Source: Patescibacteria group bacterium
GTDB taxonomy: Bacteria; Patescibacteriota; Microgenomatia; UBA12405
Direction: 5' to 3'
Assembly: GCA_018902845.1 (NCBI GenBank)
Contig: JAHIPV010000007.1
Coordinates: 6,989-70,988 of the forward strand
Length of the DNA stretch: 64,000 nucleotides
Shown here: positions 1-64,000 of the stretch, one piece after another
Layout of the letters: each line of letters opens with the position of its first letter
Position numbering within the stretch: the first letter of the stretch is position 1
Position numbers and translations under genes: made by a program
The notes under the pieces: model-generated
What the model was told of the DNA's origin: nothing
Databases searched by the model: none
The model's input: the letters and a program-made list of their open reading frames with translations, nothing else

Positions 1-7
1 GTGTGCT

Positions 8-613
8 TTGAATCATTATGGATGGAGAGAAAGAGATAATATTGTGTGGGAGGATTTTTTGGCCGAAGTTCAGGCCGGTTTGGTAATTTGGTTGCCTAGT
101 GGAATAGGTTTTAAGCCGGTTGATGGTTTTGATTTCTTTTTGGCCAGTTCAGATGTTAACAGTGACGGCAGTGAGGCTCAGAGGGTTTTGTTTGATCAGG
201 TAGATTTTGGCGGTGAACTTCAAAAGGCCATGTTTATAGGTGGTGGTGGTGATGGTGCGCGTGATTCAGTAAGATGGATGATTGGATATTCTAAAACAAG
301 TGGTAGGGTGGCGTTTGTAGGTGTGATGAATGATGTTTTTTCCCGAATGGTTAATGAAGCTGGACCGTTTATAACAAATGATAGGATTAGTACTTCTTTG
401 GCTCTTTCTTTGGCTACACTAGCTCGTGGATGTAATATGGGAGATGGTCGCTATGATGCTACTCCGCAACGGGCGGTAAATAGAACGGTTTTGTGGGATG
501 TGAGGTTTTCTGGTGGAAGTGATGAAACTTTGCGTGATTTAATTGAGCCAGTGCTTTTTGAGCAAGGAGGAAATACTTTTCGTACTTCAGTGATTTTTTA
601 TCAAGACAAGTGA
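8..613 (+). CDS. hypothetical protein (possibly 5'-truncated by window edge)
   Basis: ORF track only; Gly/Asp-rich, no recognisable motifs. Lies upstream of pilus/adhesin cluster. Confidence 0.3.
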   Translation: MNHYGWRERDNIVWEDFLAEVQAGLVIWLPSGIGFKPVDGFDFFLASSDVNSDGSEAQRVLFDQVDFGGELQKAMFIGGGGDGARDSVRWMIGYSKTSGRVAFVGVMNDVFSRMVNEAGPFITNDRISTSLALSLATLARGCNMGDGRYDATPQRAVNRTVLWDVRFSGGSDETLRDLIEPVLFEQGGNTFRTSVIFYQDK

Positions 614-668
614 AGGGTTTAGGTGAGGCTGGTTTGTTTTTGTAGTTTGGATTGTTGTATTATGATAA

Positions 669-3600
669 GTGATGTTGGGTTTTTTTAAAAGAAAAAGGAT
701 TGTTGGCGGTATTTTGGTTTTATTGGTAGTTTTGGCGTTGGGATTGATTTTGCTTTTTGATAAATTTGGCGGAAAAAGGGATGAATTGCGCTTGTCGGTT
801 AAAAGCGGGATTGAAGATTTGGAAGTAGAGATGATTGATGAGGTTAGATTATTGTCATTGCTCAGAGAGAGAAATTTTGAAGACAGGGGGATTTTTCTTT
901 ATAGTGAAGAGGGAAATGCTTATGTGAAGCCAAAAGAAATAGAAATTGTTTTGACTGATAATTTGCAACCATTTTCTATTCGGAATGACAAAAATGGGAA
1001 TATTGTTAGTTCTTTTGGTACATATTTAGCGGGAGATAAATATAGTTTATATATTTATTGGTCTGATATTTTGTGGAAAGATGCAAAGAAAGAAATTTTG
1101 TCTGTTTTTTTGACTAAAGATGTAGTTACTTTTTTGACTAGACTTACTAAAGATGTGAGTGTGATGGCAGAAGAATATTTAAGCGAGGATGATTATTCTT
1201 TTATAAATCGTTATATGGGTGATATGAAACCTGTGTTCAGGATTTTTAAGAGTGCTGAGAAGTTGTCGTTAAAAAGTATTTTAGTTAAGGAAGCGATGGC
1301 GGTGTGTCAGGGATGGTATGATTGTGGAACTTGGCATCCGGCCGGAGGTTGTACCTGTAGTGCCGGTTCGCAGTATGATTATTTATGTAATAATAATGGA
1401 GATGTATGTGGAGTTTACCCGTATACTGGTACTTGTAGTGGCTGTTCTCCTGAGTATTGTGGTTCGCCCACGACTCGTTCCGGACCTTGTGGTGGAACGA
1501 CGGTCAGTACCTGTACTAATGTTTGTGGTTGGAGTGGAGAGTGTACGATTAATAATGGGTGTTATTGGGTTTATCCGACAAGTACTCCGCGACCGCCTAC
1601 CAATACACCCATATCACCTCCGACGAACACTCCACCGCCAGGGTCAACAAATACGCCTATACCACCTCCAACAAATACTCCTCCACCTGGGTCAACAAGT
1701 ACGCCAATACCTCCTCCGACAAATACTCCTCCGCCAGGGGCGACAAATACTCCTACTCCGCGACCGCCTACCAATACACCTACTTTGCGTCCTACACCGA
1801 CAGGTACTTGCGCTCCTGACTGTTCTTGTGCTTCCAGTACTTGTGTGGGATCGAGTTGTCCTGATGGTTGTGGGGGTTGGTGTTCGGGGACCTTGCCACA
1901 GCTGGCCGGAACATGGAGTTCGTGGAGTTCCTGTTCTGCTTGTATTCAGACCAGAACTTGCACTTTAGGACAATGTGGTGGCGCTTGTGTCGGGTCGAGT
2001 AGCAGGGCCTGTGGTTTGGTTGATGGGGGCTGGAGTAGTTGGGATGATGATTGTTCCACCGCTTGTGGTCAAACCAGGTATCGCACTTGTACTAATCCGC
2101 CTCCGGCTTGTGGAGGAGCGGATTGTGTTGGTAGTAGCTCTGATGTTTGTTCTGATGCTGATGATGGGTCACCGGCAATAACAGTGATAAGTTCACCCAG
2201 CGGAACTCAATCTAATCCGACTAACTTAGGTCAAATTACGGTGGTTCCCTTGAATTGGAATCAGAATTCCAGTTCTTTGACTGATTATTATCAGGTTCGA
2301 GTTTATGACTCGTCTGATAATTTGGATTGGAGTGATAACTATGTTAGTGGCAGATCGACGACCAGTGTGACCACTGGAAGTTTGGCCTTGGGAGAGGTTT
2401 ATCATTGGAGAGTCAGGGCGGTGAATAATGACTGTGGAATTGATTATGGGGCTTGGTCTTCTTATGGATACTTTAGATTAAATACAGAACCGGAGCTTGA
2501 TGATTTTGAAGTCAGAAATGATGACGATGATATAGTTCCGGCTGATTCGGCTGATCCCGGTGACGGTGATGACAGGTATCAGATTTGTGATGTTGAGTTT
2601 ATACAGGGAGGGAGTCATAGCAGGCAGGTTAGGTTTGTAATAGAAGTAACTGATGATGACGGTGTTAATGAAATAGAGGAAATTTCTTTGAGATTGGATG
2701 GGGCCGGTAGTGTAACTGTGAGCAATTTGACCACAAGTCCGGTTTCTTCTTTTACCGGTGGCGGTTGGAGTATTTATAGCGCTGTGGAGGTAAGTTTGGT
2801 TGGAGGAAATTTAAGAGTGGTTTTCCCGATGGAATTTAATGAAGACTTTGATAATGTTAATATTTATGATGTGGACGTTAGGGTGGAAGATGTTTATGGT
2901 GATAGTAGCGGTTGGGAAGATACCGGTACGAATTTTATGGTGTGGAGTTGTCAGGTTTGCGATGTAGGAGGGAATTTGTATGACGCTAGTTTAACTCCAT
3001 TTGCATGGCCGGTTTGTCCTGATGAGGGTTATAGTATTTTGGGGGAAGATATGAATTTGACTTCTGTCGTTTTTGAGGGAGCTGGGATAGCTGATGTAGA
3101 TATGGAGGTGATTTCCGATAATGAATATATTAGAACTGGTGATTGTTTAATTTGGGGTTATGTTTATACTCCTGAACTTAATAGTGATTTGAGAGGGAGT
3201 ATCCCGGTGATTAGAGTGACTGATGTTGGATCCGGGGTAGTTAGGGATTGTGACAATGATGTTGATATGACAGATAGTGATGGAGATGTTGACCCTTACT
3301 CGGCTGTTCCGTCATTACAGGTTGATTTTTCCTCAGTTAGAGATCAAGATGCTTGGTATCAGGTGGTTGGTTGTGGTGGTAAAGCCGGACAGTTGTTAGT
3401 TGATAATGTTCCCAACACTTGCGCAGTGGATGTAGATTGTATTGAATCTTTGTCAATAAATTCAACTAGAATGGCAAATGGTTTAGTGGTAGCTCCGGTT
3501 GTGAGAAATAATAGTGGTTGTGGAGACAATTGTAGTTTTTCTGATCCAAATGATTGGTATGCCCAGATTGACACTAGTGTAAACCTGGGCACTTATCAAG

Positions 3601-4046
3601 ATTTGTATAGTGAATATTTTGTTAATTTGGGACTTGGTGTTACTTATGTTTCAAATACTACAATGAGTGATATAGAATCAGATGTTGGAGGAAGAGGAAT
3701 AGTATTTGTAAATGGAAATTTGGTTGTTGATGTTAATAACAATATTCCTGTGGGTGAATTTTTGATGGTGATCGTCAGTGGAGATATAAGTATTAACGAA
3801 AGTGTTTCTAATACAGAAGGTGTTTTTGTCAGCGATGGAAGTGTAATAGCAGGCGGAGAATCGGATAATCAGCTTACTATTGAGGGTGTGGTGATGGCCG
3901 GGGTGGATGCAATTTTTACTCGAAGTTATGTTGACCATGTTAACAATAATACCAGTCCTGCCGTGATATTTTCTTATCGTCCAGATTTTATATTTACAAT
4001 GCCAAGTGAGTTATTTGGTGGATTAATTGAGTGGAGGGAGGACTGA
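669..4046 (+). CDS. large (1125 aa) membrane-anchored Cys-rich surface protein with TSP1-like repeats, Pro/Thr tandem repeats and FN3-like domain; putative adhesin associated with pilus cluster
   Basis: N-terminal hydrophobic segment (ILVLLVVLALGLILLF); dense Cys clusters; two WSSWSSCSAC / WSSWDDDCSTACGQTRYRTC motifs matching thrombospondin type-1 repeat consensus; PPTNTPPPGSTNTPIPP 20-aa tandem repeats; FN3-like segment (YQVRVYDSS...YHWRVRAVN). Confidence 0.6.
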   Translation: MMLGFFKRKRIVGGILVLLVVLALGLILLFDKFGGKRDELRLSVKSGIEDLEVEMIDEVRLLSLLRERNFEDRGIFLYSEEGNAYVKPKEIEIVLTDNLQPFSIRNDKNGNIVSSFGTYLAGDKYSLYIYWSDILWKDAKKEILSVFLTKDVVTFLTRLTKDVSVMAEEYLSEDDYSFINRYMGDMKPVFRIFKSAEKLSLKSILVKEAMAVCQGWYDCGTWHPAGGCTCSAGSQYDYLCNNNGDVCGVYPYTGTCSGCSPEYCGSPTTRSGPCGGTTVSTCTNVCGWSGECTINNGCYWVYPTSTPRPPTNTPISPPTNTPPPGSTNTPIPPPTNTPPPGSTSTPIPPPTNTPPPGATNTPTPRPPTNTPTLRPTPTGTCAPDCSCASSTCVGSSCPDGCGGWCSGTLPQLAGTWSSWSSCSACIQTRTCTLGQCGGACVGSSSRACGLVDGGWSSWDDDCSTACGQTRYRTCTNPPPACGGADCVGSSSDVCSDADDGSPAITVISSPSGTQSNPTNLGQITVVPLNWNQNSSSLTDYYQVRVYDSSDNLDWSDNYVSGRSTTSVTTGSLALGEVYHWRVRAVNNDCGIDYGAWSSYGYFRLNTEPELDDFEVRNDDDDIVPADSADPGDGDDRYQICDVEFIQGGSHSRQVRFVIEVTDDDGVNEIEEISLRLDGAGSVTVSNLTTSPVSSFTGGGWSIYSAVEVSLVGGNLRVVFPMEFNEDFDNVNIYDVDVRVEDVYGDSSGWEDTGTNFMVWSCQVCDVGGNLYDASLTPFAWPVCPDEGYSILGEDMNLTSVVFEGAGIADVDMEVISDNEYIRTGDCLIWGYVYTPELNSDLRGSIPVIRVTDVGSGVVRDCDNDVDMTDSDGDVDPYSAVPSLQVDFSSVRDQDAWYQVVGCGGKAGQLLVDNVPNTCAVDVDCIESLSINSTRMANGLVVAPVVRNNSGCGDNCSFSDPNDWYAQIDTSVNLGTYQDLYSEYFVNLGLGVTYVSNTTMSDIESDVGGRGIVFVNGNLVVDVNNNIPVGEFLMVIVSGDISINESVSNTEGVFVSDGSVIAGGESDNQLTIEGVVMAGVDAIFTRSYVDHVNNNTSPAVIFSYRPDFIFTMPSELFGGLIEWRED
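1597..1800 (+). repeat. ~60-nt (20-aa) Pro/Thr-rich tandem coding repeat (~3.5 copies) inside the 1125-aa ORF
   Basis: Direct reading: ccacctccaacaaatactcctccacctgggtcaacaagtacgccaata repeated; encodes (PPTNTPPPGSTNTPI)n. The spurious ORFs 1318..1968, 1559..1819 and 1571..1774 are alternative-frame reads of this repeat. Confidence 0.7.
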
Positions 4047-4083
4047 AAATTTTTAATTTTTAATTTTTAATTTCTAAACAAAA
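4047..4083. repeat. AT-rich aatttttaattt-type repeat (family D), intergenic
   Basis: ctgaaaatttttaatttttaatttttaatttctaaac; similar copies at 8221-8260, 34320-34390 and in the 5' end of the pilin-like gene (4433-4470). Confidence 0.6.
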
Positions 4084-4437
4084 ATGATAAAGTATGATTT
4101 AGAGGAAAGAACGGCAAAGTTTGGTGAAAATATTATTGTTTTTGTTAAGAACATAAAAAAAACTGTTGTTGTTTTACCATTAATTCAGCAGTTAGTTAGA
4201 TCGGCAACCAGTATTGGTGCCAATTATTATGAAGCGAATCAGGCTAGTTCCAAAAAGGACTTTGTGAGTAAGGTTTATATTTCAAAAAAAGAAGCAAATG
4301 AGACCAAGTATTGGTTAAGAATGCTTAGTAAGGCAGATGATAAAGTTCAAGAAACTTGTTTAAAATATTTGAAAGAAGTGCAGGAATTGATATTGATATT
4401 TTCTAAAATTATTAATTCAGCAAAAAAAGGTGTTTAA
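4084..4437 (+). CDS. four-helix-bundle protein (23S rRNA intervening-sequence protein family)
   Basis: Motifs GENIIVFVKNI...SIGANYYEANQASSKKDF...ETKYWLRML typical of PF05635/TIGR02436 family. Confidence 0.6.
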   Translation: MIKYDLEERTAKFGENIIVFVKNIKKTVVVLPLIQQLVRSATSIGANYYEANQASSKKDFVSKVYISKKEANETKYWLRMLSKADDKVQETCLKYLKEVQELILIFSKIINSAKKGV

Positions 4438-5296
4438 AAATTTGAAATTTAAAATTAAAAATTTAGGATGTCAATCCAGCGGGCAGGTGGCTTTGGTGGT
4501 GTTAGTGTTGGTGGCGGTGTCCTTGGCTTTGGGTTTGTCCGTTTCAAGTGAAGTTGTAACAGAAACTAAAATTGATAAAGACGAGGAATTGTTAAAACAA
4601 GCTTTTAATGCGGCTGAATCTGGAATTGAGTTTTATCTGGGAACGGGAGAAACTAACTATGAAGCTCCTGATGGTCAATCGAAGGCTGATGTTAGTATTG
4701 ATGATATTGGCGGTGGCGGAGAAACTGTTTTAGACTTTGATGAATATACAGTGGTTAATGATATGGCAAATTTTTGGCTAGTGAGCCACGAAAGTGACGG
4801 AAGCTTGGATTACGATAACAGTATGGGTGAAAATTTTACCGGTAATGGGCTTACTGTTTGTTTGAACGATTCATTTAATAGTACTATTGAGGTCAGTTAT
4901 TTTTATAGAGATGGGATAGACTATGGGGTAGAGAGATGGATTTATGAATTTGGTACCAATGGTGGGATGGTTAACGGTGCTTTGTCTTCGATAGATAGTG
5001 GTGTGTGTGGAAGTGGTTGGGTAGGGGCGGATTTGGATTTGAGTAGTTTGGGTGATACTCCCCTGTTGTTGTCTGTGAGGCCATTGTTTAATTCAGTTCG
5101 GATTAGTCTTAATGGAGGCGCTTTTTCTTTTCCCGGCCAAGGAATAGTGATTAGTTCTGTTGGTAGGGCCGGAAAAGTTGAAGCTATGGGAGAGGCTGTT
5201 GACAGAAGAGTATCAGTATCAAGAATATGGGGTGGAAGTATTTTGGATTTTATGGTGGATGGTTTGGTGGTTGAAAGAGATCTTAGTTCTGAATAG
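4430..5296 (+). CDS. pilin-like / pilus-associated secreted protein with N-terminal hydrophobic segment
   Basis: N-terminus KNLGCQSSGQVALVVLVLVAVSLALG resembles a degenerate class III (prepilin) signal; sits directly upstream of pilM-pilN-pilO; overlaps previous gene by 8 nt (operon). Confidence 0.35.
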   Translation: MFKNLKFKIKNLGCQSSGQVALVVLVLVAVSLALGLSVSSEVVTETKIDKDEELLKQAFNAAESGIEFYLGTGETNYEAPDGQSKADVSIDDIGGGGETVLDFDEYTVVNDMANFWLVSHESDGSLDYDNSMGENFTGNGLTVCLNDSFNSTIEVSYFYRDGIDYGVERWIYEFGTNGGMVNGALSSIDSGVCGSGWVGADLDLSSLGDTPLLLSVRPLFNSVRISLNGGAFSFPGQGIVISSVGRAGKVEAMGEAVDRRVSVSRIWGGSILDFMVDGLVVERDLSSE

Positions 5297-5322
5297 TCCA
5301 CCACAGGAGGTTATACTAATTT

Positions 5323-6345
5323 ATGAAAGATTTTTTAGGTATAGATGTTGGTAGAGGAAGTATTAAGATAGTGGCTTTGTCAAAAGAAGCTGAGAGTTTA
5401 GAATTAAGAGGTATTGGTGAAACACAAACGAACAACACTGATTGGACTAGTGGAGATAATAAACAAATAAAGGAATTAGCCAGTGATATAAAACTTTTAT
5501 TGCGGGATATGAAATTGAAAGATAGTTTTGCAGCAGTTTCTTTACCGGAAAATGAGGTGATTAGTAGATTGGTTAAGTTGCCACCTCTCAAAAAGAACGA
5601 AATAAAAGAAGCCTTGCGTTTTGAGGCGGAGACATTTGTTCCTTATCCTTTGGATGAGGTATCGATAGACTATGACGTGGTTGAGGAAGATGAAGCCGGA
5701 AGGCTTTTGGTTTTTGCCATTGCGGCAAAAAACAATTTGATTCAATATTACTTAAAATTATTTAAGTCAGTTGGGGTTGAATTATTGTCTTTAGAATCTT
5801 CTTCTCTAGCAATAAAGAGAGTGGCAAACCAAGTTGTTGGAACTGAAAGTCATGTTTTGTTGATGGATATAGGGGAGAAATACTCTTCGGTGGTTTGTTT
5901 GAACAAAGGACAAATTTATTACACCAGAACTATTCCTGCCGGAGGAGAATCTTTAACTAGGTCCATTTCTGTCAATTTGGGTTTAGATATGGTCTCTGCC
6001 GAAGAATACAAAAAGGCATATGGAATGAATCCTTTGGAATTGGAGGGGAAGATAAAGAACGCTGTTTTACCGGTTTTTAACAGTATAGCCGAAGAATTGA
6101 GAAAAACTATAGTTTCCTATCGGGAAGAATGGCAAAATTCGATTGGATTGTTGATTTTAAGTGGAGGAGGGGCGAATATGCCTGGTTTTGCGGAGGAGTT
6201 GACTAAGGTTTTGGGGATTGAAGTTCAAGTAATGCAACCTTTTTTGAGAGTTGATACCACAAAATTGGTATTACCGGTTGATATTAATAGTGAAGGATGC
6301 CGTTTTGCTTTAGCAGTTGGTTTGGCAATGAGGGGGTTAGTTTAA
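5323..6345 (+). CDS. pilM: type IV pilus assembly ATPase-like protein PilM (actin-fold)
   Basis: N-terminal LGIDVGRGSIKIVAL actin-like ATPase motif; size 340 aa; followed by PilN/PilO-like genes. Confidence 0.7.
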   Translation: MKDFLGIDVGRGSIKIVALSKEAESLELRGIGETQTNNTDWTSGDNKQIKELASDIKLLLRDMKLKDSFAAVSLPENEVISRLVKLPPLKKNEIKEALRFEAETFVPYPLDEVSIDYDVVEEDEAGRLLVFAIAAKNNLIQYYLKLFKSVGVELLSLESSSLAIKRVANQVVGTESHVLLMDIGEKYSSVVCLNKGQIYYTRTIPAGGESLTRSISVNLGLDMVSAEEYKKAYGMNPLELEGKIKNAVLPVFNSIAEELRKTIVSYREEWQNSIGLLILSGGGANMPGFAEELTKVLGIEVQVMQPFLRVDTTKLVLPVDINSEGCRFALAVGLAMRGLV

Positions 6346-6346
6346 A

Positions 6347-6883
6347 ATGTCTTTAAATTTATTGCCAAATGCGGCAAAATTTCAAAACGATAAAATTAAA
6401 GTTAAGAAAAGAGTTGGTTTGATTGTGATAATAATTTTATCTTTACAGGTTTTACTTTTATTGACGGTTTTTGTGTGGAACTTGATTGTTAAGGATTTTG
6501 TAACGAGAAATACAAAAAGATATAAAGAATCTGTGGCAGTTTATGAGTCTTTGTCAAATAAACTAGTTTTGAGTTATAAACTGAAACAAGGCATTGGAAT
6601 ATTGAGTGGTATTTTTGATACCAGATTTAAATATTCTGATGTTTTTGACAAGATTGATGAATTGTTTCCACCCGGAGTTGATCTTGTGTCTTTTGAATTA
6701 AAAGGTAAAAAGAGTTTTGTATTGGAAGGAAGTACTTTTGGTTTTGAATCTTTGGATGAGATTGAAGATATAATTGAAAGGATTAAGGAAGGTAAGGATA
6801 AAAATTTTAGGTCGGTGAATCTTAGCAGTTTATTGGTGGTTGATGACCATTGGAGTTTTAGGATGGAGGTGTTTTTAAGATGA
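6347..6883 (+). CDS. pilN: PilN-like type IV pilus assembly protein
   Basis: Single N-terminal TM (LIVIIILSLQVLLLLTVFVW) then periplasmic domain; position after pilM, 1-nt spacing. Confidence 0.45.
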   Translation: MSLNLLPNAAKFQNDKIKVKKRVGLIVIIILSLQVLLLLTVFVWNLIVKDFVTRNTKRYKESVAVYESLSNKLVLSYKLKQGIGILSGIFDTRFKYSDVFDKIDELFPPGVDLVSFELKGKKSFVLEGSTFGFESLDEIEDIIERIKEGKDKNFRSVNLSSLLVVDDHWSFRMEVFLR

Positions 6884-7629
6884 AAATTTTTGACAACAAA
6901 ATATTTGGATTAGAACTAAAAATGTATAAACTTTTTTGGCCCATTGCTTTGGTTGGGATTGTTTTTTTCCTTAGTTTGAAGGTTTTTATATTACCAAAAA
7001 TCGATGAGATAAGTGATTTGAATAAAAAAGTTTCCAGAATGAAAAACGAAGTCGTTGGATTGGAAGAGAAGTTGTTGTATTTGGAGGGGCTTGACGAAGA
7101 TAGTCTTAATAAAAGATTATTATTGCTGGATATTGCTTTACCTAAGAAAAAGGATGTTTATTTTTTGGTAAATGTGATTGATAGTATCGCCAAAAAATAT
7201 CGTTTTAGTACGGATAGTTTTTCTGTTTCCCCCGGGGAACTGAATAGTGATGAAAATGTTGTATCTGGACCCAAACTGGCCAATATTCCCGTGGATGTTG
7301 TTTTGTATGGACCCGAAGACAAGTATTTGGATTTTCTTAAAGGAATAGAGGAATCTTTACCTGTTTTGGTTATTAATCAGTTTGAAATGACGACTACAAA
7401 TAACGTGGTTAAAATAGAATTGAGTGTTTCTACTTTTTTTGTAAATGAAGGGGGCAATGATATTGATTCTTTAGCATTAAAAGATTTTAAGCTGAGTAAA
7501 GAAGAGGAGGAGTTGTTTACTGAGTTGAACAGTTTTGAAGGATTGGAATTGTTTTTGAACAGGGAAAGTTGGCAATCAGAAGAAGAACAGTATGTTAGGT
7601 ATGAGAAGAGGGATCCGTTTCGTCCTTAA
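6880..7629 (+). CDS. pilO: PilO-like type IV pilus assembly protein
   Basis: N-terminal TM, coiled-coil (SDLNKKVSRMKNEVVGLEEKLLYLEG); overlaps pilN stop by 4 nt. Confidence 0.4.
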   Translation: MKIFDNKIFGLELKMYKLFWPIALVGIVFFLSLKVFILPKIDEISDLNKKVSRMKNEVVGLEEKLLYLEGLDEDSLNKRLLLLDIALPKKKDVYFLVNVIDSIAKKYRFSTDSFSVSPGELNSDENVVSGPKLANIPVDVVLYGPEDKYLDFLKGIEESLPVLVINQFEMTTTNNVVKIELSVSTFFVNEGGNDIDSLALKDFKLSKEEEELFTELNSFEGLELFLNRESWQSEEEQYVRYEKRDPFRP

Positions 7630-7861
7630 CTTGAATGTTGAATTTTTGTTGAGGATAAGATGATGTCATCAGTGTTCTTATTGATTTTATTATTTTGCCT
7701 TCTTTACCGATTATTTGACCCAAAAGTTCGCTTGGAGCTATGATTTCAAAAGTTGTAATGCCGGGTATTGGAGTGTCGTTGGTTTTTTTTATTGTAAGTT
7801 TTTTTGAATTTTCTAAAATAGCGTCTAGTAAATAAAAAAGGGTTTTTTGTGGAGAATTCAT
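7595..7861 (-). CDS. KH-domain RNA-binding protein (YlqC/UPF0109-like)
   Basis: GQIIGKEGKIIKSIR KH GXXG motif. The ORF track extends to 7936, but the internal Met (MNSPQKT) avoids overlap with rpsP. Classic rpsP-KH gene order. Confidence 0.55.
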   Translation of the reverse strand: MNSPQKTLFYLLDAILENSKKLTIKKTNDTPIPGITTFEIIAPSELLGQIIGKEGKIIKSIRTLMTSSYPQQKFNIQVKDETDPSSHT

Positions 7862-7862
7862 A

Positions 7863-8198
7863 TTATTTTGTTTCCTCTTTTTTGGCTTCTGTGGTTTTGG
7901 GAATGATTGTTTCCTTGTTTTTGTGGGCGACCGCAAGGGTCGCCCCTACATTCTTTTTTTTCTTGATGGGATACTTTTCTGGATGGAGAAGTTTGTCTAC
8001 GCCTTCTGATATTTGAGCACCTTTTTTAACCCAACTTTCCATTGCTTCTTTGTCTATTTTGAGTGTTTTTGTTTGTGGTGTATAGAAGCCCAGGTCTTCT
8101 AAAAATTTTCCGTTTGCTTTCTTTTGTTTTTCAGTAACCACAATTCTGAAAGTTCGTTGGTGTTTTTTTCCTTTTGGAAATAATCTTATTCTTAGCAT
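7863..8198 (-). CDS. rpsP: 30S ribosomal protein S16 with repeat-derived C-terminal extension
   Basis: MLRIRLFPKGKKHQRTFRIVV...GFYTP matches S16; C-terminal tail contains in-frame copy of 26-nt palindromic repeat (encodes VGATLAVA). Confidence 0.8.
   Translation of the reverse strand: MLRIRLFPKGKKHQRTFRIVVTEKQKKANGKFLEDLGFYTPQTKTLKIDKEAMESWVKKGAQISEGVDKLLHPEKYPIKKKKNVGATLAVAHKNKETIIPKTTEAKKEETK
7925..7950. repeat. repeat family A copy 1 (gggcgaccgcaagggtcgcccctaca; 7-bp stem, GCAAG loop)
   Basis: Identical 26-mer also at 9268-9293, 14111-14136 and 19341-19366; this copy lies inside the rpsP 3' coding region. Confidence 0.9.
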
Positions 8199-8220
8199 GG
8201 TAGGTATTATATCATTTGAA

Positions 8221-8260
8221 ATTTTTAATTTCTAATTTTTAATTTCTAAAATTGTTGAGC
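8221..8260. repeat. AT-rich aatttttaattt-type repeat (family D), intergenic between rpsP and rnc
   Basis: atttttaatttctaatttttaatttctaaaattg. Confidence 0.6.
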
Positions 8261-8268
8261 AAAGGTTT

Positions 8269-8952
8269 TTATATTTTTTCAATAGCAGCGCGGGATGCTG
8301 CCTCTTGGGCTAGTTGTTTTGATCGACCTTTTCCTTTGGCTATTAGTTTTTTGTTTAAATAAACTGCTACATTGAAAATTTTTTGGTGATCTGGACCTGT
8401 TTCTTTGAGAGTTTTGTAGTGAGGTGTTATGTTTTTCTTTTCCTGAGCCAATTCTTGAAAAAGACTTTTTGGATCTTTGTAAACTTTTCGTTGGGCGAAA
8501 GTTTTGATTGTTGGTAATAGAAATTTGTCTAAAAATTTTTCAACGGCTTTGGATCCTTTGTCGAGATAAATAGCACCTATTATGGCTTCAAGACTATCTG
8601 CCAATATTGATTTGTTCGATTGGCCATTGTTTTTTTGTTCTCCATTGCTTAAAAACAGATAATCTCCTATTTTCAGTTTTTTTGCTATATCAGCCAGATT
8701 ATTGGTACAAACTACGAGAGCTCTTAAATTGGTAAGTTTGCCTTCTGGGTAATCAGGAAAGAGATCGAATAATTTTTTGGATGCCCATAGTTCAAGAACT
8801 GCATCGCCCAAGAATTCGTATCGTTCATTTGATTCCAGTTTGATATTTTTATATTCGTTTAAATAGGAGCGATGAATGAGAGCTTTTTGTAATTTGTCAA
8901 TGCTTTTAAATTTAGTTTTTAGTTTTTTTTCTAGTTGTTTTATTTTTTTCAT
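8269..8952 (-). CDS. rnc: ribonuclease III
   Basis: ERYEFLGDAVLEL RNase III signature, dsRBD C-terminus. ORF track start 9027 overlaps nusB by 116 nt; internal Met at 8952 is more likely. Confidence 0.8.
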   Translation of the reverse strand: MKKIKQLEKKLKTKFKSIDKLQKALIHRSYLNEYKNIKLESNERYEFLGDAVLELWASKKLFDLFPDYPEGKLTNLRALVVCTNNLADIAKKLKIGDYLFLSNGEQKNNGQSNKSILADSLEAIIGAIYLDKGSKAVEKFLDKFLLPTIKTFAQRKVYKDPKSLFQELAQEKKNITPHYKTLKETGPDHQKIFNVAVYLNKKLIAKGKGRSKQLAQEAASRAAIEKI

Positions 8953-9421
8953 GTTCCTCCAGAGGCGGACTGCGCGTTCGCTTGTTATTAGGTCTAATTT
9001 TTGACAAGCCGGTGCCAAGGACGCCATTTATAAAAGAAGCAGAGGTTTGAGCACTGAATTCTTTAGCCAGCTCGATGGCTTCATCAATAATAACTTTGGT
9101 TGGTGTTTTGGGTTTGTGAAGTAATTCCCAACAGGCGGTTCTTAGAATTGCCAGATCGACCTTGTTAATTTGCTCCAGTGGCCATTTGGGTGCACTGTCT
9201 TTGATAATTTTATCTATTTTTTTGATATTTTTGATGATGGCAGAGAAATCTTTGTTTTTTCCAAAGCGGGCGACCGCAAGGGTCGCCCCTACATTGGATG
9301 GTTTTGCTCTTTTCGTGGCAGATAAGCTTGTTTGTTTGTTTGGGGTTTGGAATTGCCAGGCAAAAACAGAACGCATGGTTTTTAGTCGGTGGACATGACG
9401 AGGATCTTTTTTGCTTTTCAC
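8912..9421 (-). CDS. nusB: transcription antitermination factor NusB (with in-frame repeat insertions)
   Basis: KVDLAILRTACWELLH...PTKVIIDEAIELAKEFS...SFINGVLG NusB motifs. Repeat A (VGATLAVA) sits in-frame near the N-terminus. Hairpin repeat B (RSPPLE) sits in-frame in the C-terminal tail. Confidence 0.7.
   Translation of the reverse strand: MKSKKDPRHVHRLKTMRSVFAWQFQTPNKQTSLSATKRAKPSNVGATLAVARFGKNKDFSAIIKNIKKIDKIIKDSAPKWPLEQINKVDLAILRTACWELLHKPKTPTKVIIDEAIELAKEFSAQTSASFINGVLGTGLSKIRPNNKRTRSPPLEEHEKNKTTRKKTKN
9268..9293. repeat. repeat family A copy 2 (inside nusB)
   Basis: Exact 26-mer gggcgaccgcaagggtcgcccctaca. Confidence 0.9.
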
Positions 9422-9658
9422 TGTTTACAATTTGGGCACTGAAAGTCGGCCAGCTTGGGCTGTTGACAGTGTTTGCATAAAATTGCGTTTTCCAGTTTTT
9501 TTGAGTTTTTTTGGGAAGCACGCCTTTTGCCTTGTCGGCGGGAACTAGGCCAATGTTTTGGTACTGCTGTCATGAGGGTAGTTTATCAAAAAAAAAGTTT
9601 AAAGTAAAAAGTAAGACTAAGTTGAAATTGTTGAGTGTTATTTTTTACGTTTCTCGTG

Positions 9659-9756
9659 TTGTCATCCTGAGCGTGAGCGAAGGATCTAGTGTTAGCGTTT
9701 AAATACGGCACTTTGTGCCTAGATTCTTCACTTCGTTCAGAATGACGTAGTAGGTC
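9659..9756. repeat. MITE-like element, family C (termini TGTCATCC[T/C]GA ... TCGGGATGACA)
   Basis: ttgtcatcctgagcgtgagcgaaggatc ... cttcgttcagaatgacg...ggtcgggatgacag; terminal inverted repeats read directly; related copies at 14240-14335, 20497-20533 and 24211-24313. Confidence 0.6.
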
Positions 9757-9770
9757 GGGATGACAGTGGT

Positions 9771-10241
9771 TTAATTTGTAATAGTAGAGAGGGTGGGGGT
9801 GGAAGATTGGGTGAGGGTTTTTAAGTCAAAATTTGGGCAATCGTTGATAATGGTTTTGAGGATTTTTTGAGATAGGGATATTAGTTTTGTATTTGATAAG
9901 TTGGCTAGTTTGAGAGATGGGAAACCGTGCTGAAAGGTTGAAAAAATTTCTCCAGGACCACGAGTTTTAAGATCGTACCGGGCTATTTTAAGGTTGTTGC
10001 TATGTTTAGTTATGAAATTGAGTCTATCTAGTGCTTTGGCGTTGTCTGATGAGGTGAAAAGATAACAATAACTTTGTTGTTGTCCCCTACCAATCCTTCC
10101 TCTTAGTTGATGAAGTTGAGCTAAACCAAAACGATCAGCAGATTGAATGATAAGGATAGTGGTGTTGGGAATGTCAATGCCAACTTCAATTATGGGAGTA
10201 GTGACCAGGATGTTTGTTTTGTTTTTTGTGATTTGGGACAA
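9771..10241 (-). pseudogene. duplicated 3' fragment of recG (C-terminal 156 codons), near-identical to 14358-14828
   Basis: Protein ...ILVTTPIIEVGIDIPNTTILIIQSADRFGLAQLHQLRGRIGRGQQQSYCYLF... is ~97% identical to the C-terminus of the 670-aa RecG ORF; nucleotide similarity begins ~15 nt upstream (9756 vs 14343) and ends ~9790+450. Confidence 0.75.
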
Positions 10242-10432
10242 GAAAGCTTTTTGTAAAAAAATTACTAAAAAAAATTGACTCTAATTTAATTTTAGGGTTA
10301 AATCAGTTTAAGAAAAGGAGATGATATTCAACAGTCTCCAGACAATACTTGTGTTAATCAGAAAAAGATTGTATAATTTCAATATGTCACTTAAAGGTCA
10401 TTGTACCGATCTCTAATTAGAATTAATAAGTT

Positions 10433-11611
10433 TTAACTTGTTTTGGTTGTTGAGGGGGGTGGTGTTTTGTTTGCGAGTTTGTTGATTTTGTATTTTTTAG
10501 GTGTTTTTCCTTTTTTGTCAATAAGTTTTAGGTAAAATGTTTTTAATTTATTTGGAAGAATTGGAATTATTTCTTTTTCAATTAAAGGCATTAGATTGCA
10601 GGTGATTGGGTCTGGTTTTTTGTAATCTTCCAAATAGTAATAAGAATCAACTCTACATCCGGCATTGCAAAGTTTAAGATAGCGACAATTTCTACATTCT
10701 TTAATATCTGATATTTTGAGATTATAAAATTTATGTTGATATTTTTTATTAATAGCTTTTTTCAAACTACCTTCTTTTAGATAGTTTGACATTGGTAGGT
10801 CAAAACTAGGACAAAAGACCATATCTCCGTTAGGTCTTAAAGGAAAACTTCCTGACCTGTAGCTACATGGATGAGAGTTTTTATTAAAAGTAATAAGGTT
10901 GTTTGGTGTAATTTCTGATTTATATATGTTATAGAGTTCAAACTCAAAGGTTGGCTTTTTTTTCAAGTAGTCTTTTAAAATTTCTTTAAAAATTTTAATA
11001 AAGTCGTTAAAATTTGGTAATTGAAACTCTTTATAGTTTTTTAAATATCTTCCAGTAATAAAAGGCAAATCTACTCTCCACCTGTCAATTCTTAGTTTTT
11101 TTAATAAATTATAAAGTTTAGGCATTTCTTGCAGGTTTTTTTCTGTGACTTCGGTATTAATGACTACTGTAAAATTAGCAGTTTTAAGCCATTTTATACT
11201 TTGAATAATTTTCTTGTGACTGCTTCCGACACGTGTTTTATTGTGCCATTTGAAACCGTCTAGAGTGATTTTGATTTCTTTTATTTGTGGATATTCACTT
11301 AACTTTTTGATAAGTTTTTTTGTTAATAACTTTCCATTTGAAAGGATTTCAACTTTTTTTCCTTTGCAAAAATTAATAATTTCAAAAATATCTTCTCTTA
11401 GGAATGGTTCGCCACCAGAAAAAGCAAATTCTTTACATCCCATTTTTATCGATTCGGTTATTAGTCTCTTGATATCTTTGGTTTTCATTTCTTTGGAAAT
11501 TTGTTTTGAGTTATTGAACTGAGCGTTATAGCAATAGGCACATCTTAAATTGCACTTTCCAGTAATTTCTAGATGGATTCTCCTGACTTTGTTTGTTTTT
11601 AAGTTGGTCAT
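10433..11611 (-). CDS. radical SAM enzyme with C-terminal SPASM-like Cys cluster domain
   Basis: GKCNLRCAYCYN (CX3CX2C); C-terminal Cys cluster (CPSFD...CRNCRYLKLCNAGCR) typical of SPASM/twitch auxiliary cluster domains of peptide-modifying rSAMs. Confidence 0.7.
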   Translation of the reverse strand: MTNLKTNKVRRIHLEITGKCNLRCAYCYNAQFNNSKQISKEMKTKDIKRLITESIKMGCKEFAFSGGEPFLREDIFEIINFCKGKKVEILSNGKLLTKKLIKKLSEYPQIKEIKITLDGFKWHNKTRVGSSHKKIIQSIKWLKTANFTVVINTEVTEKNLQEMPKLYNLLKKLRIDRWRVDLPFITGRYLKNYKEFQLPNFNDFIKIFKEILKDYLKKKPTFEFELYNIYKSEITPNNLITFNKNSHPCSYRSGSFPLRPNGDMVFCPSFDLPMSNYLKEGSLKKAINKKYQHKFYNLKISDIKECRNCRYLKLCNAGCRVDSYYYLEDYKKPDPITCNLMPLIEKEIIPILPNKLKTFYLKLIDKKGKTPKKYKINKLANKTPPPSTTKTS

Positions 11612-11623
11612 TTTTGCATTTAA

Positions 11624-12388
11624 TTAATTTCTAAATATTTGTTTAACAAAACATAACCTTTTTTTTGAAATTAACTTTTTTTTAATGTTGGTTGTGATTT
11701 CTTGGTTGGAAGAATAAATAGTTCCGATCTTTTGCTCAGGATAAGAGACAAGAGCTGCGCAGGGAAAAACATCACCTTGGGAGTTGATAGACAAAAAAGT
11801 TCCGAATTTACAAATAGTTTGGTTATCATATCGAATTTTTACATCACTTTCTCGAAATCTTTCTTTGATAATTTTACCAAGTTGTATTATCTCTTCTTTC
11901 GAAAGTTGAGATTTGGTCATGATATTAAGAGCGTTTCCTGAAGGAGTTAACTGACTAATCCAAAAATTCTTAACTCCCATTTTGGCGAAAAATGATATCA
12001 TGTTTGGAATTTCTCGATGATTCATTTTCATTGCTGTGATGTTTATTCCGAAAGGAAGTGTTTTGAGAAATTGTTTAATATTGTTTAATACTTTTGGGAA
12101 AAGTTTTTCTGTTGTTGTAAACCAATCGAACTTTTTTTCGTTGATTGTGTGAATACTTACTTTGAAAAGTGCCAAATTTACTTTTTTTAGGAGATCAAGT
12201 ATCCCGTGGTTGTCGATACTACCGTTAGTTACCATTTCTACCTCAATATTTTTTCTGTCGATCATTTGTTCTAATGCAAAAGCGATGTTGTCACAAATAA
12301 AAGGTTCTCCACCTACAATATTTATTCTTTTTACTCCCATTTCGTCTATAAATTTTCCAACTACTTGAGAAATGTTTTTCTTCGACAT
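11624..12388 (-). CDS. radical SAM family protein (annotated ATG probably internal; CX3CX2C encoded in-frame just upstream)
   Basis: VKRINIVGGEPF motif, partial C-terminal Cys motif. Translating 12389-12470 in the same frame gives ...SANNSCNFRCKHCYVIKNKHQE without a stop but with no ATG, so the true start is likely non-ATG or slightly upstream. Confidence 0.5.
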   Translation of the reverse strand: MSKKNISQVVGKFIDEMGVKRINIVGGEPFICDNIAFALEQMIDRKNIEVEMVTNGSIDNHGILDLLKKVNLALFKVSIHTINEKKFDWFTTTEKLFPKVLNNIKQFLKTLPFGINITAMKMNHREIPNMISFFAKMGVKNFWISQLTPSGNALNIMTKSQLSKEEIIQLGKIIKERFRESDVKIRYDNQTICKFGTFLSINSQGDVFPCAALVSYPEQKIGTIYSSNQEITTNIKKKLISKKRLCFVKQIFRN

Positions 12389-12493
12389 TTCTTGATGTTT
12401 ATTTTTTATAACATAGCAATGTTTACAGCGAAAATTACACGAGTTATTTGCTGATAAAAAAGTATAAGGGTAAACTTTGTTGGTGTAATTTAT

Positions 12494-13924
12494 CTATTTG
12501 ATTTTCCAGATTGTTTTTTGCGAGGTATCTTTTAATTCAACTCCCATCTTTATTAATTTTGTTTTGATCTTATCTGCCTTTTCCCAATTTTTTAACTGTC
12601 TTAATTTATTTCTTTTTTTTATCAGTTCTTTGATCTTGTCTTTGTGTTTTGTTTTGGAGGCTTTTTGTTTTTTTGGTATTAAAAACCCCCAGACTTGATC
12701 AATTTCTTTTATGAAAAGATAAATTAATTTGATCCCCCCTTTGTCAACCATATTTTTATCTATTAGCTTGTTTATTTTGTTTACAAAGTTAAAAATACCG
12801 GCTATTGCTTTTGAAGTGTTAAGGTCATCATCCATCGCTTTAATAAAATTGTTACGAGCTTTTTTTGTTTCTTTTTTTATTTCGATCAAGTTTTTTTTAT
12901 TATTTTTTGACTTGTTTTGCTGAGATAAAACTCTTTCAGTAAATTCTCTTATTCGATCAAGTGCCCTTTTGGAACTTTTTAAGCTTGAAAAGGTAAAGTT
13001 GAGGGATTTGCGATAGTGACTTGTTAGAACAAGGTATCTAAAAGCCATCGGATCATCGACTTTTTTAAGGATTTCATCCAATACATATAAATTACCTAAA
13101 CTTTTCGACATTTTGTTTTTGTTGACCTGAAGAAAACCGCGATGTAGCCAATATTTAACAAACTTTTTTCCTGTAGCCGCTTCGCTTTGGGCAATTTCAT
13201 TTTGATGATGTGGAAATATTAGATCAACAGCCCCTGTATGAATGTCAAAACTTGGTCCTAAATATTTCATACTCATAGCCGAACATTCTATGTGCCACCC
13301 TGGTCTCCCTTTGCCAAATGGCGAATTCCAAAAAACATTACCGTCGTCTTTGTCCCAGGTTTTCCATAAAACAAAGTCAGAGACGTTTTCTTTGTTATAC
13401 TCATCACTTAAAATTCTCCCACTGGCTCCGTTCAACAACTTTTTTCTTTTGACTTTGGCAAATTTACCGTAATTTCTAAATTTAGAAATATTAAAATAAA
13501 CACTTTTGTCACTTGCTTGGTAGGCATATCCTTTTTTTAGTAGTATTTCTATCAAATTTATCATTTCTTGAATGTGTTTTGTTGCTTTGCAAATGATCTT
13601 TGGTTTGTTAATATTTAGCTTTCTAAAATCATTCAAGATTGATTTACCAAATTTTTTTGTATATTTTTTGAGTGGTACACCTTTTTGTTTGGAAAACTTT
13701 ATTGTTTTATCGTCAACGTCCGTGAAATTCATAACATCGAGCACTTTGTATTTGGAAAATTTAAGATATCTTCTTAATATATCCATAAAAAGATAAGTGG
13801 ATAAATTGCCAATGTGAGCATGGTCATAAATAGTAGGACCGCAAGTGTACATTTTTACAAATCCCTTTTTGATAGGGATGAACTTTTCTTTTTTCCGACC
13901 GGCAGTGTTATAAAAATGAAGCAT
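12494..13924 (-). CDS. cysS: cysteinyl-tRNA synthetase
   Basis: CGPTIYDHAHIGNLSTYL (HIGH), KMSKSLGN, Zn-binding Cys; ORF track extends to 14026 but start probably MLHFYNTAG. Confidence 0.85.
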   Translation of the reverse strand: MLHFYNTAGRKKEKFIPIKKGFVKMYTCGPTIYDHAHIGNLSTYLFMDILRRYLKFSKYKVLDVMNFTDVDDKTIKFSKQKGVPLKKYTKKFGKSILNDFRKLNINKPKIICKATKHIQEMINLIEILLKKGYAYQASDKSVYFNISKFRNYGKFAKVKRKKLLNGASGRILSDEYNKENVSDFVLWKTWDKDDGNVFWNSPFGKGRPGWHIECSAMSMKYLGPSFDIHTGAVDLIFPHHQNEIAQSEAATGKKFVKYWLHRGFLQVNKNKMSKSLGNLYVLDEILKKVDDPMAFRYLVLTSHYRKSLNFTFSSLKSSKRALDRIREFTERVLSQQNKSKNNKKNLIEIKKETKKARNNFIKAMDDDLNTSKAIAGIFNFVNKINKLIDKNMVDKGGIKLIYLFIKEIDQVWGFLIPKKQKASKTKHKDKIKELIKKRNKLRQLKNWEKADKIKTKLIKMGVELKDTSQKTIWKIK

Positions 13925-14110
13925 TTTTTTGTTTATTAAAAAACAGATTGATTTTATCAATTTTATTAATGTTTGTGAATATAGAGTTTTGCTGACCCAC
14001 CTACACATGATACTGTTTGAAATCAATTGCTTGAGAATGAGATAAAAACTCTAGTAATATTACATGAACCAGGAAAAAGAAAAATCCCAAATTATTGTCA
14101 TTGTGTCTGC

Positions 14111-14136
14111 GGGCGACCGCAAGGGTCGCCCCTACA
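14111..14136. repeat. repeat family A copy 3
   Basis: Exact 26-mer; followed by aaagagctcgcaatgaca as in the 19.2-kb MITE. Confidence 0.9.
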
Positions 14137-14239
14137 AAAGAGCTCGCAATGACAGAAAGGTGTTATCCTGCTTAGCGGGACGAAGTGAAGCGGAGGAATC
14201 TTCTGACTTTTGAGTTTGGAAAATAGATTGGGTGGTTAG

Positions 14240-14335
14240 GAGATCCCTCCGCTACGGTCGGGATGACAAATACTTCGGTCGGGATGACAAATACTTCGGT
14301 CGGGATGACAAATACTTCGGTGGGGATGACAAAAA
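14240..14335. repeat. family C MITE arm plus 21-nt tandem repeat (ggtcgggatgacaaatacttc x3 + degenerate 4th)
   Basis: Direct reading of 14258-14335; preceded by ggagatccctccgctacggtcgggatgaca arm. Confidence 0.75.
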
Positions 14336-14357
14336 ATTGCCGGAATGATGGTTTGAT

Positions 14358-16370
14358 TTAATTTGTAATGGTAGAGAGGGTGGCTTGAGAGGATTGGATG
14401 AGGGTTTTTAAGTCAAAATTTGGGCAATCGTTGATAATGGTTTTGAGGATTTTTTGAGATAGGGATATTAGCTTTGCATTTGATAAGTTGGCTAGTTTGA
14501 GAGATGGGAAACCGTGTTGAAAGGTTGAAAAAATTTCTCCGGGACCACGAGTTTTAAGATCGTACCGGGCTATTTTAAGGTTGTCGCTATGTTTAGTTAT
14601 GAAATTGAGTCTATCCAGTGCTTTGGCATTGTCTGATGAGGTGAAAAGATAACAATAACTTTGTTGTTGTCCCCTACCAATCCTTCCTCTTAATTGATGA
14701 AGTTGGGCTAAACCAAAACGATCAGCAGACTGAATGATAAGAATAGTGGCGTTAGGAATGTCGATACCAACTTCGATAATTGGTGTGGTGACTAAAATAT
14801 TGGTTTTATTTTTTGATAAATTTTTTATAATTTGTTGACGTTCAGTTGATTTTGTCTTTCCGTGTAATAATTCAAGTTTTAAATTTGGAAAAATATTTTT
14901 TGATAAGTTCTCGAATTCTTTTTTGGCTGATTTGATCGAAGTTAAGGTTTCTGATTCTTCGATAAAAGGACAGACAATGAAAGCTTGGCATTTGGTTTTT
15001 TTGATTTCTTTTTCTATCCATTCGTAGCAGTTTTGTCTTTTGTGATTAGGAACCAGGAAGGTTTTTACAGATAGACGATTTTTTGGCATTGTTGTTATAC
15101 AGGAAAGATTTAAATTACCTAGCATTGTAAGACTGATGCTTCTAGGGATTGGAGTAGCGGTCATGGTGATTGAATGGGGCGGGTTTGAAGAGTTTATTAG
15201 AGCTGATCGTTGGTTGACACCGAATTTATGTTGTTCGTCCACAATAACTAGGGCGATTTTTTTTAGGAGAGATTTGTTTTTGTGTAAAATAGCATGAGTG
15301 GAAATTATAATGTCGGAATTATTTAAGTTTTTTGTTTTTAGTTTTGAATTAGAGGTGAGAAGATGAATATTGATTTTGTAAGTTTTTAAAAACTTACTGA
15401 AAGTTTTGTAATGCTGTTGGGCCAGGATTTCGGTAGGAGCCAAGATGACAGAAAGTGAATTATTAAGATAGCTAAGAAAACAGGAAAAAATAGCAATAAT
15501 TGTTTTTCCTGAACCAACATCTCCGACTAAAAGACGATTGGTTCCGTGATTTGGAGAAAGCAGGTCTTGACTGATTTCTTGCCATACTTTTTTTTGATCT
15601 TTGGTTAATTTGAAAGGCAAGGAATTTATTAATTTGTTTATTTTTTTAGTGATGTTTTTGTTGGTAAAAAATTGAGTGTGTGGTTTTAGCGTGAGCCAAT
15701 TTTCTTTTTGTAAATAAGATTGGGTTTGAAGAGATAAAATTTCATCTATTGAAAGTCTGAGTCTTGCATTGTTTAAGTATGAATTGTTTTTTGGATTGTG
15801 GATTTGTGTGAGGGCGGAAATTTTGTCTAGCAAGGTAAAGTTTTTAATAATTTCTAGAGGCAGATTTTCTTTTTCGTTTTTCAGTAGTTTTTCTAGATTG
15901 TTTTGTATTGTTTTTCGAAACCATTTTGATGATAATCCTTTTGTTTCCGGGTATTTTGGAATAATTTTACCTGTATTGTATTGACCATAATCTGGAGAAA
16001 ATAGTGTTTTTTGGTTTTTGTAAAGGGAGATTGATCCGGCGAAACTTAAAATATCATTGATTTTTATGTTTTTTGATAAAAAGGGAGAATTGAACCAGAC
16101 TATGTTAAGAATACCGGTTTTATCGGCAATTTTACACAATTGAATATTTTTATGATTGCGAGTGAATATATTTCTAAAAAAAATGATTTTGCCAGTAATT
16201 GTAATATTTTCATTTATTCGTGCTTGGGAAATTGGAACTGACTTTGAAAAATCAATATAGCGAGAAGGAAAATGATAAACGAGATCTGTTGGTGTAAAAA
16301 TTTTTAGTTTGTGAAGTTTTACTAATGTTTTTGGTCCGATGCCTGGGATTGATTCAAGGGTAATTGACAT
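14358..16370 (-). CDS. recG: ATP-dependent DNA helicase RecG
   Basis: N-terminal wedge/HhH region (IPGIGPKTLVKL), SF2 helicase motifs GDVGSGKT, VIVDEQHKFG, QLRGRIGRG. Confidence 0.8.
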   Translation of the reverse strand: MSITLESIPGIGPKTLVKLHKLKIFTPTDLVYHFPSRYIDFSKSVPISQARINENITITGKIIFFRNIFTRNHKNIQLCKIADKTGILNIVWFNSPFLSKNIKINDILSFAGSISLYKNQKTLFSPDYGQYNTGKIIPKYPETKGLSSKWFRKTIQNNLEKLLKNEKENLPLEIIKNFTLLDKISALTQIHNPKNNSYLNNARLRLSIDEILSLQTQSYLQKENWLTLKPHTQFFTNKNITKKINKLINSLPFKLTKDQKKVWQEISQDLLSPNHGTNRLLVGDVGSGKTIIAIFSCFLSYLNNSLSVILAPTEILAQQHYKTFSKFLKTYKINIHLLTSNSKLKTKNLNNSDIIISTHAILHKNKSLLKKIALVIVDEQHKFGVNQRSALINSSNPPHSITMTATPIPRSISLTMLGNLNLSCITTMPKNRLSVKTFLVPNHKRQNCYEWIEKEIKKTKCQAFIVCPFIEESETLTSIKSAKKEFENLSKNIFPNLKLELLHGKTKSTERQQIIKNLSKNKTNILVTTPIIEVGIDIPNATILIIQSADRFGLAQLHQLRGRIGRGQQQSYCYLFTSSDNAKALDRLNFITKHSDNLKIARYDLKTRGPGEIFSTFQHGFPSLKLANLSNAKLISLSQKILKTIINDCPNFDLKTLIQSSQATLSTITN

Positions 16371-16510
16371 TGAATTATGTTATCATTTGGTAATGAGGTT
16401 GTTTGGTAAAAGGATTAGAAAAAAGACAATTAAAAAAGGGATTTTGTTTTTTGCAACCATACTTTTATTATTGTCTGGCTTAGTGCCTTTTTTGAGTACT
16501 TTGTTTTAAT

Positions 16511-19171
16511 ATGAAAATTTGTAATTGGTGTAAAAATTGGAGAAGATCGATTAGAAGGTGGGTTGTTGGAATAAAAAGGATGAACAGAAAGAGATTTTTG
16601 TTATGGTGTTTTAGTATTTTGGCGGTAGTGATGTTGTGTGGTTTATTTTTTACAGTAATTGTATTTGCTTGGTTTTCTAAAGATTTGCCCAGTCCGAATA
16701 AAGTAGTTAGGAGAGAGGGTTTTGCCAGTAAGGTTTATGATCGGAATGGAGAACTTTTGTATGATGTCTATAAGGATGTAAAAAGAACTCCGGTTTTGTG
16801 GGAAGATATTCCAGAGTATTTGAAACAGGCGACTATCGCCATTGAAGACAAAAGTTTTTATGAACACAAAGGATTTGACCCCTTGACTCCTTTTAGAATT
16901 TTTAAAGACATTATTTTTAAGAGAAGATTGATCGGTGGTTCCACCTTGACACAGCAATTGGTAAAAAATGTTTTGTTGAGTTCGGAAAGGACTGTGGTGA
17001 GAAAAATTCGTGAATTTATTTTGGCTGTTCAGATCGAAAAGAAATACAGTAAGGACGAAATCCTTTTAATGTATTTAAATGAAGTTCCTTATGGCGGGGC
17101 GGCTTGGGGGGTTGGACCGGCATCCGAGCAGTATTTTGGTAAGGAAGTTAAAGAGTTAGACTTGACAGAATCTGTTATTTTGGCCGGATTACCGCAAAGG
17201 CCCAGTGTTTATTCGCCTTTTTCTGAAAATCCAAAGGCTTATGTGGGGAGAAGCGAAGATGTTTTGAATAGAATGAGAGAAGATGGATATATAAGTAAGG
17301 AGTTGGTTAAAGAAATTTTGGAAAAAGTTGAAAATTACAGTTTTGACGAAGGTAGATCGACCATAAAAGCACCTCATTTTGTTTTATGGGTGAAAGAGCA
17401 ATTAGCGCAGCGTTATGGTGATGAAGTAGTGGAAGGAGGTGGGTTAAAAATTACCACTACCTTAGATTTGGAATTACAAGATAAGACTCAGGGTATTGTG
17501 GCAGAAGAGATAGAAAAAGCTGAGACTTTGGGTATTTCTAATGGAGCGGCTTTGATATTAGACCCCAGGAATGGACAAGTGCTGGCGATGGTGGGTTCCA
17601 GAGGCTATTTTTCAGATAAAACGGATGGAAAGTTTAATGTAGTAACTCAATCACTAAGACAACCTGGTTCGTCCATTAAGCCTGTGACTTATCTGGCTGC
17701 CATAAAAAAAGGATATACTGCGTCCAGCATGATTATAGATGCGCCTGTTTCTTTTCCCGGTGGAGTGGGTCAGAAAGATTACGAGCCAAAGAATTACACA
17801 GGAAAGTTTATCGGTCCCCTATCGCTTCGTTATGCTTTGGGAAATTCTATCAATACGACGGCTGTAAAAATGTTAGCAAATGTAGGCTTAGAGAATATGA
17901 TGATGACGGCGTATGAAATGGGTTTGAATACGTTGGAGCCCACAAAAGACAATATGAGACGTTTTGGTTTATCTGTTACTCTTGGTGGAGCTGAAGTAAA
18001 GATGACAGAAATGTCTGGAGCTTATAGTGCCTTTGCCAATGGTGGTAAAAAGGTTGATCTGGTTGGTGTTTTGAAGGTTGAGGATAGGAACGGAAGAGTG
18101 TTGGAAGAGTACAAAGAAGTTGGTTTGAAGCAAGTGATTGATGCTAAAGAGGCTTTTTTGATCTCTCATATTTTGTCTGACAATTCGGCTCGAGAGATTA
18201 CCTTTGGGCAAGTGAATGGTTTGGTTATTCCAAACTATCAAGTATCGGTAAAGACCGGGACTACTAATGATAAAAGAGATAATTGGTGTGTTGGCTGGAC
18301 TCCAAATTTACTGGTAAATGTATGGGTTGGTAATAATGATAATTCGCCAATGTTGAAAGTAGCGTCGGGAGTATCAGGTGCTACGCCTATTTGGAGAAAA
18401 ATAATGCTGTTTGAATTACCAAGAAGAGAAAGGCAAGATTTTCCGATTCCGGCTGGAATTATACATATGGATGTTGACAAAATTTCGGGATATACGGCTC
18501 ATGATGGTTTTGATGCTAGGTCTGAGTATTTTATTGATGGAACTCAACCTATTAACGATGATCCTATACATTTGAAGTTAAAAGTGTGTAGAGATGCCAA
18601 TGGTTTAGCAACTCCCGAAGATGTAGTTTCAAGCAATTACGAAGAAAAAGAGTACTTTAAGTTTTTTGAAGACGACCCGGTTTCGACTGATGGAAAAAAC
18701 AGGTGGCAGGAAGGAATTGATGAGTGGATTGCCAGTCAGCCAGATAATGATAAGTATTTTCCGCCAGCAGAATATTGCAGGAGTGAGGGGATGGTAAATG
18801 TGGGGATTGATAATCCGGCCCACGAGTCAACCGTGGAAAATGATATAGAAATTAGGATAGGGACTAATTCGGTAAAAAAGATTATTGAAGTAAAATTATG
18901 GGTTGATGGTAAGGAGAAAAAGACGTGGACAGATAGGCCTTTTGAGATGAGTTTGCATTTGGAAGATGGTCCGCACCTTTTGAAGGTGATAGCAAAAGAT
19001 AAAGATGGGAATAGTGGTGAAAGAGAGGCTAGAATTGGAGTTAATGTGCCTTGGGATTGGAGTCCCTCCCCTACCGCCAGTCCGACTGACACTCCAACAC
19101 CAACTATTGAACCGACTCCGACAGGATCAGGCAGTACCCCGACCCTGTCGGAAACTCCTATGCCGATTTAG
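16511..19171 (+). CDS. class A penicillin-binding protein (transglycosylase + transpeptidase) with C-terminal extra domain and PT-rich tail
   Basis: GT51 motif EDKSFYEHKGFD; transpeptidase SSIKP (SXXK), KTGTTND (KTG); N-terminal TM. Confidence 0.85.
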   Translation: MKICNWCKNWRRSIRRWVVGIKRMNRKRFLLWCFSILAVVMLCGLFFTVIVFAWFSKDLPSPNKVVRREGFASKVYDRNGELLYDVYKDVKRTPVLWEDIPEYLKQATIAIEDKSFYEHKGFDPLTPFRIFKDIIFKRRLIGGSTLTQQLVKNVLLSSERTVVRKIREFILAVQIEKKYSKDEILLMYLNEVPYGGAAWGVGPASEQYFGKEVKELDLTESVILAGLPQRPSVYSPFSENPKAYVGRSEDVLNRMREDGYISKELVKEILEKVENYSFDEGRSTIKAPHFVLWVKEQLAQRYGDEVVEGGGLKITTTLDLELQDKTQGIVAEEIEKAETLGISNGAALILDPRNGQVLAMVGSRGYFSDKTDGKFNVVTQSLRQPGSSIKPVTYLAAIKKGYTASSMIIDAPVSFPGGVGQKDYEPKNYTGKFIGPLSLRYALGNSINTTAVKMLANVGLENMMMTAYEMGLNTLEPTKDNMRRFGLSVTLGGAEVKMTEMSGAYSAFANGGKKVDLVGVLKVEDRNGRVLEEYKEVGLKQVIDAKEAFLISHILSDNSAREITFGQVNGLVIPNYQVSVKTGTTNDKRDNWCVGWTPNLLVNVWVGNNDNSPMLKVASGVSGATPIWRKIMLFELPRRERQDFPIPAGIIHMDVDKISGYTAHDGFDARSEYFIDGTQPINDDPIHLKLKVCRDANGLATPEDVVSSNYEEKEYFKFFEDDPVSTDGKNRWQEGIDEWIASQPDNDKYFPPAEYCRSEGMVNVGIDNPAHESTVENDIEIRIGTNSVKKIIEVKLWVDGKEKKTWTDRPFEMSLHLEDGPHLLKVIAKDKDGNSGEREARIGVNVPWDWSPSPTASPTDTPTPTIEPTPTGSGSTPTLSETPMPI

Positions 19172-19202
19172 GTTTGAGTTAATGTTTTATAGATTCTAGA
19201 AA

Positions 19203-19380
19203 TTGTTGTCATTGCGAGGAAATCACGTTTAAATTTCTTAATTTATTACGTGACGACGTGGCAATCCCGTAGGGATTTTAATCACGTTTTTTACATTTCC
19301 AACTGGGATCCTCCAGAGGTGGACACGTTGCCATGGAAATGGGCGACCGCAAGGGTCGCCCCTACAAAAGGCAATGACAA
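19203..19380. mobile_element. ~178-bp MITE-like element with terminal inverted repeats ttgtcattgc...gcaatgacaa, containing repeat A and a hairpin-B variant
   Basis: TIRs read directly; internal gggcgaccgcaagggtcgcccctaca (19341-19366) and cctccagaggtggac (19310-19324). Confidence 0.6.
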
Positions 19381-19455
19381 TTAGTATTATCTGTAGGTGG
19401 GTCAGGGATTTGTGTTATTGACATGTTTGTTTTTGTACATTATGATGATGTATAG

Positions 19456-19773
19456 ATGATTGAGCACTTTGATGTTTTAAGGGTTGATGGATTTGATTGG
19501 GACGAGGGTAACTTGCGCAAGAATAAGGTAAAGCATAATGTTGAAATTGAAGAGTGCCAAGAAGTTGTATTTGATGAGCCTATTTACTTTTTTGATGAAA
19601 AACATTCACAAAAAGAGGAAAGATTTATTGGATATGGTTTGACAAATAGAAAAAGATATTTAATTATTGTTTTTACGATCCGTAGAAATAAAATAAGAAT
19701 TATTTCTGCTAGAGATCAAAATAAAAAAGAAAGGAGAATATATGAAAAAAATAAAAAAAATACCAAGATTTAG
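19456..19773 (+). CDS. brnT: BrnT-family toxin (DUF497 ribonuclease toxin)
   Basis: FDWDEGNLRKNKVKHNV motif characteristic of BrnT/COG2929; small size; followed by overlapping antitoxin-like gene. Confidence 0.65.
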   Translation: MIEHFDVLRVDGFDWDEGNLRKNKVKHNVEIEECQEVVFDEPIYFFDEKHSQKEERFIGYGLTNRKRYLIIVFTIRRNKIRIISARDQNKKERRIYEKNKKNTKI

Positions 19774-20017
19774 AAACGAAAAAGAAGAAAATGAGTTTTG
19801 GCTAAATCATGATACTACCGAGTATTTTGATATGTCCAGACCGATGAAAATGTTTTTTCCAAATTTGAAACCAAGTACAAAAAAAATAACTTTACGTTTA
19901 CCAACTAACTTGTTGTATAAAATAAAAACTTTAGCTAATGAAAGAGATGTTCCATACCAATCTTTTATGAAAGTGTTGCTTAATGAAAAAGTAAGTAGGC
20001 TGATTTTAGGCGCTTAG
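19742..20017 (+). CDS. brnA: BrnA-family antitoxin
   Basis: Overlaps brnT by 32 nt; 91 aa; C-terminal RHH-like region (KITLRLPTNLLYKIKTLANERDVPYQSFMKVLL). Confidence 0.55.
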   Translation: MKKIKKIPRFRNEKEENEFWLNHDTTEYFDMSRPMKMFFPNLKPSTKKITLRLPTNLLYKIKTLANERDVPYQSFMKVLLNEKVSRLILGA

Positions 20018-21957
20018 TTAAGATTAAAAGATTTGAGGTGGAGGGATTTGGCGGATTTGGCATCGATGTTGTAATAGGAAATGCGGAAGGTGTAGCGGTA
20101 GAGGTTTGATGCTTTGTCGTGGTAAATGTCCGTAATTGTAATCTTATACAGGTTTTTGCCGATTATTTTTGAATATTTTTTTAATAGTTTTTGTGGGTTT
20201 TGTTTTTCTTTTAGCTCTATATTAGCGTCAAGAGTAATAATTTGGGAAGTTAATTCTATAGTGGAAGTGGTGGGTGGTGTATGGGAGATGGGGATAAGAG
20301 GGATATCTTTAATTTTTAATTTTTCTAAATTGAATTCAACACAATAACCGTTTTTGATTGGAAGTATGGTGTGTTTTGGTGCTGAAAGTTTTAGCTGTTG
20401 AAATAGTGATTTGATATCTTTTTTTAGTTGGTTTTTGTTTTGATGAAAAATTCCTAAGGAGTAGTTTTCTTGATAATTATTTAAATTAGTTGGTTGGTCA
20501 GGAGATCCCTCCACTTCGGTCGGGATGACAGAGAAGACTTTGCCGATTTCGAAGAATTGAGGGTTTGGTACTTTGTATTTGGCATATTGTTTTGATTGTT
20601 TTGTAAGGGAGGCGATAATTGATTGGCGTAAAATTGGGTATTTTGAATTAATGCTATTTTGGGTGTGGATGGCGTTGTTTGGATTAGGAATGTAATCGTT
20701 TTTTTTGATTAACGGCCAGGAACGGATTTCGTCATAACCCAAATTAATTAAAATATTTTGAATTGATTGTATCAGGTAGAGTATTTTTGGGGTAATATCG
20801 GGTAGTTTTTTACTTGAGATTGGTTTATTTGTTGGAATTTTATCGTAGCCAAAGTAACGAATGACCTCTTCTATAAGATCTTCTTCTATGTTGATGTCTT
20901 TGCGGATGGATGGAGGGGTGATGAGATAACTGTGGGATTCTTCGCTGTGCTCAGAATGACGCTGTGTGGTTCGCTTGTGTTTGTATGTGGTGATTTGGCA
21001 ACCAAGTTTTTTTAGAATATCTAAACTAAAATCTGATGAAATATTTACTCCGGCATATTGACTGACTTTTTTTGGATTAAATTTTATTTCGATTGACTTT
21101 GGTTTTTGAGGATAATATTCGTATAAGTTGCTGATGATTTGACCGTTACAGTTTTTAAGAATTAATTGCGTTAAATGATTGAAAGCTAATGGAATGAGTT
21201 TTGTATCTAAAAATTTATCTAATCTAATACTGGCCTCTGTGATTGTTTTTAGGGTTCTGGAGTCTTTGCGTACCCTTAAACGATTATAAACAGCCATTTC
21301 GATTATTATTTCTTCTGTAAAAAGATCAATAGCGCAGGCTTGTCCTCCCAAAAAAGATAAGGACAGGGCTTTTTTGGGATTATTTACCATTAAGGTATTA
21401 GTTTTTAATTCGAGTTTGGTGCCGTCTAATGTAACAAATTGCTTATATTTGTTGTTGTTTAGTTCCCAAATTAATTCATCTCCTGATTTTTTGGTGTCAA
21501 AAGCATGGCAAGGAATGCCATAAAGGATCATGATGTAGTTGGTTAGATTGACAATAGTATTGATGGGGTTTATATCATGCAGTTTTAGAAATTTTTTGAG
21601 CCAGTTGGGTGAAGAAGAATTTTTTAGTTTAGAAATGCGGATGGCCTGGATGCGGTTAACATTTTTTTGGGTGGTTACTTTGATTGGAAGTTGGTAATTG
21701 GAGTTAATTTTTGGCAGAGCAATTTTATCTAAGTTTAATGGGCCGTAAAGGACTGATAAATCGTTTGCTATGCCGTAGTAACCCAGACACTCTCCTCTGT
21801 TTTGACGGATTTCCAGGCCTATTATTTTTTCATTGTCTTTGTATTCGAGTGAATCATTAAAGTGTCCCAGCATGGTTAGTTTATCGGCTATTTTTTTAAC
21901 CGAATGATTTTTTAGAGCCGGTAGTAATTTTTGTAGATGAGAGTAAATTATTTTCAT
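20014..21957 (-). CDS. pheT: phenylalanyl-tRNA synthetase beta subunit (with in-frame repeat-derived insertions)
   Basis: Follows pheS with 1-nt overlap; B3/4 and FDX-ACB-like C-terminus. Family C repeat copy at 20497-20533 encodes SVIPTEVEGSP in-frame. A second repeat-like segment at ~20935-21000 encodes RTTQRHSEHSEESH. Confidence 0.75.
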   Translation of the reverse strand: MKIIYSHLQKLLPALKNHSVKKIADKLTMLGHFNDSLEYKDNEKIIGLEIRQNRGECLGYYGIANDLSVLYGPLNLDKIALPKINSNYQLPIKVTTQKNVNRIQAIRISKLKNSSSPNWLKKFLKLHDINPINTIVNLTNYIMILYGIPCHAFDTKKSGDELIWELNNNKYKQFVTLDGTKLELKTNTLMVNNPKKALSLSFLGGQACAIDLFTEEIIIEMAVYNRLRVRKDSRTLKTITEASIRLDKFLDTKLIPLAFNHLTQLILKNCNGQIISNLYEYYPQKPKSIEIKFNPKKVSQYAGVNISSDFSLDILKKLGCQITTYKHKRTTQRHSEHSEESHSYLITPPSIRKDINIEEDLIEEVIRYFGYDKIPTNKPISSKKLPDITPKILYLIQSIQNILINLGYDEIRSWPLIKKNDYIPNPNNAIHTQNSINSKYPILRQSIIASLTKQSKQYAKYKVPNPQFFEIGKVFSVIPTEVEGSPDQPTNLNNYQENYSLGIFHQNKNQLKKDIKSLFQQLKLSAPKHTILPIKNGYCVEFNLEKLKIKDIPLIPISHTPPTTSTIELTSQIITLDANIELKEKQNPQKLLKKYSKIIGKNLYKITITDIYHDKASNLYRYTFRISYYNIDAKSAKSLHLKSFNLN

Positions 21958-22952
21958 TATTTATTTGGTAGATAGGCGAGGTTGCCGCCTGAAAATGTTC
22001 TAATGTCTTTGATGTTATATTTGGCCATGGTCCATCGGTCCAGTCCCATACCAAAAGCAAAACCACTCCATTTTTTGGGATCAATATTGGCTTTTTGTAG
22101 AACAATAGGATGAATTATACCGGCGCCACCCATTTCTACCCAACCGGCTCCTTTGCATATAGCACAACCTTTTTCTTTGCAATTAAAACATTGCATATCT
22201 AATCCGACACCCGGTTCGACCTCCGGATAGTATTTGGGACGATAGCGAACGGTTACATTTGGTCCATACAGGGTTTTGAACATCAGATCCATGGTTCCAA
22301 AAAGATTTTTGAGTGTCATATTTTTACCAACAACTACTGCTTGGTATTGATTAAAAGTAAAATGATTACTTTTGTTGACTTTTTCGTTTCTGTATACTTT
22401 GCCTGGAAAAGCAACTTTGAATGGAGGTTTTTCTTGACTTAACAGCCTGGCTTCGACAGAAGATGTTTGGGTACGAAGCAGAATTTCCGGTTCTTTGATA
22501 AAAATACTGTCTTGAAGTTCTCTGGCCGGATGATCTTTTGGCAGATTAAGTCTTTCAAAACAGAATTCGTCTGTTTCTATTTCGGGTCCGTCATAGATAG
22601 AAAAACCAAGTTTTTTAAACAGAGAATTGATTTGGTTTTCAGTAGTGGTAATAGGGTGAAGATGGCCAATTTTGGGTAAGGCAAAAATGGAATTTGTGAT
22701 TTTTGTTTCTTTGGGTACTTTATTTTGCTTGGCAATTTTTAAAGCTTGTTTTTTTATTAGATTTTGTAGCTGGGATTTTAGTTTATTTAGTTTTTGGCCG
22801 TATTGCTGGCGATTGTCAGGTTGTTGGTTTTTGATTTCTGAAAAAAGCTGATTAATTAAACCTTTTCGACCGAGTAGTTTGATGCGAAGTGTTTCCAGTT
22901 CTGAACTAGAATTAGAAGAGGCGATTTGTGTTTGATATTTTTTTAAGTTCAT
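21957..22952 (-). CDS. pheS: phenylalanyl-tRNA synthetase alpha subunit
   Basis: Class II motifs: FPGKVYRNE, GWVEMGGAGIIHP, GFAFGMGLDR. Confidence 0.85.
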   Translation of the reverse strand: MNLKKYQTQIASSNSSSELETLRIKLLGRKGLINQLFSEIKNQQPDNRQQYGQKLNKLKSQLQNLIKKQALKIAKQNKVPKETKITNSIFALPKIGHLHPITTTENQINSLFKKLGFSIYDGPEIETDEFCFERLNLPKDHPARELQDSIFIKEPEILLRTQTSSVEARLLSQEKPPFKVAFPGKVYRNEKVNKSNHFTFNQYQAVVVGKNMTLKNLFGTMDLMFKTLYGPNVTVRYRPKYYPEVEPGVGLDMQCFNCKEKGCAICKGAGWVEMGGAGIIHPIVLQKANIDPKKWSGFAFGMGLDRWTMAKYNIKDIRTFSGGNLAYLPNK

Positions 22953-23013
22953 TACTCCCCTTCTCTAGTTTCTAAAAAAGAATGAGAATTTGAGAGGTTT
23001 TTGTGTCATGGGA

Positions 23014-23355
23014 TTATTTTACAAAATTTACTATTTCTTTGAAAGTAGTAGGATCATTTAGAGCGATTTCAGATAAAACTTTTCTGTTTAATTCTATTTT
23101 TTTATCTTTAAGAAGTTTAATGAATTTAGAGTAGGAAATTTTAAAAGTAGTAAGAGCGGCATTTAACCTTACTATCCAGAGTTTACGTGTGTCCCTTTTT
23201 CTAAGTTTACGGCCATTAAAAGCATATTGGCCAGCGTGCATAACGGCTTCGTTGGCTACTTTAAATCTTTTGTGGCGGGTCATCCAGTAGCCTTTGGCTA
23301 GTTTTAGTATTTTTTTGTGTCTTTTTTTTCTGACTATTCCTGTTTTTATTCGCAT
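23014..23355 (-). CDS. rplT: 50S ribosomal protein L20
   Basis: KRHKKILKLAKGYWMTRHKRFKVANEAVMHAGQYAF matches L20. Confidence 0.85.
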   Translation of the reverse strand: MRIKTGIVRKKRHKKILKLAKGYWMTRHKRFKVANEAVMHAGQYAFNGRKLRKRDTRKLWIVRLNAALTTFKISYSKFIKLLKDKKIELNRKVLSEIALNDPTTFKEIVNFVK

Positions 23356-23358
23356 AAT

Positions 23359-23568
23359 TTACCCCTTACCTAATAATTTTTTTACTTTAATAGCGAGTTT
23401 TCCTCCGACATTTTTTTTACCTTTAAGGCGTCTGAGTTGTCGTTTGCTTTTTTTTCTTTTTAGATGTCTGTTAAATGAGGATAGCCTGAGAACTTTTCCG
23501 GTTTTTGTAATCTTGAATCGATTACTGACTGATTTTTTAATTTTTAATTTTCTGCTTTTCTTTTTCAT
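23359..23568 (-). CDS. rpmI: 50S ribosomal protein L35
   Basis: Basic 69-aa protein MKKKSRKLKIKKSVSNRFKITKTGKVLR; position between infC and rplT. Confidence 0.7.
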   Translation of the reverse strand: MKKKSRKLKIKKSVSNRFKITKTGKVLRLSSFNRHLKRKKSKRQLRRLKGKKNVGGKLAIKVKKLLGKG

Positions 23569-24187
23569 TATGTTGTTTTATTTGCTCATTTTGAGGTGAT
23601 TGTGTAGGTATTTGTTTCTCCAGAGGCGGACTTCGTTGGCGCTCGTTTTTGGTTGGTGTTAAGGTCAGAAATAAATTTTTGCCTGTCAATTTTGTATTTC
23701 CTTCTGGAGTGGAAATATCTTCAAGATCTTTTTGGAATCTTTCAACCAATTTGTAACCAAATTCTTTTTTAGTTATTTGGCGACCCAGGAATTTTACACA
23801 TAATTTAACTTTATTTCCAGTTGATAAAAATTTTCTGGCCTTTTTGATTCTGGTTTCGTAATCACTTTGGCCTATGAAGGGTTTCATGTGGATTTCTTTC
23901 AGTTCTCCCCCTCTTGATCCTTTTTTGCTGTTTTTTTCTTTTTTGGCTTCCTGATATTTAAATTTAGCGAAATCAATGAGTTTTACTACCGGAGGTTTGG
24001 CTTTTGAGGCAATTTCGACTAGGTCAAGATTTGTTTCCTGCGATTTTTGTCTGGCATCATATAGAGATAAAATACCTATTTGTTTGTTGTTTTCATCAAT
24101 TAAACGAATTTGCGGAGCGGTTATGTATTGATTAATTTTATAAAATTTCTTTTTATAGTATTTGTATCTTGATTTTTGTTTTTTCAA
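23537..24187 (-). CDS. infC: translation initiation factor IF-3 (C-terminal tail contains in-frame hairpin-B repeat)
   Basis: IRLIDENNKQIGILS...LDLVEIASKAKPPVVKLIDFAKFKYQ IF3 motifs; probable non-ATG start as usual for infC; tail ...ERQRSPPLEK encoded by ctccagaggcggact (23628-23642). Confidence 0.8.
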   Translation of the reverse strand: MKKQKSRYKYYKKKFYKINQYITAPQIRLIDENNKQIGILSLYDARQKSQETNLDLVEIASKAKPPVVKLIDFAKFKYQEAKKEKNSKKGSRGGELKEIHMKPFIGQSDYETRIKKARKFLSTGNKVKLCVKFLGRQITKKEFGYKLVERFQKDLEDISTPEGNTKLTGKNLFLTLTPTKNERQRSPPLEKQIPTQSPQNEQIKQHNEKEKQKIKN

Positions 24188-24210
24188 TTAGTCTTTAAAT
24201 TAATAATTAC

Positions 24211-24313
24211 TGTCATTTCGACCGAGTGAAATGAGTGGAGAAATCTCTTGACCTTTTTTATTTTTTAATAAATTGAGTGGTTATGAGATCCCTCGACTTC
24301 GTTCGGGATGACA
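24211..24313. repeat. MITE-like element family C (ctgtcatttcgaccgag ... gagatccctcgacttcgttcgggatgacac)
   Basis: Terminal inverted repeats read directly between infC start and thrS stop. Confidence 0.6.
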
Positions 24314-24319
24314 CTTTCT

Positions 24320-26101
24320 TTATTTTATCAGATTTAGGGATTTTTGGGATATTTGAGTTGAGATTTCTTTGATAAATTTTTCAAGAGGCATTGAACCCAA
24401 GTCCTGACCGTTTCGTTGACGGATCGAGACTGAATTTGAATCTACCTCACGTTGACCGATGATGAGCATGTATGGAGCTTTTTCTGTTTGAGCCAGTCTT
24501 ATTTTGTTTTGCATGGTTTCAGAACGGTCGTCAAGTTCTACTCTGATGTCTTTTTCTTTTAACTGTTTGGCTACTTTTTTGGCATAATCAATTTGTTTGT
24601 CGGTGATAGGGATGATTTTTGCCTGAACTGGCGAAAGCCAAACAGGAAAAGCCCCGGCAAAGTGCTCTATTAAAACGCCAATGAAGCGTTCCAGAGAACC
24701 AAGTAGTGCACGATGAATCATGTATGGAGTGTGTTCTTGGCCATCTTGTCCCGTGTAAACCATGTTGAACCTTTTTGGTAGATTGAAATCAAATTGAATT
24801 GTTGAAAGTTGCCATTTTCTACCCAGAGAGTCGGCAACCTTTAGATCAATTTTGGGGCCATAGAATACAGCTCCGCCAATATCTTCAACATAATCGTTGA
24901 TATATCCGACTTTTTTGATTACATTTTTTAACACCTTTTCGGCTGTTTTCCAGTTATTATCTGATCCGATAAATTTGTCTTTATTTTTTGGATCCCGAAT
25001 ACTAAGATTTAATTCAAAATTTTTGAAACCAAAAGTTTTGAAAATAAATAGAGTTAGTTCAAAAGCTTTTTCTATTTCGCTTGGAAGTTGTTTTGGTGTG
25101 CAAATGATGTGAGCATCGTCTTGAGTAAAACCCCTAACTCTGGTTAAACCGTGGAGAACACCACTTTTTTCGTAACGATAGACAGTACCCATTTCGGCCA
25201 GCCGTATTGGAAGTTCTTTGTAACTTTTTGGTTTGTTGTTGTAGATGGATACGTGAAAGGGGCAGTTCATGGGTTTTAATCTGTATTTTTCGTTTTCAAC
25301 TGTGAATTCTCCATATAAACTTTCTTTGTAGAATTCGAGATGGCCTGAGTGTTGCCAGAGTTTGTTGGAGGCGAAGTGTGGTGACCAAACTGGTTGATAA
25401 CCTTGTTTAAGATAAGTATCAAAGGCAAAGTCCATAACTTTTTTTCTAAGCCAGGCGCCTTTTGGTAACCAAAGAGGAAGACCTTGTCCCACTTCTTCGT
25501 CAAACATGAAGAGTTCTAATTCTTTGCCTAATTTTCTGTGATCGCGTTTTTTGGCTTCTTCTAAATTGTGTAAATATTGTTTTAGTTCTTTTTTTGATGG
25601 AAAAGCTGTGCCATAAATTCGAGTTAGCATTTTGTTTTTTTCATCTCCATGCCAGTAGGCTCCGGCGATTGAAAGTAGTTTAAAAGCTTTTATTTCACCA
25701 GTAGATTTGACGTGTGGACCAGCGCAAAGATCGACGAATTGGTCGGCTGTCCAATAAGTTAAAATTTTTTCATCCCTATCTCCTATTTGGCTTAACCATT
25801 CCTGTTTATAAGGATTATTTTTGAATAATTCTTTGGCTTTTTTTAAATTGATTTCTTTTTTGGTGAATTTGAGATTTTGATCAATAATTTTTTGCATTTC
25901 CTTTTCTATTTTGGGAAAGTCCTGTTCGCTGATTTTGAAATCTTTTAGATTTTCAAAGTCGAAATAAAAACCTTGGTCTGTGGCCGGTCCCATGGCCATG
26001 TGGAAAGAATTTTTACCAAAAAGATTTTGCATGGCTTGAGTTAAGACATGTTCTGCGCTGTGACGAAGGTTGAAAAGTGGGTCGTTTGTTTGTTTTGACA
26101 T
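24320..26101 (-). CDS. thrS: threonyl-tRNA synthetase
   Basis: Class II aaRS motifs, MNCPFHVSIY, zinc site; 593 aa. Confidence 0.85.
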   Translation of the reverse strand: MSKQTNDPLFNLRHSAEHVLTQAMQNLFGKNSFHMAMGPATDQGFYFDFENLKDFKISEQDFPKIEKEMQKIIDQNLKFTKKEINLKKAKELFKNNPYKQEWLSQIGDRDEKILTYWTADQFVDLCAGPHVKSTGEIKAFKLLSIAGAYWHGDEKNKMLTRIYGTAFPSKKELKQYLHNLEEAKKRDHRKLGKELELFMFDEEVGQGLPLWLPKGAWLRKKVMDFAFDTYLKQGYQPVWSPHFASNKLWQHSGHLEFYKESLYGEFTVENEKYRLKPMNCPFHVSIYNNKPKSYKELPIRLAEMGTVYRYEKSGVLHGLTRVRGFTQDDAHIICTPKQLPSEIEKAFELTLFIFKTFGFKNFELNLSIRDPKNKDKFIGSDNNWKTAEKVLKNVIKKVGYINDYVEDIGGAVFYGPKIDLKVADSLGRKWQLSTIQFDFNLPKRFNMVYTGQDGQEHTPYMIHRALLGSLERFIGVLIEHFAGAFPVWLSPVQAKIIPITDKQIDYAKKVAKQLKEKDIRVELDDRSETMQNKIRLAQTEKAPYMLIIGQREVDSNSVSIRQRNGQDLGSMPLEKFIKEISTQISQKSLNLIK

Positions 26102-26154
26102 TTTATTTTTTTTGATTAACTAATAATTGATTTTAACAGGAGGTGCAAGAAACC

Positions 26155-26176
26155 AAAAAACCTCCCTTGTGGGAGG
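26155..26176 (-). terminator. Rho-independent terminator-like hairpin (cctccc-ttgt-gggagg with flanking A/T runs), functional on both strands
   Basis: Read directly at 26155-26190; located downstream of minus-strand tRNA-Val. Confidence 0.5.
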
Positions 26177-26321
26177 CGAATTGTTTTTTGAAACTTTGTT
26201 TTAAATCACAAATTACTCCCCCCTTTAGATTTGGGTGGTAGTTGTAGTTGTGATTAAAACAGAAAGGTTCATTTGAAGGAAATTGTACAGAAGAATAGAA
26301 TGTTTGTCAAAGAAGAAATTT

Positions 26322-26398
26322 TGGTGAGTCTGGAAGGACTCGAACCTTCGACCTCATCGATGTCAACGATGCGCTCTAACCAACTGAGCCACAGACTC
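26322..26398 (-). tRNA. tRNA-Val (anticodon GAC), CCA encoded
   Basis: Reverse complement gggtctgtggctcagttggttagagcgcatcgttGACatcgatgaggtcgaaggttcgagtccttccagactcacca folds as canonical cloverleaf. Confidence 0.8.
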
Positions 26399-26418
26399 TT
26401 TGTTGGTAGTATAACAAA

Positions 26419-27012
26419 TTAACCTATTGATCTGGCGATGCCGTGTTCTGACGAGAACATGTATTGCTGGCCACCTTTTTTGACATTGCCCCAAAATTTT
26501 CCGCGATTTTTGGAGCGAGCGTTAAACATTTCCAGCCAATTTTCTGCTTCTGAAATGTTTTTTCTAAAATTGGCTATAAAAACTTTTAATCTGCTAAGGA
26601 AATTTAACTGATATTCACTAGCTTGTGTAATTGGCAGTTCGGTGGCGACCTGAACACCTTTTTTGAGCTCTTTGGTGGCTTTGGCTAGATTTTGAATTTC
26701 AGCTCTTAATTGAGTTAATTCTTTTTTGAGTTGTTCCTGTTTTTGATTAAAAAGAGTTTGGCCTTCTTTTTGGAGATGACTGATCGATCCAAAAAATTCT
26801 TTTCCCCAAGATTGAAGATTTTCAGCTTTTTTGCCAATTTCTATGCTTTGGCCCAGGTTTAGGATACCTTTAAGTCCGATTGTATTGCTGGTTTTGGTTG
26901 TTTTTGTAATTTGATCTGTATTTTGTAATTCGGGGGTTGATTCGCTGGAAAAAAGCTCCTTTTTTGGGAATTTACTTTTGGGATCGTTTTTTTGCCTCTT
27001 GACAGTTGTCAT
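26419..27012 (-). CDS. hypothetical protein (coiled-coil)
   Basis: ORF only; no recognisable motif. Confidence 0.4.
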   Translation of the reverse strand: MTTVKRQKNDPKSKFPKKELFSSESTPELQNTDQITKTTKTSNTIGLKGILNLGQSIEIGKKAENLQSWGKEFFGSISHLQKEGQTLFNQKQEQLKKELTQLRAEIQNLAKATKELKKGVQVATELPITQASEYQLNFLSRLKVFIANFRKNISEAENWLEMFNARSKNRGKFWGNVKKGGQQYMFSSEHGIARSIG

Positions 27013-27045
27013 GTGGGAGATTATATCAAGTTTTGAGACAGAAGT

Positions 27046-27930
27046 CTAGATATTATGGGTTTGAAGAAATTCAATGGTTTTTTGTTGGGTGAGTATGTAT
27101 TCAATAAAGTCTTTTCTTTTTTCTCCTTCAGGTGTGGAGGCGATTGTTTTATCCAACTCTTTTTTGCTAATTTTGATATTGTGTTTTTGGGCTATTTTTT
27201 CTAAGGCTAAGTCTATCTTCCATTTCTTGATTAAGTCTTTTTTGATGTTTTGTTTATAATTTTCTATTGAGCTGTTGTTGTTTTCAAAATATTGTTTAAC
27301 GGTAAGACCAGCTTGGCTAATGTTGTTGACCAATTGTGAAAGCCGGTGTTCTGTTTCTATTTCCAGTAATATGTTGGGTAATTCTAGTTTTGATTTTTTA
27401 TCTAAGACATTGAATATTAACTGAGTGTGTTGTTGGGTACTTGTTTGGGGTTTTGTTGGTGTTTGTTTTTTTTCTTTGGATGATTGTGCTGATATTTGTT
27501 TGTTGATTTTCTTAATTTCGTCCTGGTAGTTGCCAAGAATAATTTCTGGTTTTTCACAGGAACGAAGTTCCAACTGCCAATTTTTGTTTTTAACTAATGG
27601 TGGATTTTTTAGTAAGATTTTTGGTTGTGTTATAGGTTTTAGATTATATTTTTTGATGGTTTTAAGGTATTCGTCTGGAACTGTGTTTTGGATTATTTGT
27701 TCATAAAGCTTTGAAAGATCGATTTTTTCTTCTATGAGGTGTAGCGGTGCCTTGCCTTTGCGAAAACCGTCAATATTTATATTGTTGGCCATATTGGTTA
27801 AAATTTTTTGATATTGTTTTTGTATAGTTTCTTTGTCAATGGTGATTGATATCTGAAAAGATTTGTCTTTTAATTTGCTAACGATAGTCTTGGCCGATGT
27901 TTGTTTGGTTGTTTTTTGTTTTGTATTCAT
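27046..27930 (-). CDS. tig: trigger factor, short form (N-terminal ribosome-binding domain + C-terminal domain, no PPIase domain)
   Basis: GFRKGKAP signature of trigger-factor N-domain; only 294 aa. Confidence 0.65.
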   Translation of the reverse strand: MNTKQKTTKQTSAKTIVSKLKDKSFQISITIDKETIQKQYQKILTNMANNINIDGFRKGKAPLHLIEEKIDLSKLYEQIIQNTVPDEYLKTIKKYNLKPITQPKILLKNPPLVKNKNWQLELRSCEKPEIILGNYQDEIKKINKQISAQSSKEKKQTPTKPQTSTQQHTQLIFNVLDKKSKLELPNILLEIETEHRLSQLVNNISQAGLTVKQYFENNNSSIENYKQNIKKDLIKKWKIDLALEKIAQKHNIKISKKELDKTIASTPEGEKRKDFIEYILTQQKTIEFLQTHNI

Positions 27931-28587
27931 AATTGGGTTTATGATAGCATGTGTATTAGGGAGATGAAATATATAAAGAATTATTTTTTGACTGTGAGTA
28001 AGTTGTTTTTTGTATGGATTTTTGTTTGTGTTTTGTTATTTGTTTTGTGCTTGGAGTTTATTAATCTAATTAAAATACGTGAGTTTGGCAAAATGATTGT
28101 AAGGGCAGAAAATGGTTTTATGCCGGTACTTAGTAAGCCATTGTCGAATGATGAAGGGACTGCTTCTTACTATGATGCTGCTATATTGGCGGGTGATGCC
28201 AGACCTTTAGTGATTAAGAAATATTTGGAAAGATATAAGTCACCGTTGGCACCATATTCTGATTTAATTTTTGAGCTGTCTCAGTCTTATAATTTTGATT
28301 ATCGTTGGATTATTGCCATTGCTCAGCAGGAATCTAATTTATGTAAGAAAATGCCACTGGAGTCTTATAATTGTTGGGGTTATGGTATACATGCCAATGG
28401 TGTTTTGAGGTTCGACGATTATGAATTGGCCTTAAGAAGTTTTGCTGAATACTTAAAAAGAGAATATTTCGATAAAGGCTATGATACGCCTGAGCTCATT
28501 ATGACCAAATATTGTCCGCATTCTGATGGGTCGTGGGCTTTTGGAATAAGACAATTCTTTACCGAAATGGAAAATGGGGAGTTTTAG
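27901..28587 (+). CDS. membrane-anchored cell-wall hydrolase (glucosaminidase/muramidase-like domain)
   Basis: N-terminal TM; WIIAIAQQESNL...CWGYG motif resembling glucosaminidase (FlgJ-like) domain; start likely at a downstream Met. Confidence 0.4.
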   Translation: MFGCFLFCIHNWVYDSMCIREMKYIKNYFLTVSKLFFVWIFVCVLLFVLCLEFINLIKIREFGKMIVRAENGFMPVLSKPLSNDEGTASYYDAAILAGDARPLVIKKYLERYKSPLAPYSDLIFELSQSYNFDYRWIIAIAQQESNLCKKMPLESYNCWGYGIHANGVLRFDDYELALRSFAEYLKREYFDKGYDTPELIMTKYCPHSDGSWAFGIRQFFTEMENGEF

Positions 28588-28678
28588 GGGAGATCAATTT
28601 GATTTGTATATAATAATTTGATATAGTATGTATTAGATCCCGGGGTGGCTCCTCTAAAAGCATGCTCTGGGATTTTTT

Positions 28679-29260
28679 TTGGTAAAATATAAAGGTATGG
28701 CAATGATAAACACGGCACAATTTAAAAAAGGTATGTATGTCATGTTTCATGATGAGCCTCATATGATTGTTGATATTGCCTTTGTTTCTCCCGGGAAAGG
28801 ATCGGCATTTTATCGTACAAAACTTAGGGCTCTTAATACGGGTAGAATGGTGGAATTTACTTTTAAGTCTGGTGAAAAAGTGGAGGAGGTGTATGTGGAA
28901 ACAAACGAAGGGAATTATTCTTATTTTGATGGTTCTAACTATGTTTTTATTGAACCAAGGACTTTTGAACAATATGAGGTTTCGGCTGAGGTAGTTGGTA
29001 AAGATAAAATTTATTTAAAGGAAGGGCTTTCATATAGGATTCAATTTTATAGAAATGTGTCTGTGGGTATTAAGTGTCCTAAAAGTATTAGTTGCGAAGT
29101 GACAGAGACCGAGATGGCAGTTAAAGGAAATACGGTCAACAATGCTTTAAAGCCGGCTTTGTTGGATACTGGAGCAAAGGTACAGGTTCCTTTGTTTGTA
29201 AAGAAAGGAGACGTGGTGACTATTAGTACGGAAACAGGAGAATATCTTTCCAGAAAGTAA
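28679..29260 (+). CDS. efp: elongation factor P
   Basis: KKGMYVMFHDEPHMIV...SPGKGSAFYRTKLRALNTG matches EF-P KOW and KPGKG loop. Confidence 0.85.
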   Translation: MVKYKGMAMINTAQFKKGMYVMFHDEPHMIVDIAFVSPGKGSAFYRTKLRALNTGRMVEFTFKSGEKVEEVYVETNEGNYSYFDGSNYVFIEPRTFEQYEVSAEVVGKDKIYLKEGLSYRIQFYRNVSVGIKCPKSISCEVTETEMAVKGNTVNNALKPALLDTGAKVQVPLFVKKGDVVTISTETGEYLSRK

Positions 29261-29333
29261 ACTTTTTGGAAAATTACCACGTAATAAATTGAGAAATTTA
29301 AACGTGGCTACGCAATGAGTAATGACAGATTTT

Positions 29334-29768
29334 TTACAAGCCGATGGTGGTGTCGATTTGTGGGGGCAGGAATTCTTTTTCTGATTTAATCAGTTTATCT
29401 ATGCTGTCGAATTCTTTTTGCCATTCTTCTGGAATTTCTTTTTGTTCATTTGGATCTTGAGTAGTTGTTGGAATTAGATTTTCTGTTGGTGTTGGGATTG
29501 GGAGGTTTTTTTTGTCCGGTGATTTTTGTTTAATTGTATTAATCAGAGATATAAACAGAAGGAGTGAAACTATGGCAAAAAATATTATTAAAATTGTTTT
29601 GAGATTTTGTTGAAGTTTATTTTTTGGAGTGAGTGAGTTTTGATTTGTATTTTGTTTAATTTTTTGTTTTTTTTCGGGTTTAGTGGGTGTAAGTGGATTA
29701 TTTTGAAGACTGTCTATGTTTTGACTATCGGTTGTTGAATTGTCTGTTGTTGGTAATTGCTGATTCAT
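29334..29768 (-). CDS. hypothetical membrane protein, low complexity
   Basis: ORF only; single TM. Confidence 0.3.
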   Translation of the reverse strand: MNQQLPTTDNSTTDSQNIDSLQNNPLTPTKPEKKQKIKQNTNQNSLTPKNKLQQNLKTILIIFFAIVSLLLFISLINTIKQKSPDKKNLPIPTPTENLIPTTTQDPNEQKEIPEEWQKEFDSIDKLIKSEKEFLPPQIDTTIGL

Positions 29769-30604
29769 TGTGTTTGGTAGAATTTTGTAATAATTGATTT
29801 TAGATTACTGAATATTTCCAAGGAATATTGGTTTGTTTTGCTTAGTTCTTTTTTGGATTGTGGATAAAAGTTATTAAATTTATTACCATATTGTTTTTGT
29901 TCGGTTTTTTTTAAAGCTGTGTTGAGATTGTCACGGGCTATGTCCATTTTAATAAAAACATCTGATGTCCAATTCTGTCCTTCTGTTTCAATTTGATCTG
30001 AGTTTTGTATTTTTGTGGCAAGATTTTTTAGTTCGTTTAAAATTTGTTCGTAGTTGTTGCATTGATTTTGGACAATTGATGTATAAATTTCTTTTTGAAT
30101 GCTATTGTATTTGGATTGAAAATTTTGGCCATTTTGAGAAAGGTCATCCAAATTACTTAATGAGTCAACAATAATGTTTTGTTCTTTTAACCACGAAATC
30201 CATTTTTCTAATTCAATTTGATTTTTTTTGGTATTTGTAGGATTGTTGTCAGAATATTCTGATAATTTGGTTTTTAGGGCGAGAATATATTTTTGTAATA
30301 ATGTGTTTCTGGAGATGATGGCTTTTTTGGTCCACTCCATTTTTTCCTTTTCGGTGGTAATTGTCCCGTATTTAGTGTGAGTTTCTTTTTTTTCAGTGTA
30401 TTTTAAATAGGCTTGGCTGTATTCTTGTTGTTGGTTTAAATAATCTTTTTTGGCTTGTTGGTAAGGTGAAAGGGTGGGTGCGGGAGTTGGCGGTATCTCA
30501 GTTGGGGTTGGCAGGGAAATTGTGGCGGATTCGGTTGTTGGCGGGATAGCTAGAATGGGTTTTGAAATTAGAAGTAAGAAGCTTAGAAGAATAAGAGTAA
30601 GCAT
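29765..30604 (-). CDS. hypothetical secreted protein
   Basis: Signal-peptide-like N-terminus; 4-nt overlap with downstream ORF. Confidence 0.35.
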   Translation of the reverse strand: MLTLILLSFLLLISKPILAIPPTTESATISLPTPTEIPPTPAPTLSPYQQAKKDYLNQQQEYSQAYLKYTEKKETHTKYGTITTEKEKMEWTKKAIISRNTLLQKYILALKTKLSEYSDNNPTNTKKNQIELEKWISWLKEQNIIVDSLSNLDDLSQNGQNFQSKYNSIQKEIYTSIVQNQCNNYEQILNELKNLATKIQNSDQIETEGQNWTSDVFIKMDIARDNLNTALKKTEQKQYGNKFNNFYPQSKKELSKTNQYSLEIFSNLKSIITKFYQTQ

Positions 30605-30624
30605 AGTTTAGTGTAGCAGAAAAG

Positions 30625-30706
30625 TGCCGCAGAGAGGAGTCGAACCTCCACGCCCAAGGACACACGGTTCTAAGCCGTGCCTGTCTACCAATTCCAGCAC
30701 TGCGGC
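30625..30706 (-). tRNA. tRNA-Leu (anticodon TAG), long variable arm
   Basis: Reverse complement gccgcagtgctggaattggtagacaggcacggctTAGaaccgtgtgtccttgggcgtggaggttcgactcctctctgcggca. Confidence 0.75.
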
Positions 30707-30772
30707 GGATTAGCATATTTTAACCTTTTTTGATTAAAATTGGTAAAATATCGCATTGGTGATGATATTTTT

Positions 30773-30846
30773 GTCCTCATAGCTCAGTCGGATAGAGCGC
30801 TTGCCTTCTAAGCAAGAGGTCGGAGGTTCGAATCCTCCTGGGGATA
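30773..30846 (+). tRNA. tRNA-Arg (anticodon TCT)
   Basis: gtcctcatagctcagtcggatagagcgcttgcctTCTaagcaagaggtcggaggttcgaatcctcctggggata; acceptor stem with two G-U pairs. Confidence 0.7.
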
Positions 30847-30855
30847 CTTATTCAT

Positions 30856-30927
30856 GCGCCCATAGCTCAATGGATAGAGCATTGGTCTTCGGAACCAAGG
30901 ATGAAGGTTCAACTCCTTCTGGGCGTA
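30856..30927 (+). tRNA. tRNA-Arg (anticodon TCG)
   Basis: gcgcccatagctcaatggatagagcattggtctTCGgaaccaaggatgaaggttcaactccttctgggcgta. Confidence 0.75.
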
Positions 30928-30930
30928 CAA

Positions 30931-30992
30931 AAAGGTTCGCCAACTGGCGAATCAGTTGGTAGATCCGCCAGTTGGCGGACTCTTAAGCGATT
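30931..30992 (+). repeat. pseudo-tRNA-Lys 5' fragment (D-arm-like + hairpin + anticodon loop), broken off exactly at the GIY-YIG start codon
   Basis: ttcgccaactggcgaatcagttggtagatccgccagttggcggactcttaagcgat has the same unit as the two copies at 31401-31505. Confidence 0.7.
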
Positions 30993-31250
30993 ATGTATGT
31001 ATATGTAATAAAAAACAAAAAAACAGATAAAATATATATTGGCCAAACAAACAATTTAAAAAATAGACTTAAAAGACACAACGGGCATTTAAAAAACAAA
31101 GTAACAAGCTATACTTCGAAAAATAAAGGAGAATGGCAATTAGTATACAAAGAAGAATATGATACTAGAAAAAAAGCTATAAAAAGTGAGAAACAATTAA
31201 AATCTTACCAAGGCAGACAATATATAAAAAGAACAATCATGGGCCGTTAG
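30993..31250 (+). CDS. small GIY-YIG nuclease-domain protein (COG2827-like)
   Basis: YVYVIKNKKTDKIYIGQTNNLKNRLKRHN is a canonical GIY-X10-YIG...R..H motif; 85 aa; stop codon overlaps 5' end of tRNA-Lys. Confidence 0.7.
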   Translation: MYVYVIKNKKTDKIYIGQTNNLKNRLKRHNGHLKNKVTSYTSKNKGEWQLVYKEEYDTRKKAIKSEKQLKSYQGRQYIKRTIMGR

Positions 31251-31316
31251 CTCAGCTGGTAGAGCAATCGCCTCTTAAGCGATCGGTCAGAGGTTCGAAT
31301 CCTCTACGGCCCACCA
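31241..31316 (+). tRNA. tRNA-Lys (anticodon CTT), CCA encoded
   Basis: gggccgttagctcagctggtagagcaatcgcctCTTaagcgatcggtcagaggttcgaatcctctacggcccacca. Confidence 0.85.
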
Positions 31317-31505
31317 CTCAGTTGGTAGATCCGCCAGCTGGCGGACTCTTAAGCGATCGGTCAGAGGTTTCCGCCGGTAGGCGGACAGGCTACCTCTACG
31401 TTCGCCAACTGGCGAATCAGTTGGTAGATCCGCCAGCTGGCGGACTCTTAAGCGATCGGTCAGAGGTTTCCGCCGGTAGGCGGACAGGCTACCTCTACGG
31501 TCCAC
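31317..31505 (+). repeat. two tandem pseudo-tRNA-Lys units in which anticodon-stem 5' side and T-loop are replaced by TCCGCC-N4-GGCGGA hairpins
   Basis: Unit (ttcgccaactggcgaat)cagttggtagatccgccagctggcggactcttaagcgatcggtcagaggtttccgccggtaggcggacaggctacctctacg x2; compare the tRNA-Lys sequence. Confidence 0.75.
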
Positions 31506-31542
31506 TTAAAAAAAATTGTTTCACAAATTTTAAAATCTTAAA

Positions 31543-33048
31543 TCACAAATTCAAGTTTCTGAGTTTTTTTAAGAAGTTTAGGATTTTTTGTTTTATATTG
31601 GTTTTGGGGCGGAAGATAAGTGAGTTTTTTGTGATGGGAGTGAGTTGAATTGGATCAATGTTTTTCCAGCTGATGAAAGTGTTTGACTGAGGGATTTCTG
31701 ATGGAATTATTTGAAATGTAAATTTGAATTCGTGAGTTTGACCTGGTTCGATTATTTCATGGTTAGTACAAATAGGGCCCAATTCTACATTTGCTGTACT
31801 TTGAGGAGAAAGACAAAACGATGTTTCATTTTCTCCCCAAATTGATTGACCGGTATTTTTTAGTTTAATTTTTCCCTGGTATTTTTTTTGAGGAAAAATG
31901 ATAAAAGGTAGCTTTTTTTTAACCAATTCAGATTCAGTGATTTGTTGTGGGTTGTTTTGTTGTTTTGGTATATCTATTATTTTTTGGTATTGAGGATACA
32001 GGTTTTCTTGTTTGTCTACCCAAGAAAAATGGTCGAAAGGCGAATAGGGATAATTAAATATAAATGGAGTGACTGCTTGGATGCGGATATCCTGTTGCCA
32101 GAGTAGTATGGCGGATTTTAAAAAATCTGTGGCTGTGTTTAGGGTATAAAATTGATTGTTGTTTGATTCCCCTTCTCTGTGTGGCCAACCCGTTTCGGTG
32201 ATAAAGATTGGAAAGTTTTTATTAATTCCGAGAGATTTTAAGAAGTCTAATTCCCATTGATAGCCGAGAATACTAAATTTACCAATATCGGTTGGTTTGC
32301 CGATAAAACCTGGATTAGGGTATGAGTGAGAGGAAATAGCATCAATGTTATTGAAATAATCAGATTTATATTCAATTATTTGACGATAAAATGTGTCTGC
32401 AGACATAAACTGTGGGTTTTTATCAGGGGCAGCTAGGTCTAGTCCCGCACTTAAGATGTAAAAATTTGGATTAAGTTTTTTGAGTTTTTGGGAGGCATAA
32501 ACAGCGATATCGGTGTAGTGTCTTGGGTTGATTTTTCCACCCCATTCTTTTGATTGATTTGGCTCATTAAAAAGGATAATGTGTTGAGTTTTGGTGGGCC
32601 AGTTAAGCGAATTGAGAAAGTTGGCTAGTTTGTCTATATCTTGATAAACGGGGCTTTGCCAAATAGCATTTTGTTGGGTAGTTGCCAGTCTAATAATTGG
32701 AATAATATGATACTTTCGGCAATTATTAAAGAAATTTTGCCAAGCATTGTGATTGAGATTGTTAAGAGGAATTACAATAGTGGTCCAACCCCAGTCTGCG
32801 TTTGATGAATTTATAATATCTTTGGTTTTATGGATATCTGAGTCTTGTGTTAAATGAAGACCGAAAATGTTTCTCTCTTGGGAAAAAACAGGTTGGTTGT
32901 TTAATAACAAATAAATGATACTAAATAATAATAAAAGGAAGATTTTTGGCTTTTTCACTAGTAAAATATAACAGATGAAAAAAGAAGAAATTATAAAAAT
33001 GCGGATAAAGCGAGTTGAAAAGGAAATTCGTGACACACCATACGACAA
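31543..33048 (-). CDS. secreted glycoside hydrolase, clan GH-A (GH5-like)
   Basis: Signal peptide; IILFNEPN (acid/base NEP motif) and FITETGW (nucleophile) spaced as in GH5-type TIM-barrel hydrolases. Confidence 0.5.
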   Translation of the reverse strand: MSYGVSRISFSTRFIRIFIISSFFICYILLVKKPKIFLLLLFSIIYLLLNNQPVFSQERNIFGLHLTQDSDIHKTKDIINSSNADWGWTTIVIPLNNLNHNAWQNFFNNCRKYHIIPIIRLATTQQNAIWQSPVYQDIDKLANFLNSLNWPTKTQHIILFNEPNQSKEWGGKINPRHYTDIAVYASQKLKKLNPNFYILSAGLDLAAPDKNPQFMSADTFYRQIIEYKSDYFNNIDAISSHSYPNPGFIGKPTDIGKFSILGYQWELDFLKSLGINKNFPIFITETGWPHREGESNNNQFYTLNTATDFLKSAILLWQQDIRIQAVTPFIFNYPYSPFDHFSWVDKQENLYPQYQKIIDIPKQQNNPQQITESELVKKKLPFIIFPQKKYQGKIKLKNTGQSIWGENETSFCLSPQSTANVELGPICTNHEIIEPGQTHEFKFTFQIIPSEIPQSNTFISWKNIDPIQLTPITKNSLIFRPKTNIKQKILNFLKKLRNLNL

Positions 33049-34114
33049 AGCATCGGAGCATCATCATGGCAAATTGAAAGCTAAATTATCTAAGTTAAAG
33101 GAAGAATTGAGTGGGGTTTTTTCGGGTGGTGGTGGGGGTGGTGGTGGATATGCGATAAAACATTCCGGAGATGCCACCATAGTGTTAGTAGGGCCGCCTA
33201 GTGTGGGCAAATCCACCTTGTTGAATCAGTTGACCAATGCTGAATCGAAGGTTGGTAATTATGATTTCACTACTCTTGGAGTTGTGCCTGGAATGATGAA
33301 ATACAAAGGGGTAAGAGTACAGATTTTAGATTTGCCTGGTTTACTAAAGGGGGCTTTTGAGAATAAGGGTTTCGGAAAGAGAGTACTTTCTGTTATTAGA
33401 GCCAGTGATTTGGTTGTTTTAATGACGGATGTAAAAAGACCGGAATGGATAGATAAAATGGAGAATGAAATTAGCAAGGCGGGAATTAGATTAAATGAAG
33501 AAAAACCAAAAATAGTAATAAGGAAAATGCCGAGGGGGGCAATCCAAGTGGTTGATTCTTGTAATGGGTTGGGGAAGGAAGTAATTATTAGCGTAGTTAA
33601 AGAAATGGGATATTCAAACGCAGTGGTGAGTTTTGATGAAAAGATCGAGGATGTTGAAAAATTAATTGATGCTTTGACAAAATCTCGAAAATATTTGCCA
33701 ATGGTCAAGGTTGTTAATAAGATAGATGATCTTAAAAATCTAAACCTGAAATTTAAAATTTCCTCCTTCGCTAAAGCTATGGAGGACAAGCAAAATTCAA
33801 AATTCAAAGATGTGGTTTGTGTATCAGCGGAGAAGGGGTTGGGGTTGGATGAGTTTAAAGAAAAAATTTGGGAAAAACTTGGTTTGGTGAGAATTTTTTT
33901 GAAAAAAGAGAGAAATAAAAGCGCTGATAAAAGTGATCCATTGATTATAAAAAAGGATAGAAGATTGGATGATGTGTTAAATAAAATTTCGGGTGAGATG
34001 AGGGGTGATATTAAAAGGGCTTATATTTGGGGAAAAAAGGCAAAATTCGCCGGACAAGGTGTTTCTTTAAGAATGGAGGTTTTTGATGAAATGGAAGTGT
34101 GGTTTGGAAGATAA
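32975..34114 (+). CDS. DRG-family GTPase with C-terminal TGS domain (archaeal/eukaryotic-type)
   Basis: N-terminal KASEHHHGKLKAKLSKLKEEL (DRG signature), G1 GPPSVGKST, G3 DLPG, G4 NKID, C-terminal TGS-like segment. Confidence 0.65.
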   Translation: MKKEEIIKMRIKRVEKEIRDTPYDKASEHHHGKLKAKLSKLKEELSGVFSGGGGGGGGYAIKHSGDATIVLVGPPSVGKSTLLNQLTNAESKVGNYDFTTLGVVPGMMKYKGVRVQILDLPGLLKGAFENKGFGKRVLSVIRASDLVVLMTDVKRPEWIDKMENEISKAGIRLNEEKPKIVIRKMPRGAIQVVDSCNGLGKEVIISVVKEMGYSNAVVSFDEKIEDVEKLIDALTKSRKYLPMVKVVNKIDDLKNLNLKFKISSFAKAMEDKQNSKFKDVVCVSAEKGLGLDEFKEKIWEKLGLVRIFLKKERNKSADKSDPLIIKKDRRLDDVLNKISGEMRGDIKRAYIWGKKAKFAGQGVSLRMEVFDEMEVWFGR

Positions 34115-34119
34115 AATTT

Positions 34120-35202
34120 CTATTTCTCCATTAAAGAGCGGATGAGGAGGCTTCTGTTTTTTAGAGTTTGGGAAGAGAGTTTGGGGTATTTTTGGTAATA
34201 TTTTTTGGCAAGAGTATTGGGGCGGGGAGAAAATCTAAAGGTGTGAATTTTTTTAAAACCGATTTGTTGGCATAGATCGTGGGTTTGTTGAAAATCTTTT
34301 TGGGTTTCGCCGGGGAATCCGACGATGATGTCAGTGCCGAGTTTTAAATTTTTAATTTTTAATTTTAAATTTTTAATTTTTTTTATAATATCGTTGCGGG
34401 TGTAGGGGCGGTTCATGAGTTTTAGGATTTTGTCGGAGCCGGATTGGATGGGGATGTGGAGAAAATTTTTAATTCTTAGTTTGTTGTTTTTAATTAAATT
34501 TATAAATTTGTCGTCAATACAATTAATTGGAATTGAACCAAAACTTATGAGAGGAACGGAAGTTCTTTTGAGTAAAGTTTCAACTAGGTTGGAAAGGCCC
34601 GGTTTGTAAAAATTTAGATTAACTCCGGTAATAATAATTTGGGTAAAACCGTTTTTTATAGCTTGATTAGTTTGCCTGACAGCTTGTTTAATTGGCAGAT
34701 GCCATAAATATGATCGACGATAAGGGACAATACAATAAGAACAAAAAGAAATACAGCCGGATTGGATCTTTAATAGATATTTTTTGTGTTTTGTTAAGGT
34801 AGTTTGAATTTTGGTGGTATAGGGACAAGTAAGATTTTTTAATATTTTTTCTTTTGTTTTGTTGTTGATAATATGGGGGACGAGGCACGCCTCGCCCTTA
34901 CGTTTTTTTATATTGACACAGCCGGTTGCTATTATTTGGCTTTTGGGGAATTGTTTTTTTAGCGATCTTATTTTTTGCAGTGATTCTTTTTCCCCTTTTT
35001 GAGTGATGGCGCAAGTATTGATAATAACGAGAGACGGGAAATCGGATGTAGGATGCAAGAAGTGTTTGAAGCCGTGATTGATAAGGATTTGTGAAAGTTG
35101 ATTTGTTTCGGCGGCGTTGACACGACAGCCAAAGTTGAAAGCTAAAAAAGTTGGGTTAGTCTTGATGGAATTTATTAACCTAAAAAAGTTACCTTGATTC
35201 AT
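34120..35202 (-). CDS. radical-SAM methylthiotransferase (MiaB/RimO family) with in-frame AT-repeat insertion
   Basis: N-terminal MTTase Cys (FNFGCRVNAAE), CISFCSYC radical SAM motif, C-terminal TRAM-like; aatttttaattt repeat (34320-34390) encodes IKNLKLKIKNLKL. Confidence 0.65.
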   Translation of the reverse strand: MNQGNFFRLINSIKTNPTFLAFNFGCRVNAAETNQLSQILINHGFKHFLHPTSDFPSLVIINTCAITQKGEKESLQKIRSLKKQFPKSQIIATGCVNIKKRKGEACLVPHIINNKTKEKILKNLTCPYTTKIQTTLTKHKKYLLKIQSGCISFCSYCIVPYRRSYLWHLPIKQAVRQTNQAIKNGFTQIIITGVNLNFYKPGLSNLVETLLKRTSVPLISFGSIPINCIDDKFINLIKNNKLRIKNFLHIPIQSGSDKILKLMNRPYTRNDIIKKIKNLKLKIKNLKLGTDIIVGFPGETQKDFQQTHDLCQQIGFKKIHTFRFSPRPNTLAKKYYQKYPKLSSQTLKNRSLLIRSLMEK

Positions 35203-36421
35203 TTTGTAATTTTTCCATAAGGATTGAATAAAAACGTAAGTTGTGTATAGTAGCTAATCTTCCGGCTGTCATATCTTTTATTTTAAAAAGATGGGCAAGA
35301 TAAGAACGAGTATATTTTGTGCATAACAAACAATCGCATGCAGTACTGACTGGCTTGGTATCTCTGTAGTACTTTTCTTTATTAGGAACAAAATAAGAAT
35401 AAAATTTTTCTTGCCTGATATTTATTTTGTTAATTGAATCGGCGTTATAAACATAAAGCCTTTTGTGTCTGGCGTCCCGAGTTGGCAATACGCAATCAAA
35501 GATTTGCCAACCAAGATCAACACAATTAACAATTTCATCCGGTTTGCCTATACCAAGACCGTAAAGCAAGTAGTTTTTTGGGCTGTATTTGGCAATAATT
35601 TTTGCTATATCGTAATTAAATTGCCCGTCTTTATCTAGAGGCCAACCGCCATATCCAAGACCATCAAAACCAATTTTAACTAGTTTTTGAGTGCATTCTT
35701 TTCTCAAGTCTAAATATTCCCCTCCCTGGACTACTCCGAGCAGGTATGGACGATTTTTTTTGTTTAATTTTTGCTGTTTACAGATTTTTTCGAATTCTTT
35801 TTTGCAAATTTTAGCCCAAAGAATGGTGCGATCAACTGTTTCTTTGGCTTTTTGATAATTGGCTGTAGGTGTGGTGAAATCGTCTAGTACTACCACCATA
35901 TCGGTTTTTAGGGACATTTGGATTTGGATGGATTTTTGTGGAGTAAAGAGCGTGTCAGTATTTTTTGTTTGTTTGAATTTTACCCCTTTGTCTGTAACTG
36001 AATTTTCTCCGCCAAATTTTTTGGCCAAAGACATGATTTGAAAACCACCCGAATCAGAGATTATTCCGTGAGACCACGACATGAAATTACTTATGCCTTT
36101 GTGTAGTTTTATTGTTTGGATACCGGGATTATTGTGAAGGTGGTAAGTATTGACCAGTATTCCCGGTGTGTGAGTAGATTCAATATCTTTTGAATCCAGA
36201 GTTTTTAGAACAGCACGAGTGGCATCCGGAAAAAATACGGGAAGAAGAATTTTTTTGCTTTTAATAGTTTTGAAGTATTTTTTTCTGGTGGGTTTGGGTG
36301 GCATTTGTATATTATAATATGTAGACTTGAGATTAGCCGGGGTGGTCCGCCACAGGCGGATAAACTTCATTGGTATGTAAAATTTTAATTTATGTTTTAT
36401 GTATATGTACTTAAAAGTCAA
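35189..36421 (-). CDS. tgt: queuine tRNA-ribosyltransferase (tRNA-guanine transglycosylase)
   Basis: VVQGGEYLDLR, LYGLGIGKPDEIV, Zn site CDCLLCTKYTRSYLAHL. Confidence 0.8.
   Translation of the reverse strand: MTFKYIYIKHKLKFYIPMKFIRLWRTTPANLKSTYYNIQMPPKPTRKKYFKTIKSKKILLPVFFPDATRAVLKTLDSKDIESTHTPGILVNTYHLHNNPGIQTIKLHKGISNFMSWSHGIISDSGGFQIMSLAKKFGGENSVTDKGVKFKQTKNTDTLFTPQKSIQIQMSLKTDMVVVLDDFTTPTANYQKAKETVDRTILWAKICKKEFEKICKQQKLNKKNRPYLLGVVQGGEYLDLRKECTQKLVKIGFDGLGYGGWPLDKDGQFNYDIAKIIAKYSPKNYLLYGLGIGKPDEIVNCVDLGWQIFDCVLPTRDARHKRLYVYNADSINKINIRQEKFYSYFVPNKEKYYRDTKPVSTACDCLLCTKYTRSYLAHLFKIKDMTAGRLATIHNLRFYSILMEKLQNESR
36336..36360 (+). repeat. 5' fragment of tRNA-Leu (gccggggtgg) fused to hairpin tccgccacaggcgga, immediately upstream of second GIY-YIG gene
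   Basis: gccggggtgg is identical to the first 10 nt of the tRNA-Leu(TAA) gene 300 bp downstream. Confidence 0.6.
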
Positions 36422-36634
36422 AAAGTAAAGAAATATTATAAGGGTTTGACTGGTGATTTAGACAAACGATTGAGGCAACATTATAATGGTAAATCACTGA
36501 CAACGAAAAGATATTTACCATTAGAATTAGTATTTGTTCAGATATGTGCAAATAGGTTAGAAGCTGGAAAACTTGAAAAGTATTTAAAATCTGGTATAGG
36601 TCGTGAAATAATGGGAGAAATTGTTGTAAAATAA
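36392..36634 (+). CDS. small GIY-YIG nuclease-domain protein (second copy, COG2827-like)
   Basis: FYVYVLKS...KYYKGLTGDLDKRLRQHYNG GIY-YIG motif; 80 aa; immediately followed by tRNA-Leu. Confidence 0.65.
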   Translation: MFYVYVLKSQKVKKYYKGLTGDLDKRLRQHYNGKSLTTKRYLPLELVFVQICANRLEAGKLEKYLKSGIGREIMGEIVVK

Positions 36635-36643
36635 AGATGTTTT

Positions 36644-36727
36644 GCCGGGGTGGCGGAATTGGTATACGCGCAAGACTTAAAATCTTGTGTCCCTTGGGAC
36701 GTGTGGGTTCGACTCCCACCTTCGGCA
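36644..36727 (+). tRNA. tRNA-Leu (anticodon TAA), long variable arm
   Basis: gccggggtggcggaattggtatacgcgcaagactTAAaatcttgtgtcccttgggacgtgtgggttcgactcccaccttcggca. Confidence 0.75.
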
Positions 36728-36730
36728 CAT

Positions 36731-36804
36731 CGGGGATTGGCGCAATTGGCTAGCGCGCACGGTTTGGGACCGTGAGGCTGCAGGTTCGAATCCTGTATCC
36801 CCGA
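36731..36804 (+). tRNA. tRNA-Pro (anticodon TGG)
   Basis: cggggattggcgcaattggctagcgcgcacggttTGGgaccgtgaggctgcaggttcgaatcctgtatccccga. Confidence 0.7.
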
Positions 36805-36805
36805 C

Positions 36806-36960
36806 TGATCCGCTGAAGGCGGAAAATCATAAATCTAAATTTTCAAATCCTAAATTCTAATATCTAAATTCTAAATAAATTCAAATATCTAAATTCAAAA
36901 TTCAAAATAAGTCCAAACATTAAAATTGAAACTTAGGATAAATTAGAAATTATAAAAATT
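36806..36960. repeat. AT-rich low-complexity spacer with degenerate tctaaatt / ttcaaaat repeats
   Basis: Direct reading between tRNA-Pro and tRNA-Gly. Confidence 0.6.
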
Positions 36961-36979
36961 TAGTTAAGAATTGTTTTAA

Positions 36980-37050
36980 GCGGGATTAGTTGAGCGGTTC
37001 AACATCACCCTTCCAAGGTGAAAAGATGGGTTCGACTCCCATATCCCGCT
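36980..37050 (+). tRNA. tRNA-Gly (anticodon TCC)
   Basis: gcgggattagttgagcggttcaacatcacccttTCCaaggtgaaaagatgggttcgactcccatatcccgct. Confidence 0.7.
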
Positions 37051-37061
37051 CTGATTTTTGA

Positions 37062-37144
37062 GCCAGGGTGCTGGAATTGGTAGACAGGCGTCGCTCAGAA
37101 CGGCGTGTCCTTTGGGCGTGTGGGTTCGACTCCCACCCTTGGCA
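37062..37144 (+). tRNA. tRNA-Leu (anticodon CAG), long variable arm
   Basis: gccagggtgctggaattggtagacaggcgtcgctCAGaacggcgtgtcctttgggcgtgtgggttcgactcccacccttggca. Confidence 0.7.
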
Positions 37145-37146
37145 CA

Positions 37147-37195
37147 GTGAAAAATTTTTCCGCCAGAGGCGGACTAAAGAATTTTTAATTTGTAC
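37147..37195 (+). repeat. ~48-bp post-tRNA repeat containing hairpin tccgccagaggcgga (copy 1)
   Basis: gtgaaaaatttttccgccagaggcggactaaagaatttttaatttgt is nearly identical to 37599-37648. Confidence 0.7.
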
Positions 37196-37228
37196 TTTTG
37201 TTTTTAAACATTGTATAATTAGGATTAA

Positions 37229-37471
37229 ATGATAGTTTCAGTTCAAGAATTGACTGTAGGTCCAAATTCATTAACACGGGAAGGCTTGGAAAGAAAGATT
37301 CAATGGGTAGTGGAAGCAAGAAAAGTTGGTGTAGATGTTGTATTGCCTTCGATTAAGGATATGCCCATTGAAGCCTTGGTGCTTGCAGAAAGAGCGGGGG
37401 TTTATGGACCAGGCCAAAGAATGGTAGCTTTGAGGAGGTTGGTAAATGATGAGGATGCGATGGAAAAATAG
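37229..37471 (+). CDS. hypothetical small protein (higher-GC, inside tRNA cluster)
   Basis: ORF only. Confidence 0.25.
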   Translation: MIVSVQELTVGPNSLTREGLERKIQWVVEARKVGVDVVLPSIKDMPIEALVLAERAGVYGPGQRMVALRRLVNDEDAMEK

Positions 37472-37524
37472 TAAAATAATTTTAGAGAGAATTTTTTGTG
37501 TGGATTTTGTATAATATATGTTAA

Positions 37525-37598
37525 GCCGAAGTAGCCAAGATGGTCACGGCACTGGTCTGAAAAACCTGGGATGTTGGTTCGAGTCCAACCTTCGGCAC
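37525..37598 (+). tRNA. tRNA, probably Phe (anticodon GAA) with one U-U mismatch in anticodon stem
   Basis: gccgaagtagccaagatggtcacggcactggtctGAAaaacctgggatgttggttcgagtccaaccttcggca; good acceptor and T-arms, imperfect anticodon stem. Confidence 0.45.
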
Positions 37599-37648
37599 GC
37601 TGAAAATTTTTTCCGTCAAAGGCGGACTAAAGAATTTTTAATTTGTGT
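37599..37648 (+). repeat. ~48-bp post-tRNA repeat containing hairpin tccgtcaaaggcgga (copy 2)
   Basis: ctgaaaattttttccgtcaaaggcggactaaagaatttttaatttgt. Confidence 0.7.
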
Positions 37649-37679
37649 GGAGTAAAGAGAAGGATTTTAGATTAAATAT

Positions 37680-37752
<73 letters not shown>

Positions 37753-37823
37753 CAGATTTCCCGTGATTTATATCGAGGAATGTTTATTTATGTATGTTTT
37801 TGGGTTAAAATAGATTAGTTTTT

Positions 37824-37900
37824 TGGGTCTGTGGCTCAGTTGGTAGAGCGCTCGGTTTACATCCGAAAGGTCGCAGGTTCGAGTCCTGCCAGACCCACCA
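37824..37900 (+). tRNA. tRNA-Val (anticodon TAC), CCA encoded
   Basis: gggtctgtggctcagttggtagagcgctcggttTACatccgaaaggtcgcaggttcgagtcctgccagacccacca. Confidence 0.8.
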
Positions 37901-37901
37901 A

Positions 37902-37983
37902 GCCGAGGTGGCGGAATTGGTAGACGCGCACGCTTGAGGGGCGTGTATTGAAAGATGTGCAGGTTCAACTCCTGTCCTCGGCA
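37902..37983 (+). tRNA. tRNA-Leu (anticodon GAG), long variable arm
   Basis: gccgaggtggcggaattggtagacgcgcacgcttGAGgggcgtgtattgaaagatgtgcaggttcaactcctgtcctcggca. Confidence 0.7.
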
Positions 37984-37987
37984 CTTT

Positions 37988-38058
37988 TGTCCGGTCGTCT
38001 AATGGTAGGACACTAGCCTTTGAAGCTGGTTATCGTGGTTCGAATCCATGCCGGACAA
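37988..38058 (+). tRNA. tRNA-Gln (anticodon TTG)
   Basis: tgtccggtcgtctaatggtaggacactagcctTTGaagctggttatcgtggttcgaatccatgccggacaa. Confidence 0.7.
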
Positions 38059-38277
38059 CAGAATTTGAAGTGTATTTTTTTCGGGTGTTATGGTGTTTGG
38101 GAAGGCGGTTGGGAAGGTTTGGGGGGCAGACTTATGGGTTGGGCTTCGAGTTTTCTTAAGATATCAAAATCAATGCTTTTGTAAGAGATAATTCCGGCGA
38201 TTGTAAGAAGAATAAATAATAAAGAGATGAGAATGGTGCTGATTGTGTTTGGTTTGTTTTGAGTCATAGATTGCTAA

Positions 38278-39618
38278 TTATAAATTAGTTTTGGAAATGG
38301 AATAAACGGTTGGGTAATAAAGAAATACGGTTGGGCATTCTTCTAATAAAGATTTTTGGAAGTCCAGGTATATTTGTTTTCTTTCTTGAATATCAAAGCT
38401 TTGTCTTCCCTCTTCGAGAAGTTTGTCTATTTTGGGGTTGTTTAGTTTGCTGATATTGTTTTGCTGGGTTGAATGCCAGAATAAATATTGATCCGGATCT
38501 TGAGGGATACTTCCGTAGGCAAGGATAACATCGAACTCATCGGTGTTTATTTGATTTTCAACGGAGATGTTGGTTTCGATATTTAGAACTGATTGCCATG
38601 AATTTTTGATTTCTTCGGCTAAAGGTAGTAATTTTCTATTGTTTAATGTAATATCGATTTTCTCGATTGGATTGTCTTTGAAAAGTTCTTTGGCTCTGTC
38701 TGGATTGTAGTCGTATGTTTTGACAGAGTTGTTGTAAGCCCATGAGTTTGGTGATATAGGGCTGATACACCTGTTTTCGTTATCATCGTTTTTGGGTGTA
38801 GCATAGGATAAAGCTTGGCGAAGTGATTTTGTTTCTAATTTTTTTGTGTTAAAAAAAACGGCAACGTAGTTTTGATTTGCTAATGATTGTGGAGAGATTT
38901 TTGTATTTGGCCATTTGTCCAGTTCTTTTGGTGAAGAAATATTTTCAATTTTATTAATTTCACCAAGTTTAAAGGCACTAATTAGGCTTTCTTCATTATC
39001 ATAAAAAGTAAATTTTATTTTTTTTTGTCCTTTTTTTACTCCCTGAAGAAGTATGTTTTTTATGTAGCCTCCTTTGTAGTTAATTTCTTCAACTTTATAT
39101 GGTCCGATACCTATCAGTTTTTTTTGGTTTTTAAAGAGAGGTTGTTTTAGGATAGACAAAAGCGGGCTAAATGGTTTTTCCAAGCTTATTTTAATTTTAT
39201 CTTTGGTAATTTTTTCTATTTTAGCCCCTGAAATTTTATAGTCTATATCTTCAACATTAAATTTTTGGCCATTGTGCCAGTAATGATCTGTATCAATTGT
39301 AAATATAAATTCTTTGTTGTCATTTTGGGTAGTCCAGTCTTTAAGAAGTGGAGAATTAATGGGTTTGTTGTTATTACTTTCTTGGGTCAACCCAAAACTG
39401 ATTAAATCAGTAATATTTGAGGGTAGATTTTGATAAGTATAAAGTCCGGCAATACCTATTTTTTCTGTTTTTAGGTTGGGAGAGTTAATGAAATTTTTAG
39501 CTAAAGGCAAGACTATAAAGAACAAGGACCCGATAAAGATGCCTATGATTAGAAAAAGAAAGTTCTTTTTTATAAAAGCACTTATTAGTTTGATTTTGAA
39601 GTAAATTTTTTTAAACAA
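38278..39618 (-). CDS. extracellular solute-binding protein (ABC transporter SBP family 5-like)
   Basis: N-terminal TM/signal; size and sequence style of oligopeptide-type SBP; weak. Confidence 0.4.
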   Translation of the reverse strand: MFKKIYFKIKLISAFIKKNFLFLIIGIFIGSLFFIVLPLAKNFINSPNLKTEKIGIAGLYTYQNLPSNITDLISFGLTQESNNNKPINSPLLKDWTTQNDNKEFIFTIDTDHYWHNGQKFNVEDIDYKISGAKIEKITKDKIKISLEKPFSPLLSILKQPLFKNQKKLIGIGPYKVEEINYKGGYIKNILLQGVKKGQKKIKFTFYDNEESLISAFKLGEINKIENISSPKELDKWPNTKISPQSLANQNYVAVFFNTKKLETKSLRQALSYATPKNDDNENRCISPISPNSWAYNNSVKTYDYNPDRAKELFKDNPIEKIDITLNNRKLLPLAEEIKNSWQSVLNIETNISVENQINTDEFDVILAYGSIPQDPDQYLFWHSTQQNNISKLNNPKIDKLLEEGRQSFDIQERKQIYLDFQKSLLEECPTVFLYYPTVYSISKTNL

Positions 39619-39826
39619 GAGTGGTTTGAATGATGGATGAAATTAAAAATAACATTATGGTTGTAATGGTGAATATGAATATCATTTTTTCCCATCCTCT
39701 TTTTTGGTTTTGAATAGGGGCAATGATGTTTGATTGGGAATTTTGATTACTGTTGTTTTGGAGAAAAACCAAAGAAGTTAAGAGAATGCTTAATACTATT
39801 TGGATGATTGTCAGGATATTTTTCAT
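39611..39826 (-). CDS. small membrane protein
   Basis: Two hydrophobic helices; ORF only. Confidence 0.3.
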   Translation of the reverse strand: MKNILTIIQIVLSILLTSLVFLQNNSNQNSQSNIIAPIQNQKRGWEKMIFIFTITTIMLFLISSIIQTTLV

Positions 39827-39828
39827 AA

Positions 39829-40245
39829 TTAGTTTTTTTTCTTTTTATAAAGAGTTTTTGTGAATAAATTGTAAATTAAATTGATAGTGATCGAACTGAC
39901 TAGATAGGCCCAGAAAGAATCAAATTTTAAGTCTGGGAAAGTGAAACCTTGCCAGGCGAAAGAGTTTATGTTGATGTTTTTTAGTTCAAAATTATGAATA
40001 AGAAAAACTGCTAAATATAATCCAAGAGTGTTTATGAGAATTCTTGTAGTCCCTAGGGTAATGATGGTTATAGGAAGAAGAAGTATTTTTATGATTGGTT
40101 TTATTATCGATTCAAAAATGCTTAAGATTAATGCTACTAAAATAATCGTAGTTAGTTTGTTTTGGAAATCAAGATTTTTCCAAATATAATTTGATGTTAT
40201 TAAGGTAAAGCTTAAAATCAGTATTTGTTTGAGTATTTTTCTCAT
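39829..40245 (-). CDS. hypothetical membrane protein
   Basis: Multiple TM helices; ORF only. Confidence 0.3.
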   Translation of the reverse strand: MRKILKQILILSFTLITSNYIWKNLDFQNKLTTIILVALILSIFESIIKPIIKILLLPITIITLGTTRILINTLGLYLAVFLIHNFELKNININSFAWQGFTFPDLKFDSFWAYLVSSITINLIYNLFTKTLYKKKKN

Positions 40246-42017
40246 TTTTTTTGTTTAACTAGTATTATACCGCCTAAGGTAAGTAGACCAATAATAATGA
40301 TTACGAAGCTCGTGGTGTTTTGGTGGTGTTGTGGATATGGAACTATTTGGGTTTGTTTTTCTTGACCTTGTATATTTAAGGTGAATTCGAGATTTTTATT
40401 TTTTGGTAATAAAGAAAGTATGGGATTAATTTTTGGAAGGTTAAACTCTAGACGGGAGAAAGGAGGCATGATGTCTATTTTTTGAGTCCAGTTTTGTTTT
40501 TTGATGGATAAATCGATGTTTTTTGTAGACGAAGAATTATTGTTTTGAATAATAACTTTTGTTCCGCCAAAGGCGGACTGTGCTGACGCTTGTTTGCTTT
40601 TACTTAAAAAAATGATTGGATCAGTATTTTCCGGATGAATGCGATGGTTGGCAAAATCGACTTTAATGCTTTTTTGTTGAGTTGAATTTTTGTATGATCC
40701 CGGAGGAGCGGGATACTGACTGTTGTGTCCGTGGATAACGAAGACAATGTGGTTTAGGTCGGTGTTAGAAAAATAGTCTATTCCTTCGGTTGTTTTTTCC
40801 CAGGTTGGATCGATTGTGATCCACGCATTTTTTTCTTTGTCCCAGAATTGAGGCCAGGCATGAAGAATATCGGTATTGATATTGACCGGTTTTAGTTCCG
40901 GTTTGTTGGTAAAAGCGTAGCCCTCTATTTCTTGGGCAGGGATTGTTTTGTTTCGGGCTAAAGTTATGAAAAGATCGGTAAATTCAGTGCAGAGAGAATT
41001 TGCTGGATTGATGAGTGCTGTTAGAGCGCCTTTTCTTTTGGCTTGATCGATTTGTTGGTAATCGTAATCAAGAGTGTTAACAACATATTGGTAAATGTCT
41101 TTGGCTGAGTGAAGATTGGAGTTTATCTTTTGGATATTAGGATCATTTACCGGCCAAAATTTTTGTTCTACGGTGAGTTTTTGAAAGTCAGGCGGATTGT
41201 CAAAAGAATAATCTATTGGGTGTACTTCAGCTTGACCGGTGACAATGATTTCTTTTTGAGTGTTGCTGTTTAATTGATATTCTGCCAGCCAGTTTCCGTC
41301 CAGGTCTGCGACAATGTTTTCCGGTGAAGGATCGATTTTAGTGATGATTATATTTTGTGTATTGGTATCAGGAGGAATAGGTATGGAGGTTCTTATGTTA
41401 TCTTGGGCTTTATTTTCAAGAAAAAATTTCAATTCAAAATCGAAAATTTGCGTGTTTCCAAACGCCATGGTAATTTTTTGTTTTTGTTTATTGTTGAAAA
41501 AAATTTCTTTGTAATTTTTTTGTTGTTTTATTTCATTTTTGACAGAACAAAAGACAAGATTGCCAAAATCATCCGGTATTTTTAGAGAGATTTGACTATT
41601 TGTTTCGTTTTGTTGTGGTAGATTAATTTCCCAAAGTTGTCCTTTTTGTTGGGCCAGACCAGGGATGGAATAGTTTATATTGAAGTTGGTTTTTTTGTTT
41701 TTTCCTGAAGTAGGATTATTAAATTTTATTTTTATAGTTGTGTTTTCTGCTGTTTTATCGGTACTTTGAATAATATCACCGTATGGATCTGATCCTTTTA
41801 TGTTTTCTATGTTTTGGCCAAAGATTTCCAGTAGATATTCCTTGGGATAGATGTTGGAGAAATTGTTAGTGATACTGATTTGGTGTATTACCTTGGCGTT
41901 GCCATGTTCGTCGATGGAGTAGGAAACTTTTTGGGTGGTGTTAAATTCATTATCAGTAGATAAAACTAAAATTGGATTTAGGAGAAAGAGAAGAAAGATA
42001 AGGATAAGTTTTTTCAT
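40242..42017 (-). CDS. secreted transglutaminase-like (Cys-His-Asp) domain protein with C-terminal TM anchor
   Basis: SLCTEFTDLFITLARNKTIPAQEIEGYAF...HAWPQFWD...IDPTW matches transglutaminase-like core; signal peptide; in-frame hairpin-B repeat at 40562-40580 (encodes ASAQSAFGG). Confidence 0.55.
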   Translation of the reverse strand: MKKLILIFLLFLLNPILVLSTDNEFNTTQKVSYSIDEHGNAKVIHQISITNNFSNIYPKEYLLEIFGQNIENIKGSDPYGDIIQSTDKTAENTTIKIKFNNPTSGKNKKTNFNINYSIPGLAQQKGQLWEINLPQQNETNSQISLKIPDDFGNLVFCSVKNEIKQQKNYKEIFFNNKQKQKITMAFGNTQIFDFELKFFLENKAQDNIRTSIPIPPDTNTQNIIITKIDPSPENIVADLDGNWLAEYQLNSNTQKEIIVTGQAEVHPIDYSFDNPPDFQKLTVEQKFWPVNDPNIQKINSNLHSAKDIYQYVVNTLDYDYQQIDQAKRKGALTALINPANSLCTEFTDLFITLARNKTIPAQEIEGYAFTNKPELKPVNINTDILHAWPQFWDKEKNAWITIDPTWEKTTEGIDYFSNTDLNHIVFVIHGHNSQYPAPPGSYKNSTQQKSIKVDFANHRIHPENTDPIIFLSKSKQASAQSAFGGTKVIIQNNNSSSTKNIDLSIKKQNWTQKIDIMPPFSRLEFNLPKINPILSLLPKNKNLEFTLNIQGQEKQTQIVPYPQHHQNTTSFVIIIIGLLTLGGIILVKQKK

Positions 42018-42077
42018 AGATATTTTAATATTAAAGCATATAGTTGACTTCGGGTATTGTTCGTGTATAGTTTATTT

Positions 42078-42702
42078 AATGACAAAGACGAATACTTTAT
42101 ATAAAAGGCAAAAAGAGGTGTTAGATTTTTTGGTTGGTGCAATAAATGATTTTGGTTGTGCTCCCACTTTAGTGGAAATAGCCAGTCATTTTGGCTTATC
42201 TTCCCTAGCCACCGTACACGAACATTTAAGCGCTTTAGAAAAGAAAGGCTTTATAAGGAGGTACAGTGGTGCGGTTAGAGGAATAGAGATTTTGGATGAG
42301 ACCAGGTTGATAAAAAATGCTTTTGCAGAATTGCCTATTTTGGGTTTTATTGCCTGTGGAGAACCAATCGAGCCCTATACTGATCCGAATGCTACTTTGA
42401 GTGTAGCAAGTGCTTCGGTTGGTTCGTCGGATGATTCTTATGTTTTGCAGGCCAAGGGAGATTCTATGATAGATGATGGAATCTTGAATGGCGATTATTT
42501 GGTGCTTAAGAAACAGCAAGAGGCTAATAACGGAGACATTGTGGTGGCGGTGTTAAACAATGGCTTTGCCACTTTAAAAAGGTTTTATAGGGAGGCTAAC
42601 CGGATTAGACTTCAGCCCGCCAATTCGACCATGTCCCCTATTTATGCGGTTGATGTAGAGATAAAAGGGAAGTTAGTGTCAGTTATTAGAAAATTTAGTT
42701 AG
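42078..42702 (+). CDS. lexA: LexA repressor (S24 peptidase)
   Basis: N-terminal wHTH (RQKEVLDFLVGAINDFGCAPTLVEIASHFGL), catalytic GDSM and Lys (KGKLVSVIRKF). ORF track start 41935 overlaps the upstream gene, so the Met at ~42078 is preferred. Confidence 0.7.
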
Positions 42703-43368
42703 ATGTTGTATTTGATTGCGGTACCGATTGGGAATTTGAAAGATATTAGTTTGAGAGCTTTGGAGTTGTTTGAAAAATTAGATGTGTTATTGTGTGAGGA
42801 TACTAGAAATACCGGAAAGTTATTGTCTTTGTTGGGGGTAAAAAATAAGCCAAGGTTGTTTTCGTTTTACGACGAAGTGGAGGAAGAAAAAATACCGCAA
42901 ATTATTAAGTTTTTAAAAGAAGGGTTGGAGGTGGGTTTGGTTAGTGATGCCGGAAGCCCGATTATTTCTGATCCGGGGTGGAAATTGATTGAAAGATGTA
43001 AAAAAGAAAAAATTTTTTATACTTGTTTGCCTGGAGTTAGTGCCGTTATTAATGCTTTGGTTCTTTCTGGTTTATCCCCTACTCCATTTTGTTTTTTGGG
43101 TTTTTTATCAAAAAAAATAGGTAAGAGAAAAAAGATTTTAGAGAAGTATAAGGATTTAAAAATTACTAAAGTGATATACGAGTCCCCGTTTAGATTGATG
43201 AAGTTGCTGGAGGAAGTTAAAGAGATTTTTGGAGATAATACCAAAGTTTCTGTTTGTAGAGAGATGACCAAGAAGTTTGAAGAAGTGGTAAGTGGTGGTG
43301 TAAAAGAAGTTTTGGGGAGATTTAAGGGTAAAAAAGTAAAAGGGGAATTGGTGGTTGTGGTTGAGTAG
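42703..43368 (+). CDS. rsmI: 16S rRNA (cytidine1402-2'-O)-methyltransferase RsmI (tetrapyrrole methylase family)
   Basis: MLYLIAVPIGNLKDISLRALE...LLCEDTR N-terminal signature. Confidence 0.7.
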   Translation: MLYLIAVPIGNLKDISLRALELFEKLDVLLCEDTRNTGKLLSLLGVKNKPRLFSFYDEVEEEKIPQIIKFLKEGLEVGLVSDAGSPIISDPGWKLIERCKKEKIFYTCLPGVSAVINALVLSGLSPTPFCFLGFLSKKIGKRKKILEKYKDLKITKVIYESPFRLMKLLEEVKEIFGDNTKVSVCREMTKKFEEVVSGGVKEVLGRFKGKKVKGELVVVVE

Positions 43369-43371
43369 GGT

Positions 43372-45630
43372 TTACTTTAGTTTTCTATTTTCGGCCCAGT
43401 GGACGGTTTGGCGAGTGGATTGGATGGCATCTGGTGAAACCGAAATGCTGGTTACTCCCCATTTGACTAATTTTTCGACTAGGCTTGGATAATTACTCGG
43501 AGCTTGTCCGCAAATTGAGCTGGTAATTCCTCTTTTTTTGGCAGTTGTGATGGCTCTTTTAAGCATCCAAATAACGGCTGGATCAAGTTCGTTAAAATCT
43601 TTGGCCACTTCTGAATTATCTCTGTCTAATCCCAGAGTCAACATAGTTAGGTCATTACTGCCTATGGAAATTCCGTCTATACCGACATCAATAAATTTAT
43701 TTAATAAAATAACATTGCTTGGTATTTCTACCATCATAAGCAGTTTAAAACTGGGTGATCTAAGAAGCCCGTTAGTTGCAATTATTTTTTTGACCTCAAC
43801 CAGTTCTTGGACAGTACGGACAAAGGGAATCATTAGCCATAGATTTTTGAAACCTAGCTTGTTTCTGACTTTTTTTATAGCAGTTAATTCCATTTCAAAA
43901 ACATCCGGTGAGGTGATGTAGCGACCGGCTCCTCTATAGCCAAGCATGGGATTGGATTCTTCCGGTTCATATGATTTACCCCATTTAAGATGGCGGTATT
44001 CATTAGTTTTAAAATCAGTGGCTCGGTAAATTACCGGTCTGGGAGAAAAGTGTTTACAAAAAGTACCAATATCTTTAGCCAGTTTATTGATGTAGATGGA
44101 TTGTTTTTTTGTTGCGATAATATGTTTGGGGTGGATGCCGATGTTAGCAATCATGAATTCGGCTCGAAGTAGTCCGACGCCGTCAACATGTCGTAGGGAT
44201 ATATCTTTGGCCAGATCCGGTTCTCCTAAGTTTACATAAATTTTAGTAGCGGTTTTGATGTTGGTAAATTGGTCTTTTGGGATGTCGGTGATTGATGGGA
44301 CCAGGTTGCCAAACCAGATTTTTCCGGTTGATCCGTCCAGGGTGACAATATCGCCATTTTTGAGTTTTTTGGTAGCGATTTTGGCGCCAACAACACAGGG
44401 TGTGCCCAGTTCTCGAGAGACAATAGCGGCGTGTGATGTTTGTCCGCCTTTATCAGTAATAATGCCGTTGGCTTTTTTCATGGCTGGGACAAAGTCTGGA
44501 GAAGTCATGGGAGAAACGAGAATATCTCCTTTTTTGATCTTGGAAATATTTTTGGCAGTTTTTAATATAACGACTTTGCCTGATGTAATTCCGGGGCTGG
44601 CGGCATCGCCCAAAATATCCTCCGGAATGGTGATTTGAGTTTTGTCTATTTTTTGGTTGAGTGTAGTAATTGGTCTGGTTTGAACAATGTATATTTTTCC
44701 TTTTTCTATGGCAAATTCTATGTCTTGGGCTTTGGCATAATGGTTGTGTAACTTTTGGCCGATTTTGGCGATTTTGATGGCAGTTTTATCGTTTATTTTG
44801 ATGTGGTTTTGTTTGTATTTTGGAACTTTGACTTCTTTAGTTTCGTTTTTAGATTTGATCAGTTGGATTTTTTGAATGGATTTTATAAATGATTCTATTG
44901 TCCAGCTATGTTTGTTTATTATGTATTGTTCCGGGGTGACTTTTCCCTGGACTATGTACTCCCCCAGTCCCCAAACCGATTCGACTATGATTTGAGTTTT
45001 TTCGTTGCTAACCGGATTAACAGTGAACATAACACCCGAAATATCAGCTTGAACCATTTTTTGAACGGGGACGGCAATACCAACCTTGAAATGATTAAAG
45101 TGTTTATTTTCTCTATAAAAAATAGCCCTAGGGGTAAATAACGATGACCAGCAGGCTTGGACTCTTTTTACGACATTAGCTTCGCCAACAACATTTAGAA
45201 AAGTGTCTTGTTGGCCGGCAAAAGAAGCGTCGGGAAGATCTTCGGCGGTGGCAGAGGATCTGACTGCTACCGGTACATTAGTAAGTCCGCCGTGTTTAGA
45301 AAGTTTTTTGTAAGCTTTCATAATATCTATAGCAATATCATCCGGCATGGAGCTGTTTTTTATTATTTTTCTTATTTTTTTAGAAGCTGAGAGGAGTTCG
45401 TCTGGGTTGCCTGTATTAGCGCTTTTGAGGATTTTTTTGATCTGATCCATTAGATTGTTTTCTTTAATGAATTTAAAATAGGCCTGAGCGGTGACAACAA
45501 AACCATTGGGAACCGGGATTTTGATTTTATACATTTCGCCTAAATTAGCGCCTTTACCACCAACATAATCCAAATCATTATGATCAATGTCTTTAAACCA
45601 TAATATGTTGGGAGCAGTTTTAGTTTTCAT
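43372..45630 (-). CDS. ppsA: phosphoenolpyruvate synthase (pyruvate, water dikinase)
   Basis: PEP-utilising enzyme motifs: ATP-grasp N-domain, GGQTSHAAIVSRELGTPCVVG phospho-His domain, C-terminal PEP-binding TIM barrel. Confidence 0.8.
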   Translation of the reverse strand: MKTKTAPNILWFKDIDHNDLDYVGGKGANLGEMYKIKIPVPNGFVVTAQAYFKFIKENNLMDQIKKILKSANTGNPDELLSASKKIRKIIKNSSMPDDIAIDIMKAYKKLSKHGGLTNVPVAVRSSATAEDLPDASFAGQQDTFLNVVGEANVVKRVQACWSSLFTPRAIFYRENKHFNHFKVGIAVPVQKMVQADISGVMFTVNPVSNEKTQIIVESVWGLGEYIVQGKVTPEQYIINKHSWTIESFIKSIQKIQLIKSKNETKEVKVPKYKQNHIKINDKTAIKIAKIGQKLHNHYAKAQDIEFAIEKGKIYIVQTRPITTLNQKIDKTQITIPEDILGDAASPGITSGKVVILKTAKNISKIKKGDILVSPMTSPDFVPAMKKANGIITDKGGQTSHAAIVSRELGTPCVVGAKIATKKLKNGDIVTLDGSTGKIWFGNLVPSITDIPKDQFTNIKTATKIYVNLGEPDLAKDISLRHVDGVGLLRAEFMIANIGIHPKHIIATKKQSIYINKLAKDIGTFCKHFSPRPVIYRATDFKTNEYRHLKWGKSYEPEESNPMLGYRGAGRYITSPDVFEMELTAIKKVRNKLGFKNLWLMIPFVRTVQELVEVKKIIATNGLLRSPSFKLLMMVEIPSNVILLNKFIDVGIDGISIGSNDLTMLTLGLDRDNSEVAKDFNELDPAVIWMLKRAITTAKKRGITSSICGQAPSNYPSLVEKLVKWGVTSISVSPDAIQSTRQTVHWAENRKLK

Positions 45631-46075
45631 TTTGTGTCCATCCCCTGTTGGGTAAATTTCTAATTTGTTGAGTTTCGGTAGGACGACCGTAATCGTCTTC
45701 CAGCCTGACGGTGTTGCCTATTTCTGAAGTGGAACTTTCTATCGTGACCGAATTAGACAAAGTTTCAAGTCTGTGAATGAGATTTGGGGTTATGGTGTAA
45801 CCTTGATTTGGCTTCATAGGAATTTTTTTTAGATTATCTTTGTTTTTTCCAACTATGAGATTAGCTTGTCCACTTAGTAGAGTGAGTGTTTCTGTTTTTT
45901 GGTCGTGATATTGAAGTGACCACCGATGCCCTTTTTGAGTGAAAGCTATTTTTGATGTATATGGTGAGTCTTTAGGTGTGAGGATGATTTCAAATCCATA
46001 TGGTTTGATTACTTTTGAAAATATTGGAGTCATTAATTTACTGTAGCAGATTAATGATGACTCTTTCCAGGGCAA
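45620..46075 (-). CDS. cupin-domain protein (mannose-6-phosphate isomerase type II C-terminal-like)
   Basis: HRWSLQYH...E cupin metal-binding motif. Confidence 0.4.
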   Translation of the reverse strand: MPWKESSLICYSKLMTPIFSKVIKPYGFEIILTPKDSPYTSKIAFTQKGHRWSLQYHDQKTETLTLLSGQANLIVGKNKDNLKKIPMKPNQGYTITPNLIHRLETLSNSVTIESSTSEIGNTVRLEDDYGRPTETQQIRNLPNRGWTQNEN

Positions 46076-46655
46076 TTTCTTCTGAGATCGAAAGTCTGCC
46101 TGTTTTGTTTTTGTAATCGAGTTCTATAAGGTATAGATATGCTTTTTTGAGTTTGTTTTGGTCTAGGCTGGAATAAGTTTGTAGCTGTTTTCTTAAATTG
46201 TTTTTAATGAAATAAAGCAAGAGTTCAAATGGTTCGTTTTTGATTGTTTGGCGATAAAGACTAATGAATTGTTTTAGGTTATTTGCTTTGATTGAGTAAA
46301 CACAAGCAAAAAGAGTTTTGCTGGCTGTAAAATAATTAACTTGCGAATGTGGAAAGTTTTTGAGTTGGGTTGGAGTTAGTTTTTTGTTTTGCCATATAAA
46401 AATATGTTCTTGGCAGTTTTTTAGAATATGACTGATTTTATCCAGAGTGCTTTTGTGAATAGAAAAAAAGTTGCTAAGAACAAGTATTTTTGGGTTTTCA
46501 AAAAAAGAGGTGGTGTTGAGAAAATTGTTGATTTTTTCCAGTTCGATTTCTTTTTTGTCTAATCTAAGAAAGTTGGTACTGTTAAGTTTTTCTATTGCTT
46601 TGTTAAGTTCCTGACGGCTTTGTTGTTGATTCTCTCCGTGAAAAATATAGATCAT
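46038..46655 (-). CDS. holA: DNA polymerase III delta subunit-like protein (short)
   Basis: N-terminus MIYIFHGENQQQ... style of HolA; weak. Confidence 0.35.
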   Translation of the reverse strand: MIYIFHGENQQQSRQELNKAIEKLNSTNFLRLDKKEIELEKINNFLNTTSFFENPKILVLSNFFSIHKSTLDKISHILKNCQEHIFIWQNKKLTPTQLKNFPHSQVNYFTASKTLFACVYSIKANNLKQFISLYRQTIKNEPFELLLYFIKNNLRKQLQTYSSLDQNKLKKAYLYLIELDYKNKTGRLSISEEIALERVIINLLQ

Positions 46656-46679
46656 TAATTTTTATTTTAGCCGAAATTT

Positions 46680-46847
46680 GATAGAATTGCTGGATTGCTG
46701 GCCCTCACCCTCGGGTGACCACCTTGTGGGTGGCATTTTGGTGGTTAGGACGCCAGGCTTTTCACCCACGGGGTGATCACCCAAAGGGTGGCATCCTAGA
46801 TGTTGTTTTCAAGTATAGTTTATGTGTTGCTTAAAATAATAATTTTA
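46680..46847 (+). repeat. partial tRNA-Glu 5' copy (ggtggttaggacgccaggctttTCAcc) embedded in palindromic hairpins upstream of intact tRNA-Glu
   Basis: ttggtggttaggacgccaggcttttcacc is identical to positions ~12-38 of the downstream tRNA-Glu; flanked by caccctcgggtg / cacccacggggtg palindromes. Confidence 0.6.
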
Positions 46848-46922
46848 GGCCCCATCGTCTAGTGGTTAGGACGCCAGGCTTTCATCCTGGCAACCGGGGT
46901 TCGATTCCCCGTGGGGTCACCA
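46848..46922 (+). tRNA. tRNA-Glu (anticodon TTC), CCA encoded
   Basis: ggccccatcgtctagtggttaggacgccaggctTTCatcctggcaaccggggttcgattccccgtggggtcacca. Confidence 0.85.
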
Positions 46923-48420
46923 GCAGAGAAAAATCGTTTTCGGTTTTCGGAGCGCAGGCCGCGCGCCCGTTCGTGGCCAGCGTAGCATAGGCAAAATTCA
47001 AATTCAAAAAAAGTCGTTTATCCAATAAAGTGAAGTTCGAGCCAATATTTTTTAAGATAGGACGAAGTTCATTTAATGCAGATTTTTTATGCGCGATTTT
47101 ATGCGCTAGAATAGTGCATCTTAAAAATTCTTTTAGAGGTTCGAGCCAACTCGAACCCTTGTGTTGAATTTGTTTGATTTTCTCTTCCAGTTTTTGTTTT
47201 TGCTCAAATAGATTGTTTTGTTTAGTTTGATAAATGCTTTTGTCTAAATTGTCTTCAAGAAAAAGATCAAGCAGTTTAGAAAGTTTTTGATCAATTGCAG
47301 ATAACCGGTTGGTTGCTGTTTTTAATTTTGCTTTTACTTTGCTTTTTTCTTCATCCATCTTTTCTTTAATCCAAGTGTTGATGTATGGTTTCCAGTTTGG
47401 ATGAAGGGAACAGGACTTAATGGTTTGGCGGAGTTGGGATACCAGATTAGTTTGAGAAAGATACTTTTGGGAGCAAACTCCTTTCTTTTTGGTACAGCGA
47501 TAGTAAACATATTTTGCGACACGATTAGTTCCCTTGTAATACTTGATATGTTGTTCGGCTGTAATACCAGCCCCGCACTCACCACAAGTAGCCAAACCAG
47601 TAAAAAAAGCAAAATGAAGCCCCTGTGTCCTTGCTCTGCTTTTTCTTTCCAGTACCTTTTGCACCCGGTCAAAAAGTTTTTTATTGATAAAGCATTGATG
47701 ATTACCTTTGTGTAATTCACCTTTGTAAGTGAGAATACCAATGTAAAATTTATTGCTTAATATTCTTCTGATTTGATTAATGGATACAGGTTGTCCGTTT
47801 CCTTTTGTAATCCCCTGCTCTGCCATAAAAAGAGAAAGTTGAGTAAAAGAATATTTATCTGTTGAAAACAAATGAAATGCTTTAGAAATAATTTTTGATT
47901 TGGTTAAGTCAATTTCTATTGTTTTGTTTTGTCGATTGTTGAGATAACCATAAGGCGCTTTTCCCGGCCACTCTCCCCTTCTGATCTTTTGTCTCATGCC
48001 TCTTTTTACATTTTGACTTAGATTGTCGATGTAATACTTGCTCTGGCTAAAAGCGATGTTGAGCATGAATTTGCCTTGAGGGGTATTTTGAAACCAGAAG
48101 GCAGGAAACTTGAGATCAAGTAATAATTTTCTATCTAAAAGATAGACAATTCGACCACCATCTATGGAATTTCTAGCCAAACGATCGGGATGCCATGACA
48201 GTATTCCATTGGCTGTTCCCTGCTCTATCTTTTCCAGTACTTGATCAAACTTTTCTCTACCCGGTTGTTTGGCTGTTTTAGATTCAGTGACAATATCAAC
48301 AATAGTTAATCTTTCCCGAATGGCAAATTCTTTTAACTCGGCAATCTGACTTTCAATTGACAAAAGCTGCTTGTTCTTTTCGTCTGTTGATTTTCTACAA
48401 TAAACAATATATTTGAGCAT
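46882..48420 (-). CDS. large serine recombinase (resolvase/integrase family)
   Basis: N-terminal resolvase catalytic domain (YCRKSTDEKNKQLLSIESQ ... Ser nucleophile), recombinase domain, Zn-ribbon (CGECGAG...YYRC), coiled coil. The last ~45 codons of the ORF track read through the left TIR and the antisense of tRNA-Glu, so the true stop may be earlier. Confidence 0.8.
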   Translation of the reverse strand: MLKYIVYCRKSTDEKNKQLLSIESQIAELKEFAIRERLTIVDIVTESKTAKQPGREKFDQVLEKIEQGTANGILSWHPDRLARNSIDGGRIVYLLDRKLLLDLKFPAFWFQNTPQGKFMLNIAFSQSKYYIDNLSQNVKRGMRQKIRRGEWPGKAPYGYLNNRQNKTIEIDLTKSKIISKAFHLFSTDKYSFTQLSLFMAEQGITKGNGQPVSINQIRRILSNKFYIGILTYKGELHKGNHQCFINKKLFDRVQKVLERKSRARTQGLHFAFFTGLATCGECGAGITAEQHIKYYKGTNRVAKYVYYRCTKKKGVCSQKYLSQTNLVSQLRQTIKSCSLHPNWKPYINTWIKEKMDEEKSKVKAKLKTATNRLSAIDQKLSKLLDLFLEDNLDKSIYQTKQNNLFEQKQKLEEKIKQIQHKGSSWLEPLKEFLRCTILAHKIAHKKSALNELRPILKNIGSNFTLLDKRLFLNLNFAYATLATNGRAACAPKTENDFSLLVTPRGIEPRLPG

Positions 48421-48576
48421 TAGAATTGATTTTCAAAATTTTTGCGTTTTTCTTTATTGTAGCTGATTAATAAACGACTTTTTTTGAATTTGAATTTTGC
48501 CTATGCTACGCTGGCCGCGAATGGGCGGGCGGCCTGCGCTCCGAAAACCGAAAACGATTTTTCTCTGCTGGTGAGC
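46917..48576. mobile_element. serine-recombinase element bounded by ~103-bp near-perfect terminal inverted repeats, abutting the 3' end of tRNA-Glu
   Basis: 46917-47019 (tcaccagcagagaaaaatcgttttcggttttcggagcgcaggccgc...aaaaaagtcgttt) equals the reverse complement of 48474-48576 with ~4 mismatches; the left outer end is the tRNA-Glu 3' terminus. Confidence 0.7.
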
Positions 48577-48760
48577 GATTTGGAAAAAGTTCGAATCCAC
48601 CTCGGGCGGACAGGCTATTTTTTATGAATTATTAAGCTTCCTCCTTCGCCAAGGCTTCGGAAGGACGAAGTCGCTTGGGGGCGGTGACCGCATCCACCGC
48701 CCCCATAGTTTATCCTGAAATTTCTGAAGGACTCCGCCTACTGCCTTTCAGAAATATTGG
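48571..48760. repeat. left arm of large imperfect inverted repeat (partner 55420-55545) with internal hairpin mini-indels
   Basis: The reverse complement of 48665-48742 is identical to 55421-55497 over ~78 bp. Additional matching blocks (taataattcataaaaaat; cgaactttttccaaatcgctcac) are separated by 23-35-bp palindromic indels. Confidence 0.75.
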
Positions 48761-48803
48761 CTTGAACTTAAAAACGCAAAAATTTTGAATGTCTTATAAT
48801 AAG

Positions 48804-49211
48804 TTATTGGTCGTTTAGTTTTTTTATAATTTTTAAAACAACAGTTTTTAAAGATCGTTTTATTTCGTGTTCCCAAATCCTAATAATTTGCCAATTTGTC
48901 TTTTTATAATGCAAGTTAACTTCTTTATCTCGTTTTTTATTTTGTTCCAGTTTCTTTTTCCAAAAAATTATTTTTGTGGAAGGGGCTCTATAATGCTTGG
49001 GGCATCCATGCCAAAAACAAGAATCTACAAAAATCACTGTTTTATATTTTGCCAAAACCAAGTCGGGGTTCCCAAAGTTTTTTTTGACATTTTTTCTGTA
49101 ACGTATTCCTTTTTTCCAAAGAGCCTTTCTTAAAACAATTTCTATTTGACTGTCTTTCTCTTTAACTTTGGACATTATTTCGCTTCTTTTCTTTTTGGAA
49201 AACTTATCCAT
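48804..49211 (-). CDS. vsr: very-short-patch-repair endonuclease (Vsr)
   Basis: ...FVDSCFWHGCPKHY... Vsr catalytic/Zn motif; 135 aa; adjacent to C5-MTase. Confidence 0.75.
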   Translation of the reverse strand: MDKFSKKKRSEIMSKVKEKDSQIEIVLRKALWKKGIRYRKNVKKNFGNPDLVLAKYKTVIFVDSCFWHGCPKHYRAPSTKIIFWKKKLEQNKKRDKEVNLHYKKTNWQIIRIWEHEIKRSLKTVVLKIIKKLNDQ

Positions 49212-49213
49212 GT

Positions 49214-50299
49214 TTATTTTAAAAATCGTACCTGAAGATTCAATTTGATGAATTGATCTCCATCTTTTTCGTAAACAAAACCGAATCTGTGTCGACCGGT
49301 ACTGGCGGTTTCCAGTTTGGTATTATTGAAAAGATAATTTTGAAATTCGTCTCTGTTGTAAAGATGGTAGCAAACAAGTTCTCCGTTTTCTTTTACGATA
49401 ATATAACCGCCTTTCGCTTTGGTCAATCCGTCCCACTTTCCTTTCGGGGTCATACCAAGAGCAACGGCGCAAAGAAACTGTTTAATTTTATAAGAGAAAT
49501 CATTTTTGGAAAGATCGAATTTTTCTTTAAGAATCATCTTTTTATTCAAATATTCGACCAATTCGGAAACTGTTCTGCCGTTTCCTTGATAAAAAGCTTT
49601 TATGATCTCGGCCATCATTTCAGGAAATGAGGTGTCAATCATTTTCATATTTTTTTGAAATCCCATTTGGTCAGTCTTGTAAAATTCGATGTGCTTGGAT
49701 CCTTTTTCGATCTTGAGAATTCTATCTCTGACTTTTGATGCTCCCTTGATGGTGTTGATTTTGTTTTTATTGACATTTCCATTCGATATTTTGTAAACAA
49801 AATTTGTGGTACCCGAAGCGTTGAGTAAAGTAGAGGGAGAACCAAGCATTGATTTAATACTGAAACCCAAGCGAGGAGTTGTGGGAGAAATGCTGTCATG
49901 GACCATTAAAATCAAGTCTTCTTTTTTGTTGTTTCCCGCTTTTATGCGAGAACAACGTAACGGCTTCATTGTTTCCTCGGCTAAAGAAATTTGGAAAGTA
50001 CGCGAGGACGAGTTTTTCATTTCTTCAAAAATTTTCTTTACTCTTTTTTTAACAAAAGTTTTTTTTACAATTCCCAATCGTTTGTTTTTCTCGTCATAAA
50101 TTTCAATATTGTTTCGGGTTTTGGAAATATCATATATTTTTTTACCGATCTTTGGTTCGTCTCTTATAACCTTCAAGACAATGAAATATTTTTCGGCAAT
50201 TTTTTTAAGATCGGAATCGGCGGCAAACAATTTACCATCCGTCAGTATCTTAAAAAAGGTGTAAAGTTCGCTCCATTCTCCCTTATTTCCCGTCAGCAT
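49214..50299 (-). CDS. type II restriction endonuclease (partner of the C5-MTase; possibly HpaII-like family)
   Basis: Gene position in MTase-REase-Vsr operon, 17-nt overlap with MTase; size 361 aa similar to R.HpaII; family assignment is inference. Confidence 0.45.
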   Translation of the reverse strand: MLTGNKGEWSELYTFFKILTDGKLFAADSDLKKIAEKYFIVLKVIRDEPKIGKKIYDISKTRNNIEIYDEKNKRLGIVKKTFVKKRVKKIFEEMKNSSSRTFQISLAEETMKPLRCSRIKAGNNKKEDLILMVHDSISPTTPRLGFSIKSMLGSPSTLLNASGTTNFVYKISNGNVNKNKINTIKGASKVRDRILKIEKGSKHIEFYKTDQMGFQKNMKMIDTSFPEMMAEIIKAFYQGNGRTVSELVEYLNKKMILKEKFDLSKNDFSYKIKQFLCAVALGMTPKGKWDGLTKAKGGYIIVKENGELVCYHLYNRDEFQNYLFNNTKLETASTGRHRFGFVYEKDGDQFIKLNLQVRFLK

Positions 50300-51236
50300 A
50301 TTTGTTTAGTGAATCAGTAATTTGTTTGGCAACCGCTTTTATGGCATTTACAGCGACCGAATTACCGAGTTGCTTCATCGCTTGAGCTTCTGAAACCGGA
50401 AACTCAAAGTTTTCGGGGAGCCCCATCATTTTTCGGCCTTCTTTCGAGGTTAGCTTTCTTATTTTACCGCTAACATGATAAGAATCCCAATTACGACGAT
50501 CATTTATTCCAGAACCTCTTCCTCCGACCCTAAGAGTGTAACCAATTTTTTTATCGCACTTGTCGCCCCAAACATCAGACATGGTCATGGTCAGTTTGAC
50601 GGGTTTCGGAAACTCAAAAGGAATACTTTTGTCTTTGAAACCGACCATAAAAAGTCTGGCTCTGTGTTGAGGTAAATTGAAATCGGAGGCTCTTACAATT
50701 TTATGAAAAAAAGAATAACCCAAGTCATCTTCCAATGTTTTTTTAATGATTGAGAAGGTTCTTCCATTGTCATGTTTTAACAAGTGGCTTACATTTTCCA
50801 AAAAATACGCTTTCGGTTTTTTCGCTTTTATAATACGAGCGATGTTGTCAAACAGTGTTCCGCGCGGATCGGCGAACCCTTTTTTATATCCGGCATGACT
50901 AAACGGTTGACAGGGAAAACCTGCCGTTAAGATATCAAAATCCGGGATTTGTTTTTCTTTGACTTTTTTTATGTCTCCGGCAAAGTTTCCGTTTGTAAAA
51001 ATTTCAGGATCGATTTTGGAAAAATTTTGTTGATAAGTTTTTCTGGCATGTTTATCCCACTCGCTGACAAAAACACATTTTGCCCCAGCTGAATTGAAAG
51101 CCAAATGAAAACCGCCAATTCCGGCGAACAGGTCGATAAATGTCAGTTGGTTTTTATTTTTTGCGGTCATATTCTTAGAGTTTAAACCAAAATTGTCCAA
51201 CAGTGTCAGTGGCGGTAAACCAAATGCAACATTCAT
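50283..51236 (-). CDS. DNA (cytosine-5)-methyltransferase
   Basis: Motif I DLFAGIGGF, motif IV GFPCQPFS, motif VI ENVSHL, later QLGNSVAV (motif X). Confidence 0.85.
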   Translation of the reverse strand: MNVAFGLPPLTLLDNFGLNSKNMTAKNKNQLTFIDLFAGIGGFHLAFNSAGAKCVFVSEWDKHARKTYQQNFSKIDPEIFTNGNFAGDIKKVKEKQIPDFDILTAGFPCQPFSHAGYKKGFADPRGTLFDNIARIIKAKKPKAYFLENVSHLLKHDNGRTFSIIKKTLEDDLGYSFFHKIVRASDFNLPQHRARLFMVGFKDKSIPFEFPKPVKLTMTMSDVWGDKCDKKIGYTLRVGGRGSGINDRRNWDSYHVSGKIRKLTSKEGRKMMGLPENFEFPVSEAQAMKQLGNSVAVNAIKAVAKQITDSLNKYADGK

Positions 51237-51507
51237 TCAGTTTATTTATTATACTCAAAAAAATAATTTCTTCTCATACCAATCAAGTCGAATCGTTGTG
51301 CTATAATCAGCATAACCCAAAGAAAACCCGAAAGTAAAGACCCAAAAAACATTGTCTTGGGGCGGGTTTGAGTTTTTTGATAAAGTTATAATCCTAAAAA
51401 AATTAAAATCATGGATGTTGCAATAAAATTTAACCTGTTTCGTCATATTGTATTTTTAGTTGGAATTTATATAATTTGGTTGCTATTGATAATGGGTAGT
51501 TTTTTTT

Positions 51508-64000: not shown

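Follow-up and report, generated by a model that had tools for sequence, protein, structure and literature searches.

Probable mobile hairpin repeats of three families, inserted in frame in core genes of a Patescibacteria group bacterium

The stretch of DNA analysed here (the window; 64,000 nucleotides of a Patescibacteria contig) probably carries three families of small, non-autonomous mobile hairpin repeats of the REP type, which would be spreading now, or have spread recently, in an AT-rich, Shapirobacteria-like CPR genome. Seven in-frame insertions were found: one each in rpsP, infC and a transglutaminase-like gene, and two each in nusB and pheT. The analysis established the families, the polarity of the insertions, preservation of the reading frame, presence or absence of individual copies and swaps of one family for another between close relatives. 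In alignments with close orthologues and syntenic contigs, every named site reads as a lineage-specific in-frame insertion.

Family A is a 26-mer, GGGCGACCGCAAGGGTCGCCCCTACA, that occurs exactly at 7925, 9268, 14111 and 19341 in one shared orientation; none is expected in 64 kb (0.00 in 100 shuffles), which bears out the four dispersed identical copies listed by the first-pass annotation. All four copies are singletons, not inverted doublets, and two of the four are intragenic. Within the 26 nt, TGTAG is followed by GGGCGACC-CTTGC-GGTCGCCC, with the unpaired GTAG adjoining a GC-rich stem-loop. The fold has an 8-bp stem, where 7 bp had first been described, and a 5-nt loop (-10.3 kcal/mol, z = -4.2 to -4.4), and five of the six reading frames are open. 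The second and third families of the first-pass annotation also stand, their copy numbers lying far above chance. The family B pattern TCCGCC-N3/4-GGCGGA has eight perfect copies against 0 expected. Within this family, B' is a 30-nt unit, open in all six frames, with the core AGTCCGCCTYTGGMGR present at 8956, 23617, 37160 and 40564 (four copies against 0 expected). The family C head, TGTCATNNNGANCG, is found seven times against 0.08 expected. Its terminal tag is TGTC or CGTC (pheT site (i) begins CGTCATTCTGAG), and the stem starts with AT in every copy and covaries among ATCCC/GGGAT, ATCCT/AGGAT and ATTCT/AGAAT. Most window copies of family C have a 5-bp outer stem, a 12-nt interior and a weak fold. 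In the two inverted pairs (14165-14268 and 24210-24317) the TGTC heads are outermost; none of the six frames of the full pair is free of stops, and this form was seen solely between genes.

The description of these elements as palindromic holds for the family A hairpin (z = -4.4), whereas genic B' and C copies are weak hairpins (z = -0.2 to -0.8) and the word is therefore loose for them. Copies lie on the strongly G-rich strand independently of gene direction, in one orientation for four of four A and 10 of 11 B copies, few of which are independent.

Table 1 Repeat-bearing and adjoining features of the window.
Feature	Positions	Strand	Description
rpsP (ribosomal protein S16)	7863..8198	-	111 aa, repeat-bearing C-terminal tail; Pfam Ribosomal_S16 at aa 10-64
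rpsP-tail insertion	7913..7957	-	45 nt, in frame; family A copy 1 (26-mer 7925-7950); encodes ..NVGATLAVAHKNK..
rnc (RNase III)	8269..8954	-	Pfam Ribonuclease_3 and dsrm; likely start ATG at 8954; uninterrupted
nusB	8912..9421	-	169 aa, against 119-135 aa in most orthologues; Pfam NusB matches aa 59-136 only
nusB C-terminal-tail insertion	8958..8990	-	family B' element AACAAGCGAACGCGCAGTCCGCCTCTGGAGG; encodes ..NKRTRSPPLEE..
nusB interior insertion	9260..9338	-	75 nt in two aligned blocks (9260-9319 and 9324-9338), between helix 1 and core
Solo family C element	9658..9689	+	TGTCATCCTGAGCGTGAGCGAAGGATCTAG; intergenic; stem ATCCT/AGGAT, against ATCCC/GGGAT in other copies
Family A copy 3 (14111-14136)	14098..14157	.	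intergenic, nested between inverted TGTCATTGTG and CGCAATGACA heads
Family C inverted pair and array	14165..14335	.	pair 14165-14268, then 21-nt tandem array of C head x4 (14252-14335)
Composite intergenic element	19205..19380	.	TTGTCATTGCGAG head, degenerate B (19309-19324), family A copy 4 (19341-19366), GCAATGACAA head
pheT	20014..21957	-	647 aa, against ~596-610 aa in many orthologues; two repeat insertions; Pfam B3_4, B5, tRNA_synthFbeta
pheT site (ii)	20476..20533	-	family C half element TGTCATCCCGACCGAAGTGGAGGGATCTCCTGACCAACCAACTAATTT; encodes SVIPTEVEGSPDQPTNLNN
pheT site (i)	20935..20990 (approx.)	-	CGTC-type element CGTCATTCTGAGCACAGCGAAGAATCC; encodes ..TYKHKRTTQRHSEHSEES..
infC (IF3) C-terminal-tail insertion	23584..23646	-	63 nt, in frame; B' core 23617-23632; encodes ..NERQRSPPLEKQ..
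Complete family C inverted pair	24210..24317	.	108 nt, infC-thrS spacer; TGTCAT...ATGACA termini
tRNA-Lys locus	30935..31502	+	half pseudo-tRNA with two hairpins, GIY-YIG ORF 30993-31250, intact tRNA-Lys 31241-31316, two 99-nt units
tRNA-Leu locus	36331..37627	+	5' tRNA-Leu fragment with B hairpin 36346, GIY-YIG ORF 36392-36634, intact tRNA-Leu at 36644
Insertion in transglutaminase-like gene (40242-42017)	40563..40598	-	36 nt, B'; other frame than elsewhere, SKQASAQSAFGG

The insertion in the rpsP tail has no counterpart in the syntenic contig L001, where S16 has 97 aa, and its flanks align in frame. The repeat-bearing frame of S16 reads ..KKKNVGATLAVAHKNKE.., and a VGATLAVA-like peptide was present in none of 150 S16 representatives. 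In nusB, the interior insertion consists of family A copy 2 (9268-9293) and 49 nt of unique sequence, of which no other copy was found in the window or the fetched loci. Protein alignment showed that the resulting 25-aa segment, which again includes VGATLAVA, is missing from 18 of 18 orthologues, two of them 78% identical; the insertion is also missing from the DNA of L001 and L002. The NusB frames over the two repeats read ..PSNVGATLAVARFGK.. and ..KRTRSPPLEE.., so the in-frame reading of family A as VGATLAVA in the S16 tail and the NusB N-terminal region is confirmed. The B' element of the nusB tail, which ends 5 nt ahead of the rnc ATG, brings with it a GGAGG resembling a Shine-Dalgarno sequence. 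L001 lacks 33 nt and L002 24 nt at this site; the peptide RSPPLEE is missing from the two closest relatives, and the tail is variable among other orthologues. Repeats had been assigned to the rpsP, nusB and rnc region as a whole. Those in rpsP and nusB are indeed in frame, but rnc itself is free of them (its gene calls in L001 and L003 are 227-232 aa), the copy at 8957 belonging to the NusB tail directly 5' of the rnc start. The NusB inserts are disordered by prediction: the AlphaFold2 model gave pLDDT <50 in both (residues 28-49 for the interior one) and >90 in the core.

In pheT, the third family was correctly placed in frame at 20497-20533 by the first-pass annotation, which overlooked a second insertion at ~20935-20990; the repeat-bearing frame of PheT reads ..SVIPTEVEGSPDQP... 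At the former, site (ii), about 27 nt are replaced by 57 nt, a net gain of 30 nt. L124 is empty there, and L125, with 97.5% nucleotide identity, holds a 30-nt B'. At site (i), a 27-nt module containing ACAAGCGAAC precedes the CGTC-type element, and a 15-residue stretch is gapped in all 17 more distant orthologues aligned. L124 and L130 hold other CGTC-type variants at this site, the one in L130 without the 27-nt module. The L124 copy, CGTC-ATTCTGAA-CTTG-TTCAGAAT-CTCA, has a perfect 8-bp stem and a 4-nt loop. The infC insertion is missing in L124 and kept in strain L130. RSPPLE is read in frame in both NusB and IF3 as claimed (..ERQRSPPLEK.. in the latter), but the IF3 copy lies at 23618-23632, not 23628-23642. 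The frame giving ASAQSAFGG in the transglutaminase-like protein is likewise correct (..QASAQSAFGG..). This insertion is shared with P0241 (94% identity); all 12 residues are missing from P0242 (79%) and three more orthologues, and 6 of the 12 from the other six.

The seven genic indels (75, 45, 33, 63, 30 net, 45 and 36 nt) are all multiples of three, for which the chance expectation is ~5e-4. Clean empty sites were seen at the DNA level in the syntenic contigs L001, L002, L124 and L130. Consistently, the inserted segments are missing from all 18 NusB orthologues (interior segment), all 150 S16 proteins and most PheT and transglutaminase-like orthologues, which supports the earlier suspicion that they are insertions. 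A mis-called reading frame does not account for them, since the downstream sequence is homologous to and in frame with the relatives' genes. In relatives the insertion sites are either empty or occupied by another repeat family; the elements have therefore been recently mobile. Judging from frame preservation, the inserts are probably translated. The peptides KKNVGATLAVAHK and NKRTRSPPLEEHEK would span insert junctions. In AT-rich metagenome contigs, each of the eight B' copies is part of an ORF (150-413 aa), and three different frames are used. B' is lineage-restricted; its pattern was met at nine loci only across the metagenome scan.

L125 also has an A copy at the position of the intergenic family A copy 4. 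At the position of the 108-nt C pair, L130 (93.8% nucleotide identity overall) has a clean empty site, with no target-site duplication at the junction (AATAAA-[108 nt]-ATTATT in the window, AATAAA-TCA-ATTATT in L130), and L124 carries a clean 30-nt B' in the same thrS-infC spacer. Family B hairpins are carried by the two GIY-YIG/tRNA cassettes of the window, which share the order tRNA fragment, B hairpin, GIY-YIG ORF, intact tRNA. At the tRNA-Lys locus each 99-nt pseudo-tRNA unit has three B-type hairpins, which stand in place of stem strands, and the number of units varies by strain. At the tRNA-Leu locus, further B hairpins follow directly 3' of tRNAs at 36809, 37159 and 37612.

We propose that family A is a GTAG-tagged REP, that family C is a TGTC/CGTC-tagged REP occurring also as ~108-nt inverted pairs, and that B/B' is a lineage-restricted hairpin unit of 16-30 nt. 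Insertions would land anywhere, and in essential genes only some would survive: those that keep the frame, bring no stop in the frame used and lie in A-rich, lysine-rich tails or variable surface loops, where the extra 8-25 residues would form a disordered appendage. Several replacement-like events, such as pheT site (ii), and the 49 unique nt of the nusB insert speak against simple insertion throughout.

GTAG-tagged REPs and REPINs are mobilised by RAYT (Nunvar 2010 PMC2817692; Bertels and Rainey 2011 PMC3116915; Di Nocera 2013 PMC3733652), and family A, with its GTAG and GC hairpin, is of this classic design. Outside the window, its hairpin was found at >119 loci in >10 phyla among the matches listed. 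At five of these (L042, L072, L089, L095 and L114) it lies within ~400 nt of, or inside, a RAYT-like ORF; four of the five ORFs match Pfam Y1_Tnp and one falls just under the Pfam cut-off. In L095 the hairpin brackets the ORF in inverted orientation. For family A we infer a RAYT (HUH Y1) transposase that works in trans on single-stranded DNA. Against this, the 64 kb of the window contain neither a RAYT/Y1 transposase nor another plausible mobilising gene; an HMM derived from the RAYT hits gave nothing at E < 1. Action of a RAYT on single strands would account for the missing target duplication and for the uniform orientation on the GC-skewed strand.

Alternatively, the repeats could spread by homologous or template-switch repair instead of a transposase, with ectopic gene conversion between dispersed copies patching hairpin modules into breaks, possibly breaks started by nucleases such as the two small GIY-YIG enzymes. 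We regard this as unlikely, although several observations favour it: equal-length unrelated blocks occupy pheT site (ii) in genomes that are 97.5% identical, three different variants occupy pheT site (i), hairpins have replaced stem strands in the pseudo-tRNA-Lys units, B hairpins abut both GIY-YIG/tRNA cassettes, and the window has no transposase for these repeats. In addition, the ACAAGCGAAC of the pheT site (i) module also begins B', so that one short module precedes two different hairpins. On the other hand, clean, unit-length insertions with untouched flanks are seen for B' (30 nt, in L124 and L125) and for the C pair (108 nt), and the family A hairpin is RAYT-associated at other loci. 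The 80-85-aa GIY-YIG proteins are also devoid of a DNA-binding domain or known cleavage specificity, and no GIY-YIG ORF lies near the repeats at any of the other loci fetched and searched, so the GIY-YIG link rests on the two window cassettes.

A specific form of movement independent of RAYT, in which these minimal nucleases cut and repair copies the stop-free 30-nt B' or CGTC-type hairpins into the breaks, seems to us decidedly improbable. Replacement-type events would follow from it, as would the use of the same protein loops by different families and the hairpin-stemmed pseudo-tRNA arrays. If true, mini-elements would propagate here in a new way, and ultra-small genomes would have an inbuilt source of diversity in protein loops.

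It is very improbable that the hairpins are host-selected signals (terminators, mRNA stabilising or processing elements, donors of ribosome-binding sites or protein-binding sites) whose position at gene tails is regulatory, and not selfish DNA. Published roles of REPs in mRNA stability and as gyrase sites (PMC3733652) lend this idea some weight, as do the B hairpins directly 3' of three tRNA genes and the GGAGG that B' puts 5 nt ahead of the rnc ATG, a motif without equivalent in relatives. However, near-identical strains have empty sites or sites held by another family, unrelated proteins use the B' unit in three different frames, and stems are degraded in genic copies. An intrinsic terminator was rejected, as no A or B copy was flagged as a hairpin with a T tract in a scan of 7000-25000. 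Across the window, Rfam hits at gathering thresholds were confined to tRNAs, and the repeats had no match even at E <= 1 (over 7500-24500). That the segments are ancestral and have disappeared from relatives, or that assembly or ORF calling produced them, is effectively refuted: tail lengths of S16, IF3 and NusB do vary among CPR orthologues, but an identical 26-mer sits in unrelated genes and in spacers, the segments are missing in all or nearly all orthologues, outgroups included, the same insertions recur in independent JGI, ENA, NCBI and Logan assemblies, and the sequence downstream remains in frame.

Mobile hairpin repeats are our preferred reading, by which a groundwater bacterium with a streamlined, very small CPR genome would still host at least three active hairpin-repeat families, and core translation and transcription genes (S16, NusB, IF3 and PheRS beta) would take up repeats as peptide loops and tails. 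Where CPR proteins show lineage-specific "insertions" or odd C-terminal extensions, repeats can be the source, and peptides such as VGATLAVA, RSPPLEE and RHSE..SES would be markers of repeat origin, not functional motifs. At least one contig (L130) terminates within one of these elements. Families A and C have a cosmopolitan distribution: near-identical sequences turn up in many phyla and also in IMG/VR contigs, which raises the question of their route into an episymbiotic lineage. Since public samples contain both filled and empty alleles, REP turnover can be studied in this system.

The first-pass annotation held such elements to be unreported. For CPR this stands within the literature searched, where we found no CPR/Patescibacteria report of palindromic, REP or MITE repeats of this sort, and the 2013 REP survey lists no CPR phylum (PMC3733652). 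Intragenic REPs outside Rickettsia were, however, described in that same year (PMC3733652), intragenic GTAG REPs being documented, for example, in O. terrae (PMC3733652). GTAG REPs are defined by an unpaired GTAG beside a GC-rich stem-loop of 20-40 nt. Like them, family A has dispersed identical copies, a GTAG followed by a GC stem and, as in some GTAG families, intergenic copies nested in other palindromes. GTAG REPs are mostly extragenic and commonly form inverted dimers (REPINs/BIMEs), whereas family A copies are singletons and half of them lie inside essential genes. The host of family A is a 35% GC CPR genome and, unlike GTAG REP systems in which the genome also encodes a RAYT flanked by its own REPs (a REPtron), shows no RAYT in the 64 kb at hand.

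Judged by tag and stem start against the published class definition, family C probably belongs to the CGTC REP superfamily. This class has a CGTC tag (the TGTC variant is accepted), an 8-9-bp stem with A-T/T-A as first pairs and a 4-5-nt loop; it is predominantly found as head-to-head dimers and includes RPE-4 (CGTC-4) and RPE-6 (CGTC-1) of Rickettsia conorii (PMC3733652). Family C and CGTC REPs share head-to-head pairs, in-frame positions inside genes, a tRNA synthetase gene included, and a class without a known dedicated transposase. The published form, with an 8-bp stem and 4-nt loop, is matched exactly by the L124 copy at pheT site (i), whereas most family C copies have the 5-bp outer stem and 12-nt interior, and their tails are CTCC or CCCA instead of CCA.

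The 108-nt C pair also resembles MITEs (Correia/NEMIS, ERIC, RUP) in its ~30-nt imperfect terminal inverted repeats, AT-rich spacer and presence/absence polymorphism. Unlike them it is without a target-site duplication, absent from the filled/empty junction, and this reading was rejected; the half elements and 26-30-nt units are too short for MITEs. No insertion sequence with ends like those of the C pair was found. Yeast mitochondrial genomes, too, are AT-rich and contain mobile GC-rich palindromic clusters, some of them tolerated in frame in coding sequence. This is an analogy only, as these clusters are organellar and eukaryotic and their sequences are unrelated to the repeats described here.

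Insertion of hairpin repeats in frame within genes has precedents in Rickettsia and in a few further bacteria. The earlier description of the repeats as RPE-like is supported by their in-frame, lineage-specific insertions and by the CGTC features that family C shares with the superfamily of RPE-4 and RPE-6 (PMC3733652). They differ from Rickettsia palindromic elements in forming GC-rich islands in an AT-rich genome, in comprising three co-resident families that reuse sites, in belonging to a different phylum and in their unit length within genes (26-57 nt, against ~100-150 nt for RPE-1). Like those elements, the present repeats lie in frame in housekeeping genes that are unrelated to one another, in a bacterium with a small genome, and would add extra peptide segments where the protein fold tolerates them.

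Every repeat family described in the first-pass annotation proved to be real. Four exact copies of the family A 26-mer GGGCGACCGCAAGGGTCGCCCCTACA occur in the window, all in one orientation, against none expected from shuffles, and the computed fold is an 8-bp GC stem capped by a 5-nt loop (−10.3 kcal/mol, z = −4.4). The family B hairpin (TCCGCC-N3/4-GGCGGA, 8 perfect copies) and the core of its longer form B', AGTCCGCCTYTGGMGR (4 copies), likewise have an expectation of 0, and the family C head TGTCATNNNGANCG was found 7 times (0.08 expected). The in-frame peptide readings quoted earlier were also correct. The IF3 coordinates were 10 nt off, and the B' copy at 8957 lies outside rnc, in the NusB tail directly upstream of the rnc start. 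Elsewhere, four tandem 21-nt copies of a family C head half, CTTCGGTCGGGATGACAAATA, adjoin a C pair. A 27-nt module at pheT site (i) holds ACAAGCGAAC, identical to the start of B' (ACAAGCGAACGCGCAG); thus, one short 5' module precedes two hairpin types.

The window has a GC content of ~35% and a very strong, uniform positive GC skew along nearly all of its length, with 2-kb windows mostly between +0.1 and +0.4 regardless of gene direction; housekeeping genes are mostly on the C-rich strand. Top named protein matches are to Candidatus Shapirobacteria, Microgenomates and 'Patescibacteria group' MAGs. Contigs of GCA_018817965.1 (L125, 97.5% nucleotide identity to the window) and of GCA_018895885.1 come from the same or a sister species.

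The NusB protein of the window has 169 aa, compared with 119–135 aa in most orthologues. Its 25-aa block with VGATLAVA is absent from 18 of 18 other aligned orthologues, including two at 78% identity, confirming that this segment is an insertion; the RSPPLEE block of the tail is also missing from the two closest relatives. Consistently, nucleotide alignment with L001 and L002, syntenic contigs of related organisms, revealed three clean indels with well-aligned flanks in nusB and rpsP. Mis-called ORF extensions were rejected for both genes, because the sequence downstream of each indel is homologous to the relatives and in frame. No VGATLAVA-like peptide was found among the best 150 S16 cluster representatives. 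One of these (P0363, 55% identity) carries QAKSASGG in its tail, which corresponds to B' in another frame and indicates an independent B' insertion in another lineage. The tail of another S16 protein, P0362, reads SPLDKLGESPLDRGDS.

Further insertions were detected in the IF3 tail (63 nt relative to the related contig L124), in the transglutaminase-like protein (12 aa, common to a 94% relative and missing in a 79% relative) and in PheT, where a second insertion encoding ..RHSEHSEES.. (site (i)) accompanies the one noted at first. Each of the seven genic indels has a length divisible by three (chance probability ~5e-4). A PheT protein at 51% identity (P0193) has RHSESSSES at the position of site (i). 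The same permissive sites, PheT site (i) and the S16 tail, seem to have been struck independently in other CPR lineages. A further REP-like insertion may be present in a MiaB-like radical SAM gene, whose linker contains a GC-rich hairpin with CTTAC after it (GGGGACGAGGCACGCCTCGCCCTTAC), oriented as family A.

Several features help to explain why genes tolerate the repeats. B' is exactly 30 nt long and stop-free in all six frames; five of six frames are open in family A and four in the family C half element. The full family C pair, with stops in every one of the six frames, was found between genes only. Insertion points are A-rich, lysine-rich tails or loops whose length varies among orthologues. 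In the AlphaFold2 model of NusB, the helical core has pLDDT >90, and residues 28–49 (insert) and 148–168 (tail) fall below 50.

Close relatives indicate that the repeats are mobile now or were recently. The window has a family C half element at pheT site (ii), where L125 has a 30-nt B' ACAAGCGAATGCGCAGTCCGCCTCTGGAGG and L124 has no insertion. At site (i), the window (together with L125), L130 and L124 each have a CGTC-type variant of their own, the stems covarying, and L130 lacks the 27-nt module on the 5' side. The infC–thrS spacer of the window contains a complete 108-nt family C inverted pair; L130 (93.8% identity) is cleanly empty there, and comparison of the two revealed no target duplication. 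In L124, a clean 30-nt B' unit lies 17 nt away from the C pair site. A metagenome scan found B' in nine contigs only, six of them from one groundwater sample; in AT-rich contigs, 8 of 8 copies lie within ORFs of 150–413 aa, on the coding strand and in three different frames.

The analysis shows the repeat families, the polarity of their insertion, their polymorphism and the features behind tolerance; their mobilisation we infer. In the most economical model, family A would be moved in trans by a RAYT acting on single-stranded DNA, in agreement with the lack of target duplication and with the orientation bias on the G-rich strand (A 4/4, B 10/11, independent of gene direction; pooled 14/15, binomial p ~0.001). 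No RAYT lies within the 64-kb window. Room should be left for spread by repair or gene conversion, which the replacement-type events at pheT site (ii), in pseudo-tRNA units and in nusB (49 unique nucleotides) would fit. The case for a purely regulatory role is weak: through one B' copy, rnc does gain a GGAGG motif, absent from relatives, 5 nt ahead of its ATG, but the repeats have neither terminator features nor an Rfam match, and near-identical strains have the sites empty or otherwise filled.

The window holds further loci of note. A half pseudo-tRNA-Lys and an intact tRNA-Lys(CTT) enclose a GIY-YIG ORF and are followed by two tandem 99-nt pseudo-tRNA-Lys units, in each of which TYCGCC-N4-GGCGRA hairpins take the place of three parts: the T-loop and the 5' strands of the acceptor/D region and of the anticodon stem; the related contig L136 differs by one unit. 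A cassette of the same design, comprising the first 10 nt of tRNA-Leu, a B hairpin, a GIY-YIG ORF and intact tRNA-Leu(TAA), resembles a free-standing insertion of the homing type into tRNA genes, with T4 SegB (PMC2330249) as the nearest known analogy. A large serine recombinase ORF (Resolvase, Recombinase, Zn_ribbon_recom) beside tRNA-Glu, flanked by 46-nt inverted repeats, is probably an integrated element. A perfect hairpin of 30 nt (11-bp stem, TGGGGGCGGTGACCGCATCCACCGCCCCCA) occurs twice, the second time inverted with its flanks, and the two copies enclose an HpaII-type restriction-modification system with Vsr and two large ORFs; the recombinase and this system belong to one island. The 3' end of recG is duplicated (300 nt, 95% identical), yielding a truncated helicase ORF; both copies lie ~100 nt or less from family C elements, which suggests a repeat-associated rearrangement.

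Coordinates and sizes of repeats, indels and neighbouring features in the window
Feature	Position	Strand	Size	Compared with
rpsP, rnc, nusB (flagged interval)		minus		
nusB indel			75 nt	L001, L002
nusB tail indel			33 nt; 24 nt vs L002	
rpsP tail indel			45 nt	L001, L002
Family A copies	7925, 9268, 14111, 19341		26 nt	
B' start	8975-8990			
recG 3' duplicates	9767-10066, 14354-14653			
Truncated helicase ORF	9771-10241			
Tandem C head halves	14252-14335			
pheT site (ii)	20476-20533	minus		
pheT site (i)	~20935-20990	minus		
Module at pheT site (i)	20963-20989			
tRNA-Lys cassette	30935-31502			
GIY-YIG ORF (Lys)	30993-31250		85 aa	
MiaB-like gene	34120-35202			
Hairpin in MiaB-like gene	34872-34903			
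tRNA-Leu cassette	36331-36728			
B hairpin (Leu)	36346			
GIY-YIG ORF (Leu)	36392-36634		80 aa	
Serine recombinase region	46882-48550			
Inverted repeats	46941-46986, 48499-48550			
TGGGGGCGGTGACCGCATCCACCGCCCCCA hairpins	48676, 55461			
Restriction-modification system	48804-51236			
Region including both hairpins	48676-55490			

On the minus strand, family A has the layout that defines GTAG REPs, T-GTAG and then a GC-rich stem-loop. When one genome per species was scanned, its hairpin with any loop occurred at >119 loci among the matches listed, often several per 8 kb, in Chloroflexota, Clostridia, several proteobacterial classes, Planctomycetota, Acidobacteriota, Bacteroidota and others; the most frequent loop among these matches was GCAAG, that of the window. 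The hairpin was also present in 61 IMG/VR stretches, and the family C core in 17 (45–66% GC). Across the scanned loci (L005–L123, L147–L224), near-identical A hairpins, mostly with GCAAG or ACAAG loops, recur in many phyla and IMG/VR contigs of 45–72% GC, as do C cores (TGTCATCCCGAGCGNAGYCGAGGGATC). This distribution indicates that the A and C REP types are cosmopolitan, not lineage-specific. Family B/B' matches neither the GTAG nor the CGTC/TGTC tag and appears lineage-restricted. Searching with E. coli rayT as seed identified a RAYT-like ORF in 5 of the 119 listed family A loci (four match Pfam Y1_Tnp, one of these four just under the Pfam cut-off), with family A hairpins within ~400 nt of, or inside, each ORF; in locus L095 they flank it in inverted orientation, resembling a REPtron. 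The literature searched yielded nothing relevant on palindromic, REP or MITE repeats in CPR/Patescibacteria. In its TGTC or CGTC tag, A-T/T-A stem start and head-to-head dimers, family C fits the CGTC/TGTC-tagged superfamily described by Di Nocera et al. (2013; PMC3733652), to which Rickettsia RPE-4 and RPE-6 belong; intragenic REPs, among them copies in tRNA synthetase genes, are already known in several species (PMC3733652). In-frame palindromic/REP insertion as a phenomenon has been known since 2000 and 2013, and RPEs still figure as its extreme case in a MITE review of 2024.

What the first reader, a model, noticed from the sequence alone, without database searches (positions are those of the whole stretch)
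30931..31505. GIY-YIG mini-gene inserted at the anticodon-stem/variable-loop junction of a tRNA-Lys repeat array
Upstream of the GIY-YIG ORF is a pseudo-tRNA fragment ending exactly at ...ctcttaagcgat. The ORF then starts 1 nt later and its stop overlaps the first nucleotides of an intact tRNA-Lys. Two more pseudo-tRNA-Lys units follow in tandem. The intact tRNA-Lys and the pseudo units share ctcttaagcgat|cggtcagaggtt, so the GIY-YIG gene plus tRNA 5' half appears to have been inserted at gcgat|cggtc within a repeat unit. This looks like a homing-endonuclease-type or tRNA-targeting mini-element.
Basis: seen in the sequence. Interest (0 to 1): 0.6.

Follow-up and report, generated by a model that had tools for sequence, protein, structure and literature searches.

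The report
Nuclease-and-hairpin cassette inside tRNA-Lys gene
A tiny nuclease gene has settled inside a lysine-tRNA gene of an ultra-small (Patescibacteria) bacterium, leaving one working tRNA copy and several dead copies, each plugged by a GC-rich hairpin; that hairpin co-evolves with one residue of the nuclease, and the same apparently undescribed cassette occurs in hundreds of related species.

Summary
It is one instance of a widespread module.

**Spread.** At least 510 species-representative genomes, apparently all Patescibacteria, encode a relative of this 85-aa stand-alone GIY-YIG nuclease. In 67 of the 80 loci read, the gene abuts a tRNA-Lys gene. Often the tRNA's own U8-A9-G10 serves as the stop codon. 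Partial copies of the local tRNA lie beside it.

**The hairpin (P).** In those partial copies, nt ~24-31 are replaced by a conserved 16-nt GC hairpin, TCCGCCAGCTGGCGGA.

**Evidence for insertion.** A close relative (L187) has identical synteny, a plain tRNA-Lys, no ORF and no hairpin. ORF-less remnants, tandem ORFs and population-level array variants also exist.

**Evidence for function.** The ORF is under purifying selection (dN/dS about 0.1).

**Key new result.** Protein residue 72 co-varies with base pair 5 of the hairpin stem:
- Y/F/A/C with C·G
- S with T·A, 7 of 7 loci, including 3 of 3 blind predictions
- H with G·C, 5 of 5 loci

P is therefore the nuclease's cognate site.

**Best reading.** This is a selfish, homing-type nuclease-plus-site cassette living in tRNA genes. 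The drive mechanism is inferred, not shown. I found no description of this system in the searchable literature.

The parts
30720..30749 (+). Sigma-70-like promoter match upstream of the tRNA-Arg/Arg/cassette/tRNA-Lys run; the likely operon promoter (consensus match only).
   Evidence: TTAACC-18-TAAAAT, 9 of 12 matches, with TG before the -10 hexamer.
30935..30991 (+). Left pseudo-tRNA-Lys fragment (tRNA*). It sits where the 5' end of the resident tRNA-Lys lies in the empty allele. It contains hairpin 0, a D-loop remnant, hairpin P and the anticodon loop plus 3' anticodon stem.
   Evidence: family D1. Alignment A3 with the empty allele L187. Same structure in L177.
30936..30951 (+). Hairpin 0, TTCGCCAACTGGCGAA. 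It replaces the acceptor 5' strand and the D-stem 5' strand.
   Evidence: Homologous hairpins occupy the same position in L177, L039 and L195.
30964..30979 (+). Hairpin P, TCCGCCAGTTGGCGGA. It replaces tRNA nt ~24-31 (D-stem 3' end, nt 26 and the anticodon-stem 5' strand). It is the cognate site of the GIY-YIG protein.
   Evidence: Conserved upstream of the ORF in 68 of 80 species loci. Stem covariation. Co-variation with protein residue 72.
30993..31250 (+). Stand-alone GIY-YIG nuclease gene, 85 aa (UPF0213 / Slx1-like catalytic domain only). The stop codon TAG is U8-A9-G10 of the tRNA-Lys.
   Evidence: dN/dS 0.06-0.13 in most close pairs.
31241..31316 (+). Intact tRNA-Lys(CTT) with encoded CCA; the only functional-looking copy in the locus.
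31317..31400 (+). Pseudo unit B. Order: D-loop remnant, hairpin P (31330-31345), tRNA nt 32-~55 (31346-31369), T-loop hairpin P2 (31370-31385) followed by CAGGCTA, then T-stem 3' and acceptor 3' remnant.
   Evidence: The same P2 insertion occurs in L016 and L179-L184.
31401..31505 (+). Pseudo unit C. Order: hairpin 0 (31401-31416), D-loop remnant, hairpin P (31429-31444), tRNA nt 32-~55 (31445-31468), hairpin P2 (31469-31484), then the 3' end CCTCTACGGTCCAC. That 3' end is colinear with the 3' end and downstream flank of the resident tRNA-Lys in the empty allele.
   Evidence: Alignment A3.

Best explanation
The locus is a selfish, homing-type cassette that lives inside tRNA genes of Patescibacteria. 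It has three parts:
1. a stand-alone, Slx1-like GIY-YIG nuclease gene with no extra DNA-binding domain;
2. a GC-rich 16-nt hairpin or palindrome (P) that is the nuclease's cognate site, embedded in disabled copies of the host tRNA;
3. one intact copy of the tRNA, which keeps the host viable.

**Shown**
- The cassette is an insertion relative to an empty allele.
- It is patchily present among close relatives and decays to ORF-less remnants.
- The ORF and P are both under purifying selection.
- P and protein residue 72 co-evolve base-specifically.
- The arrays recombine within populations.
- The cassette occurs at Lys(CTT), Lys(TTT), Asn, His, Val, Cys and Phe tRNA genes.

**Inferred**
- The nuclease binds P in its catalytic cleft and nicks or cuts at or near it, as a duplex palindrome or as an extruded stem-loop.
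- Breaks at P-bearing, ORF-less tRNA copies are repaired from an ORF-bearing copy, using the flanking tRNA sequence as portable homology arms. This copies P, the ORF and a tRNA 5' part into the broken copy (homing), and also produces tandem units and unequal exchanges.
- The P just upstream of the ORF probably doubles as an operator that limits expression.
- Selection on the host keeps exactly one copy free of P.

In this window the resident tRNA-Lys has been expanded from 74 nt to about 575 nt. The order is: left fragment, ORF, intact tRNA, two dead units.
For: **tRNA linkage.** Of 80 species-representative loci, 58 have tRNA-Lys at -38..+160 nt after the ORF, and 26 of those use U8A9G10 as the stop. 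Nine have tRNA-Lys directly upstream instead. Five are at tRNA-Asn and one at tRNA-His.

**Hairpin P.** P lies within 130 nt upstream of the ORF in 68 of 80 loci, or just downstream in the reversed loci.

**Empty allele.** L187 has the same synteny with a plain tRNA-Lys. L188 and L190 are also empty, and L191 has a lone tRNA*.

**Decay and amplification.**
- 21 of 80 P-bearing metagenome loci lack the ORF.
- L092 keeps only the last 12 codons, KRLFIKNLIKDN.
- Frameshifted ORFs occur in L104, L119 and L148.
- Tandem ORFs occur in L008, L064 and L112.
- Strains with an identical ORF differ in unit number and hairpin variants (L179-L184).

**Lateral movement.**
- The pseudo-copy acceptor strand differs from the local tRNA in L009, L010, L054 and L077.
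- The L157 pseudo-copy is a chimera of local tRNA-Val and a His-like anticodon loop.
- CTT, TTT and Asn contexts are interleaved in the ORF tree.

**Selection.** dN/dS is 0.06-0.13 in most close pairs (range 0.06-0.39). Window versus L177 has dS 1.7, yet the architecture and P are retained.

**P stem.** All cells are paired, 3 of 6 pairs show double changes, and 0 of 500 shuffles reach this.

**Protein-site co-variation.**
- Residue 72 Y/F/A/C/G goes with CCGCC..GGCGG in 66 genome loci and 55 metagenome loci.
- S goes with CCGTC..GACGG in 4 of 4 loci that are not each other's nearest relatives.
- H goes with CCGGC..GCCGG or CAGGC..GCCTG in 5 of 5 loci.
- Blind predictions held in 3 of 3 cases. 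A Q variant carries CCGTT..AACGG.
- Fisher p is about 3e-9 for S and 4e-8 for H.

**Structure.**
- The AF2 model has pLDDT 95. Its nearest structures are UPF0213 and Slx1.
- Residue 72 starts the helix that follows the helix carrying the invariant Glu.
- In Slx1, a DNA-binding patch (site II: H80, H84) forms part of the predicted catalytic DNA-binding interface (PMC6902002).
- That H80/H84 follow Slx1's catalytic Glu, and so correspond to residue 72 here, is from memory and was not checked.

**Autonomy.** No conserved partner gene was found.
Against: - No cleavage or binding data exist. An 85-aa catalytic domain alone is unusually small for a site-specific enzyme.
- P stays intact next to the ORF, so the donor would itself be cleavable. 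Classical homing endonucleases avoid this.
- Naive, P-free tRNA-Lys alleles would not be recognised under this model. First entry into a genome therefore needs another route: plain recombination through tRNA homology.
- The ORF has persisted vertically for long periods in at least one lineage (window, L177, L010, L034, L036, L037 and L065 cluster in the tree). That equally fits a useful host function.
- Hairpin 0 and the T-loop hairpin P2 do not follow the residue-72 variant.
- No copies were found in phage records or viral contigs.
- Co-variation shows recognition, not cutting.
- The NJ tree of 85-aa proteins is poorly resolved.
Confidence: 0.5

Rival explanations
1. Classical free-standing homing endonuclease. 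The nuclease cuts intact, cassette-free tRNA-Lys genes. The cassette is copied in by repair together with a replacement tRNA part. Hairpin P is only an operator for autorepression and/or a disruption that makes the leftover tRNA fragment uncleavable.
For: - Insertion polymorphism against an empty tRNA-Lys allele.
- Strict tRNA-Lys/Asn association.
- P usually lies 8-72 nt upstream of the ATG, which fits an operator. I-TevI is known to repress its own promoter through an operator resembling its homing site (my own knowledge).
- Sequence and fold relatives include the I-TevI catalytic domain.
Against: - The intact tRNA next to the ORF has the same D/anticodon-stem sequence as the empty allele L187, so it would be cut as well.
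- In 9 of 80 loci, P is downstream of the ORF and no P lies upstream.
- Extra P copies of the same variant type lie hundreds of nt away, inside T loops, inside another hairpin and inside a group I intron. An operator role does not need these.
- The only base-specific co-evolution detected is with P, not with tRNA sequence.
Confidence: 0.2
2. Domesticated or host-beneficial module. A structure-specific, Slx1-like nuclease is co-transcribed with tRNA-Lys and processes hairpin or cruciform structures at this repeat-prone, highly transcribed locus, or serves another repair role. On this view the pseudo-tRNAs and hairpins are passive debris it manages, and there is no drive.
For: - Strong purifying selection on the ORF.
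- Long vertical persistence with the same junction in the window and L177 despite dS 1.7.
- Fold closest to Slx1, which maintains repeated DNA (plus my own knowledge of Slx1 and rDNA).
- No link to phages.
Against: - The module is absent from close relatives that have an otherwise identical locus (L187, L188, L190).
- ORF-less and frameshifted remnants are common.
- The cassette occurs at different tRNA genes, with chimeric pseudo-copies.
- The hairpins occur only where the ORF is or was, so the 'problem' it would solve travels with it.
Confidence: 0.15
3. RNA-level system. P is an RNA hairpin in the tRNA-operon transcript, bound or cut by the protein. This could be translational autoregulation, or a type-III-toxin-antitoxin-like pair of a nuclease with repeated structured RNA units.
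For: - P lies on the sense strand of the same transcription unit.
- Tandem structured units sit next to a nuclease gene in this window and in L028, L057 and L052.
- Loop length and sequence vary (3-4 nt) while the stem is conserved.
- One G·U-compatible stem exists (L048).
Against: - All characterised GIY-YIG enzymes act on DNA (my own knowledge).
- PADLOC shows only generic GIY-YIG similarity, and no toxin-antitoxin family matches.
- Most loci have a single P rather than an array.
- No terminator separates the repeats from the ORF.
- P is a near-perfect palindrome, so strand specificity cannot be shown.
Confidence: 0.08

Closest known systems
Free-standing GIY-YIG homing endonucleases of T4-like phages, especially SegB in the T4 tRNA gene cluster (my own knowledge)
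   Same: A GIY-YIG nuclease gene placed among tRNA genes with no intron. It shows presence/absence polymorphism and is presumed to spread by break-induced gene conversion using flanking homology.
   Different: - SegB is about 220 aa and has a DNA-binding domain; this protein is 85 aa, catalytic domain only.
- The setting is a cellular chromosome of Patescibacteria, not a phage.
- The ORF is wedged between an intact tRNA copy and hairpin-disabled copies of the same tRNA.
- A conserved cognate hairpin accompanies the gene.
UPF0213 / YhbQ (COG2827) stand-alone GIY-YIG proteins and the Slx1 nuclease domain
   Same: - Best sequence and fold matches: 1ywl at E 2.6e-6 and 1zg2; Slx1 6seh/6sei at TMq 0.63 and rmsd ~2.9 A.
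- Same size and single-domain build as UPF0213.
- Slx1 is structure-specific, acting on flaps, junctions and stem-loops.
   Different: - No tRNA linkage or cognate hairpin has been described for UPF0213 proteins (literature searches).
- Slx1 needs Slx4 and carries a RING domain.
- Here base-specific co-evolution with a defined site is seen.
I-TevI (group I intron GIY-YIG homing endonuclease)
   Same: The catalytic domain is homologous (1mk0 at E 1.9e-5). The possible dual use of a recognition site as an operator near its own gene would mirror I-TevI autorepression (my own knowledge).
   Different: There is no intron in the window (Rfam), no linker or DNA-binding domain, and the recognised site is retained intact beside the gene.
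REP elements and their RAYT nucleases; IS200/IS605 ends
   Same: A nuclease gene is flanked by short GC-rich hairpins that are its cognate sites. The hairpins outnumber the gene and persist without it.
   Different: - RAYT and TnpA are HUH/Y1 enzymes, not GIY-YIG.
- REPs are spread genome-wide. Here the hairpins are confined to the tRNA locus: 7 of 7 in this 64-kb window.
GC-rich palindromes flanking tRNA genes in Neurospora mitochondria, and mobile GC clusters of yeast mitochondria (my own knowledge)
   Same: An AT-rich genome carries conserved GC-rich palindromic insertions associated with tRNA genes, in genomes that also host GIY-YIG homing endonucleases.
   Different: The organellar palindromes lie between genes rather than replacing tRNA segments. 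No cognate protein is known for them, and the sequences are unrelated.
GIY-YIG ORFs in non-intron insertion sequences of CPR rRNA genes (PMC11270868)
   Same: Same bacterial radiation. GIY-YIG genes are inserted in structural RNA genes without a recognisable intron.
   Different: [quoted passage not shown] That paper does not mention tRNA, target duplication or hairpins.
Integrase-driven islands at tRNA genes
   Same: Insertion in a tRNA gene, with a partial tRNA duplication that keeps one copy intact.
   Different: - No integrase or any other conserved neighbour gene is present.
- The duplicated part is usually the 5' part, whereas islands duplicate the 3' part.
- The unit is under 600 nt.

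Membership tests
GIY-YIG nuclease superfamily | Match to the GIY-YIG catalytic domain profile above the curated threshold. | tested here: met
   PF01541 at E 9.3e-17, 61.5 bits against a 22.6 cut-off, covering residues 1-73.
GIY-YIG nuclease superfamily | Conserved catalytic motif residues: the Tyr of 'GIY', the Tyr-x-Gly of 'YIG', Arg, His/Tyr and Glu. | tested here: met
   Y4, Y15, G17, R25, H29 and E66 are invariant in 41 homologues.
GIY-YIG nuclease superfamily | The characteristic alpha/beta fold. | tested here: met
   AF2 model at pLDDT 95.2 with order b-b-a-a-b-a-a. Foldseek top hits are UPF0213, Slx1, UvrC-N and I-TevI.
GIY-YIG nuclease superfamily | Metal-dependent DNA cleavage activity. 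| not testable with these tools
   Needs biochemistry.
UPF0213 / YhbQ-type stand-alone GIY-YIG proteins | A protein of about 80-110 aa made of the catalytic domain only, with sequence similarity to solved UPF0213 members. | tested here: met
   Profile versus PDB: 1ywl at E 2.6e-6 over residues 3-82; 1zg2 at E 3.7e-5. The protein is 85 aa with no additional domain.
Homing endonuclease gene (free-standing) | Presence/absence polymorphism at a fixed site among close relatives, with otherwise colinear flanks. | tested here: met
   Window and L177 are filled; L187 is empty with the same flanking genes and tRNAs.
Homing endonuclease gene (free-standing) | A cycle of invasion, degeneration and loss, leaving ORF-less or frameshifted remnants. 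| tested here: met
   21 ORF-less P-bearing loci; the L092 remnant of 12 codons; split ORFs in L104, L119 and L148.
Homing endonuclease gene (free-standing) | The enzyme makes a site-specific break in the allele that lacks the gene, while the gene-bearing allele is immune. | not testable with these tools
   No cleavage data. The indirect evidence is mixed. The protein co-evolves with hairpin P, but P is also present in gene-bearing alleles. The intact tRNA beside the ORF equals the empty allele over the D/anticodon stem region.
Homing endonuclease gene (free-standing) | Horizontal spread between lineages or sites. | tested here: inconclusive
   - Lys(CTT), Lys(TTT), Asn, His, Val and Phe contexts occur, with chimeric pseudo-copies.
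- The ORF tree is weakly resolved, and one lineage looks vertical.
- No host species tree was available.
Group I intron-encoded endonuclease | The ORF lies inside a group I intron that interrupts the RNA gene. | tested here: not met
   Rfam at E up to 10 finds only tRNAs at 30400-31800. The intact tRNA is contiguous. Group I introns do occur next to the ORF in L075 and L076, but the ORF lies outside them.
REP/RAYT-like nuclease-hairpin pair | A nuclease gene flanked by its cognate hairpins, with protein and hairpin co-evolving. | tested here: met
   P is present on both sides of the ORF in 19 of 80 loci. Residue 72 co-varies with stem base pair 5.
REP/RAYT-like nuclease-hairpin pair | An HUH/Y1 transposase-type enzyme and genome-wide dispersal of the hairpins. 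| tested here: not met
   The enzyme is GIY-YIG. The hairpins occur only at this locus in the 64-kb window.
Type III toxin-antitoxin | A tandem array of antitoxin RNA repeats, then a terminator, then an endoribonuclease toxin of a known family (ToxN, AbiEii and others). | tested here: not met
   - PADLOC shows only generic GIY-YIG or homing-endonuclease similarity.
- No terminator lies between the repeats and the ORF.
- Most loci have one hairpin, and it may lie on either side of the ORF.
Integrase-mediated tRNA-gene island | A tyrosine or serine recombinase gene, plus direct repeats of the tRNA 3' part at the island ends. | tested here: not met
   No conserved neighbouring gene family: the best is shared by 9 of 80 loci. 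The duplicated segment upstream of the ORF is the tRNA 5' part.

The most novel reading that the evidence does not exclude
The GIY-YIG protein and hairpin P form a two-component mobile system of a kind not yet described: a GIY-YIG counterpart of REP/RAYT.

On this reading, the nuclease recognises its own 16-nt GC hairpin and promotes the hairpin's insertion or biased conversion into loops and stem junctions of nearby structured-RNA gene copies. Positions seen so far:
- the D loop
- the D/anticodon junction
- the anticodon loop
- the T loop
- the loop of another hairpin
- a group I intron

This progressively kills every spare tRNA copy while hitch-hiking on the one copy the cell must keep. Specificity would be re-programmable by a single residue: Y/F for C·G, S for T·A, H for G·C.
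Probability: 0.3. Interest if true: 0.85.

Novelty: new variant of a known kind. Interest (0 to 1): 0.72.

Why it matters
1. It points to a very common genome feature of the Candidate Phyla Radiation that appears undescribed. At least 510 species-representative genomes encode a relative, and the 80 read carry the cassette. It also explains many broken contigs and odd 'pseudo-tRNA' stretches at tRNA-Lys loci.

2. It shows a third way for a selfish nuclease gene to sit inside an essential RNA gene without an intron or intein. The target is duplicated, one copy is kept intact, and the others are plugged with the enzyme's own site.

3. The one-residue/one-base-pair co-variation gives a directly testable recognition code for the smallest kind of GIY-YIG nuclease (85 aa). 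That bears on how minimal nucleases gain specificity, and on enzyme engineering.

4. It gives a concrete handle on intragenomic conflict and recombination dynamics in uncultivated, naturally competent ultra-small bacteria.

Tried and rejected
- **Known RNA family:** Rfam at E up to 10 over 30400-31800 found only the four tRNAs and chance-level hits.
- **Genome-wide repeat:** the hairpin occurs only at this locus in the window.
- **Phage or plasmid-borne element:**
  - tblastn against 50,697 phage records found nothing.
  - A viral-contig scan with the hairpin 19-mer hit only GC-rich coding sequence encoding IRQLAD.
- **Defence or toxin-antitoxin system:** PADLOC, NCBIfam and PHROGs give only generic GIY-YIG or homing-endonuclease similarity.
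- **Partner gene:** all-against-all clustering of flanking ORFs in 80 loci found no conserved neighbour.
- **Hairpin as the ORF promoter:** -10-like boxes often precede the ATG, but P does not align with a -35 position, and in the reversed loci it lies downstream of the ORF (by eye; for the window).
- **Hairpin loop copied from the local tRNA nt 26-29:** inspected and found inconsistent.
- **Identifying the donor of the L157 chimera from ORF similarity:** inconclusive.
- **Other protein columns co-varying with the hairpin:** only positions 72, 76 and 78 stood out, and only 72 held for both variant groups.
- **Whole-region RNA fold:** stable, but dominated by the hairpins and not informative about function.
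- **Literature:** seven full-text searches found no description of a tRNA-Lys/GIY-YIG/hairpin module.
Full report
**1. Checking the observation**

- tRNA-Arg(TCG) ends at 30928.
- A 57-nt fragment follows at 30935-30991. It is made of four pieces:
  - a GC hairpin, TTCGCCAACTGGCGAA (30936-30951);
  - a D-loop remnant, TCAGTTGGTAGA;
  - a second GC hairpin, TCCGCCAGTTGGCGGA (30964-30979);
  - CTCTTAAGCGAT (30980-30991), which is the anticodon loop plus the 3' anticodon stem of tRNA-Lys(CTT).
- One base later the ATG of an 85-aa ORF starts (30993-31250). This ORF is a GIY-YIG domain: PF01541 at E 9e-17.
- Its TAG stop (31248-31250) is U8-A9-G10 of an intact tRNA-Lys(CTT) at 31241-31316.
- Two pseudo units follow, 31317-31400 and 31401-31505. 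TRF gives period 99 and 100% identity.
- The 24-mer CTCTTAAGCGATCGGTCAGAGGTT is shared exactly by the tRNA and both units; 0 are expected by chance.
- Seven related 16-nt GC palindromes occur here and nowhere else in the window; 0.03 are expected.

Independent assemblies of the same organism show the same locus, with one or two downstream units, and several contigs break inside the array. The organism is a Patescibacteria MAG, represented by GCA_018896095.1 and GCA_018895885.1.

**2. What the pseudo units are**

Each unit is a tRNA-Lys copy in which defined segments are replaced by GC-rich hairpins.
- **Hairpin 0** replaces the acceptor 5' strand and the D-stem 5' strand.
- **Hairpin P** replaces nt ~24-31: the end of the D stem, nt 26 and the 5' strand of the anticodon stem.
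- **Hairpin P2**, followed by CAGGCTA, replaces the middle of the T loop.

The D loop, nt 32-55, the T-stem 3' strand and the acceptor 3' strand remain tRNA-like. Rfam recognises nothing here except the true tRNAs.

**3. The module is general**

The protein has hundreds of homologues, and those that carry a source name are labelled Patescibacteria. Many of their C-termini read ...GPVAQR...SRVAQR or ...MGR. These are translations of a tRNA 5' end.

A scan of one genome per species found 510 relatives, and I read the best 80 loci. Their tRNA context:

| Context of the ORF | Loci (of 80) |
|---|---|
| tRNA-Lys (CTT or TTT) at -38 to +160 nt after the ORF, same strand | 58 |
| ...of which the ORF stops on the tRNA's U8A9G10 | 26 |
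| Intact tRNA-Lys 3-46 nt upstream instead | 9 |
| tRNA-Asn follows | 5 |
| tRNA-His follows | 1 |

Further findings from these loci:
- Nearly every locus has, upstream of the ATG, the 5' part of the local tRNA, then hairpin P, then the anticodon loop and a variable stretch of the tRNA 3' part.
- P (consensus TCCGCCAGCTGGCGGA) lies within 130 nt upstream in 68 of 80 loci. In the 'reversed' loci it lies just after the stop codon, inside a pseudo-copy that keeps a full 3' half.
- A clade associated with tRNA-Asn carries P in the D loop instead: GCTC[P]GGTAGAGC.
- No other protein-coding gene is conserved next to the ORF.

The general picture is therefore a nuclease gene sitting between copies of one tRNA gene. 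Exactly one copy is intact, and the others carry P.

**4. It is an insertion, and it comes and goes**

I searched with the neighbouring EF-P gene and found L187 (EF-P 86% identical). L187 has the same 279-aa gene, tRNA-Leu(-), tRNA-Arg(TCT), tRNA-Arg(TCG) and downstream 470-aa gene. It has a single plain tRNA-Lys(CTT), no ORF and no hairpin.

Alignment A3 shows two colinearities:
- The window's left fragment is colinear with the 5' side of that tRNA.
- The 3' end of the last pseudo unit, plus the flank TTAAAAAAAATTGTTTCACAAATTTTAAAATCTTAAA, is colinear with its 3' side.

So the resident tRNA has been expanded from 74 nt to about 575 nt.

Other states found among relatives and in populations:
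- More distant relatives L188 and L190 are also empty. L191 has a lone hairpin-bearing pseudo-copy.
- L177, whose ORF is 82% identical, has the window's architecture and the same GCGAT|ATG junction.
- A metagenome scan with GGTAGA+P+CT returned 87 stretches, of which 80 were read. Of these, 58 have the ORF and 21 have a pseudo-copy plus an intact tRNA-Lys but no ORF.
- One of the ORF-less loci, L092, still keeps the last 12 codons, KRLFIKNLIKDN.
- Split ORFs occur in L104, L119 and L148. Tandem ORFs occur in L008, L064 and L112.
- Strains with a 100% identical ORF (P0004) differ in the number and make-up of the downstream units (L179-L184).

Signs of movement between sites:
- The pseudo-copy's acceptor strand differs at 2-4 positions from the adjacent intact tRNA in L009, L010, L054 and L077.
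- The L157 pseudo-copy joins a local tRNA-Val 5' part to a His-type anticodon loop.
- Lys(CTT), Lys(TTT) and Asn contexts are interleaved in the ORF tree, although that tree is weakly resolved.

**5. Both the gene and the hairpin are functional**

Close ORF pairs give dN/dS of 0.06-0.13, with two higher values of 0.20 and 0.39. Between the window and L177, synonymous sites are saturated (dS 1.7). Even so, the hairpins and the junction are kept.

Across species, the six base pairs of the P stem are paired in 100% of cells. Three pairs show changes on both sides, and 0 of 500 shuffles reach this. Loops vary in sequence and in length (3-4 nt).

**6. The hairpin is the protein's cognate site**

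I scanned the protein alignment for columns that follow the hairpin variants. One position stood out: residue 72 of the window protein, in the motif LKS-Y-QGR.

| Residue 72 | P stem | Loci |
|---|---|---|
| Y, F, A or C | CCGCC..GGCGG | 66 |
| S | CCGTC..GACGG | 4 of 4 (L039, L050, L074, L086) |
| H | CCGGC..GCCGG or CAGGC..GCCTG | 5 of 5 |

The four S loci are 50-57% identical to each other but 61-66% identical to Y/F members, so they represent independent changes.

**Control.** All 55 ORFs recovered through a canonical P have Y, F, A, C or G at this position.

**Blind test.** I picked four further homologues by residue alone and then fetched their DNA:
- All three S proteins have T·A at stem pair 5: TCTGTC..GACTGA, TCCGTC..GACGGA and TCCGTC..GACGGA.
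- A Q protein has a new variant, TCCGTT..AACGGA, next to a tRNA-His-like gene.

Fisher tests, excluding the P-selected loci, give p of about 3e-9 for S and 4e-8 for H. Additional P copies at the same locus share the variant type (L039, L195, L026, L076). Hairpin 0 and P2 do not.

**Structural context.**
- The AF2 model (pLDDT 95) is a bare GIY-YIG fold.
- Its nearest solved structures are UPF0213 proteins and the Slx1 nuclease domain.
- Residue 72 is the first residue of the last helix. That helix immediately follows the one carrying the invariant Glu66.
- In Slx1, site II (H80, H84) is a DNA-binding patch. It forms part of the interface predicted for catalytic DNA binding (PMC6902002).
- My placement of the Slx1 catalytic Glu at 79, just before H80/H84, is from memory.

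This makes it likely, though not shown, that P is bound in the catalytic cleft.

**7. How it most likely works**

*Shown:* an insertion-type cassette with gain/loss polymorphism; purifying selection on the ORF and on P; base-specific co-evolution between protein and P; ongoing recombination among the tRNA-like units.

*Inferred:* I propose the following sequence.
1. The nuclease cuts or nicks at P, either as a duplex palindrome bound by a dimer or as an extruded stem-loop, in the manner of Slx1.
2. A break in a P-bearing unit that lacks the ORF exposes tRNA sequence on both sides.
3. Repair from an ORF-bearing unit copies P, the ORF and the next tRNA 5' part. The D arm on the left and the tRNA 3' half on the right serve as homology.

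This would explain several features:
- the tandem tRNA*-ORF repeats seen in L112;
- ORF 3'-end remnants upstream of pseudo-copies (L019, L056);
- flips of which copy is intact;
- copy-number variation.

Because tRNA arms are conserved, the same homology lets the cassette move between species and between tRNA genes. The P next to the ATG probably also limits expression. The host tolerates the cassette because one copy stays free of P.

Weak points of this model:
- The donor keeps a cleavable site.
- Naive P-free alleles such as L187 would not be recognised.
- There is no biochemistry.

That model struggles with three facts:
- The intact tRNA beside the ORF equals the empty allele over the relevant region.
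- P is scattered in T loops, nested inside another hairpin (L095) and inside a group I intron (L076).
- P lies downstream of the ORF in the reversed loci.

**8. Comparison with what is known**

- *By descent,* the protein is a UPF0213/Slx1-type GIY-YIG domain.
- *By behaviour,* the cassette is closest to free-standing homing endonuclease genes. T4 SegB even sits among tRNA genes.
- *By organisation,* with a nuclease beside its cognate hairpins, it resembles REP/RAYT pairs.

It differs from all of these in four ways: the 85-aa enzyme, the target-duplication solution, hairpins that replace tRNA segments, and confinement to one locus.

GIY-YIG ORFs in non-intron insertions of CPR rRNA genes have been reported (PMC11270868). 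That paper does not treat tRNA genes or hairpins. Seven full-text searches found no description of this module. The library lacks most subscription journals, so absence there is not proof of novelty.

**9. Verdict**

- I classify the feature as a new variant of a known kind: a homing-type selfish nuclease.
- It is widespread in Patescibacteria, and it comes with an unusually clean, testable recognition code of one residue to one base pair.

Confidence by claim:

| Claim | Confidence |
|---|---|
| The locus is a selfish or mobile insertion cassette | about 0.8 |
| P is the protein's cognate site | about 0.85 |
| The specific cut-at-P homing mechanism | about 0.35-0.4 |

Noticed in passing
window 1-64000: Nearly every 2-kb bin has strongly positive GC skew on the + strand (0.1-0.4). 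This is an unusually large strand asymmetry. A paper title on a complete Microgenomates genome mentions a similar disparity (PMC7143001, listed).
   Followed up: no
L076 2266-2524; L075 2635-2879: Group I introns (Rfam RF00028, 67.5 and 59.8 bits) interrupt the tRNA-Asn-like gene directly downstream of the GIY-YIG ORF. The L076 intron carries two TCCGGC.AGTC.GCCGGA hairpins of the same variant type as the P hairpin upstream of that ORF.
   Followed up: partly
L095 1469-1512: A P-type hairpin sits inside the loop of another: GATCCGTC[TCCGCCAGCCGGCGGA]TGGCGGACT. This suggests repeated insertion of the hairpin into hairpin loops.
   Followed up: partly
L039, L193, L195 (and window 30936-30951, 31370-31385): The acceptor-side hairpin 0 and the T-loop hairpin P2 keep the CGCC-type stem even where the main hairpin P and residue 72 have switched to the S / T·A type. 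They may be older relics, or they may be read differently.
   Followed up: partly
L033 1917-1973, L015 1922-1988, L038 257-344: Other, unrelated GC-rich hairpins (for example CCTGCC...GGCAGG) are inserted in the anticodon loop, after nt 9, or in the D loop of pseudo-tRNA copies. Dead tRNA copies seem to accumulate GC hairpins of several kinds.
   Followed up: no
L005, L006, L177, L192, L194; L001/L004 versus window: Contigs from several assemblies end inside the array. Some assemblies show one downstream unit where the window shows two. This is either real copy-number polymorphism or repeat collapse.
   Followed up: partly
L177 3001-3318: The gene caller extended the ORF upstream through the hairpins to give 105 aa (MVRRLANQLVDPPAGGLLSD...). 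Several database 'proteins' of this family therefore carry translated pseudo-tRNA or hairpin sequence at their ends, for example the P0038 C-terminus SVGSPPAGGL.
   Followed up: yes
window 36644-38059: A second cluster of nine tRNA genes lies here with no GIY-YIG gene or GC hairpins. Four of the window's 15 tRNAs, including the tRNA-Lys, encode their CCA end.
   Followed up: no
window 31543-33048 (-): A 501-aa ORF of unknown function directly downstream of the array is conserved in the same position in relatives with and without the cassette (470-aa gene in L187, 460-466 aa in L188-L191). No Pfam hit is on record for it.
   Followed up: no

Follow-up and report, generated by a model that had tools for sequence, protein, structure and literature searches.

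Within the window, by which we mean the whole 64,000-nt stretch of DNA analyzed here, the 308 bp at positions 36336-36643 are probably (at roughly 60%, in our estimate) the footprint of a selfish, homing-type cassette specialized for tRNA genes. The cassette sits in sense orientation inside a tRNA-Leu(TAA) gene with tRNA sequence on both sides, and because one of these flanks is a complete, functional tRNA, the host loses nothing.

Architecture of the two GIY-YIG/tRNA loci

The open reading frame (ORF 2) encodes a minimal GIY-YIG protein and lies between a partial, hairpin-interrupted copy of tRNA-Leu(TAA) and the intact gene, with 9 nt separating its stop codon from the latter (Table 1). The intact gene heads a tRNA cluster in the order Leu, Pro, Gly, Leu, Phe, Gly, Val, Leu and Gln. 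The sequence-only reading had pointed to a 10-mer, GCCGGGGTGG, that forms the start of tRNA-Leu(TAA) at 36644-36653 and occurs again at 36336-36345, next to a hairpin upstream of the ORF. This was confirmed, and the similarity reaches further, to 22 nt and an anticodon-loop remnant: in a gapped alignment all of the first 22 nt of the tRNA are found in order within 36336-36383 (tRNA 1-8/10, an 11-nt insert, 9/11-14, the insert taaacttc, and 15-22). The gapped score of 31.2 was reached in 4 of 1464 control windows, and the chance expectation for the 10-mer is 1.6e-5 per given 100-nt window.

Table 1. Features of the tRNA-Leu(TAA) and tRNA-Lys(CTT) loci in the window
Feature	Position	Strand	Remarks
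Native 5' flank of tRNA operon	36302..36335	+	Conserved in empty-site relative L083
Divergent tgt start codon	36302-36304	minus	
TATAAT box	36313-36318		17 nt upstream of partial tRNA copy
Partial, interrupted tRNA-Leu(TAA) copy	36336..36383	+	Gapped alignment to intact tRNA
Partial-copy segments	36336-45; 36357-60; 36369-76		tRNA 1-10; 11-14; 15-22
GC-rich hairpin TCCGCCACAGGCGGA (TCCGCC-ACA-GGCGGA)	36346..36360	.	Inserted in partial copy
Anticodon-loop remnant TAAAAT	36378-36383		Matches tRNA-Leu(TAA) anticodon loop
80-aa minimal GIY-YIG ORF (ORF 2)	36392..36634	+	Pfam PF01541; Slx1/UPF0213-like clade
Intact tRNA-Leu(TAA)	36644..36728	+	ARAGORN; Rfam 58.6 bits
Partial pseudo-tRNA-Lys copy	30935..30991	+	D-loop, anticodon loop, 3' anticodon stem
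Two 16-nt hairpins	30936-30951; 30964-30979		In pseudo-tRNA-Lys copy
85-aa GIY-YIG ORF (ORF 1)	30993..31250	+	Pfam PF01541, E = 9.3e-17
Intact tRNA-Lys(CTT)	31241..31316	+	Rfam 73.6 bits
Two ORF-less pseudo-tRNA-Lys copies	31317..31502	+	99% identical to each other

The hairpin in the partial copy (folding energy -8.9 kcal/mol, z-score -4.6) is a member of a family with the pattern T[CT]CGCC-N3-4-GGCG[GA]A that recurs in the window. A search of positions 30000-39000 against Rfam (E <= 1) matched intact tRNAs only and gave no family for the partial copy or the hairpin; a group I intron, riboswitch or known RNA family in the leader was rejected on this basis. The hairpin was also rejected as a sense-strand intrinsic terminator, given that no T-run follows it and a terminator-like geometry exists only on the opposite strand. 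The TATAAT box upstream of the partial copy is the putative promoter of the tRNA operon.

The sequence-only reading had further proposed that two GIY-YIG genes in the window share one architecture, and the comparison bears this out: hairpin-interrupted partial tRNA, GIY-YIG ORF and intact tRNA follow one another at both the tRNA-Lys(CTT) and the tRNA-Leu(TAA) locus, the two proteins being 36% identical. At the former, the stop codon TAG of ORF 1 (31248-31250) falls inside the intact tRNA, and the 57-nt pseudo-tRNA copy preceding the ORF (RNA fold -32.1 kcal/mol, z-score -6.8) is 98% identical to the repeats downstream of tRNA-Lys, each of these being interrupted by members of the same hairpin family, two or three per copy.

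Empty and occupied sites in relatives

In a close relative (L083), whose neighboring tgt gene is 90% identical, the 36302-36335 flank directly precedes an intact tRNA-Leu(TAA). This gene lies 32 nt from the tgt start, and its first position coincides exactly with that of the partial copy in the window. Deleting the 308 nt at 36336-36643 from the window rebuilds this empty site with 195 of 210 positions identical and no gaps, and the tRNA itself is identical at 84 of 85 positions. In L085, the site used in the window also holds a GIY-YIG ORF, and the break in the partial copy falls at the identical point (cttaaaattt|ATG). Between the window and L083, the conserved target is seen in its occupied and its empty form, as expected of a free-standing homing gene among close relatives.

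The closest homologue, 71% identical and overlooked in the sequence-only reading, sits in a different Leu tRNA gene: in L082 it lies 3' of tRNA-Leu(GAG) in a Gly-Val-Leu cluster, and the corresponding site in the window (37902-37988) is unoccupied. A further locus (L125) is occupied at a tRNA other than that of the window. The sites occupied in L082, L085, L125 and the window speak for mobility among Leu tRNAs.

Recurrence across bacterial phyla

Eighty homologous loci from Bacteroidota, Patescibacteria, Acidobacteriota and others were examined, most of them from metagenome-assembled genomes; the family itself comprises thousands of sequence clusters, with 7,778 clusters (50% identity) matching the subfamily profile at E <= 1e-10. 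A tRNA gene on the same strand lies within 150 nt of the ORF in 60 of the 80 loci (downstream in 45, upstream in 12, on both sides in three), and an opposite-strand tRNA within that distance in none. On the far side of the ORF, a partial copy of the same tRNA is present in ~34 of 40 testable loci. The mobile GIY-YIG/tRNA module proposed in the sequence-only reading is supported, and the outcome which that reading had named as refuting it, namely the 10-mer as the sole similarity and no other such pairs, is decisively contradicted. The reading had missed the mirror arrangement of intact tRNA, ORF and 3' tRNA fragment: the redundant copy spans the 5' part of the tRNA up to the anticodon loop in the window, and other loci have the 3' part instead.

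Units that are 95-100% identical form tandem arrays of up to four copies, which end at an intact tRNA. Decay or stop codons affect some copies (L014, L026, L049), and in L081 the tRNA is missing. In 26 of 40 loci the ORF terminates within the tRNA, as ORF 1 does. The layout is also found in cultured isolates, among them Zunongwangia, Namhaeicola, Ulvibacterium and Brumimicrobium. It is the partial copy, and not the intact tRNA, that has promoter boxes upstream; in Bacteroidota a TAnnTTTG box precedes the partial copy in 6 of 16 loci and the intact tRNA in 0 of 16, and the TATAAT box of the window is shared with L083. A neighbor-joining tree on about 75 aa has low resolution, and its grouping by tRNA isotype is qualitative only.

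Taken alone, the 10-mer is weak, and a third copy at 3897, within coding sequence, looks like a chance occurrence. Chance similarity or an assembly artefact as the explanation of the whole has nonetheless a negligible probability, given 22 nt of similarity in order, the linkage to tRNA genes in dozens of genomes including cultured isolates, and the clean reconstruction of the empty site, and a chance match was rejected on these grounds. A phage origin was likewise rejected, with five relatives only among the 2.9 million viral contigs of IMG/VR and PHROGs matches that were weak and confined to the motif.

The GIY-YIG protein

Both proteins match Pfam PF01541 well above its curated cut-off of 22.6 bits (ORF 2, 53.8 bits, E = 2.4e-14; ORF 1, 61.5 bits). 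Residues Y5, Y16, R26, H30 and E62 are invariant in 29 homologues, and the catalytic Tyr, Tyr, Arg and His align with those of the UPF0213 protein BH0048. An AlphaFold2 model of the 80-aa protein (pLDDT 93.7) has the predicted elements E2-9, E15-20, H23-31, H36-39, E44-52 and H55-66, that is, the three-stranded sheet with flanking helices (beta-beta-alpha-alpha-beta-alpha) of the GIY-YIG fold. Foldseek matched it to 1zg2, Slx1, I-TevI and UvrC, the best PDB matches being UPF0213 1zg2 and Slx1 7cq3, the latter with a TM score of 0.69 and an rmsd of 1.7 A to the predicted model. Profile comparison with the PDB gave 1zg2 (1.5e-12), 1ywl (3.4e-12), Slx1 (5e-6) and I-TevI (9e-3). By these comparisons the protein is closer to Slx1/UPF0213 than to the UvrC/I-TevI lineage, and it has no accessory domain: nothing beyond the 80-aa catalytic core, including a DNA-binding module, was found. 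Sequence-specific homing is therefore not expected from what is known of GIY-YIG homing enzymes, and the association with hairpins and tRNA genes suggests that the protein may prefer structured or branched DNA.

A role on RNA, in which the GIY-YIG protein is a toxin or defence factor that cleaves tRNA and the pseudo-tRNA or hairpin RNA acts as a decoy antitoxin, would suit the pseudo-tRNA adjoining the nuclease gene and the pseudo-tRNA repeats at 31317-31502. It is very improbable in our view: the GIY-YIG proteins matched (UPF0213, Slx1, UvrC, I-TevI) include DNA nucleases, to our knowledge no GIY-YIG enzyme cleaves RNA, and such a role accounts neither for the position of the intact tRNA right against the ORF nor for the 3'-type arrangement or the geometry of the empty site. 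PADLOC gave no match for ORF 2 and short GIY-motif matches for ORF 1, none of them meaningful, and a defence system was rejected.

The ORF is under purifying selection, with dN/dS = 0.07-0.21. This would also be compatible with a tRNA-linked gene that benefits the host instead of a selfish one, its nuclease taking part in RNA processing or, for example, in the resolution of R-loops or structured DNA where tRNA genes are heavily transcribed, and the partial tRNA and hairpin forming a regulatory leader or trailer of the co-transcript. The strict sense orientation, the near-zero spacing to the tRNA and the conservation of arm and hairpin fit such a gene, as does the fusion to TrmH, a tRNA methyltransferase, that was noted in a 2006 survey of GIY-YIG proteins together with a proposed RNA-metabolism role for the prokaryotic Slx1-like proteins (PMC1564403). 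However, presence and absence differ between close relatives (L083 being empty), closely related proteins sit at different tRNAs, and distribution across phyla is patchy; the tandem arrays and the decayed or tRNA-less copies likewise argue against a beneficial gene, and no single leader function fits a hairpin that changes sides, preceding the ORF in one arrangement and following it in the other. We regard a host function as improbable.

Palindromes and partial tRNA arms

The GC-rich hairpin, in which the sequence-only reading had not recognized a recurrent element, is one case of the precise insertion of a 15-21-nt palindrome into the partial copy; where the insertion measures 19-21 nt, its flanks are about 100% identical to the tRNA. 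The exact 20-mer CCTGCCTGCCGGCAGGCAGG occupies 28 of 51 palindrome sites, across phyla, and variants show compensatory changes. A general genomic repeat was rejected because the palindromes are nearly confined to GIY-YIG/partial-tRNA loci: 59 of 62 have a GIY-YIG ORF within 450 nt, and none was found in 182 kb of control loci. Across the 80 loci, the 100 nt preceding the ORF are strongly enriched in them (48 vs about 1-2 per bin). The same palindrome occurs at different positions in different tRNAs, an observation that counts against the homing reading.

The tRNA arm together with its palindrome is more conserved than the ORF. Arm and palindrome are identical at 49 of 49 positions between L081 and L082 and over ~59 nt between L002 and L004, pairs in which the dS of the ORF is 0.8-1.1. 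At L002 the arm and the resident tRNA are of different origin: the D-arm of the partial copy has six compensatory differences from the resident tRNA and is identical to the arms of L004 and L014, so this arm was not made locally, which weakens a purely local duplication (a long target-site duplication) as the sole origin of the partial copies. Both elements of the window carry a TCCGCC-type hairpin, and the relatives of ORF 2 carry CCTGCC; the type of hairpin thus tracks the genome and not the ORF, which fits an in-situ, trans-acting insertion of palindromes better than simple co-transfer.

These features bear on a further alternative, transposition in place of homing. In such a structure-guided duplicative insertion, an Slx1-like nuclease would make staggered cuts in the cloverleaf or hairpin extruded by a tRNA gene, at the acceptor-stem base and near the anticodon or T arm; the ORF would be ligated in, and fill-in would leave a long "target-site duplication", the partial tRNA copy. 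The palindromes would be non-autonomous partners that the same enzyme inserts at loop/stem junctions. Several observations fit: one boundary of the duplication often coincides with the tRNA end (the ORF abutting position 1, or the ATG following 0 nt after the 3' end), a Gly(tcc) protein clade shows 5' and 3' arrangements at one tRNA, palindromes are inserted with no bases lost or duplicated, in most cases behind an unpaired A where loop and stem meet, insertions are nested in palindrome centers, and hairpin type follows the genome. A sister clade, moreover, has 13-15-bp terminal inverted repeats beginning CCCCGTTAGAA and splits a Y2-transposase-like gene (its HPHIH motif read by eye only). Local duplication should nevertheless give an arm identical to the tRNA at birth, whereas the L002 arm has its six compensatory changes, all in the D-stem, and matches arms in other genomes; some duplications continue far beyond the tRNA, as in L018 and L032, where terminators are included, and the similarity between the window and L082 is limited to the ORF, which points to an element without conserved cassette ends. 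We know of no GIY-YIG enzyme that ligates or transposes DNA, and we consider this route unlikely.

Somewhat less doubtful, and still tentative, is the broader proposal of a DNA insertion system that is guided by structure and has two components, the GIY-YIG protein and the 15-21-nt palindrome. Recognition would depend on extruded hairpins or cloverleaf DNA and not on sequence, and the nuclease would place both the palindrome and its own gene, directly or by promoting their insertion, at loop/stem junctions of tRNA genes and other hairpin-forming DNA.

Proposed homing-type mechanism

In the homing-type cassette that we favor, the nuclease would cut the DNA of a tRNA gene, probably at loop/stem junctions of structured DNA in view of its Slx1-like ancestry. 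Double-strand-break repair would then use a copy that bears the cassette as its template, the two flanks of tRNA sequence acting as homology arms, and so copy the ORF into the naive tRNA gene. The palindrome in the redundant arm would be a selected part of the element, most plausibly plugging a cleavable or recombinogenic site, so that the arm is spared from cutting and the direct repeats are kept from recombining and deleting the ORF. For expression, the ORF would rely on co-transcription from the tRNA promoter that precedes the partial copy, and on tRNA processing.

With respect to destruction of the target site, the partial copy is interrupted by the palindrome and the intact tRNA copy is unchanged. 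An occupied locus is thus not obviously immune, unlike one holding a classical homing endonuclease gene, because the intact tRNA retains any tRNA-borne target. The foreign-type arm of L002 and the tandem arrays are at most indirect hints that an empty allele is cut and then filled during repair, its flanks being co-converted. The partial copy in the window is degenerate, and this particular copy may for that reason no longer be mobile.

Comparison with known systems

SegB of bacteriophage T4 belongs to the GIY-YIG homing enzymes, and its 27-bp site contains a conserved tRNA T-arm motif; its gene lies among tRNA genes and spreads by cleaving genomes without it and being copied in during repair (PMC2330249). 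The window cassette resembles it in being a GIY-YIG gene among tRNA genes, and the presence/absence polymorphism seen here matches its behavior. SegB is much larger, at around 200 aa, and has a separate DNA-binding region. The proteins of the window, in contrast, have 80-85 aa and no extra domain, and their elements are chromosomal in many bacterial phyla; segB sits between genes, whereas these ORFs are nested in a tRNA gene, where a partial duplication compensates for the insertion and a conserved palindrome is present.

The UPF0213 proteins (BH0048/1zg2, EF2693/1ywl) are the closest matches in sequence and fold, being minimal single-domain proteins with the same catalytic residues. YhbQ is also a prokaryotic stand-alone Slx1-like protein of this group. 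Nesting in tRNA genes, partial tRNA copies and palindromes have not been reported for UPF0213. The 2006 survey described the prokaryotic Slx1-like family as a "minimal variant" of unknown function (PMC1564403).

Integrase-borne elements at tRNA genes (prophages, ICEs and archaeal elements of the pNOB8 type) share the tRNA target, the duplicated segment and the coexistence of an intact gene with a fragment. Bacterial elements of this kind duplicate the 3' part of the tRNA as att repeats. In one archaeal case a 5' tRNA fragment is left (PMC3293823). Such elements span kilobases and carry a recombinase, whereas the 308-bp insertion holds a single GIY-YIG ORF and no tyrosine or serine recombinase was found in it. 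Here, moreover, duplication can involve either end of the tRNA, and a palindrome plugs the fragment: att-type 3' repeats are not present in the window, where the 5' part is duplicated, and 3' fragments at other loci occur without an integrase.

The combination of terminal inverted repeats, short target-site duplication and transposase that marks a DNA transposon, IS or MITE was not found, and inverted repeats flanking the ORF are absent from the tRNA-linked elements and confined to the sister clade. REP/BIME sequences with RAYT, IS200/IS605 ends and mitochondrial GC clusters may be comparable, as short GC-rich hairpin units with precise insertion, no target duplication and copies nearly identical within a genome. 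The palindromes described here differ in having no HUH transposase nearby, in lying almost exclusively in partial tRNA copies beside GIY-YIG ORFs and in sharing the same 20-mer across phyla.

Implications

Our comparisons point to a family of selfish elements living inside tRNA genes that is apparently undescribed; a search of the open-access literature, the palindrome sequence included, returned no prior description of a tRNA-nested GIY-YIG element, although one may exist. Prokaryotes have thousands of stand-alone GIY-YIG proteins of the Slx1-like kind, which have been without assigned biology since the 2006 catalogue, and a large subfamily of them may be selfish cassettes in tRNA genes, with tRNA homology arms and a palindrome common to several phyla. 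This would constitute a new way to parasitize an essential gene, with neither an intron nor an integrase. Were the tentative insertion system true, it would represent a new class of mobile element without transposase or recombinase and would give a function to a large part of the prokaryotic Slx1-like proteins; an enzyme guided by DNA structure could, furthermore, become a practical tool. The system is testable, with defined substrates (tRNA gene, 20-mer) and cultivable hosts such as Zunongwangia that carry the element. Such cassettes would also account for many of the partial tRNA genes in bacterial genomes and for a recurrent annotation artefact, the N-terminal "extensions" of these proteins being translated tRNA or palindrome sequence.

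Two GIY-YIG genes between partial and intact tRNA genes

ORF 2, the GIY-YIG gene beside tRNA-Leu(TAA), is preceded by a hairpin-interrupted partial copy of that tRNA and followed by the intact gene, at the coordinates given by the sequence-only reading. The tRNA fragment noticed there is real, and longer than the 10 nt first described: in a gapped alignment it holds tRNA-Leu(TAA) positions 1-10, 11-14 and 15-22 in order, with inserts of 11 and 8 nt, and TAAAAT at 36378-36383 matches the anticodon loop. The chance expectation of the 10-mer GCCGGGGTGG in one given 100-nt window is 1.6e-5, and among 1464 control windows 4 reached the gapped score of the partial copy. GCCGGGGTGG occurs once more within a coding region, without tRNA-like context; this copy is taken to be chance, though only 0.01 copies per strand would be expected under a single-base composition model. 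ORF 1, the GIY-YIG gene by tRNA-Lys(CTT), is 36% identical to ORF 2 and does have the same plan, as had been claimed: partial tRNA copy with hairpin, ORF and intact tRNA.

Coordinates of the two GIY-YIG elements and of other features of the window
Feature	Position	Remarks
GCCGGGGTGG, upstream copy	36336	start of the partial tRNA-Leu copy
Hairpin TCCGCCACAGGCGGA	36346-36360	directly after the upstream GCCGGGGTGG copy
ORF 2	36392-36634	80-aa protein; Pfam GIY-YIG 53.8 bits, threshold 22.6
Intact tRNA-Leu(TAA)	36644-36728	first ten bases are GCCGGGGTGG
GCCGGGGTGG, third copy	3897-3906	
Partial tRNA-Lys copy, hairpin-interrupted	30935-30991	upstream of ORF 1
ORF 1	30993-31250	stop codon within intact tRNA-Lys(CTT)
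Two ORF-less pseudo-tRNA-Lys copies	31317-31502	directly after tRNA-Lys(CTT)
Gly(gcc)-Val(tac)-Leu(gag) tRNA cluster	37680-38059	unoccupied
Candidate further cassette	37146-37524	80-aa ORF at 37229-37471, between tRNA-Leu(CAG) and tRNA-Phe
75-nt direct repeats	37119-37193, 37572-37646	87% identical
TCCGCC-N3-GGCGGA hairpins	36809-36823, 37159-37173, 37612-37626	3-14 nt past intact tRNA-Pro, tRNA-Leu(CAG) and tRNA-Phe
TCCGCC-N3-GGCGGA hairpin	40563-40577	adjoins no tRNA
Palindromic repeats GGGCGACCGCAAGGGTCGCCC, then CTACA	7925-7945, 9268-9288, 14111-14131, 19341-19361	four identical copies
ggggGCGGTGACCGCATCCACCGCcccc and its complement	48681-48700, 55466-55485	inverted pair of 28-nt GC-rich sequences, 6.8 kb apart

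Empty and occupied sites in relatives

Searching metagenome contigs with the protein of the neighbouring, divergent gene tgt yielded a locus (L083, tgt 90% identical) at which GIY-YIG is absent. Its intact tRNA-Leu(TAA), 84/85 identical to that of the window, starts 32 nt from the tgt start, precisely where the partial copy starts in the window; upon removal of 36336-36643 (308 nt) from the window the two sequences align without gaps (195/210 identity), and they have an upstream TATAAT box in common. At a second locus (L085, tgt 69%) an ORF 48% identical occupies the same site, and the partial copy breaks off at the same point of the anticodon loop as in the window. At a third (L125, tgt 67%) a GIY-YIG ORF lies between different tRNAs, while the closest protein homologue (P0002, 71%, locus L082) is encoded directly 3' of tRNA-Leu(GAG) in the Gly(gcc)-Val(tac)-Leu(gag) cluster that is unoccupied in the window. 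Thus, occupancy differs among relatives and among Leu tRNA genes. The L085 ORF appears frameshifted within an A-run (aaaaataaaaaaaagc, about 1400-1420, minus strand), which could be sequencing error, decay or slippage.

Recurrence across bacteria

Scanning one genome per species with a protein alignment revealed at least 556 relatives, of which the best 80 loci were kept; these are from Bacteroidota (including cultured Zunongwangia, Namhaeicola, Ulvibacterium and Brumimicrobium), Patescibacteria, Ignavibacteriota, Acidobacteriota, Omnitrophota and others. When 1.84 billion representative proteins were searched with a profile, 7,778 clusters matched at E <= 1e-10. GIY-YIG proteins have been listed among genes horizontally transferred from Patescibacteria (PMC12455944).

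A same-strand tRNA lies within 150 nt of the ORF in 60 of these best 80 loci (45 downstream, 12 upstream, 3 on both sides) and an opposite-strand tRNA in none; over all 80, 92 tRNAs are on the ORF strand versus 3 on the other. Pairs of GIY-YIG ORF and tRNA fragment do recur across species, the 5' part of the same tRNA being copied in the 140 nt upstream of the ORF at about 34 of 40 testable downstream-tRNA loci. The ORF stop codon falls inside the tRNA gene in 26 of 40 loci with a downstream tRNA. A mirror layout (L029, L035, L066, L082 and others) consists of intact tRNA, ATG at 0 nt spacing, ORF and 3' tRNA fragment, and tandem arrays of 2-4 units, 95-100% identical, terminate at an intact tRNA. 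The longer tRNA similarity, the empty L083 site and the 60 of 80 tRNA-linked loci support the sequence-only reading of a mobile GIY-YIG/tRNA module over chance. Occupancy polymorphism, arrays and geometry are poorly fitted by a housekeeping role of the GIY-YIG gene, and also by an RNA toxin or decoy role.

Many database entries of the family (among P0035-P0164, P0006, P0008, P0012, P0018) carry spurious N- or C-terminal extensions that translate the adjacent tRNA (AELVD/Y..., ..FES.., GSNP) or palindrome (LPAGRQA, PACRQAG), a systematic gene-calling artefact. N-terminal extensions are called in 64 of the top 150 profile matches, and by heuristic pattern matching at least 35 of the 64 are recognisable palindrome or tRNA-arm translations. 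One 655-aa protein (P0034), judged by eye a candidate HsdS-like restriction specificity subunit, carries a pair of GIY-YIG domains in frame, and ...RQAG, the palindrome's translation, comes after each of them; this pairing suggests possible insertion into both repeated regions of hsdS.

The GIY-YIG protein

The ORF 2 protein belongs to the GIY-YIG superfamily and, within it, to the Slx1/UPF0213 branch. Its AlphaFold2 model is confident (pLDDT 93.7), and the nearest solved structures, by sequence profile and by fold, are UPF0213 proteins (1zg2, 1.5e-12) and the nuclease domain of Slx1 (profile 5e-6; 7cq3, TM 0.69, rmsd 1.7 A), with I-TevI and UvrC more distant. Slx1 is a structure-selective nuclease. 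Y5, Y16, R26, H30 and E62 are invariant in 29 homologues, and dN/dS values of 0.07-0.21 between unsaturated pairs indicate that the protein is kept by selection. In a 2006 GIY-YIG survey, the stand-alone Slx1-like proteins of prokaryotes appear as a minimal variant whose function is unknown, with no mention of neighbouring tRNA genes (PMC1564403).

The palindrome

GC-rich hairpins pile up immediately before the ORF, with 48 in the upstream 100 nt versus about 1-2 per 100-nt bin elsewhere. In gapped alignments the hairpin is a precise 19-21-nt insertion in the partial tRNA copy, with tRNA bases neither lost nor duplicated and the flanking tRNA sequence essentially identical to the intact tRNA. 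Insertion is commonest at positions 22/23, the D-loop/D-stem border, and otherwise occurs at 9/10, 15/16, 32/33 or in the T-loop; longer partial copies hold two or three palindromes. Exactly CCTGCCTGCCGGCAGGCAGG is found at 28 of 51 sites, in different phyla; variants show compensatory changes consistent with a 6-bp stem, TGCC loop and CAGG tail, and one asymmetric variant is seen in either orientation. Of 62 palindromes, 59 lie no more than 450 nt from a GIY ORF, and 182 kb of loci chosen on tgt alone contain none. ORF-less footprints of partial tRNA plus palindrome are present at L023:4473, L082:230-290 and window 31317-31502. In L003/L010 and L056, which are different Bacteroidota genomes, the CCTGCC palindrome upstream of the ORF contains at its centre another small hairpin unit (AGCCACGGCTGGTAAAC), in opposite orientations, so that hairpin loops themselves seem to be insertion targets.

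Both window elements have hairpins of the family T[CT]CGCC-N3-4-GGCG[GA]A and the closest relatives of ORF 2 the CCTGCC type, indicating that hairpin type tracks genome rather than ORF lineage. This genome specificity favours the main rival explanation, structure-guided duplicative insertion in which the palindrome is a non-autonomous partner, as does a sister clade that has terminal inverted repeats (CCCCGTTAGAA) and splits a Y2-transposase-like gene. The sister clade (L039 1911-3232, also L045, L051, L058, L062, L065 and L071) belongs to the same GIY-YIG family but shows no linkage to tRNAs; inverted repeats of 13-15 bp (CCCCGTTAGAAAT...ATTTCTAACGGGG), conserved across Bacteroidota and Patescibacteria, lie on either side of its ORF. 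The gene split in L039 (...AILHT, element, GQTLVYHPHIH...) looks by eye, from its HPHIH motif, like a Y2-type (IS91-like) transposase.

A proposed homing cassette

The evidence best supports a selfish cassette of the homing type, in which a minimal Slx1-like nuclease gene sits between tRNA-derived arms, one of them still a working tRNA gene. The predicted nuclease would cut naive tRNA gene DNA, and the break would be repaired from the cassette, each broken end finding homology in one arm. Were the cassette's own intact copy cut, repair using the partial copy on a sister chromosome would yield the tandem arrays, and the palindrome, by plugging the site in the redundant arm, would guard the ORF against cleavage-induced or repeat-mediated deletion. 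Difficulties for this reading include the protein's lack of a DNA-binding domain and the unprotected state of the intact tRNA copy.

The partial copy of Zunongwangia pacifica (L002) carries a D-arm (GGCGC...GCGC) that matches both the arms and the resident tRNAs of L004 and L014 exactly, and its resident tRNA (AGTTC...GAAT) has six compensatory differences from the adjacent arm. These differences indicate separate origins of arm and tRNA, which, judged from sequence, purely local duplication cannot explain. Arm and palindrome have also changed less than the ORF (L081 and L082 agree at 49/49 positions, with ORF dS about 1.1; L002 and L004 agree over about 59 nt, with dS 0.79), and L081 has no intact tRNA alongside to convert from. 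That they outlast the ORF points to arm and palindrome as selected parts of the element. Promoter boxes stand upstream of the partial copy and not of the intact tRNA, the window's TATAAT being that of the empty site; the Bacteroidota TAnnTTTG box precedes the partial copy in 6/16 loci versus the intact tRNA in 0/16 (background 3.6%). ORF and functional tRNA are therefore most likely co-transcribed.

Precedent for a tRNA-gene target comes from T4 SegB, a homing enzyme of the GIY-YIG type with the tRNA T-arm motif in its site (PMC2330249). Like free-standing homing endonuclease genes, the element has occupied and empty alleles; unlike them, it lacks the usual DNA-binding domain. In such genes the target is usually destroyed in the carrier; here the palindrome interrupts the partial copy, and the tRNA itself stays intact. 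It fits no integrase-type tRNA integrant, IS or MITE, and is not a known Rfam family. It is a realistic possibility that nuclease and palindrome together form something newer than a homing-type selfish nuclease gene. Searches of the open-access literature, both with the palindrome sequence and on GIY-YIG genes associated with partial or neighbouring tRNA genes, yielded nothing, and the locus opens onto a widespread, apparently undescribed mode of nuclease-gene residence inside tRNA genes.

Further repeats in the window

The two pseudo-tRNA-Lys copies are 99% identical over an 86-nt repeat and 99 nt apart, with 16-23-nt GC hairpins replacing acceptor/D-stem, D-stem/anticodon-stem and T-loop segments; a third copy, truncated and 98% identical, is the one that precedes ORF 1. 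Between tRNA-Leu(CAG) and tRNA-Phe, an ORF matching nothing in Pfam or PHROGs lies between 75-nt repeats, each of which combines the 3' end of a tRNA with a TCCGCC hairpin and ctaaagaatttttaatttgt. In the relatives L085 and L125, Leu(cag) and Phe are separated by just 130 and 72 nt, so this segment may be another inserted cassette. The TCCGCC-N3-GGCGGA hairpins are terminator-like on the minus strand (hairpin, then T-run). The GGGCGACCGCAAGGGTCGCCC repeats look REP-like and unrelated to the tRNA hairpins, and the ggggGCGGTGACCGCATCCACCGCcccc pair may mark the ends of an inserted segment.

Follow-up and report, generated by a model that had tools for sequence, protein, structure and literature searches.

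Serine integrases are usually described as phage enzymes that use one attP and rarely target tRNA genes. The locus described here, an island in the 3' end of a tRNA-Glu gene of a Patescibacteria group bacterium, was analysed within a 64-kb window (the whole stretch of 64,000 nucleotides). Its large serine recombinase (LSR) has the same domain order as the phage large serine integrases phiC31, Bxb1, A118/LI and SPbeta, and the site logic is alike: attP and attB are pseudo-palindromic with a central dinucleotide, and attB has its distal half-site motif 4-5 bp nearer the centre than attP does. In contrast to the phage enzymes, the family represented here acts on tRNA genes of many isotypes, at their 3' ends. 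Its open reading frame (ORF) crosses attP, a second, inverted attP appears to be built in, and its elements are small islands of non-phage type in which no directionality factor is seen. Identity is at most 28% to any phage or plasmid copy in PLSDB and INPHARED; IMG/VR contains one relative, at a contig end.

TnpX and TndX (Tn4451 and Tn5397), CcrAB (SCCmec) and XisF (fdxN element) are likewise LSRs and, without phage functions, move or excise small elements of the chromosome, however these elements have one site per end, in direct orientation, and no tRNA target. P4-type islands and tycheposons likewise insert at tRNA 3' ends and restore the tRNA, accrete in tandem so that the newest element is next to the tRNA, and carry defence-rich cargo; they differ in using tyrosine integrases and in being bounded by direct repeats of the 3' part of the tRNA, the shared stretch in the present islands being just 2-9 nt and their long repeats inverted. 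The invertible segments Mu G and P1 C (Gin/Cin) resemble this locus in having a serine recombinase gene beside an inverted-repeat segment, an outer-edge crossover and coding sequence within the repeat, however Gin and Cin are invertases of about 190 aa that need an enhancer and Fis and commonly occur in both orientations, while the enzyme here is a 512-aa LSR found in one orientation. The hypothetical excised circle would resemble the yeast 2-micron plasmid (FLP/FRT), in which two long inverted repeats undergoing concerted evolution separate two unique regions, one of them with the recombinase gene, and each repeat contains a far shorter recombination site; the 2-micron plasmid differs in its tyrosine recombinase, its eukaryotic setting with its own origin, and its free inversion. 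Phage CTX attP(+) also has two inverted attachment-site copies in one element, with a spacing of about 90 nt compared with 1.45 kb here, and uses tyrosine recombinases with single-strand exchange.

Layout of the island

The island (46917-55543, 8.6 kb) is inserted in the tRNA-Glu 3' end in the order tRNA/A - recombinase - A'/B - cargo - B'/Y, where Y is unrelated sequence beginning at 55544 (Table 1). Comparison of the junctions assigns tRNA/A as the putative attL, B'/Y as the putative attR, and A'/B as a complete, inverted copy of the island's own predicted attP.

Table 1. Features of the island and its tRNA target (positions in the window).
Feature	Position	Strand	Basis and remarks
tRNA-Glu(ttc)	46848..46922	+	ARAGORN; Rfam tRNA 64.4 bits; intact; attB-type left half-site (T-arm and acceptor 3' strand)
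LSR gene, 512 aa	46882..48420	-	ORF list; last 11 codons are antisense tRNA
attL core TCAC	46917..46920	+	Only sequence common to all three junctions
IR-A left arm (A)	46917..47021	.	P'-type arm at attL; first 6 nt (TCACCA) are the last 6 nt of tRNA-Glu
Piece a1	47033..47055	.	Codons for conserved KNIGSNF motif; inverted copy 48747-48769, 20/23
Piece a4	47078..47101	.	Recombinase codons about 440-447; perfect inverted copy 55392-55415, 24/24
Piece a2	48432..48451	.	Recombinase 5' leader, 11-30 nt upstream of ATG; perfect inverted copy 48770-48789, 20/20
IR-A right arm (A')	48470..48574	.	P'-type arm of internal inverted attP; end 50 nt upstream of recombinase ATG
Internal complete attP (predicted)	48540..48605	-	Inverted relative to attL and attR; core GTGA 48571-48574
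IR-B proximal arm (B)	48571..48749	.	P-type arm; T-loop mimic GTTCGAA 48589-48595
Vsr	48804-49211	-	Pfam E=1e-28
HpaII restriction endonuclease	49214-50299	-	Pfam E=4.5e-109
C5 cytosine methyltransferase	50283-51236	-	Pfam E=5e-83
970-aa protein (weak HEAT-repeat match) and overlapping 287-aa ORF	51508..55243	+	ORF list, Pfam
IR-B distal arm (B')	55417..55543	.	P-type arm at attR; core TCAC 55540-55543

The arms of the first inverted pair, IR-A, are 105 nt each and lie 1448 nt apart, with 97% complementarity in an inverted-repeat search and exactly 3 mismatches when aligned with MAFFT (102/105 matching). The first-pass annotation had reported near-perfect inverted repeats of about 103 bp around a serine recombinase gene, differing at about 4 positions. 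These repeats are real and their high similarity holds on alignment, with one difference fewer than counted, and they flank an LSR of 512 aa. Its further observations, that the left copy starts within the last 6 nt of tRNA-Glu and that the recombinase ORF runs through this copy into the antisense tRNA, agree with the shared TCACCA, the end of the tRNA at 46922 according to ARAGORN, and the 38 nt of antisense tRNA that are read; on the minus strand, the left arm encodes the conserved C-terminal ~35 residues of the recombinase. BLAST finds only two copies of the IR-A arm in the 64-kb window, the next-best matches being chance hits of 13-16 nt, which rules out a generic dispersed repeat. The tRNA is the only known RNA returned by Rfam at E<=1 across 45-57 kb, the region in and near the arms.

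A second inverted pair, IR-B, adjoins IR-A, and the two pairs have the 4-nt core TCAC in common. The IR-B arms match in BLAST blocks of 25/25, 18/18 and 78/78 (against 55543-55417), and the distal arm lacks two GC-rich hairpin insertions present in the proximal arm (48596-48616 and about 48639-48671). From TCAC rightwards, attL is the reverse complement of the internal site over 105 nt, and from TCAC leftwards the internal site equals attR over 128-179 nt; the three junctions share TCAC only. The A'/B junction is read as attP because it is the reverse complement of B'/A, the attP that excision would make, and both of its half-sites show the P-type pattern of the family. The sequence outside the right IR-A arm, at first taken for a degenerate tRNA 3' end, does contain the T-loop-like motif GTTCGAA, as the P-type half-site of the putative attP and not as a decayed tRNA.

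The element has the hallmarks of an integrative island at a tRNA gene, as the initial proposal of an integrase inserted at a tRNA 3' end had anticipated: a serine-recombinase element abuts the 3' end of tRNA-Glu, the tRNA is intact, TCAC recurs at 55540-55543, and a relative (L092) lacks the element. The accompanying suggestion that the repeats are transposon ends did not hold, since the element runs on to 55543 and the right IR-A arm is half of the putative internal inverted attP. In the window, Y is part of another defence island (type III restriction enzyme, DUF3800), and the original attB is therefore not exactly rebuildable.

Half-sites and crossover

Measured at the start of TCGAAC, the T-loop motif is at position 13 for the tRNA and position 17 for the B arm, and the T-loop mimic of the B arm keeps this constant 4-nt outward shift in nearly all related loci. 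Such a shift is what would be expected for attP compared with attB half-sites. In the LI integrase model, the zinc-ribbon-domain (ZD) motif lies at 11-19 in attB and at 16-24 in attP, an offset that the 13 and 17 found here match (PMC3783163). Sequence comparison thus recovers two traits of the short LSR sites, the central dinucleotide and a distal motif shifted between attP and attB, the shift typical of LSRs being about 5 bp. The cores of 27 other loci all include tRNA nt 71-72, and the crossover dinucleotide in the window is probably TC (46917-46918), which corresponds to these nucleotides. In most loci the inferred dinucleotide is non-palindromic; a palindromic one, which would permit a single unit to excise, was rejected on this ground.

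CCA is encoded by only 4 of the 15 tRNAs of the window, and the discriminator A and CCA of tRNA-Glu (46919-46922) appear to come from the island. In L092, a relative with 87% nucleotide identity found by one metagenome scan, and thus another strain, the tRNA-Glu gene has no island, ends in ...GGGGTC/TCTT with no CCA, and has a different downstream flank. The empty tRNA-Glu site called for by the first-pass annotation is thereby found in a related genome; in the same strain no empty site was found, and no excised circle was seen.

The recombinase

The recombinase combines a resolvase catalytic domain (Resolvase PF00239, E=2.3e-20, residues 5-151), a recombinase domain (PF07508, E=3.7e-13) and a four-Cys zinc ribbon (Zn_ribbon_recom PF13408, E=3.4e-7), the domain set of an LSR. 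The Arg-x-Ser nucleophile motif (YCRKSTDEK) has R9 and S11 invariant in 31 aligned sequences, zinc-ribbon residues C279, C282, C309 and C316 are invariant in the family alignment, and a K/E/L-rich stretch, a candidate for the coiled coil that LSRs have within the zinc ribbon domain, is visible there at residues about 330-420. Solved structures match the catalytic domain only (PDB 3g13, 3guv). The best NCBIfam similarities are to XisF and CcrB, at 103 bits against a cut-off of 375 and 97 against 900. Three classes had been suggested for the enzyme, an IS607-like transposase, a phage-type integrase and an invertase. Its domains place it with the LSRs; the IS607 model NF033518 scores 36.4 bits against a 110-bit cut-off, through the catalytic domain only, and a 512-aa LSR found in one orientation in 63 loci and in all contigs of the strain does not correspond to a Hin/Gin invertase, a protein of ~190 aa with a C-terminal HTH. 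Nor does the locus look like an IS transposon, as the arm tips carry no duplication, the cores have opposite polarity and the arm occurs twice in 64 kb.

Cargo genes and short inverted pieces

The cargo encodes Vsr and an HpaII restriction-modification system, composed of the restriction endonuclease and a C5 cytosine methyltransferase, together with the 970-aa and 287-aa proteins, neither of which has an NCBIfam or PADLOC match. The smallest cargos of the family contain neither a directionality factor nor any other conserved accessory gene.

Short pieces derived from the recombinase gene and its leader recur in inverted orientation near the IR-B arms. The copy of a4 lies just inside the distal IR-B arm, and the corresponding position is also copied in group-1 loci; piece a2 holds the motif AAACGCAAAAATTT, which is conserved across group-1 loci. 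The proximal and distal positions of these pieces are constant in about 25 loci. Simple deletion or inversion was considered as their source and rejected, as none fits without circular permutation.

Distribution and orientation in the family

In species-representative genomes the recombinase family has 597 loci; its protein homologues, about 510 aa long, run to thousands. The layout is conserved across this very large LSR family, which is found mostly in Patescibacteria and targets the 3' ends of many tRNAs. The C-terminal end is the antisense translation of the tRNA T-arm in 31 of 31 aligned family proteins. IR-A of at least 60 nt was found in 55 of 59 evaluable related loci, with a median of 103 nt and an identity of at least 95% in 42 loci and 100% in 21. 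In 43 of 63 IR-A loci ARAGORN places an antisense tRNA, of 15 isotypes in all, where the 3' arm ends on the outside; in none of the 63 is there a tRNA at the 5' side of the recombinase only. IR-B adjoins IR-A in 35 loci and encloses 0.7-7.4 kb of cargo.

Arm identity is 98-100% within a locus compared with 65-93% between related loci, and by this comparison the near-identical arms point firmly to concerted evolution. An active homogenizing process, gene conversion or regeneration at each move, would keep the arms near-identical, recent origin alone being insufficient. The arms are 75-300 nt long, whereas an LSR site needs ~50 bp, and IR-A and IR-B identities can differ in one locus (78% and 98% in L010). 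The family also includes tandem arrays with the newest unit beside the tRNA and chains of units (L049 and L068). Locus L012 has a second tRNA-Glu gene in place of the B arm, so that tRNA(ttc) precedes A - recombinase - A' and tRNA(ctc) faces it from the other side; this is a single case for which other histories are possible. Locus L074, a candidate for an unintegrated form, is better read as a tandem-array unit beside defence cargo.

Public contigs with the exact recombinase, its NCBI-annotated fragment or Vsr were compared with the window, and all 8 further contigs of the strain are collinear with it, as far as assemblies, which show the majority state only, can display. Contigs of the strain break at the repeats, and L097 consists of a cargo unit bounded by 30-nt repeats. 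Another family member, P0057, has the same context in 24 contigs. Neither orientation isomers nor circle junctions occur in the 8 strain contigs or the 24 P0057 contigs.

The literature searched, including a paper on Patescibacteria genomic islands, yielded no account of this architecture, and a family of such islands in ultra-small (CPR) bacteria is apparently undescribed.

Proposed mechanism

An island with an internal inverted attP is probably the best overall explanation of the locus. The LSR would bind the T-loop and acceptor region of the tRNA as an attB half-site and the T-loop mimic, 4 nt further out, as an attP half-site. Strand exchange would take place at tRNA nt 71-72, and the island would re-supply the discriminator base and CCA after the exchange.

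More tentatively, and with somewhat less conviction than we attach to the layout itself, the internal site may be a live, spare attP. By normal LSR rules it would be inert towards the island's own attL and attR, which would explain the fixed orientation, and could still react with any free cognate tRNA attB, requiring neither prior excision nor a directionality factor. From L012 and the tandem arrays with the newest unit beside the tRNA, the internal attP appears reactive. Island excision is a predicted step, and the smallest cargos lack a directionality factor. After excision the circle would hold two equivalent attPs, which predict both orientations; only one is found, and extra selection or an asymmetric mechanism would be needed. 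A spare attP does not require near-identical arms of 75-300 nt, and leaves the perfect short inverted recombinase pieces in both B arms unaccounted for.

Alternative explanations

The internal attP might instead be mainly regulatory, with recombinase bound 50-150 nt upstream of its own gene limiting synthesis or blocking read-through, the hairpin-rich B arms acting as mirror-image insulators, and a2/a2' serving either in fold-back silencing of read-through transcripts or as an operator or promoter used jointly by the recombinase gene and the first gene of the cargo. Precedents for such control are Tn3 resolvase at res, fold-back inhibition in IS10 and, reportedly, IntS at the KplE1 att site. 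The internal site always lies 18-146 nt upstream of the recombinase ATG, and the cargo begins with a gene for an XRE-type repressor, oriented divergently to the recombinase, in at least 9 loci. The a2 leader motif, conserved across group-1 loci, has its inverted duplicate on the far side of attP, and in L070 a copy of a2 stands 4 nt before the ATG of a cargo ORF, a spacing equal to that of the recombinase. The fold of the leader RNA is closed by a 20-bp a2:a2' stem (z = -4.7), and the B arm contains a terminator-like hairpin. However, the LSR footprint (about +/-28 bp round the core) is more than 50 nt from the best promoter-like match, and promoter-like sites number 5, compared with 6.4 expected in shuffles; a near-consensus promoter upstream of the short pieces in L057 has no counterpart in L046 or L070. 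An operator would have no need of arms as long as 100-300 nt whose identity to attL and attR is maintained at 98-100%, the cargo of the window retains a2' without an XRE gene, and the inverted copies of coding pieces would go unaccounted for. A mainly regulatory internal site is considered unlikely.

The geometry of two segments, each bounded by sites of opposite polarity, is that of invertible DNA, and the recombinase, or RecA by way of the long repeats, could flip the recombinase segment, the cargo segment or both, with effects on the recombinase's C-terminal tail and on transcription driven by the tRNA promoter. A flip would leave the ORF intact and exchange only this tail (TPRGIEPRLPG for SDLEKVRIHLGRTGYFL), and the Mu G and P1 C segments, in which crossover occurs at the outer edge of a long repeat beside a serine recombinase gene, offer a likeness. 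Orientation is nevertheless invariant, with no locus having the tRNA at the 5' side of the recombinase only, the short recombinase pieces are fixed in their proximal or distal positions, and the contigs of the strain and of P0057 are collinear. Canonical LSRs do not recombine attP with attL or attR (PMC3783163). An invertible switch, raised in the first-pass annotation as an invertible element, is disfavoured by the invariant orientation relative to the tRNA and the collinear contigs, and inversion of either segment is improbable.

A single-stranded fold-back intermediate could also leave a mirrored layout as its footprint. Annealing of the inverted attP copies, or else of the internal attP with the arms of attL and attR, would produce one duplex attP. 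Its double-strand exchange with the tRNA would give hairpin-ended arms, and replication followed by attL x attR resolution would regenerate the order and remake both pairs of arms each time the element moves, in the way that LTRs are renewed. On this view the short inverted pieces from leader and coding sequence would also fold back, one possible use being to render the recombinase promoter double-stranded. A strand-by-strand derivation yields the exact order, the alternating core polarity and the two identical arm pairs, and such a route would explain both the concerted evolution of the long arms and their length beyond the ~50-bp LSR site. In phage CTX, two inverted attP sites fold in single-stranded DNA to form the site for XerCD, and CPR bacteria are thought to depend on DNA uptake. 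If true, this would be a mode of site-specific integration new for serine recombinases and suited to single-strand DNA uptake. The mismatches, however, show no wobble bias (G-T 27 vs 23 in IR-A and 30 vs 17 in IR-B, with ~43% transversions), and selection for single-strand pairing of the arms was rejected on this basis. Divergence of IR-A and IR-B may differ within one locus, the fixed orientation would demand strand-specific DNA, and both a chromosome with hairpin ends and a step of the excision type, for which no factor is seen, would be required. We know of no serine recombinase that works by single-stranded fold-back, and this origin is distinctly improbable.

Least probable of all is an IS-like transposon that consists of the 1.66-kb unit (46917-48574), has terminal inverted repeats of 105 bp and inserted beside tRNA-Glu, the B-flanked cargo being a separate, non-autonomous unit using the same enzyme. 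Each unit does have its own near-perfect repeats with recombinase half-site motifs at the tips, units occur in chains (L049, L068) and in differing neighbourhoods (L074, L012), the recombinase pieces in the cargo unit keep their circular order, as they might in a derivative that arose from an autonomous element by deletion, and IR-A and IR-B identities are unequal in some loci such as L010. However, the unit-end cores are of opposite polarity (TCAC...GTGA) with a crossover dinucleotide that is non-palindromic in most loci, so that a single unit cannot excise or insert by conservative serine recombination, target-site duplication is absent and the arm is found only twice in the window, the IS607 model falls below its cut-off, and the exact coincidence of the IR-B end with the IR-A core in 35 loci fits a single composite element. 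To our knowledge, no serine transposase with long terminal inverted repeats is known.

Significance

The family, which apparently recognizes its targets by the universal T-loop, uses at least 15 tRNA isotypes and ferries restriction-modification and other defence genes. The half-site rules, with the T-loop at +13, its mimic at +17 and crossover at nt 71-72, would make the family well suited to testing the model of attP/attB recognition, and the concerted evolution and perfect short inverted recombinase pieces are directly testable features. The half-site rules also suggest that the family is a possible source of integrases with predictable, near-universal targets. If the internal attP of these islands is live, spread without a directionality factor would be possible, and the islands could rearrange small CPR genomes between tRNA genes, of which L012 looks like a product.

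The Recombinase Gene and Its Flanking Repeats

The inverted repeat surrounding the recombinase gene (IR-A, arms A and A′) contains three mismatches in a MAFFT alignment and ends abruptly at either side, showing that the near-perfect repeats of about 103 bp described in the first-pass annotation are real and not due to chance. BLAST searches of the 64-kb window return only two copies of the arm, both at this locus, which disposes of a generic dispersed repeat. As had also been noticed, the left arm opens with the final six bases of tRNA-Glu, since the tRNA gene ends at 46922, and the only ORF between the arms traverses the left arm and continues into the antisense tRNA. This ORF encodes Resolvase, Recombinase and zinc-ribbon domains and is therefore a large serine recombinase (LSR). 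The classification left for follow-up thus reaches LSR level by domain and site criteria but no characterised family: the best NCBIfam models, those for XisF and CcrB, give scores well short of the respective cut-offs, and phage and plasmid copies share at most 28% identity with the recombinase.

In NCBI assemblies of the same organism (GCA_018898085.1, loci L001/L096; GCA_018896095.1, L002), the DNA is 100% identical to the window and the 512-aa ORF is intact; the recombinase is annotated solely as a 293-aa "zinc beta ribbon domain-containing protein", an artefact that hides the gene.

Features of the island and its surroundings (window positions)
Feature	Position	Strand	Details
144-nt segment	46700-46843		just upstream of tRNA-Glu
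Hairpin units in segment	46713-46736; 46771-46794		24 nt each, similar
D-arm/anticodon-stem copy	46741-46761		identical to 46862-46882 (21 nt)
tRNA-Glu(ttc)	46848-46922		
Recombinase ORF	46882-48420	minus	512 aa
IR-A arms	46917-47021; 48470-48574		105 nt, 97% complementary, spacing 1448 nt (inverted-repeat search)
IR-B arms	48571-48749; 55543-55417		inverted
GC-rich insertions	48596-48616; about 48639-48671		proximal IR-B arm
attL junction		plus	GGGG-TCAC-CAGCAG
Internal junction		plus	CTGCTG-GTGA-GCGATT
attR junction		plus	AATCGC-TCAC-AAATGC
KNIGSNF codon copy	48747-48769		reverse complement
Recombinase 5′ leader copy	48770-48789		reverse complement
Copy of codons about 440-447	55392-55415		reverse complement
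Defence-type block	55795-59166		directly beyond attR; type III restriction enzyme (PADLOC REase_III, E=3e-174), DUF3800 protein
tRNA-Val(gac)	26322-26398		CCA encoded
tRNA-Lys(ctt)	31241-31316		CCA encoded
tRNA-Val(tac)	37825-37900		CCA encoded

Island Extent and Attachment Sites

BLAST within the window identifies a second repeat (IR-B, arms B and B′) that begins just outside the right IR-A arm and recurs inverted beyond the cargo, the two copies agreeing at 25/25, 18/18 and 78/78 positions in successive blocks; nothing breaks the match except two GC-rich insertions carried by the proximal copy. These insertions are hairpin-like and missing from the distal arm; the similarity of one (tccacctcgggcgg) to the ctcaccctcgggtgacc motif of the 144-nt segment upstream of tRNA-Glu suggests that small hairpin elements are spreading through the genome.

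TCAC is the only sequence common to all three junctions. By the logic of site-specific integrases, this arrangement carries the signature of attL where the tRNA meets A, attR where B′ meets the outer flank Y, and a complete, inverted attP (B′ to A) in the middle, and the element therefore spans 46917-55543 (8.6 kb). The earlier reading of a serine-recombinase insertion at a tRNA 3′ end is retained, whereas the long repeats are an attL arm and an internal-attP arm instead of the terminal repeats of a transposon or invertible element.

With all loci aligned at the outer end of IR-A, TCGAAC (T-loop, opposite strand) occupies positions 13-18 on the tRNA side, and on the B side an A-run at 10-15 is followed by TCGAAC at 17-22; the B arm is thus a constant T-loop mimic displaced outwards by 4 nt. 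For LI integrase, the structure places the zinc-ribbon motif of attP at positions 16-24 and that of attB 5 bp nearer the centre (PMC3783163). Because the TCGAAC shift parallels this, B behaves as a half-site of the P type and the tRNA as one of the B type, and the supposed degenerate tRNA 3′ end beside the right repeat is better read as the former. Across 27 loci, attL, the internal site and attR have between 2 and 18 nt in common, and this shared stretch includes the last two acceptor-stem bases, tRNA nt 71-72, in every one (TC in the window), pointing to these as the crossover dinucleotide.

CCA is encoded by only 4 of the 15 window tRNA genes (Val-gac, Lys-ctt, Val-tac and Glu-ttc). An empty tRNA-Glu site was located, though in a relative: in locus L092 (holA 93% aa, 87% nt identity) the same tRNA ends GGGGTC followed by TCTT, with neither CCA nor island. 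We infer, with good support, that the LSR inserts the island at nt 71-72 and the tRNA end is restored, the island re-supplying discriminator and CCA, and that new units accrete beside the tRNA. The three non-Glu CCA-encoding tRNAs might be scars left by elements of this kind; a tblastn search with the recombinase as query finds no remnant elsewhere in the 64-kb window.

A Family of tRNA-Targeting Islands

Homologues of the recombinase number in the thousands (about 510 aa, 52-62% identity), and those with named hosts are from Patescibacteria. In an alignment of 31 homologues every C-terminus carries LVTPxG(I/F/L)EP, the antisense translation of the tRNA T-arm. A scan of one genome per species gave 597 loci, 80 of which were retrieved; most with sufficient sequence have an antisense tRNA overlapping the recombinase 3′ end, and the targeted isotypes are Lys, Arg, Tyr, Glu, Gln, Leu, Trp, Val, Pro, Gly, Cys, Ser, Met, Ala and Asn. 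The junction structure is conserved: a flanking repeat of at least 60 nt (median 103 nt, range 65-173 nt) is present in 55 of 59 evaluable loci, its arms at least 95% identical in 42 and perfect in 21, with a 3-6 nt tRNA overlap at the outer end and the other copy 18-146 nt upstream of the ATG. IR-B occurs in 35 loci, where 80-300 nt beside the upstream IR-A copy recur inverted 0.7-7.4 kb away, usually at 97-100% identity. Cargo is variable, often including restriction-modification or other defence genes, and it often opens with a gene for a small regulator of the XRE type that is oriented divergently from the recombinase. A few family members are binned outside CPR, among them two with full architecture, L046 (Ignavibacteriota, 1.8-Mb contig) and L064 (Syntrophaceae), pointing either to horizontal spread or to binning error.

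The Internal attP

The internal site may be a live spare attP that would react only with a free tRNA attB, a reading held tentatively, as somewhat short of probable. A mainly regulatory role is unlikely. Short, mostly perfect inverted copies of resident recombinase gene pieces are present just inside both B arms. The leader piece, which carries a motif conserved across one set of loci (group 1), pairs with its copy in the predicted RNA fold, giving a stem of 20 bp that brackets the internal attP. In about 25 loci, following a rule with two variants, the proximal-arm and distal-arm pieces derive from adjoining stretches of the recombinase gene, with 16-20 nt between them, and their order is a circular permutation of the inverted recombinase unit with cargo replacing the gene body. 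Even between recombinase genes more than 20% apart at the nucleotide level, the pieces follow the gene resident in their own locus, and they are too short for ordinary gene conversion. They may silence transcripts that read through, provide a common promoter or operator, or act as fold-back elements.

A rarely flipping switch is improbable, as the orientation is invariant: no inverted isomer was found among 63 IR-A loci or in extra contigs of this strain and another member. ARAGORN places a tRNA at the 3′ arm in 43 of the 63, and at the 5′ arm only in L012, which has both. Eight further contigs of this strain and 24 of another member are collinear, and contigs often break at the repeats, as expected of any repeat exceeding the assembler's k-mer. 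Canonical LSRs recombine attP with attB only (PMC3783163), which predicts no reaction between the internal attP and the island's own attL or attR; the lack of inverted isomers agrees with this.

The arms evolve in concert: related elements are 7-35% apart in arm sequence, yet arms within each are 98-100% identical. IR-A is 98-100% identical within L065 and L078 versus 85% between them, and 99-100% within L005 and L006 versus 78% between; IR-B is 100% identical within L077/L080 and L005/L006, versus 79% and 71% between, respectively. Because identity within elements far exceeds that between them, the arms are homogenised or regenerated and not relics. Arm mismatches show no G-T wobble preference on either strand (about 43% are transversions), lending no support to selection on single-strand pairing. 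Still less probable than the switch is a fold-back intermediate that would rebuild the repeats at every hop. Two independent units, each with its own terminal repeats, are highly improbable, conflicting with the opposite polarity of the cores.

For a spare attP, locus L012 (9790-11610) has the layout expected had the internal site recombined with a second tRNA, its recombinase unit being framed by a ttc and a ctc tRNA-Glu gene in convergent orientation, and a B arm being absent. Its arms are identical over their inner 53 nt and have diverged over the outer ~30 nt, which form the half-site region. In L049 (3563-11416) and L068 (5247-11515) inverted-repeat pairs abut in chains of three, and L065 contains a tandem; these arrangements fit recurrent insertion beside the tRNA. 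The third L049 segment encodes a second LSR, 24% identical to the first, with its own 152-nt flanking repeats (94%); the 3′ end of this gene is turned towards the adjacent B arm, just as that of the first is turned towards the tRNA.

Cargo and Genomic Surroundings

The cargo encodes Vsr, an HpaII endonuclease and a C5 methyltransferase, together with two ORFs lacking a family match. Because a second, separate defence island adjoins attR, the tRNA-Glu locus looks like a hotspot, with Y not the native downstream sequence. The 144-nt segment upstream of the tRNA is missing from L092, in which the tRNA directly follows the counterpart of 46699; with its exact copy of part of the tRNA and its two hairpin units, it may be a small insertion or the scar of an earlier tRNA-directed event.

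The literature searched, with incomplete coverage, yielded no prior account of LSR islands that target tRNA genes and carry an inverted attP within them, and a study of Patescibacteria genomic islands mentions neither recombinases nor tRNAs; within that coverage, such islands are apparently undescribed. In Logan assembly SRR27456247 the cargo unit is a separate contig (L097, 6727 nt, window 48720-55446) ending in 30-nt IR-B tips, a type seen in short-k assemblies, and many family contigs likewise begin or stop exactly at repeats. Because contigs end in this way, metagenome bins probably fragment and under-annotate islands of this family systematically.
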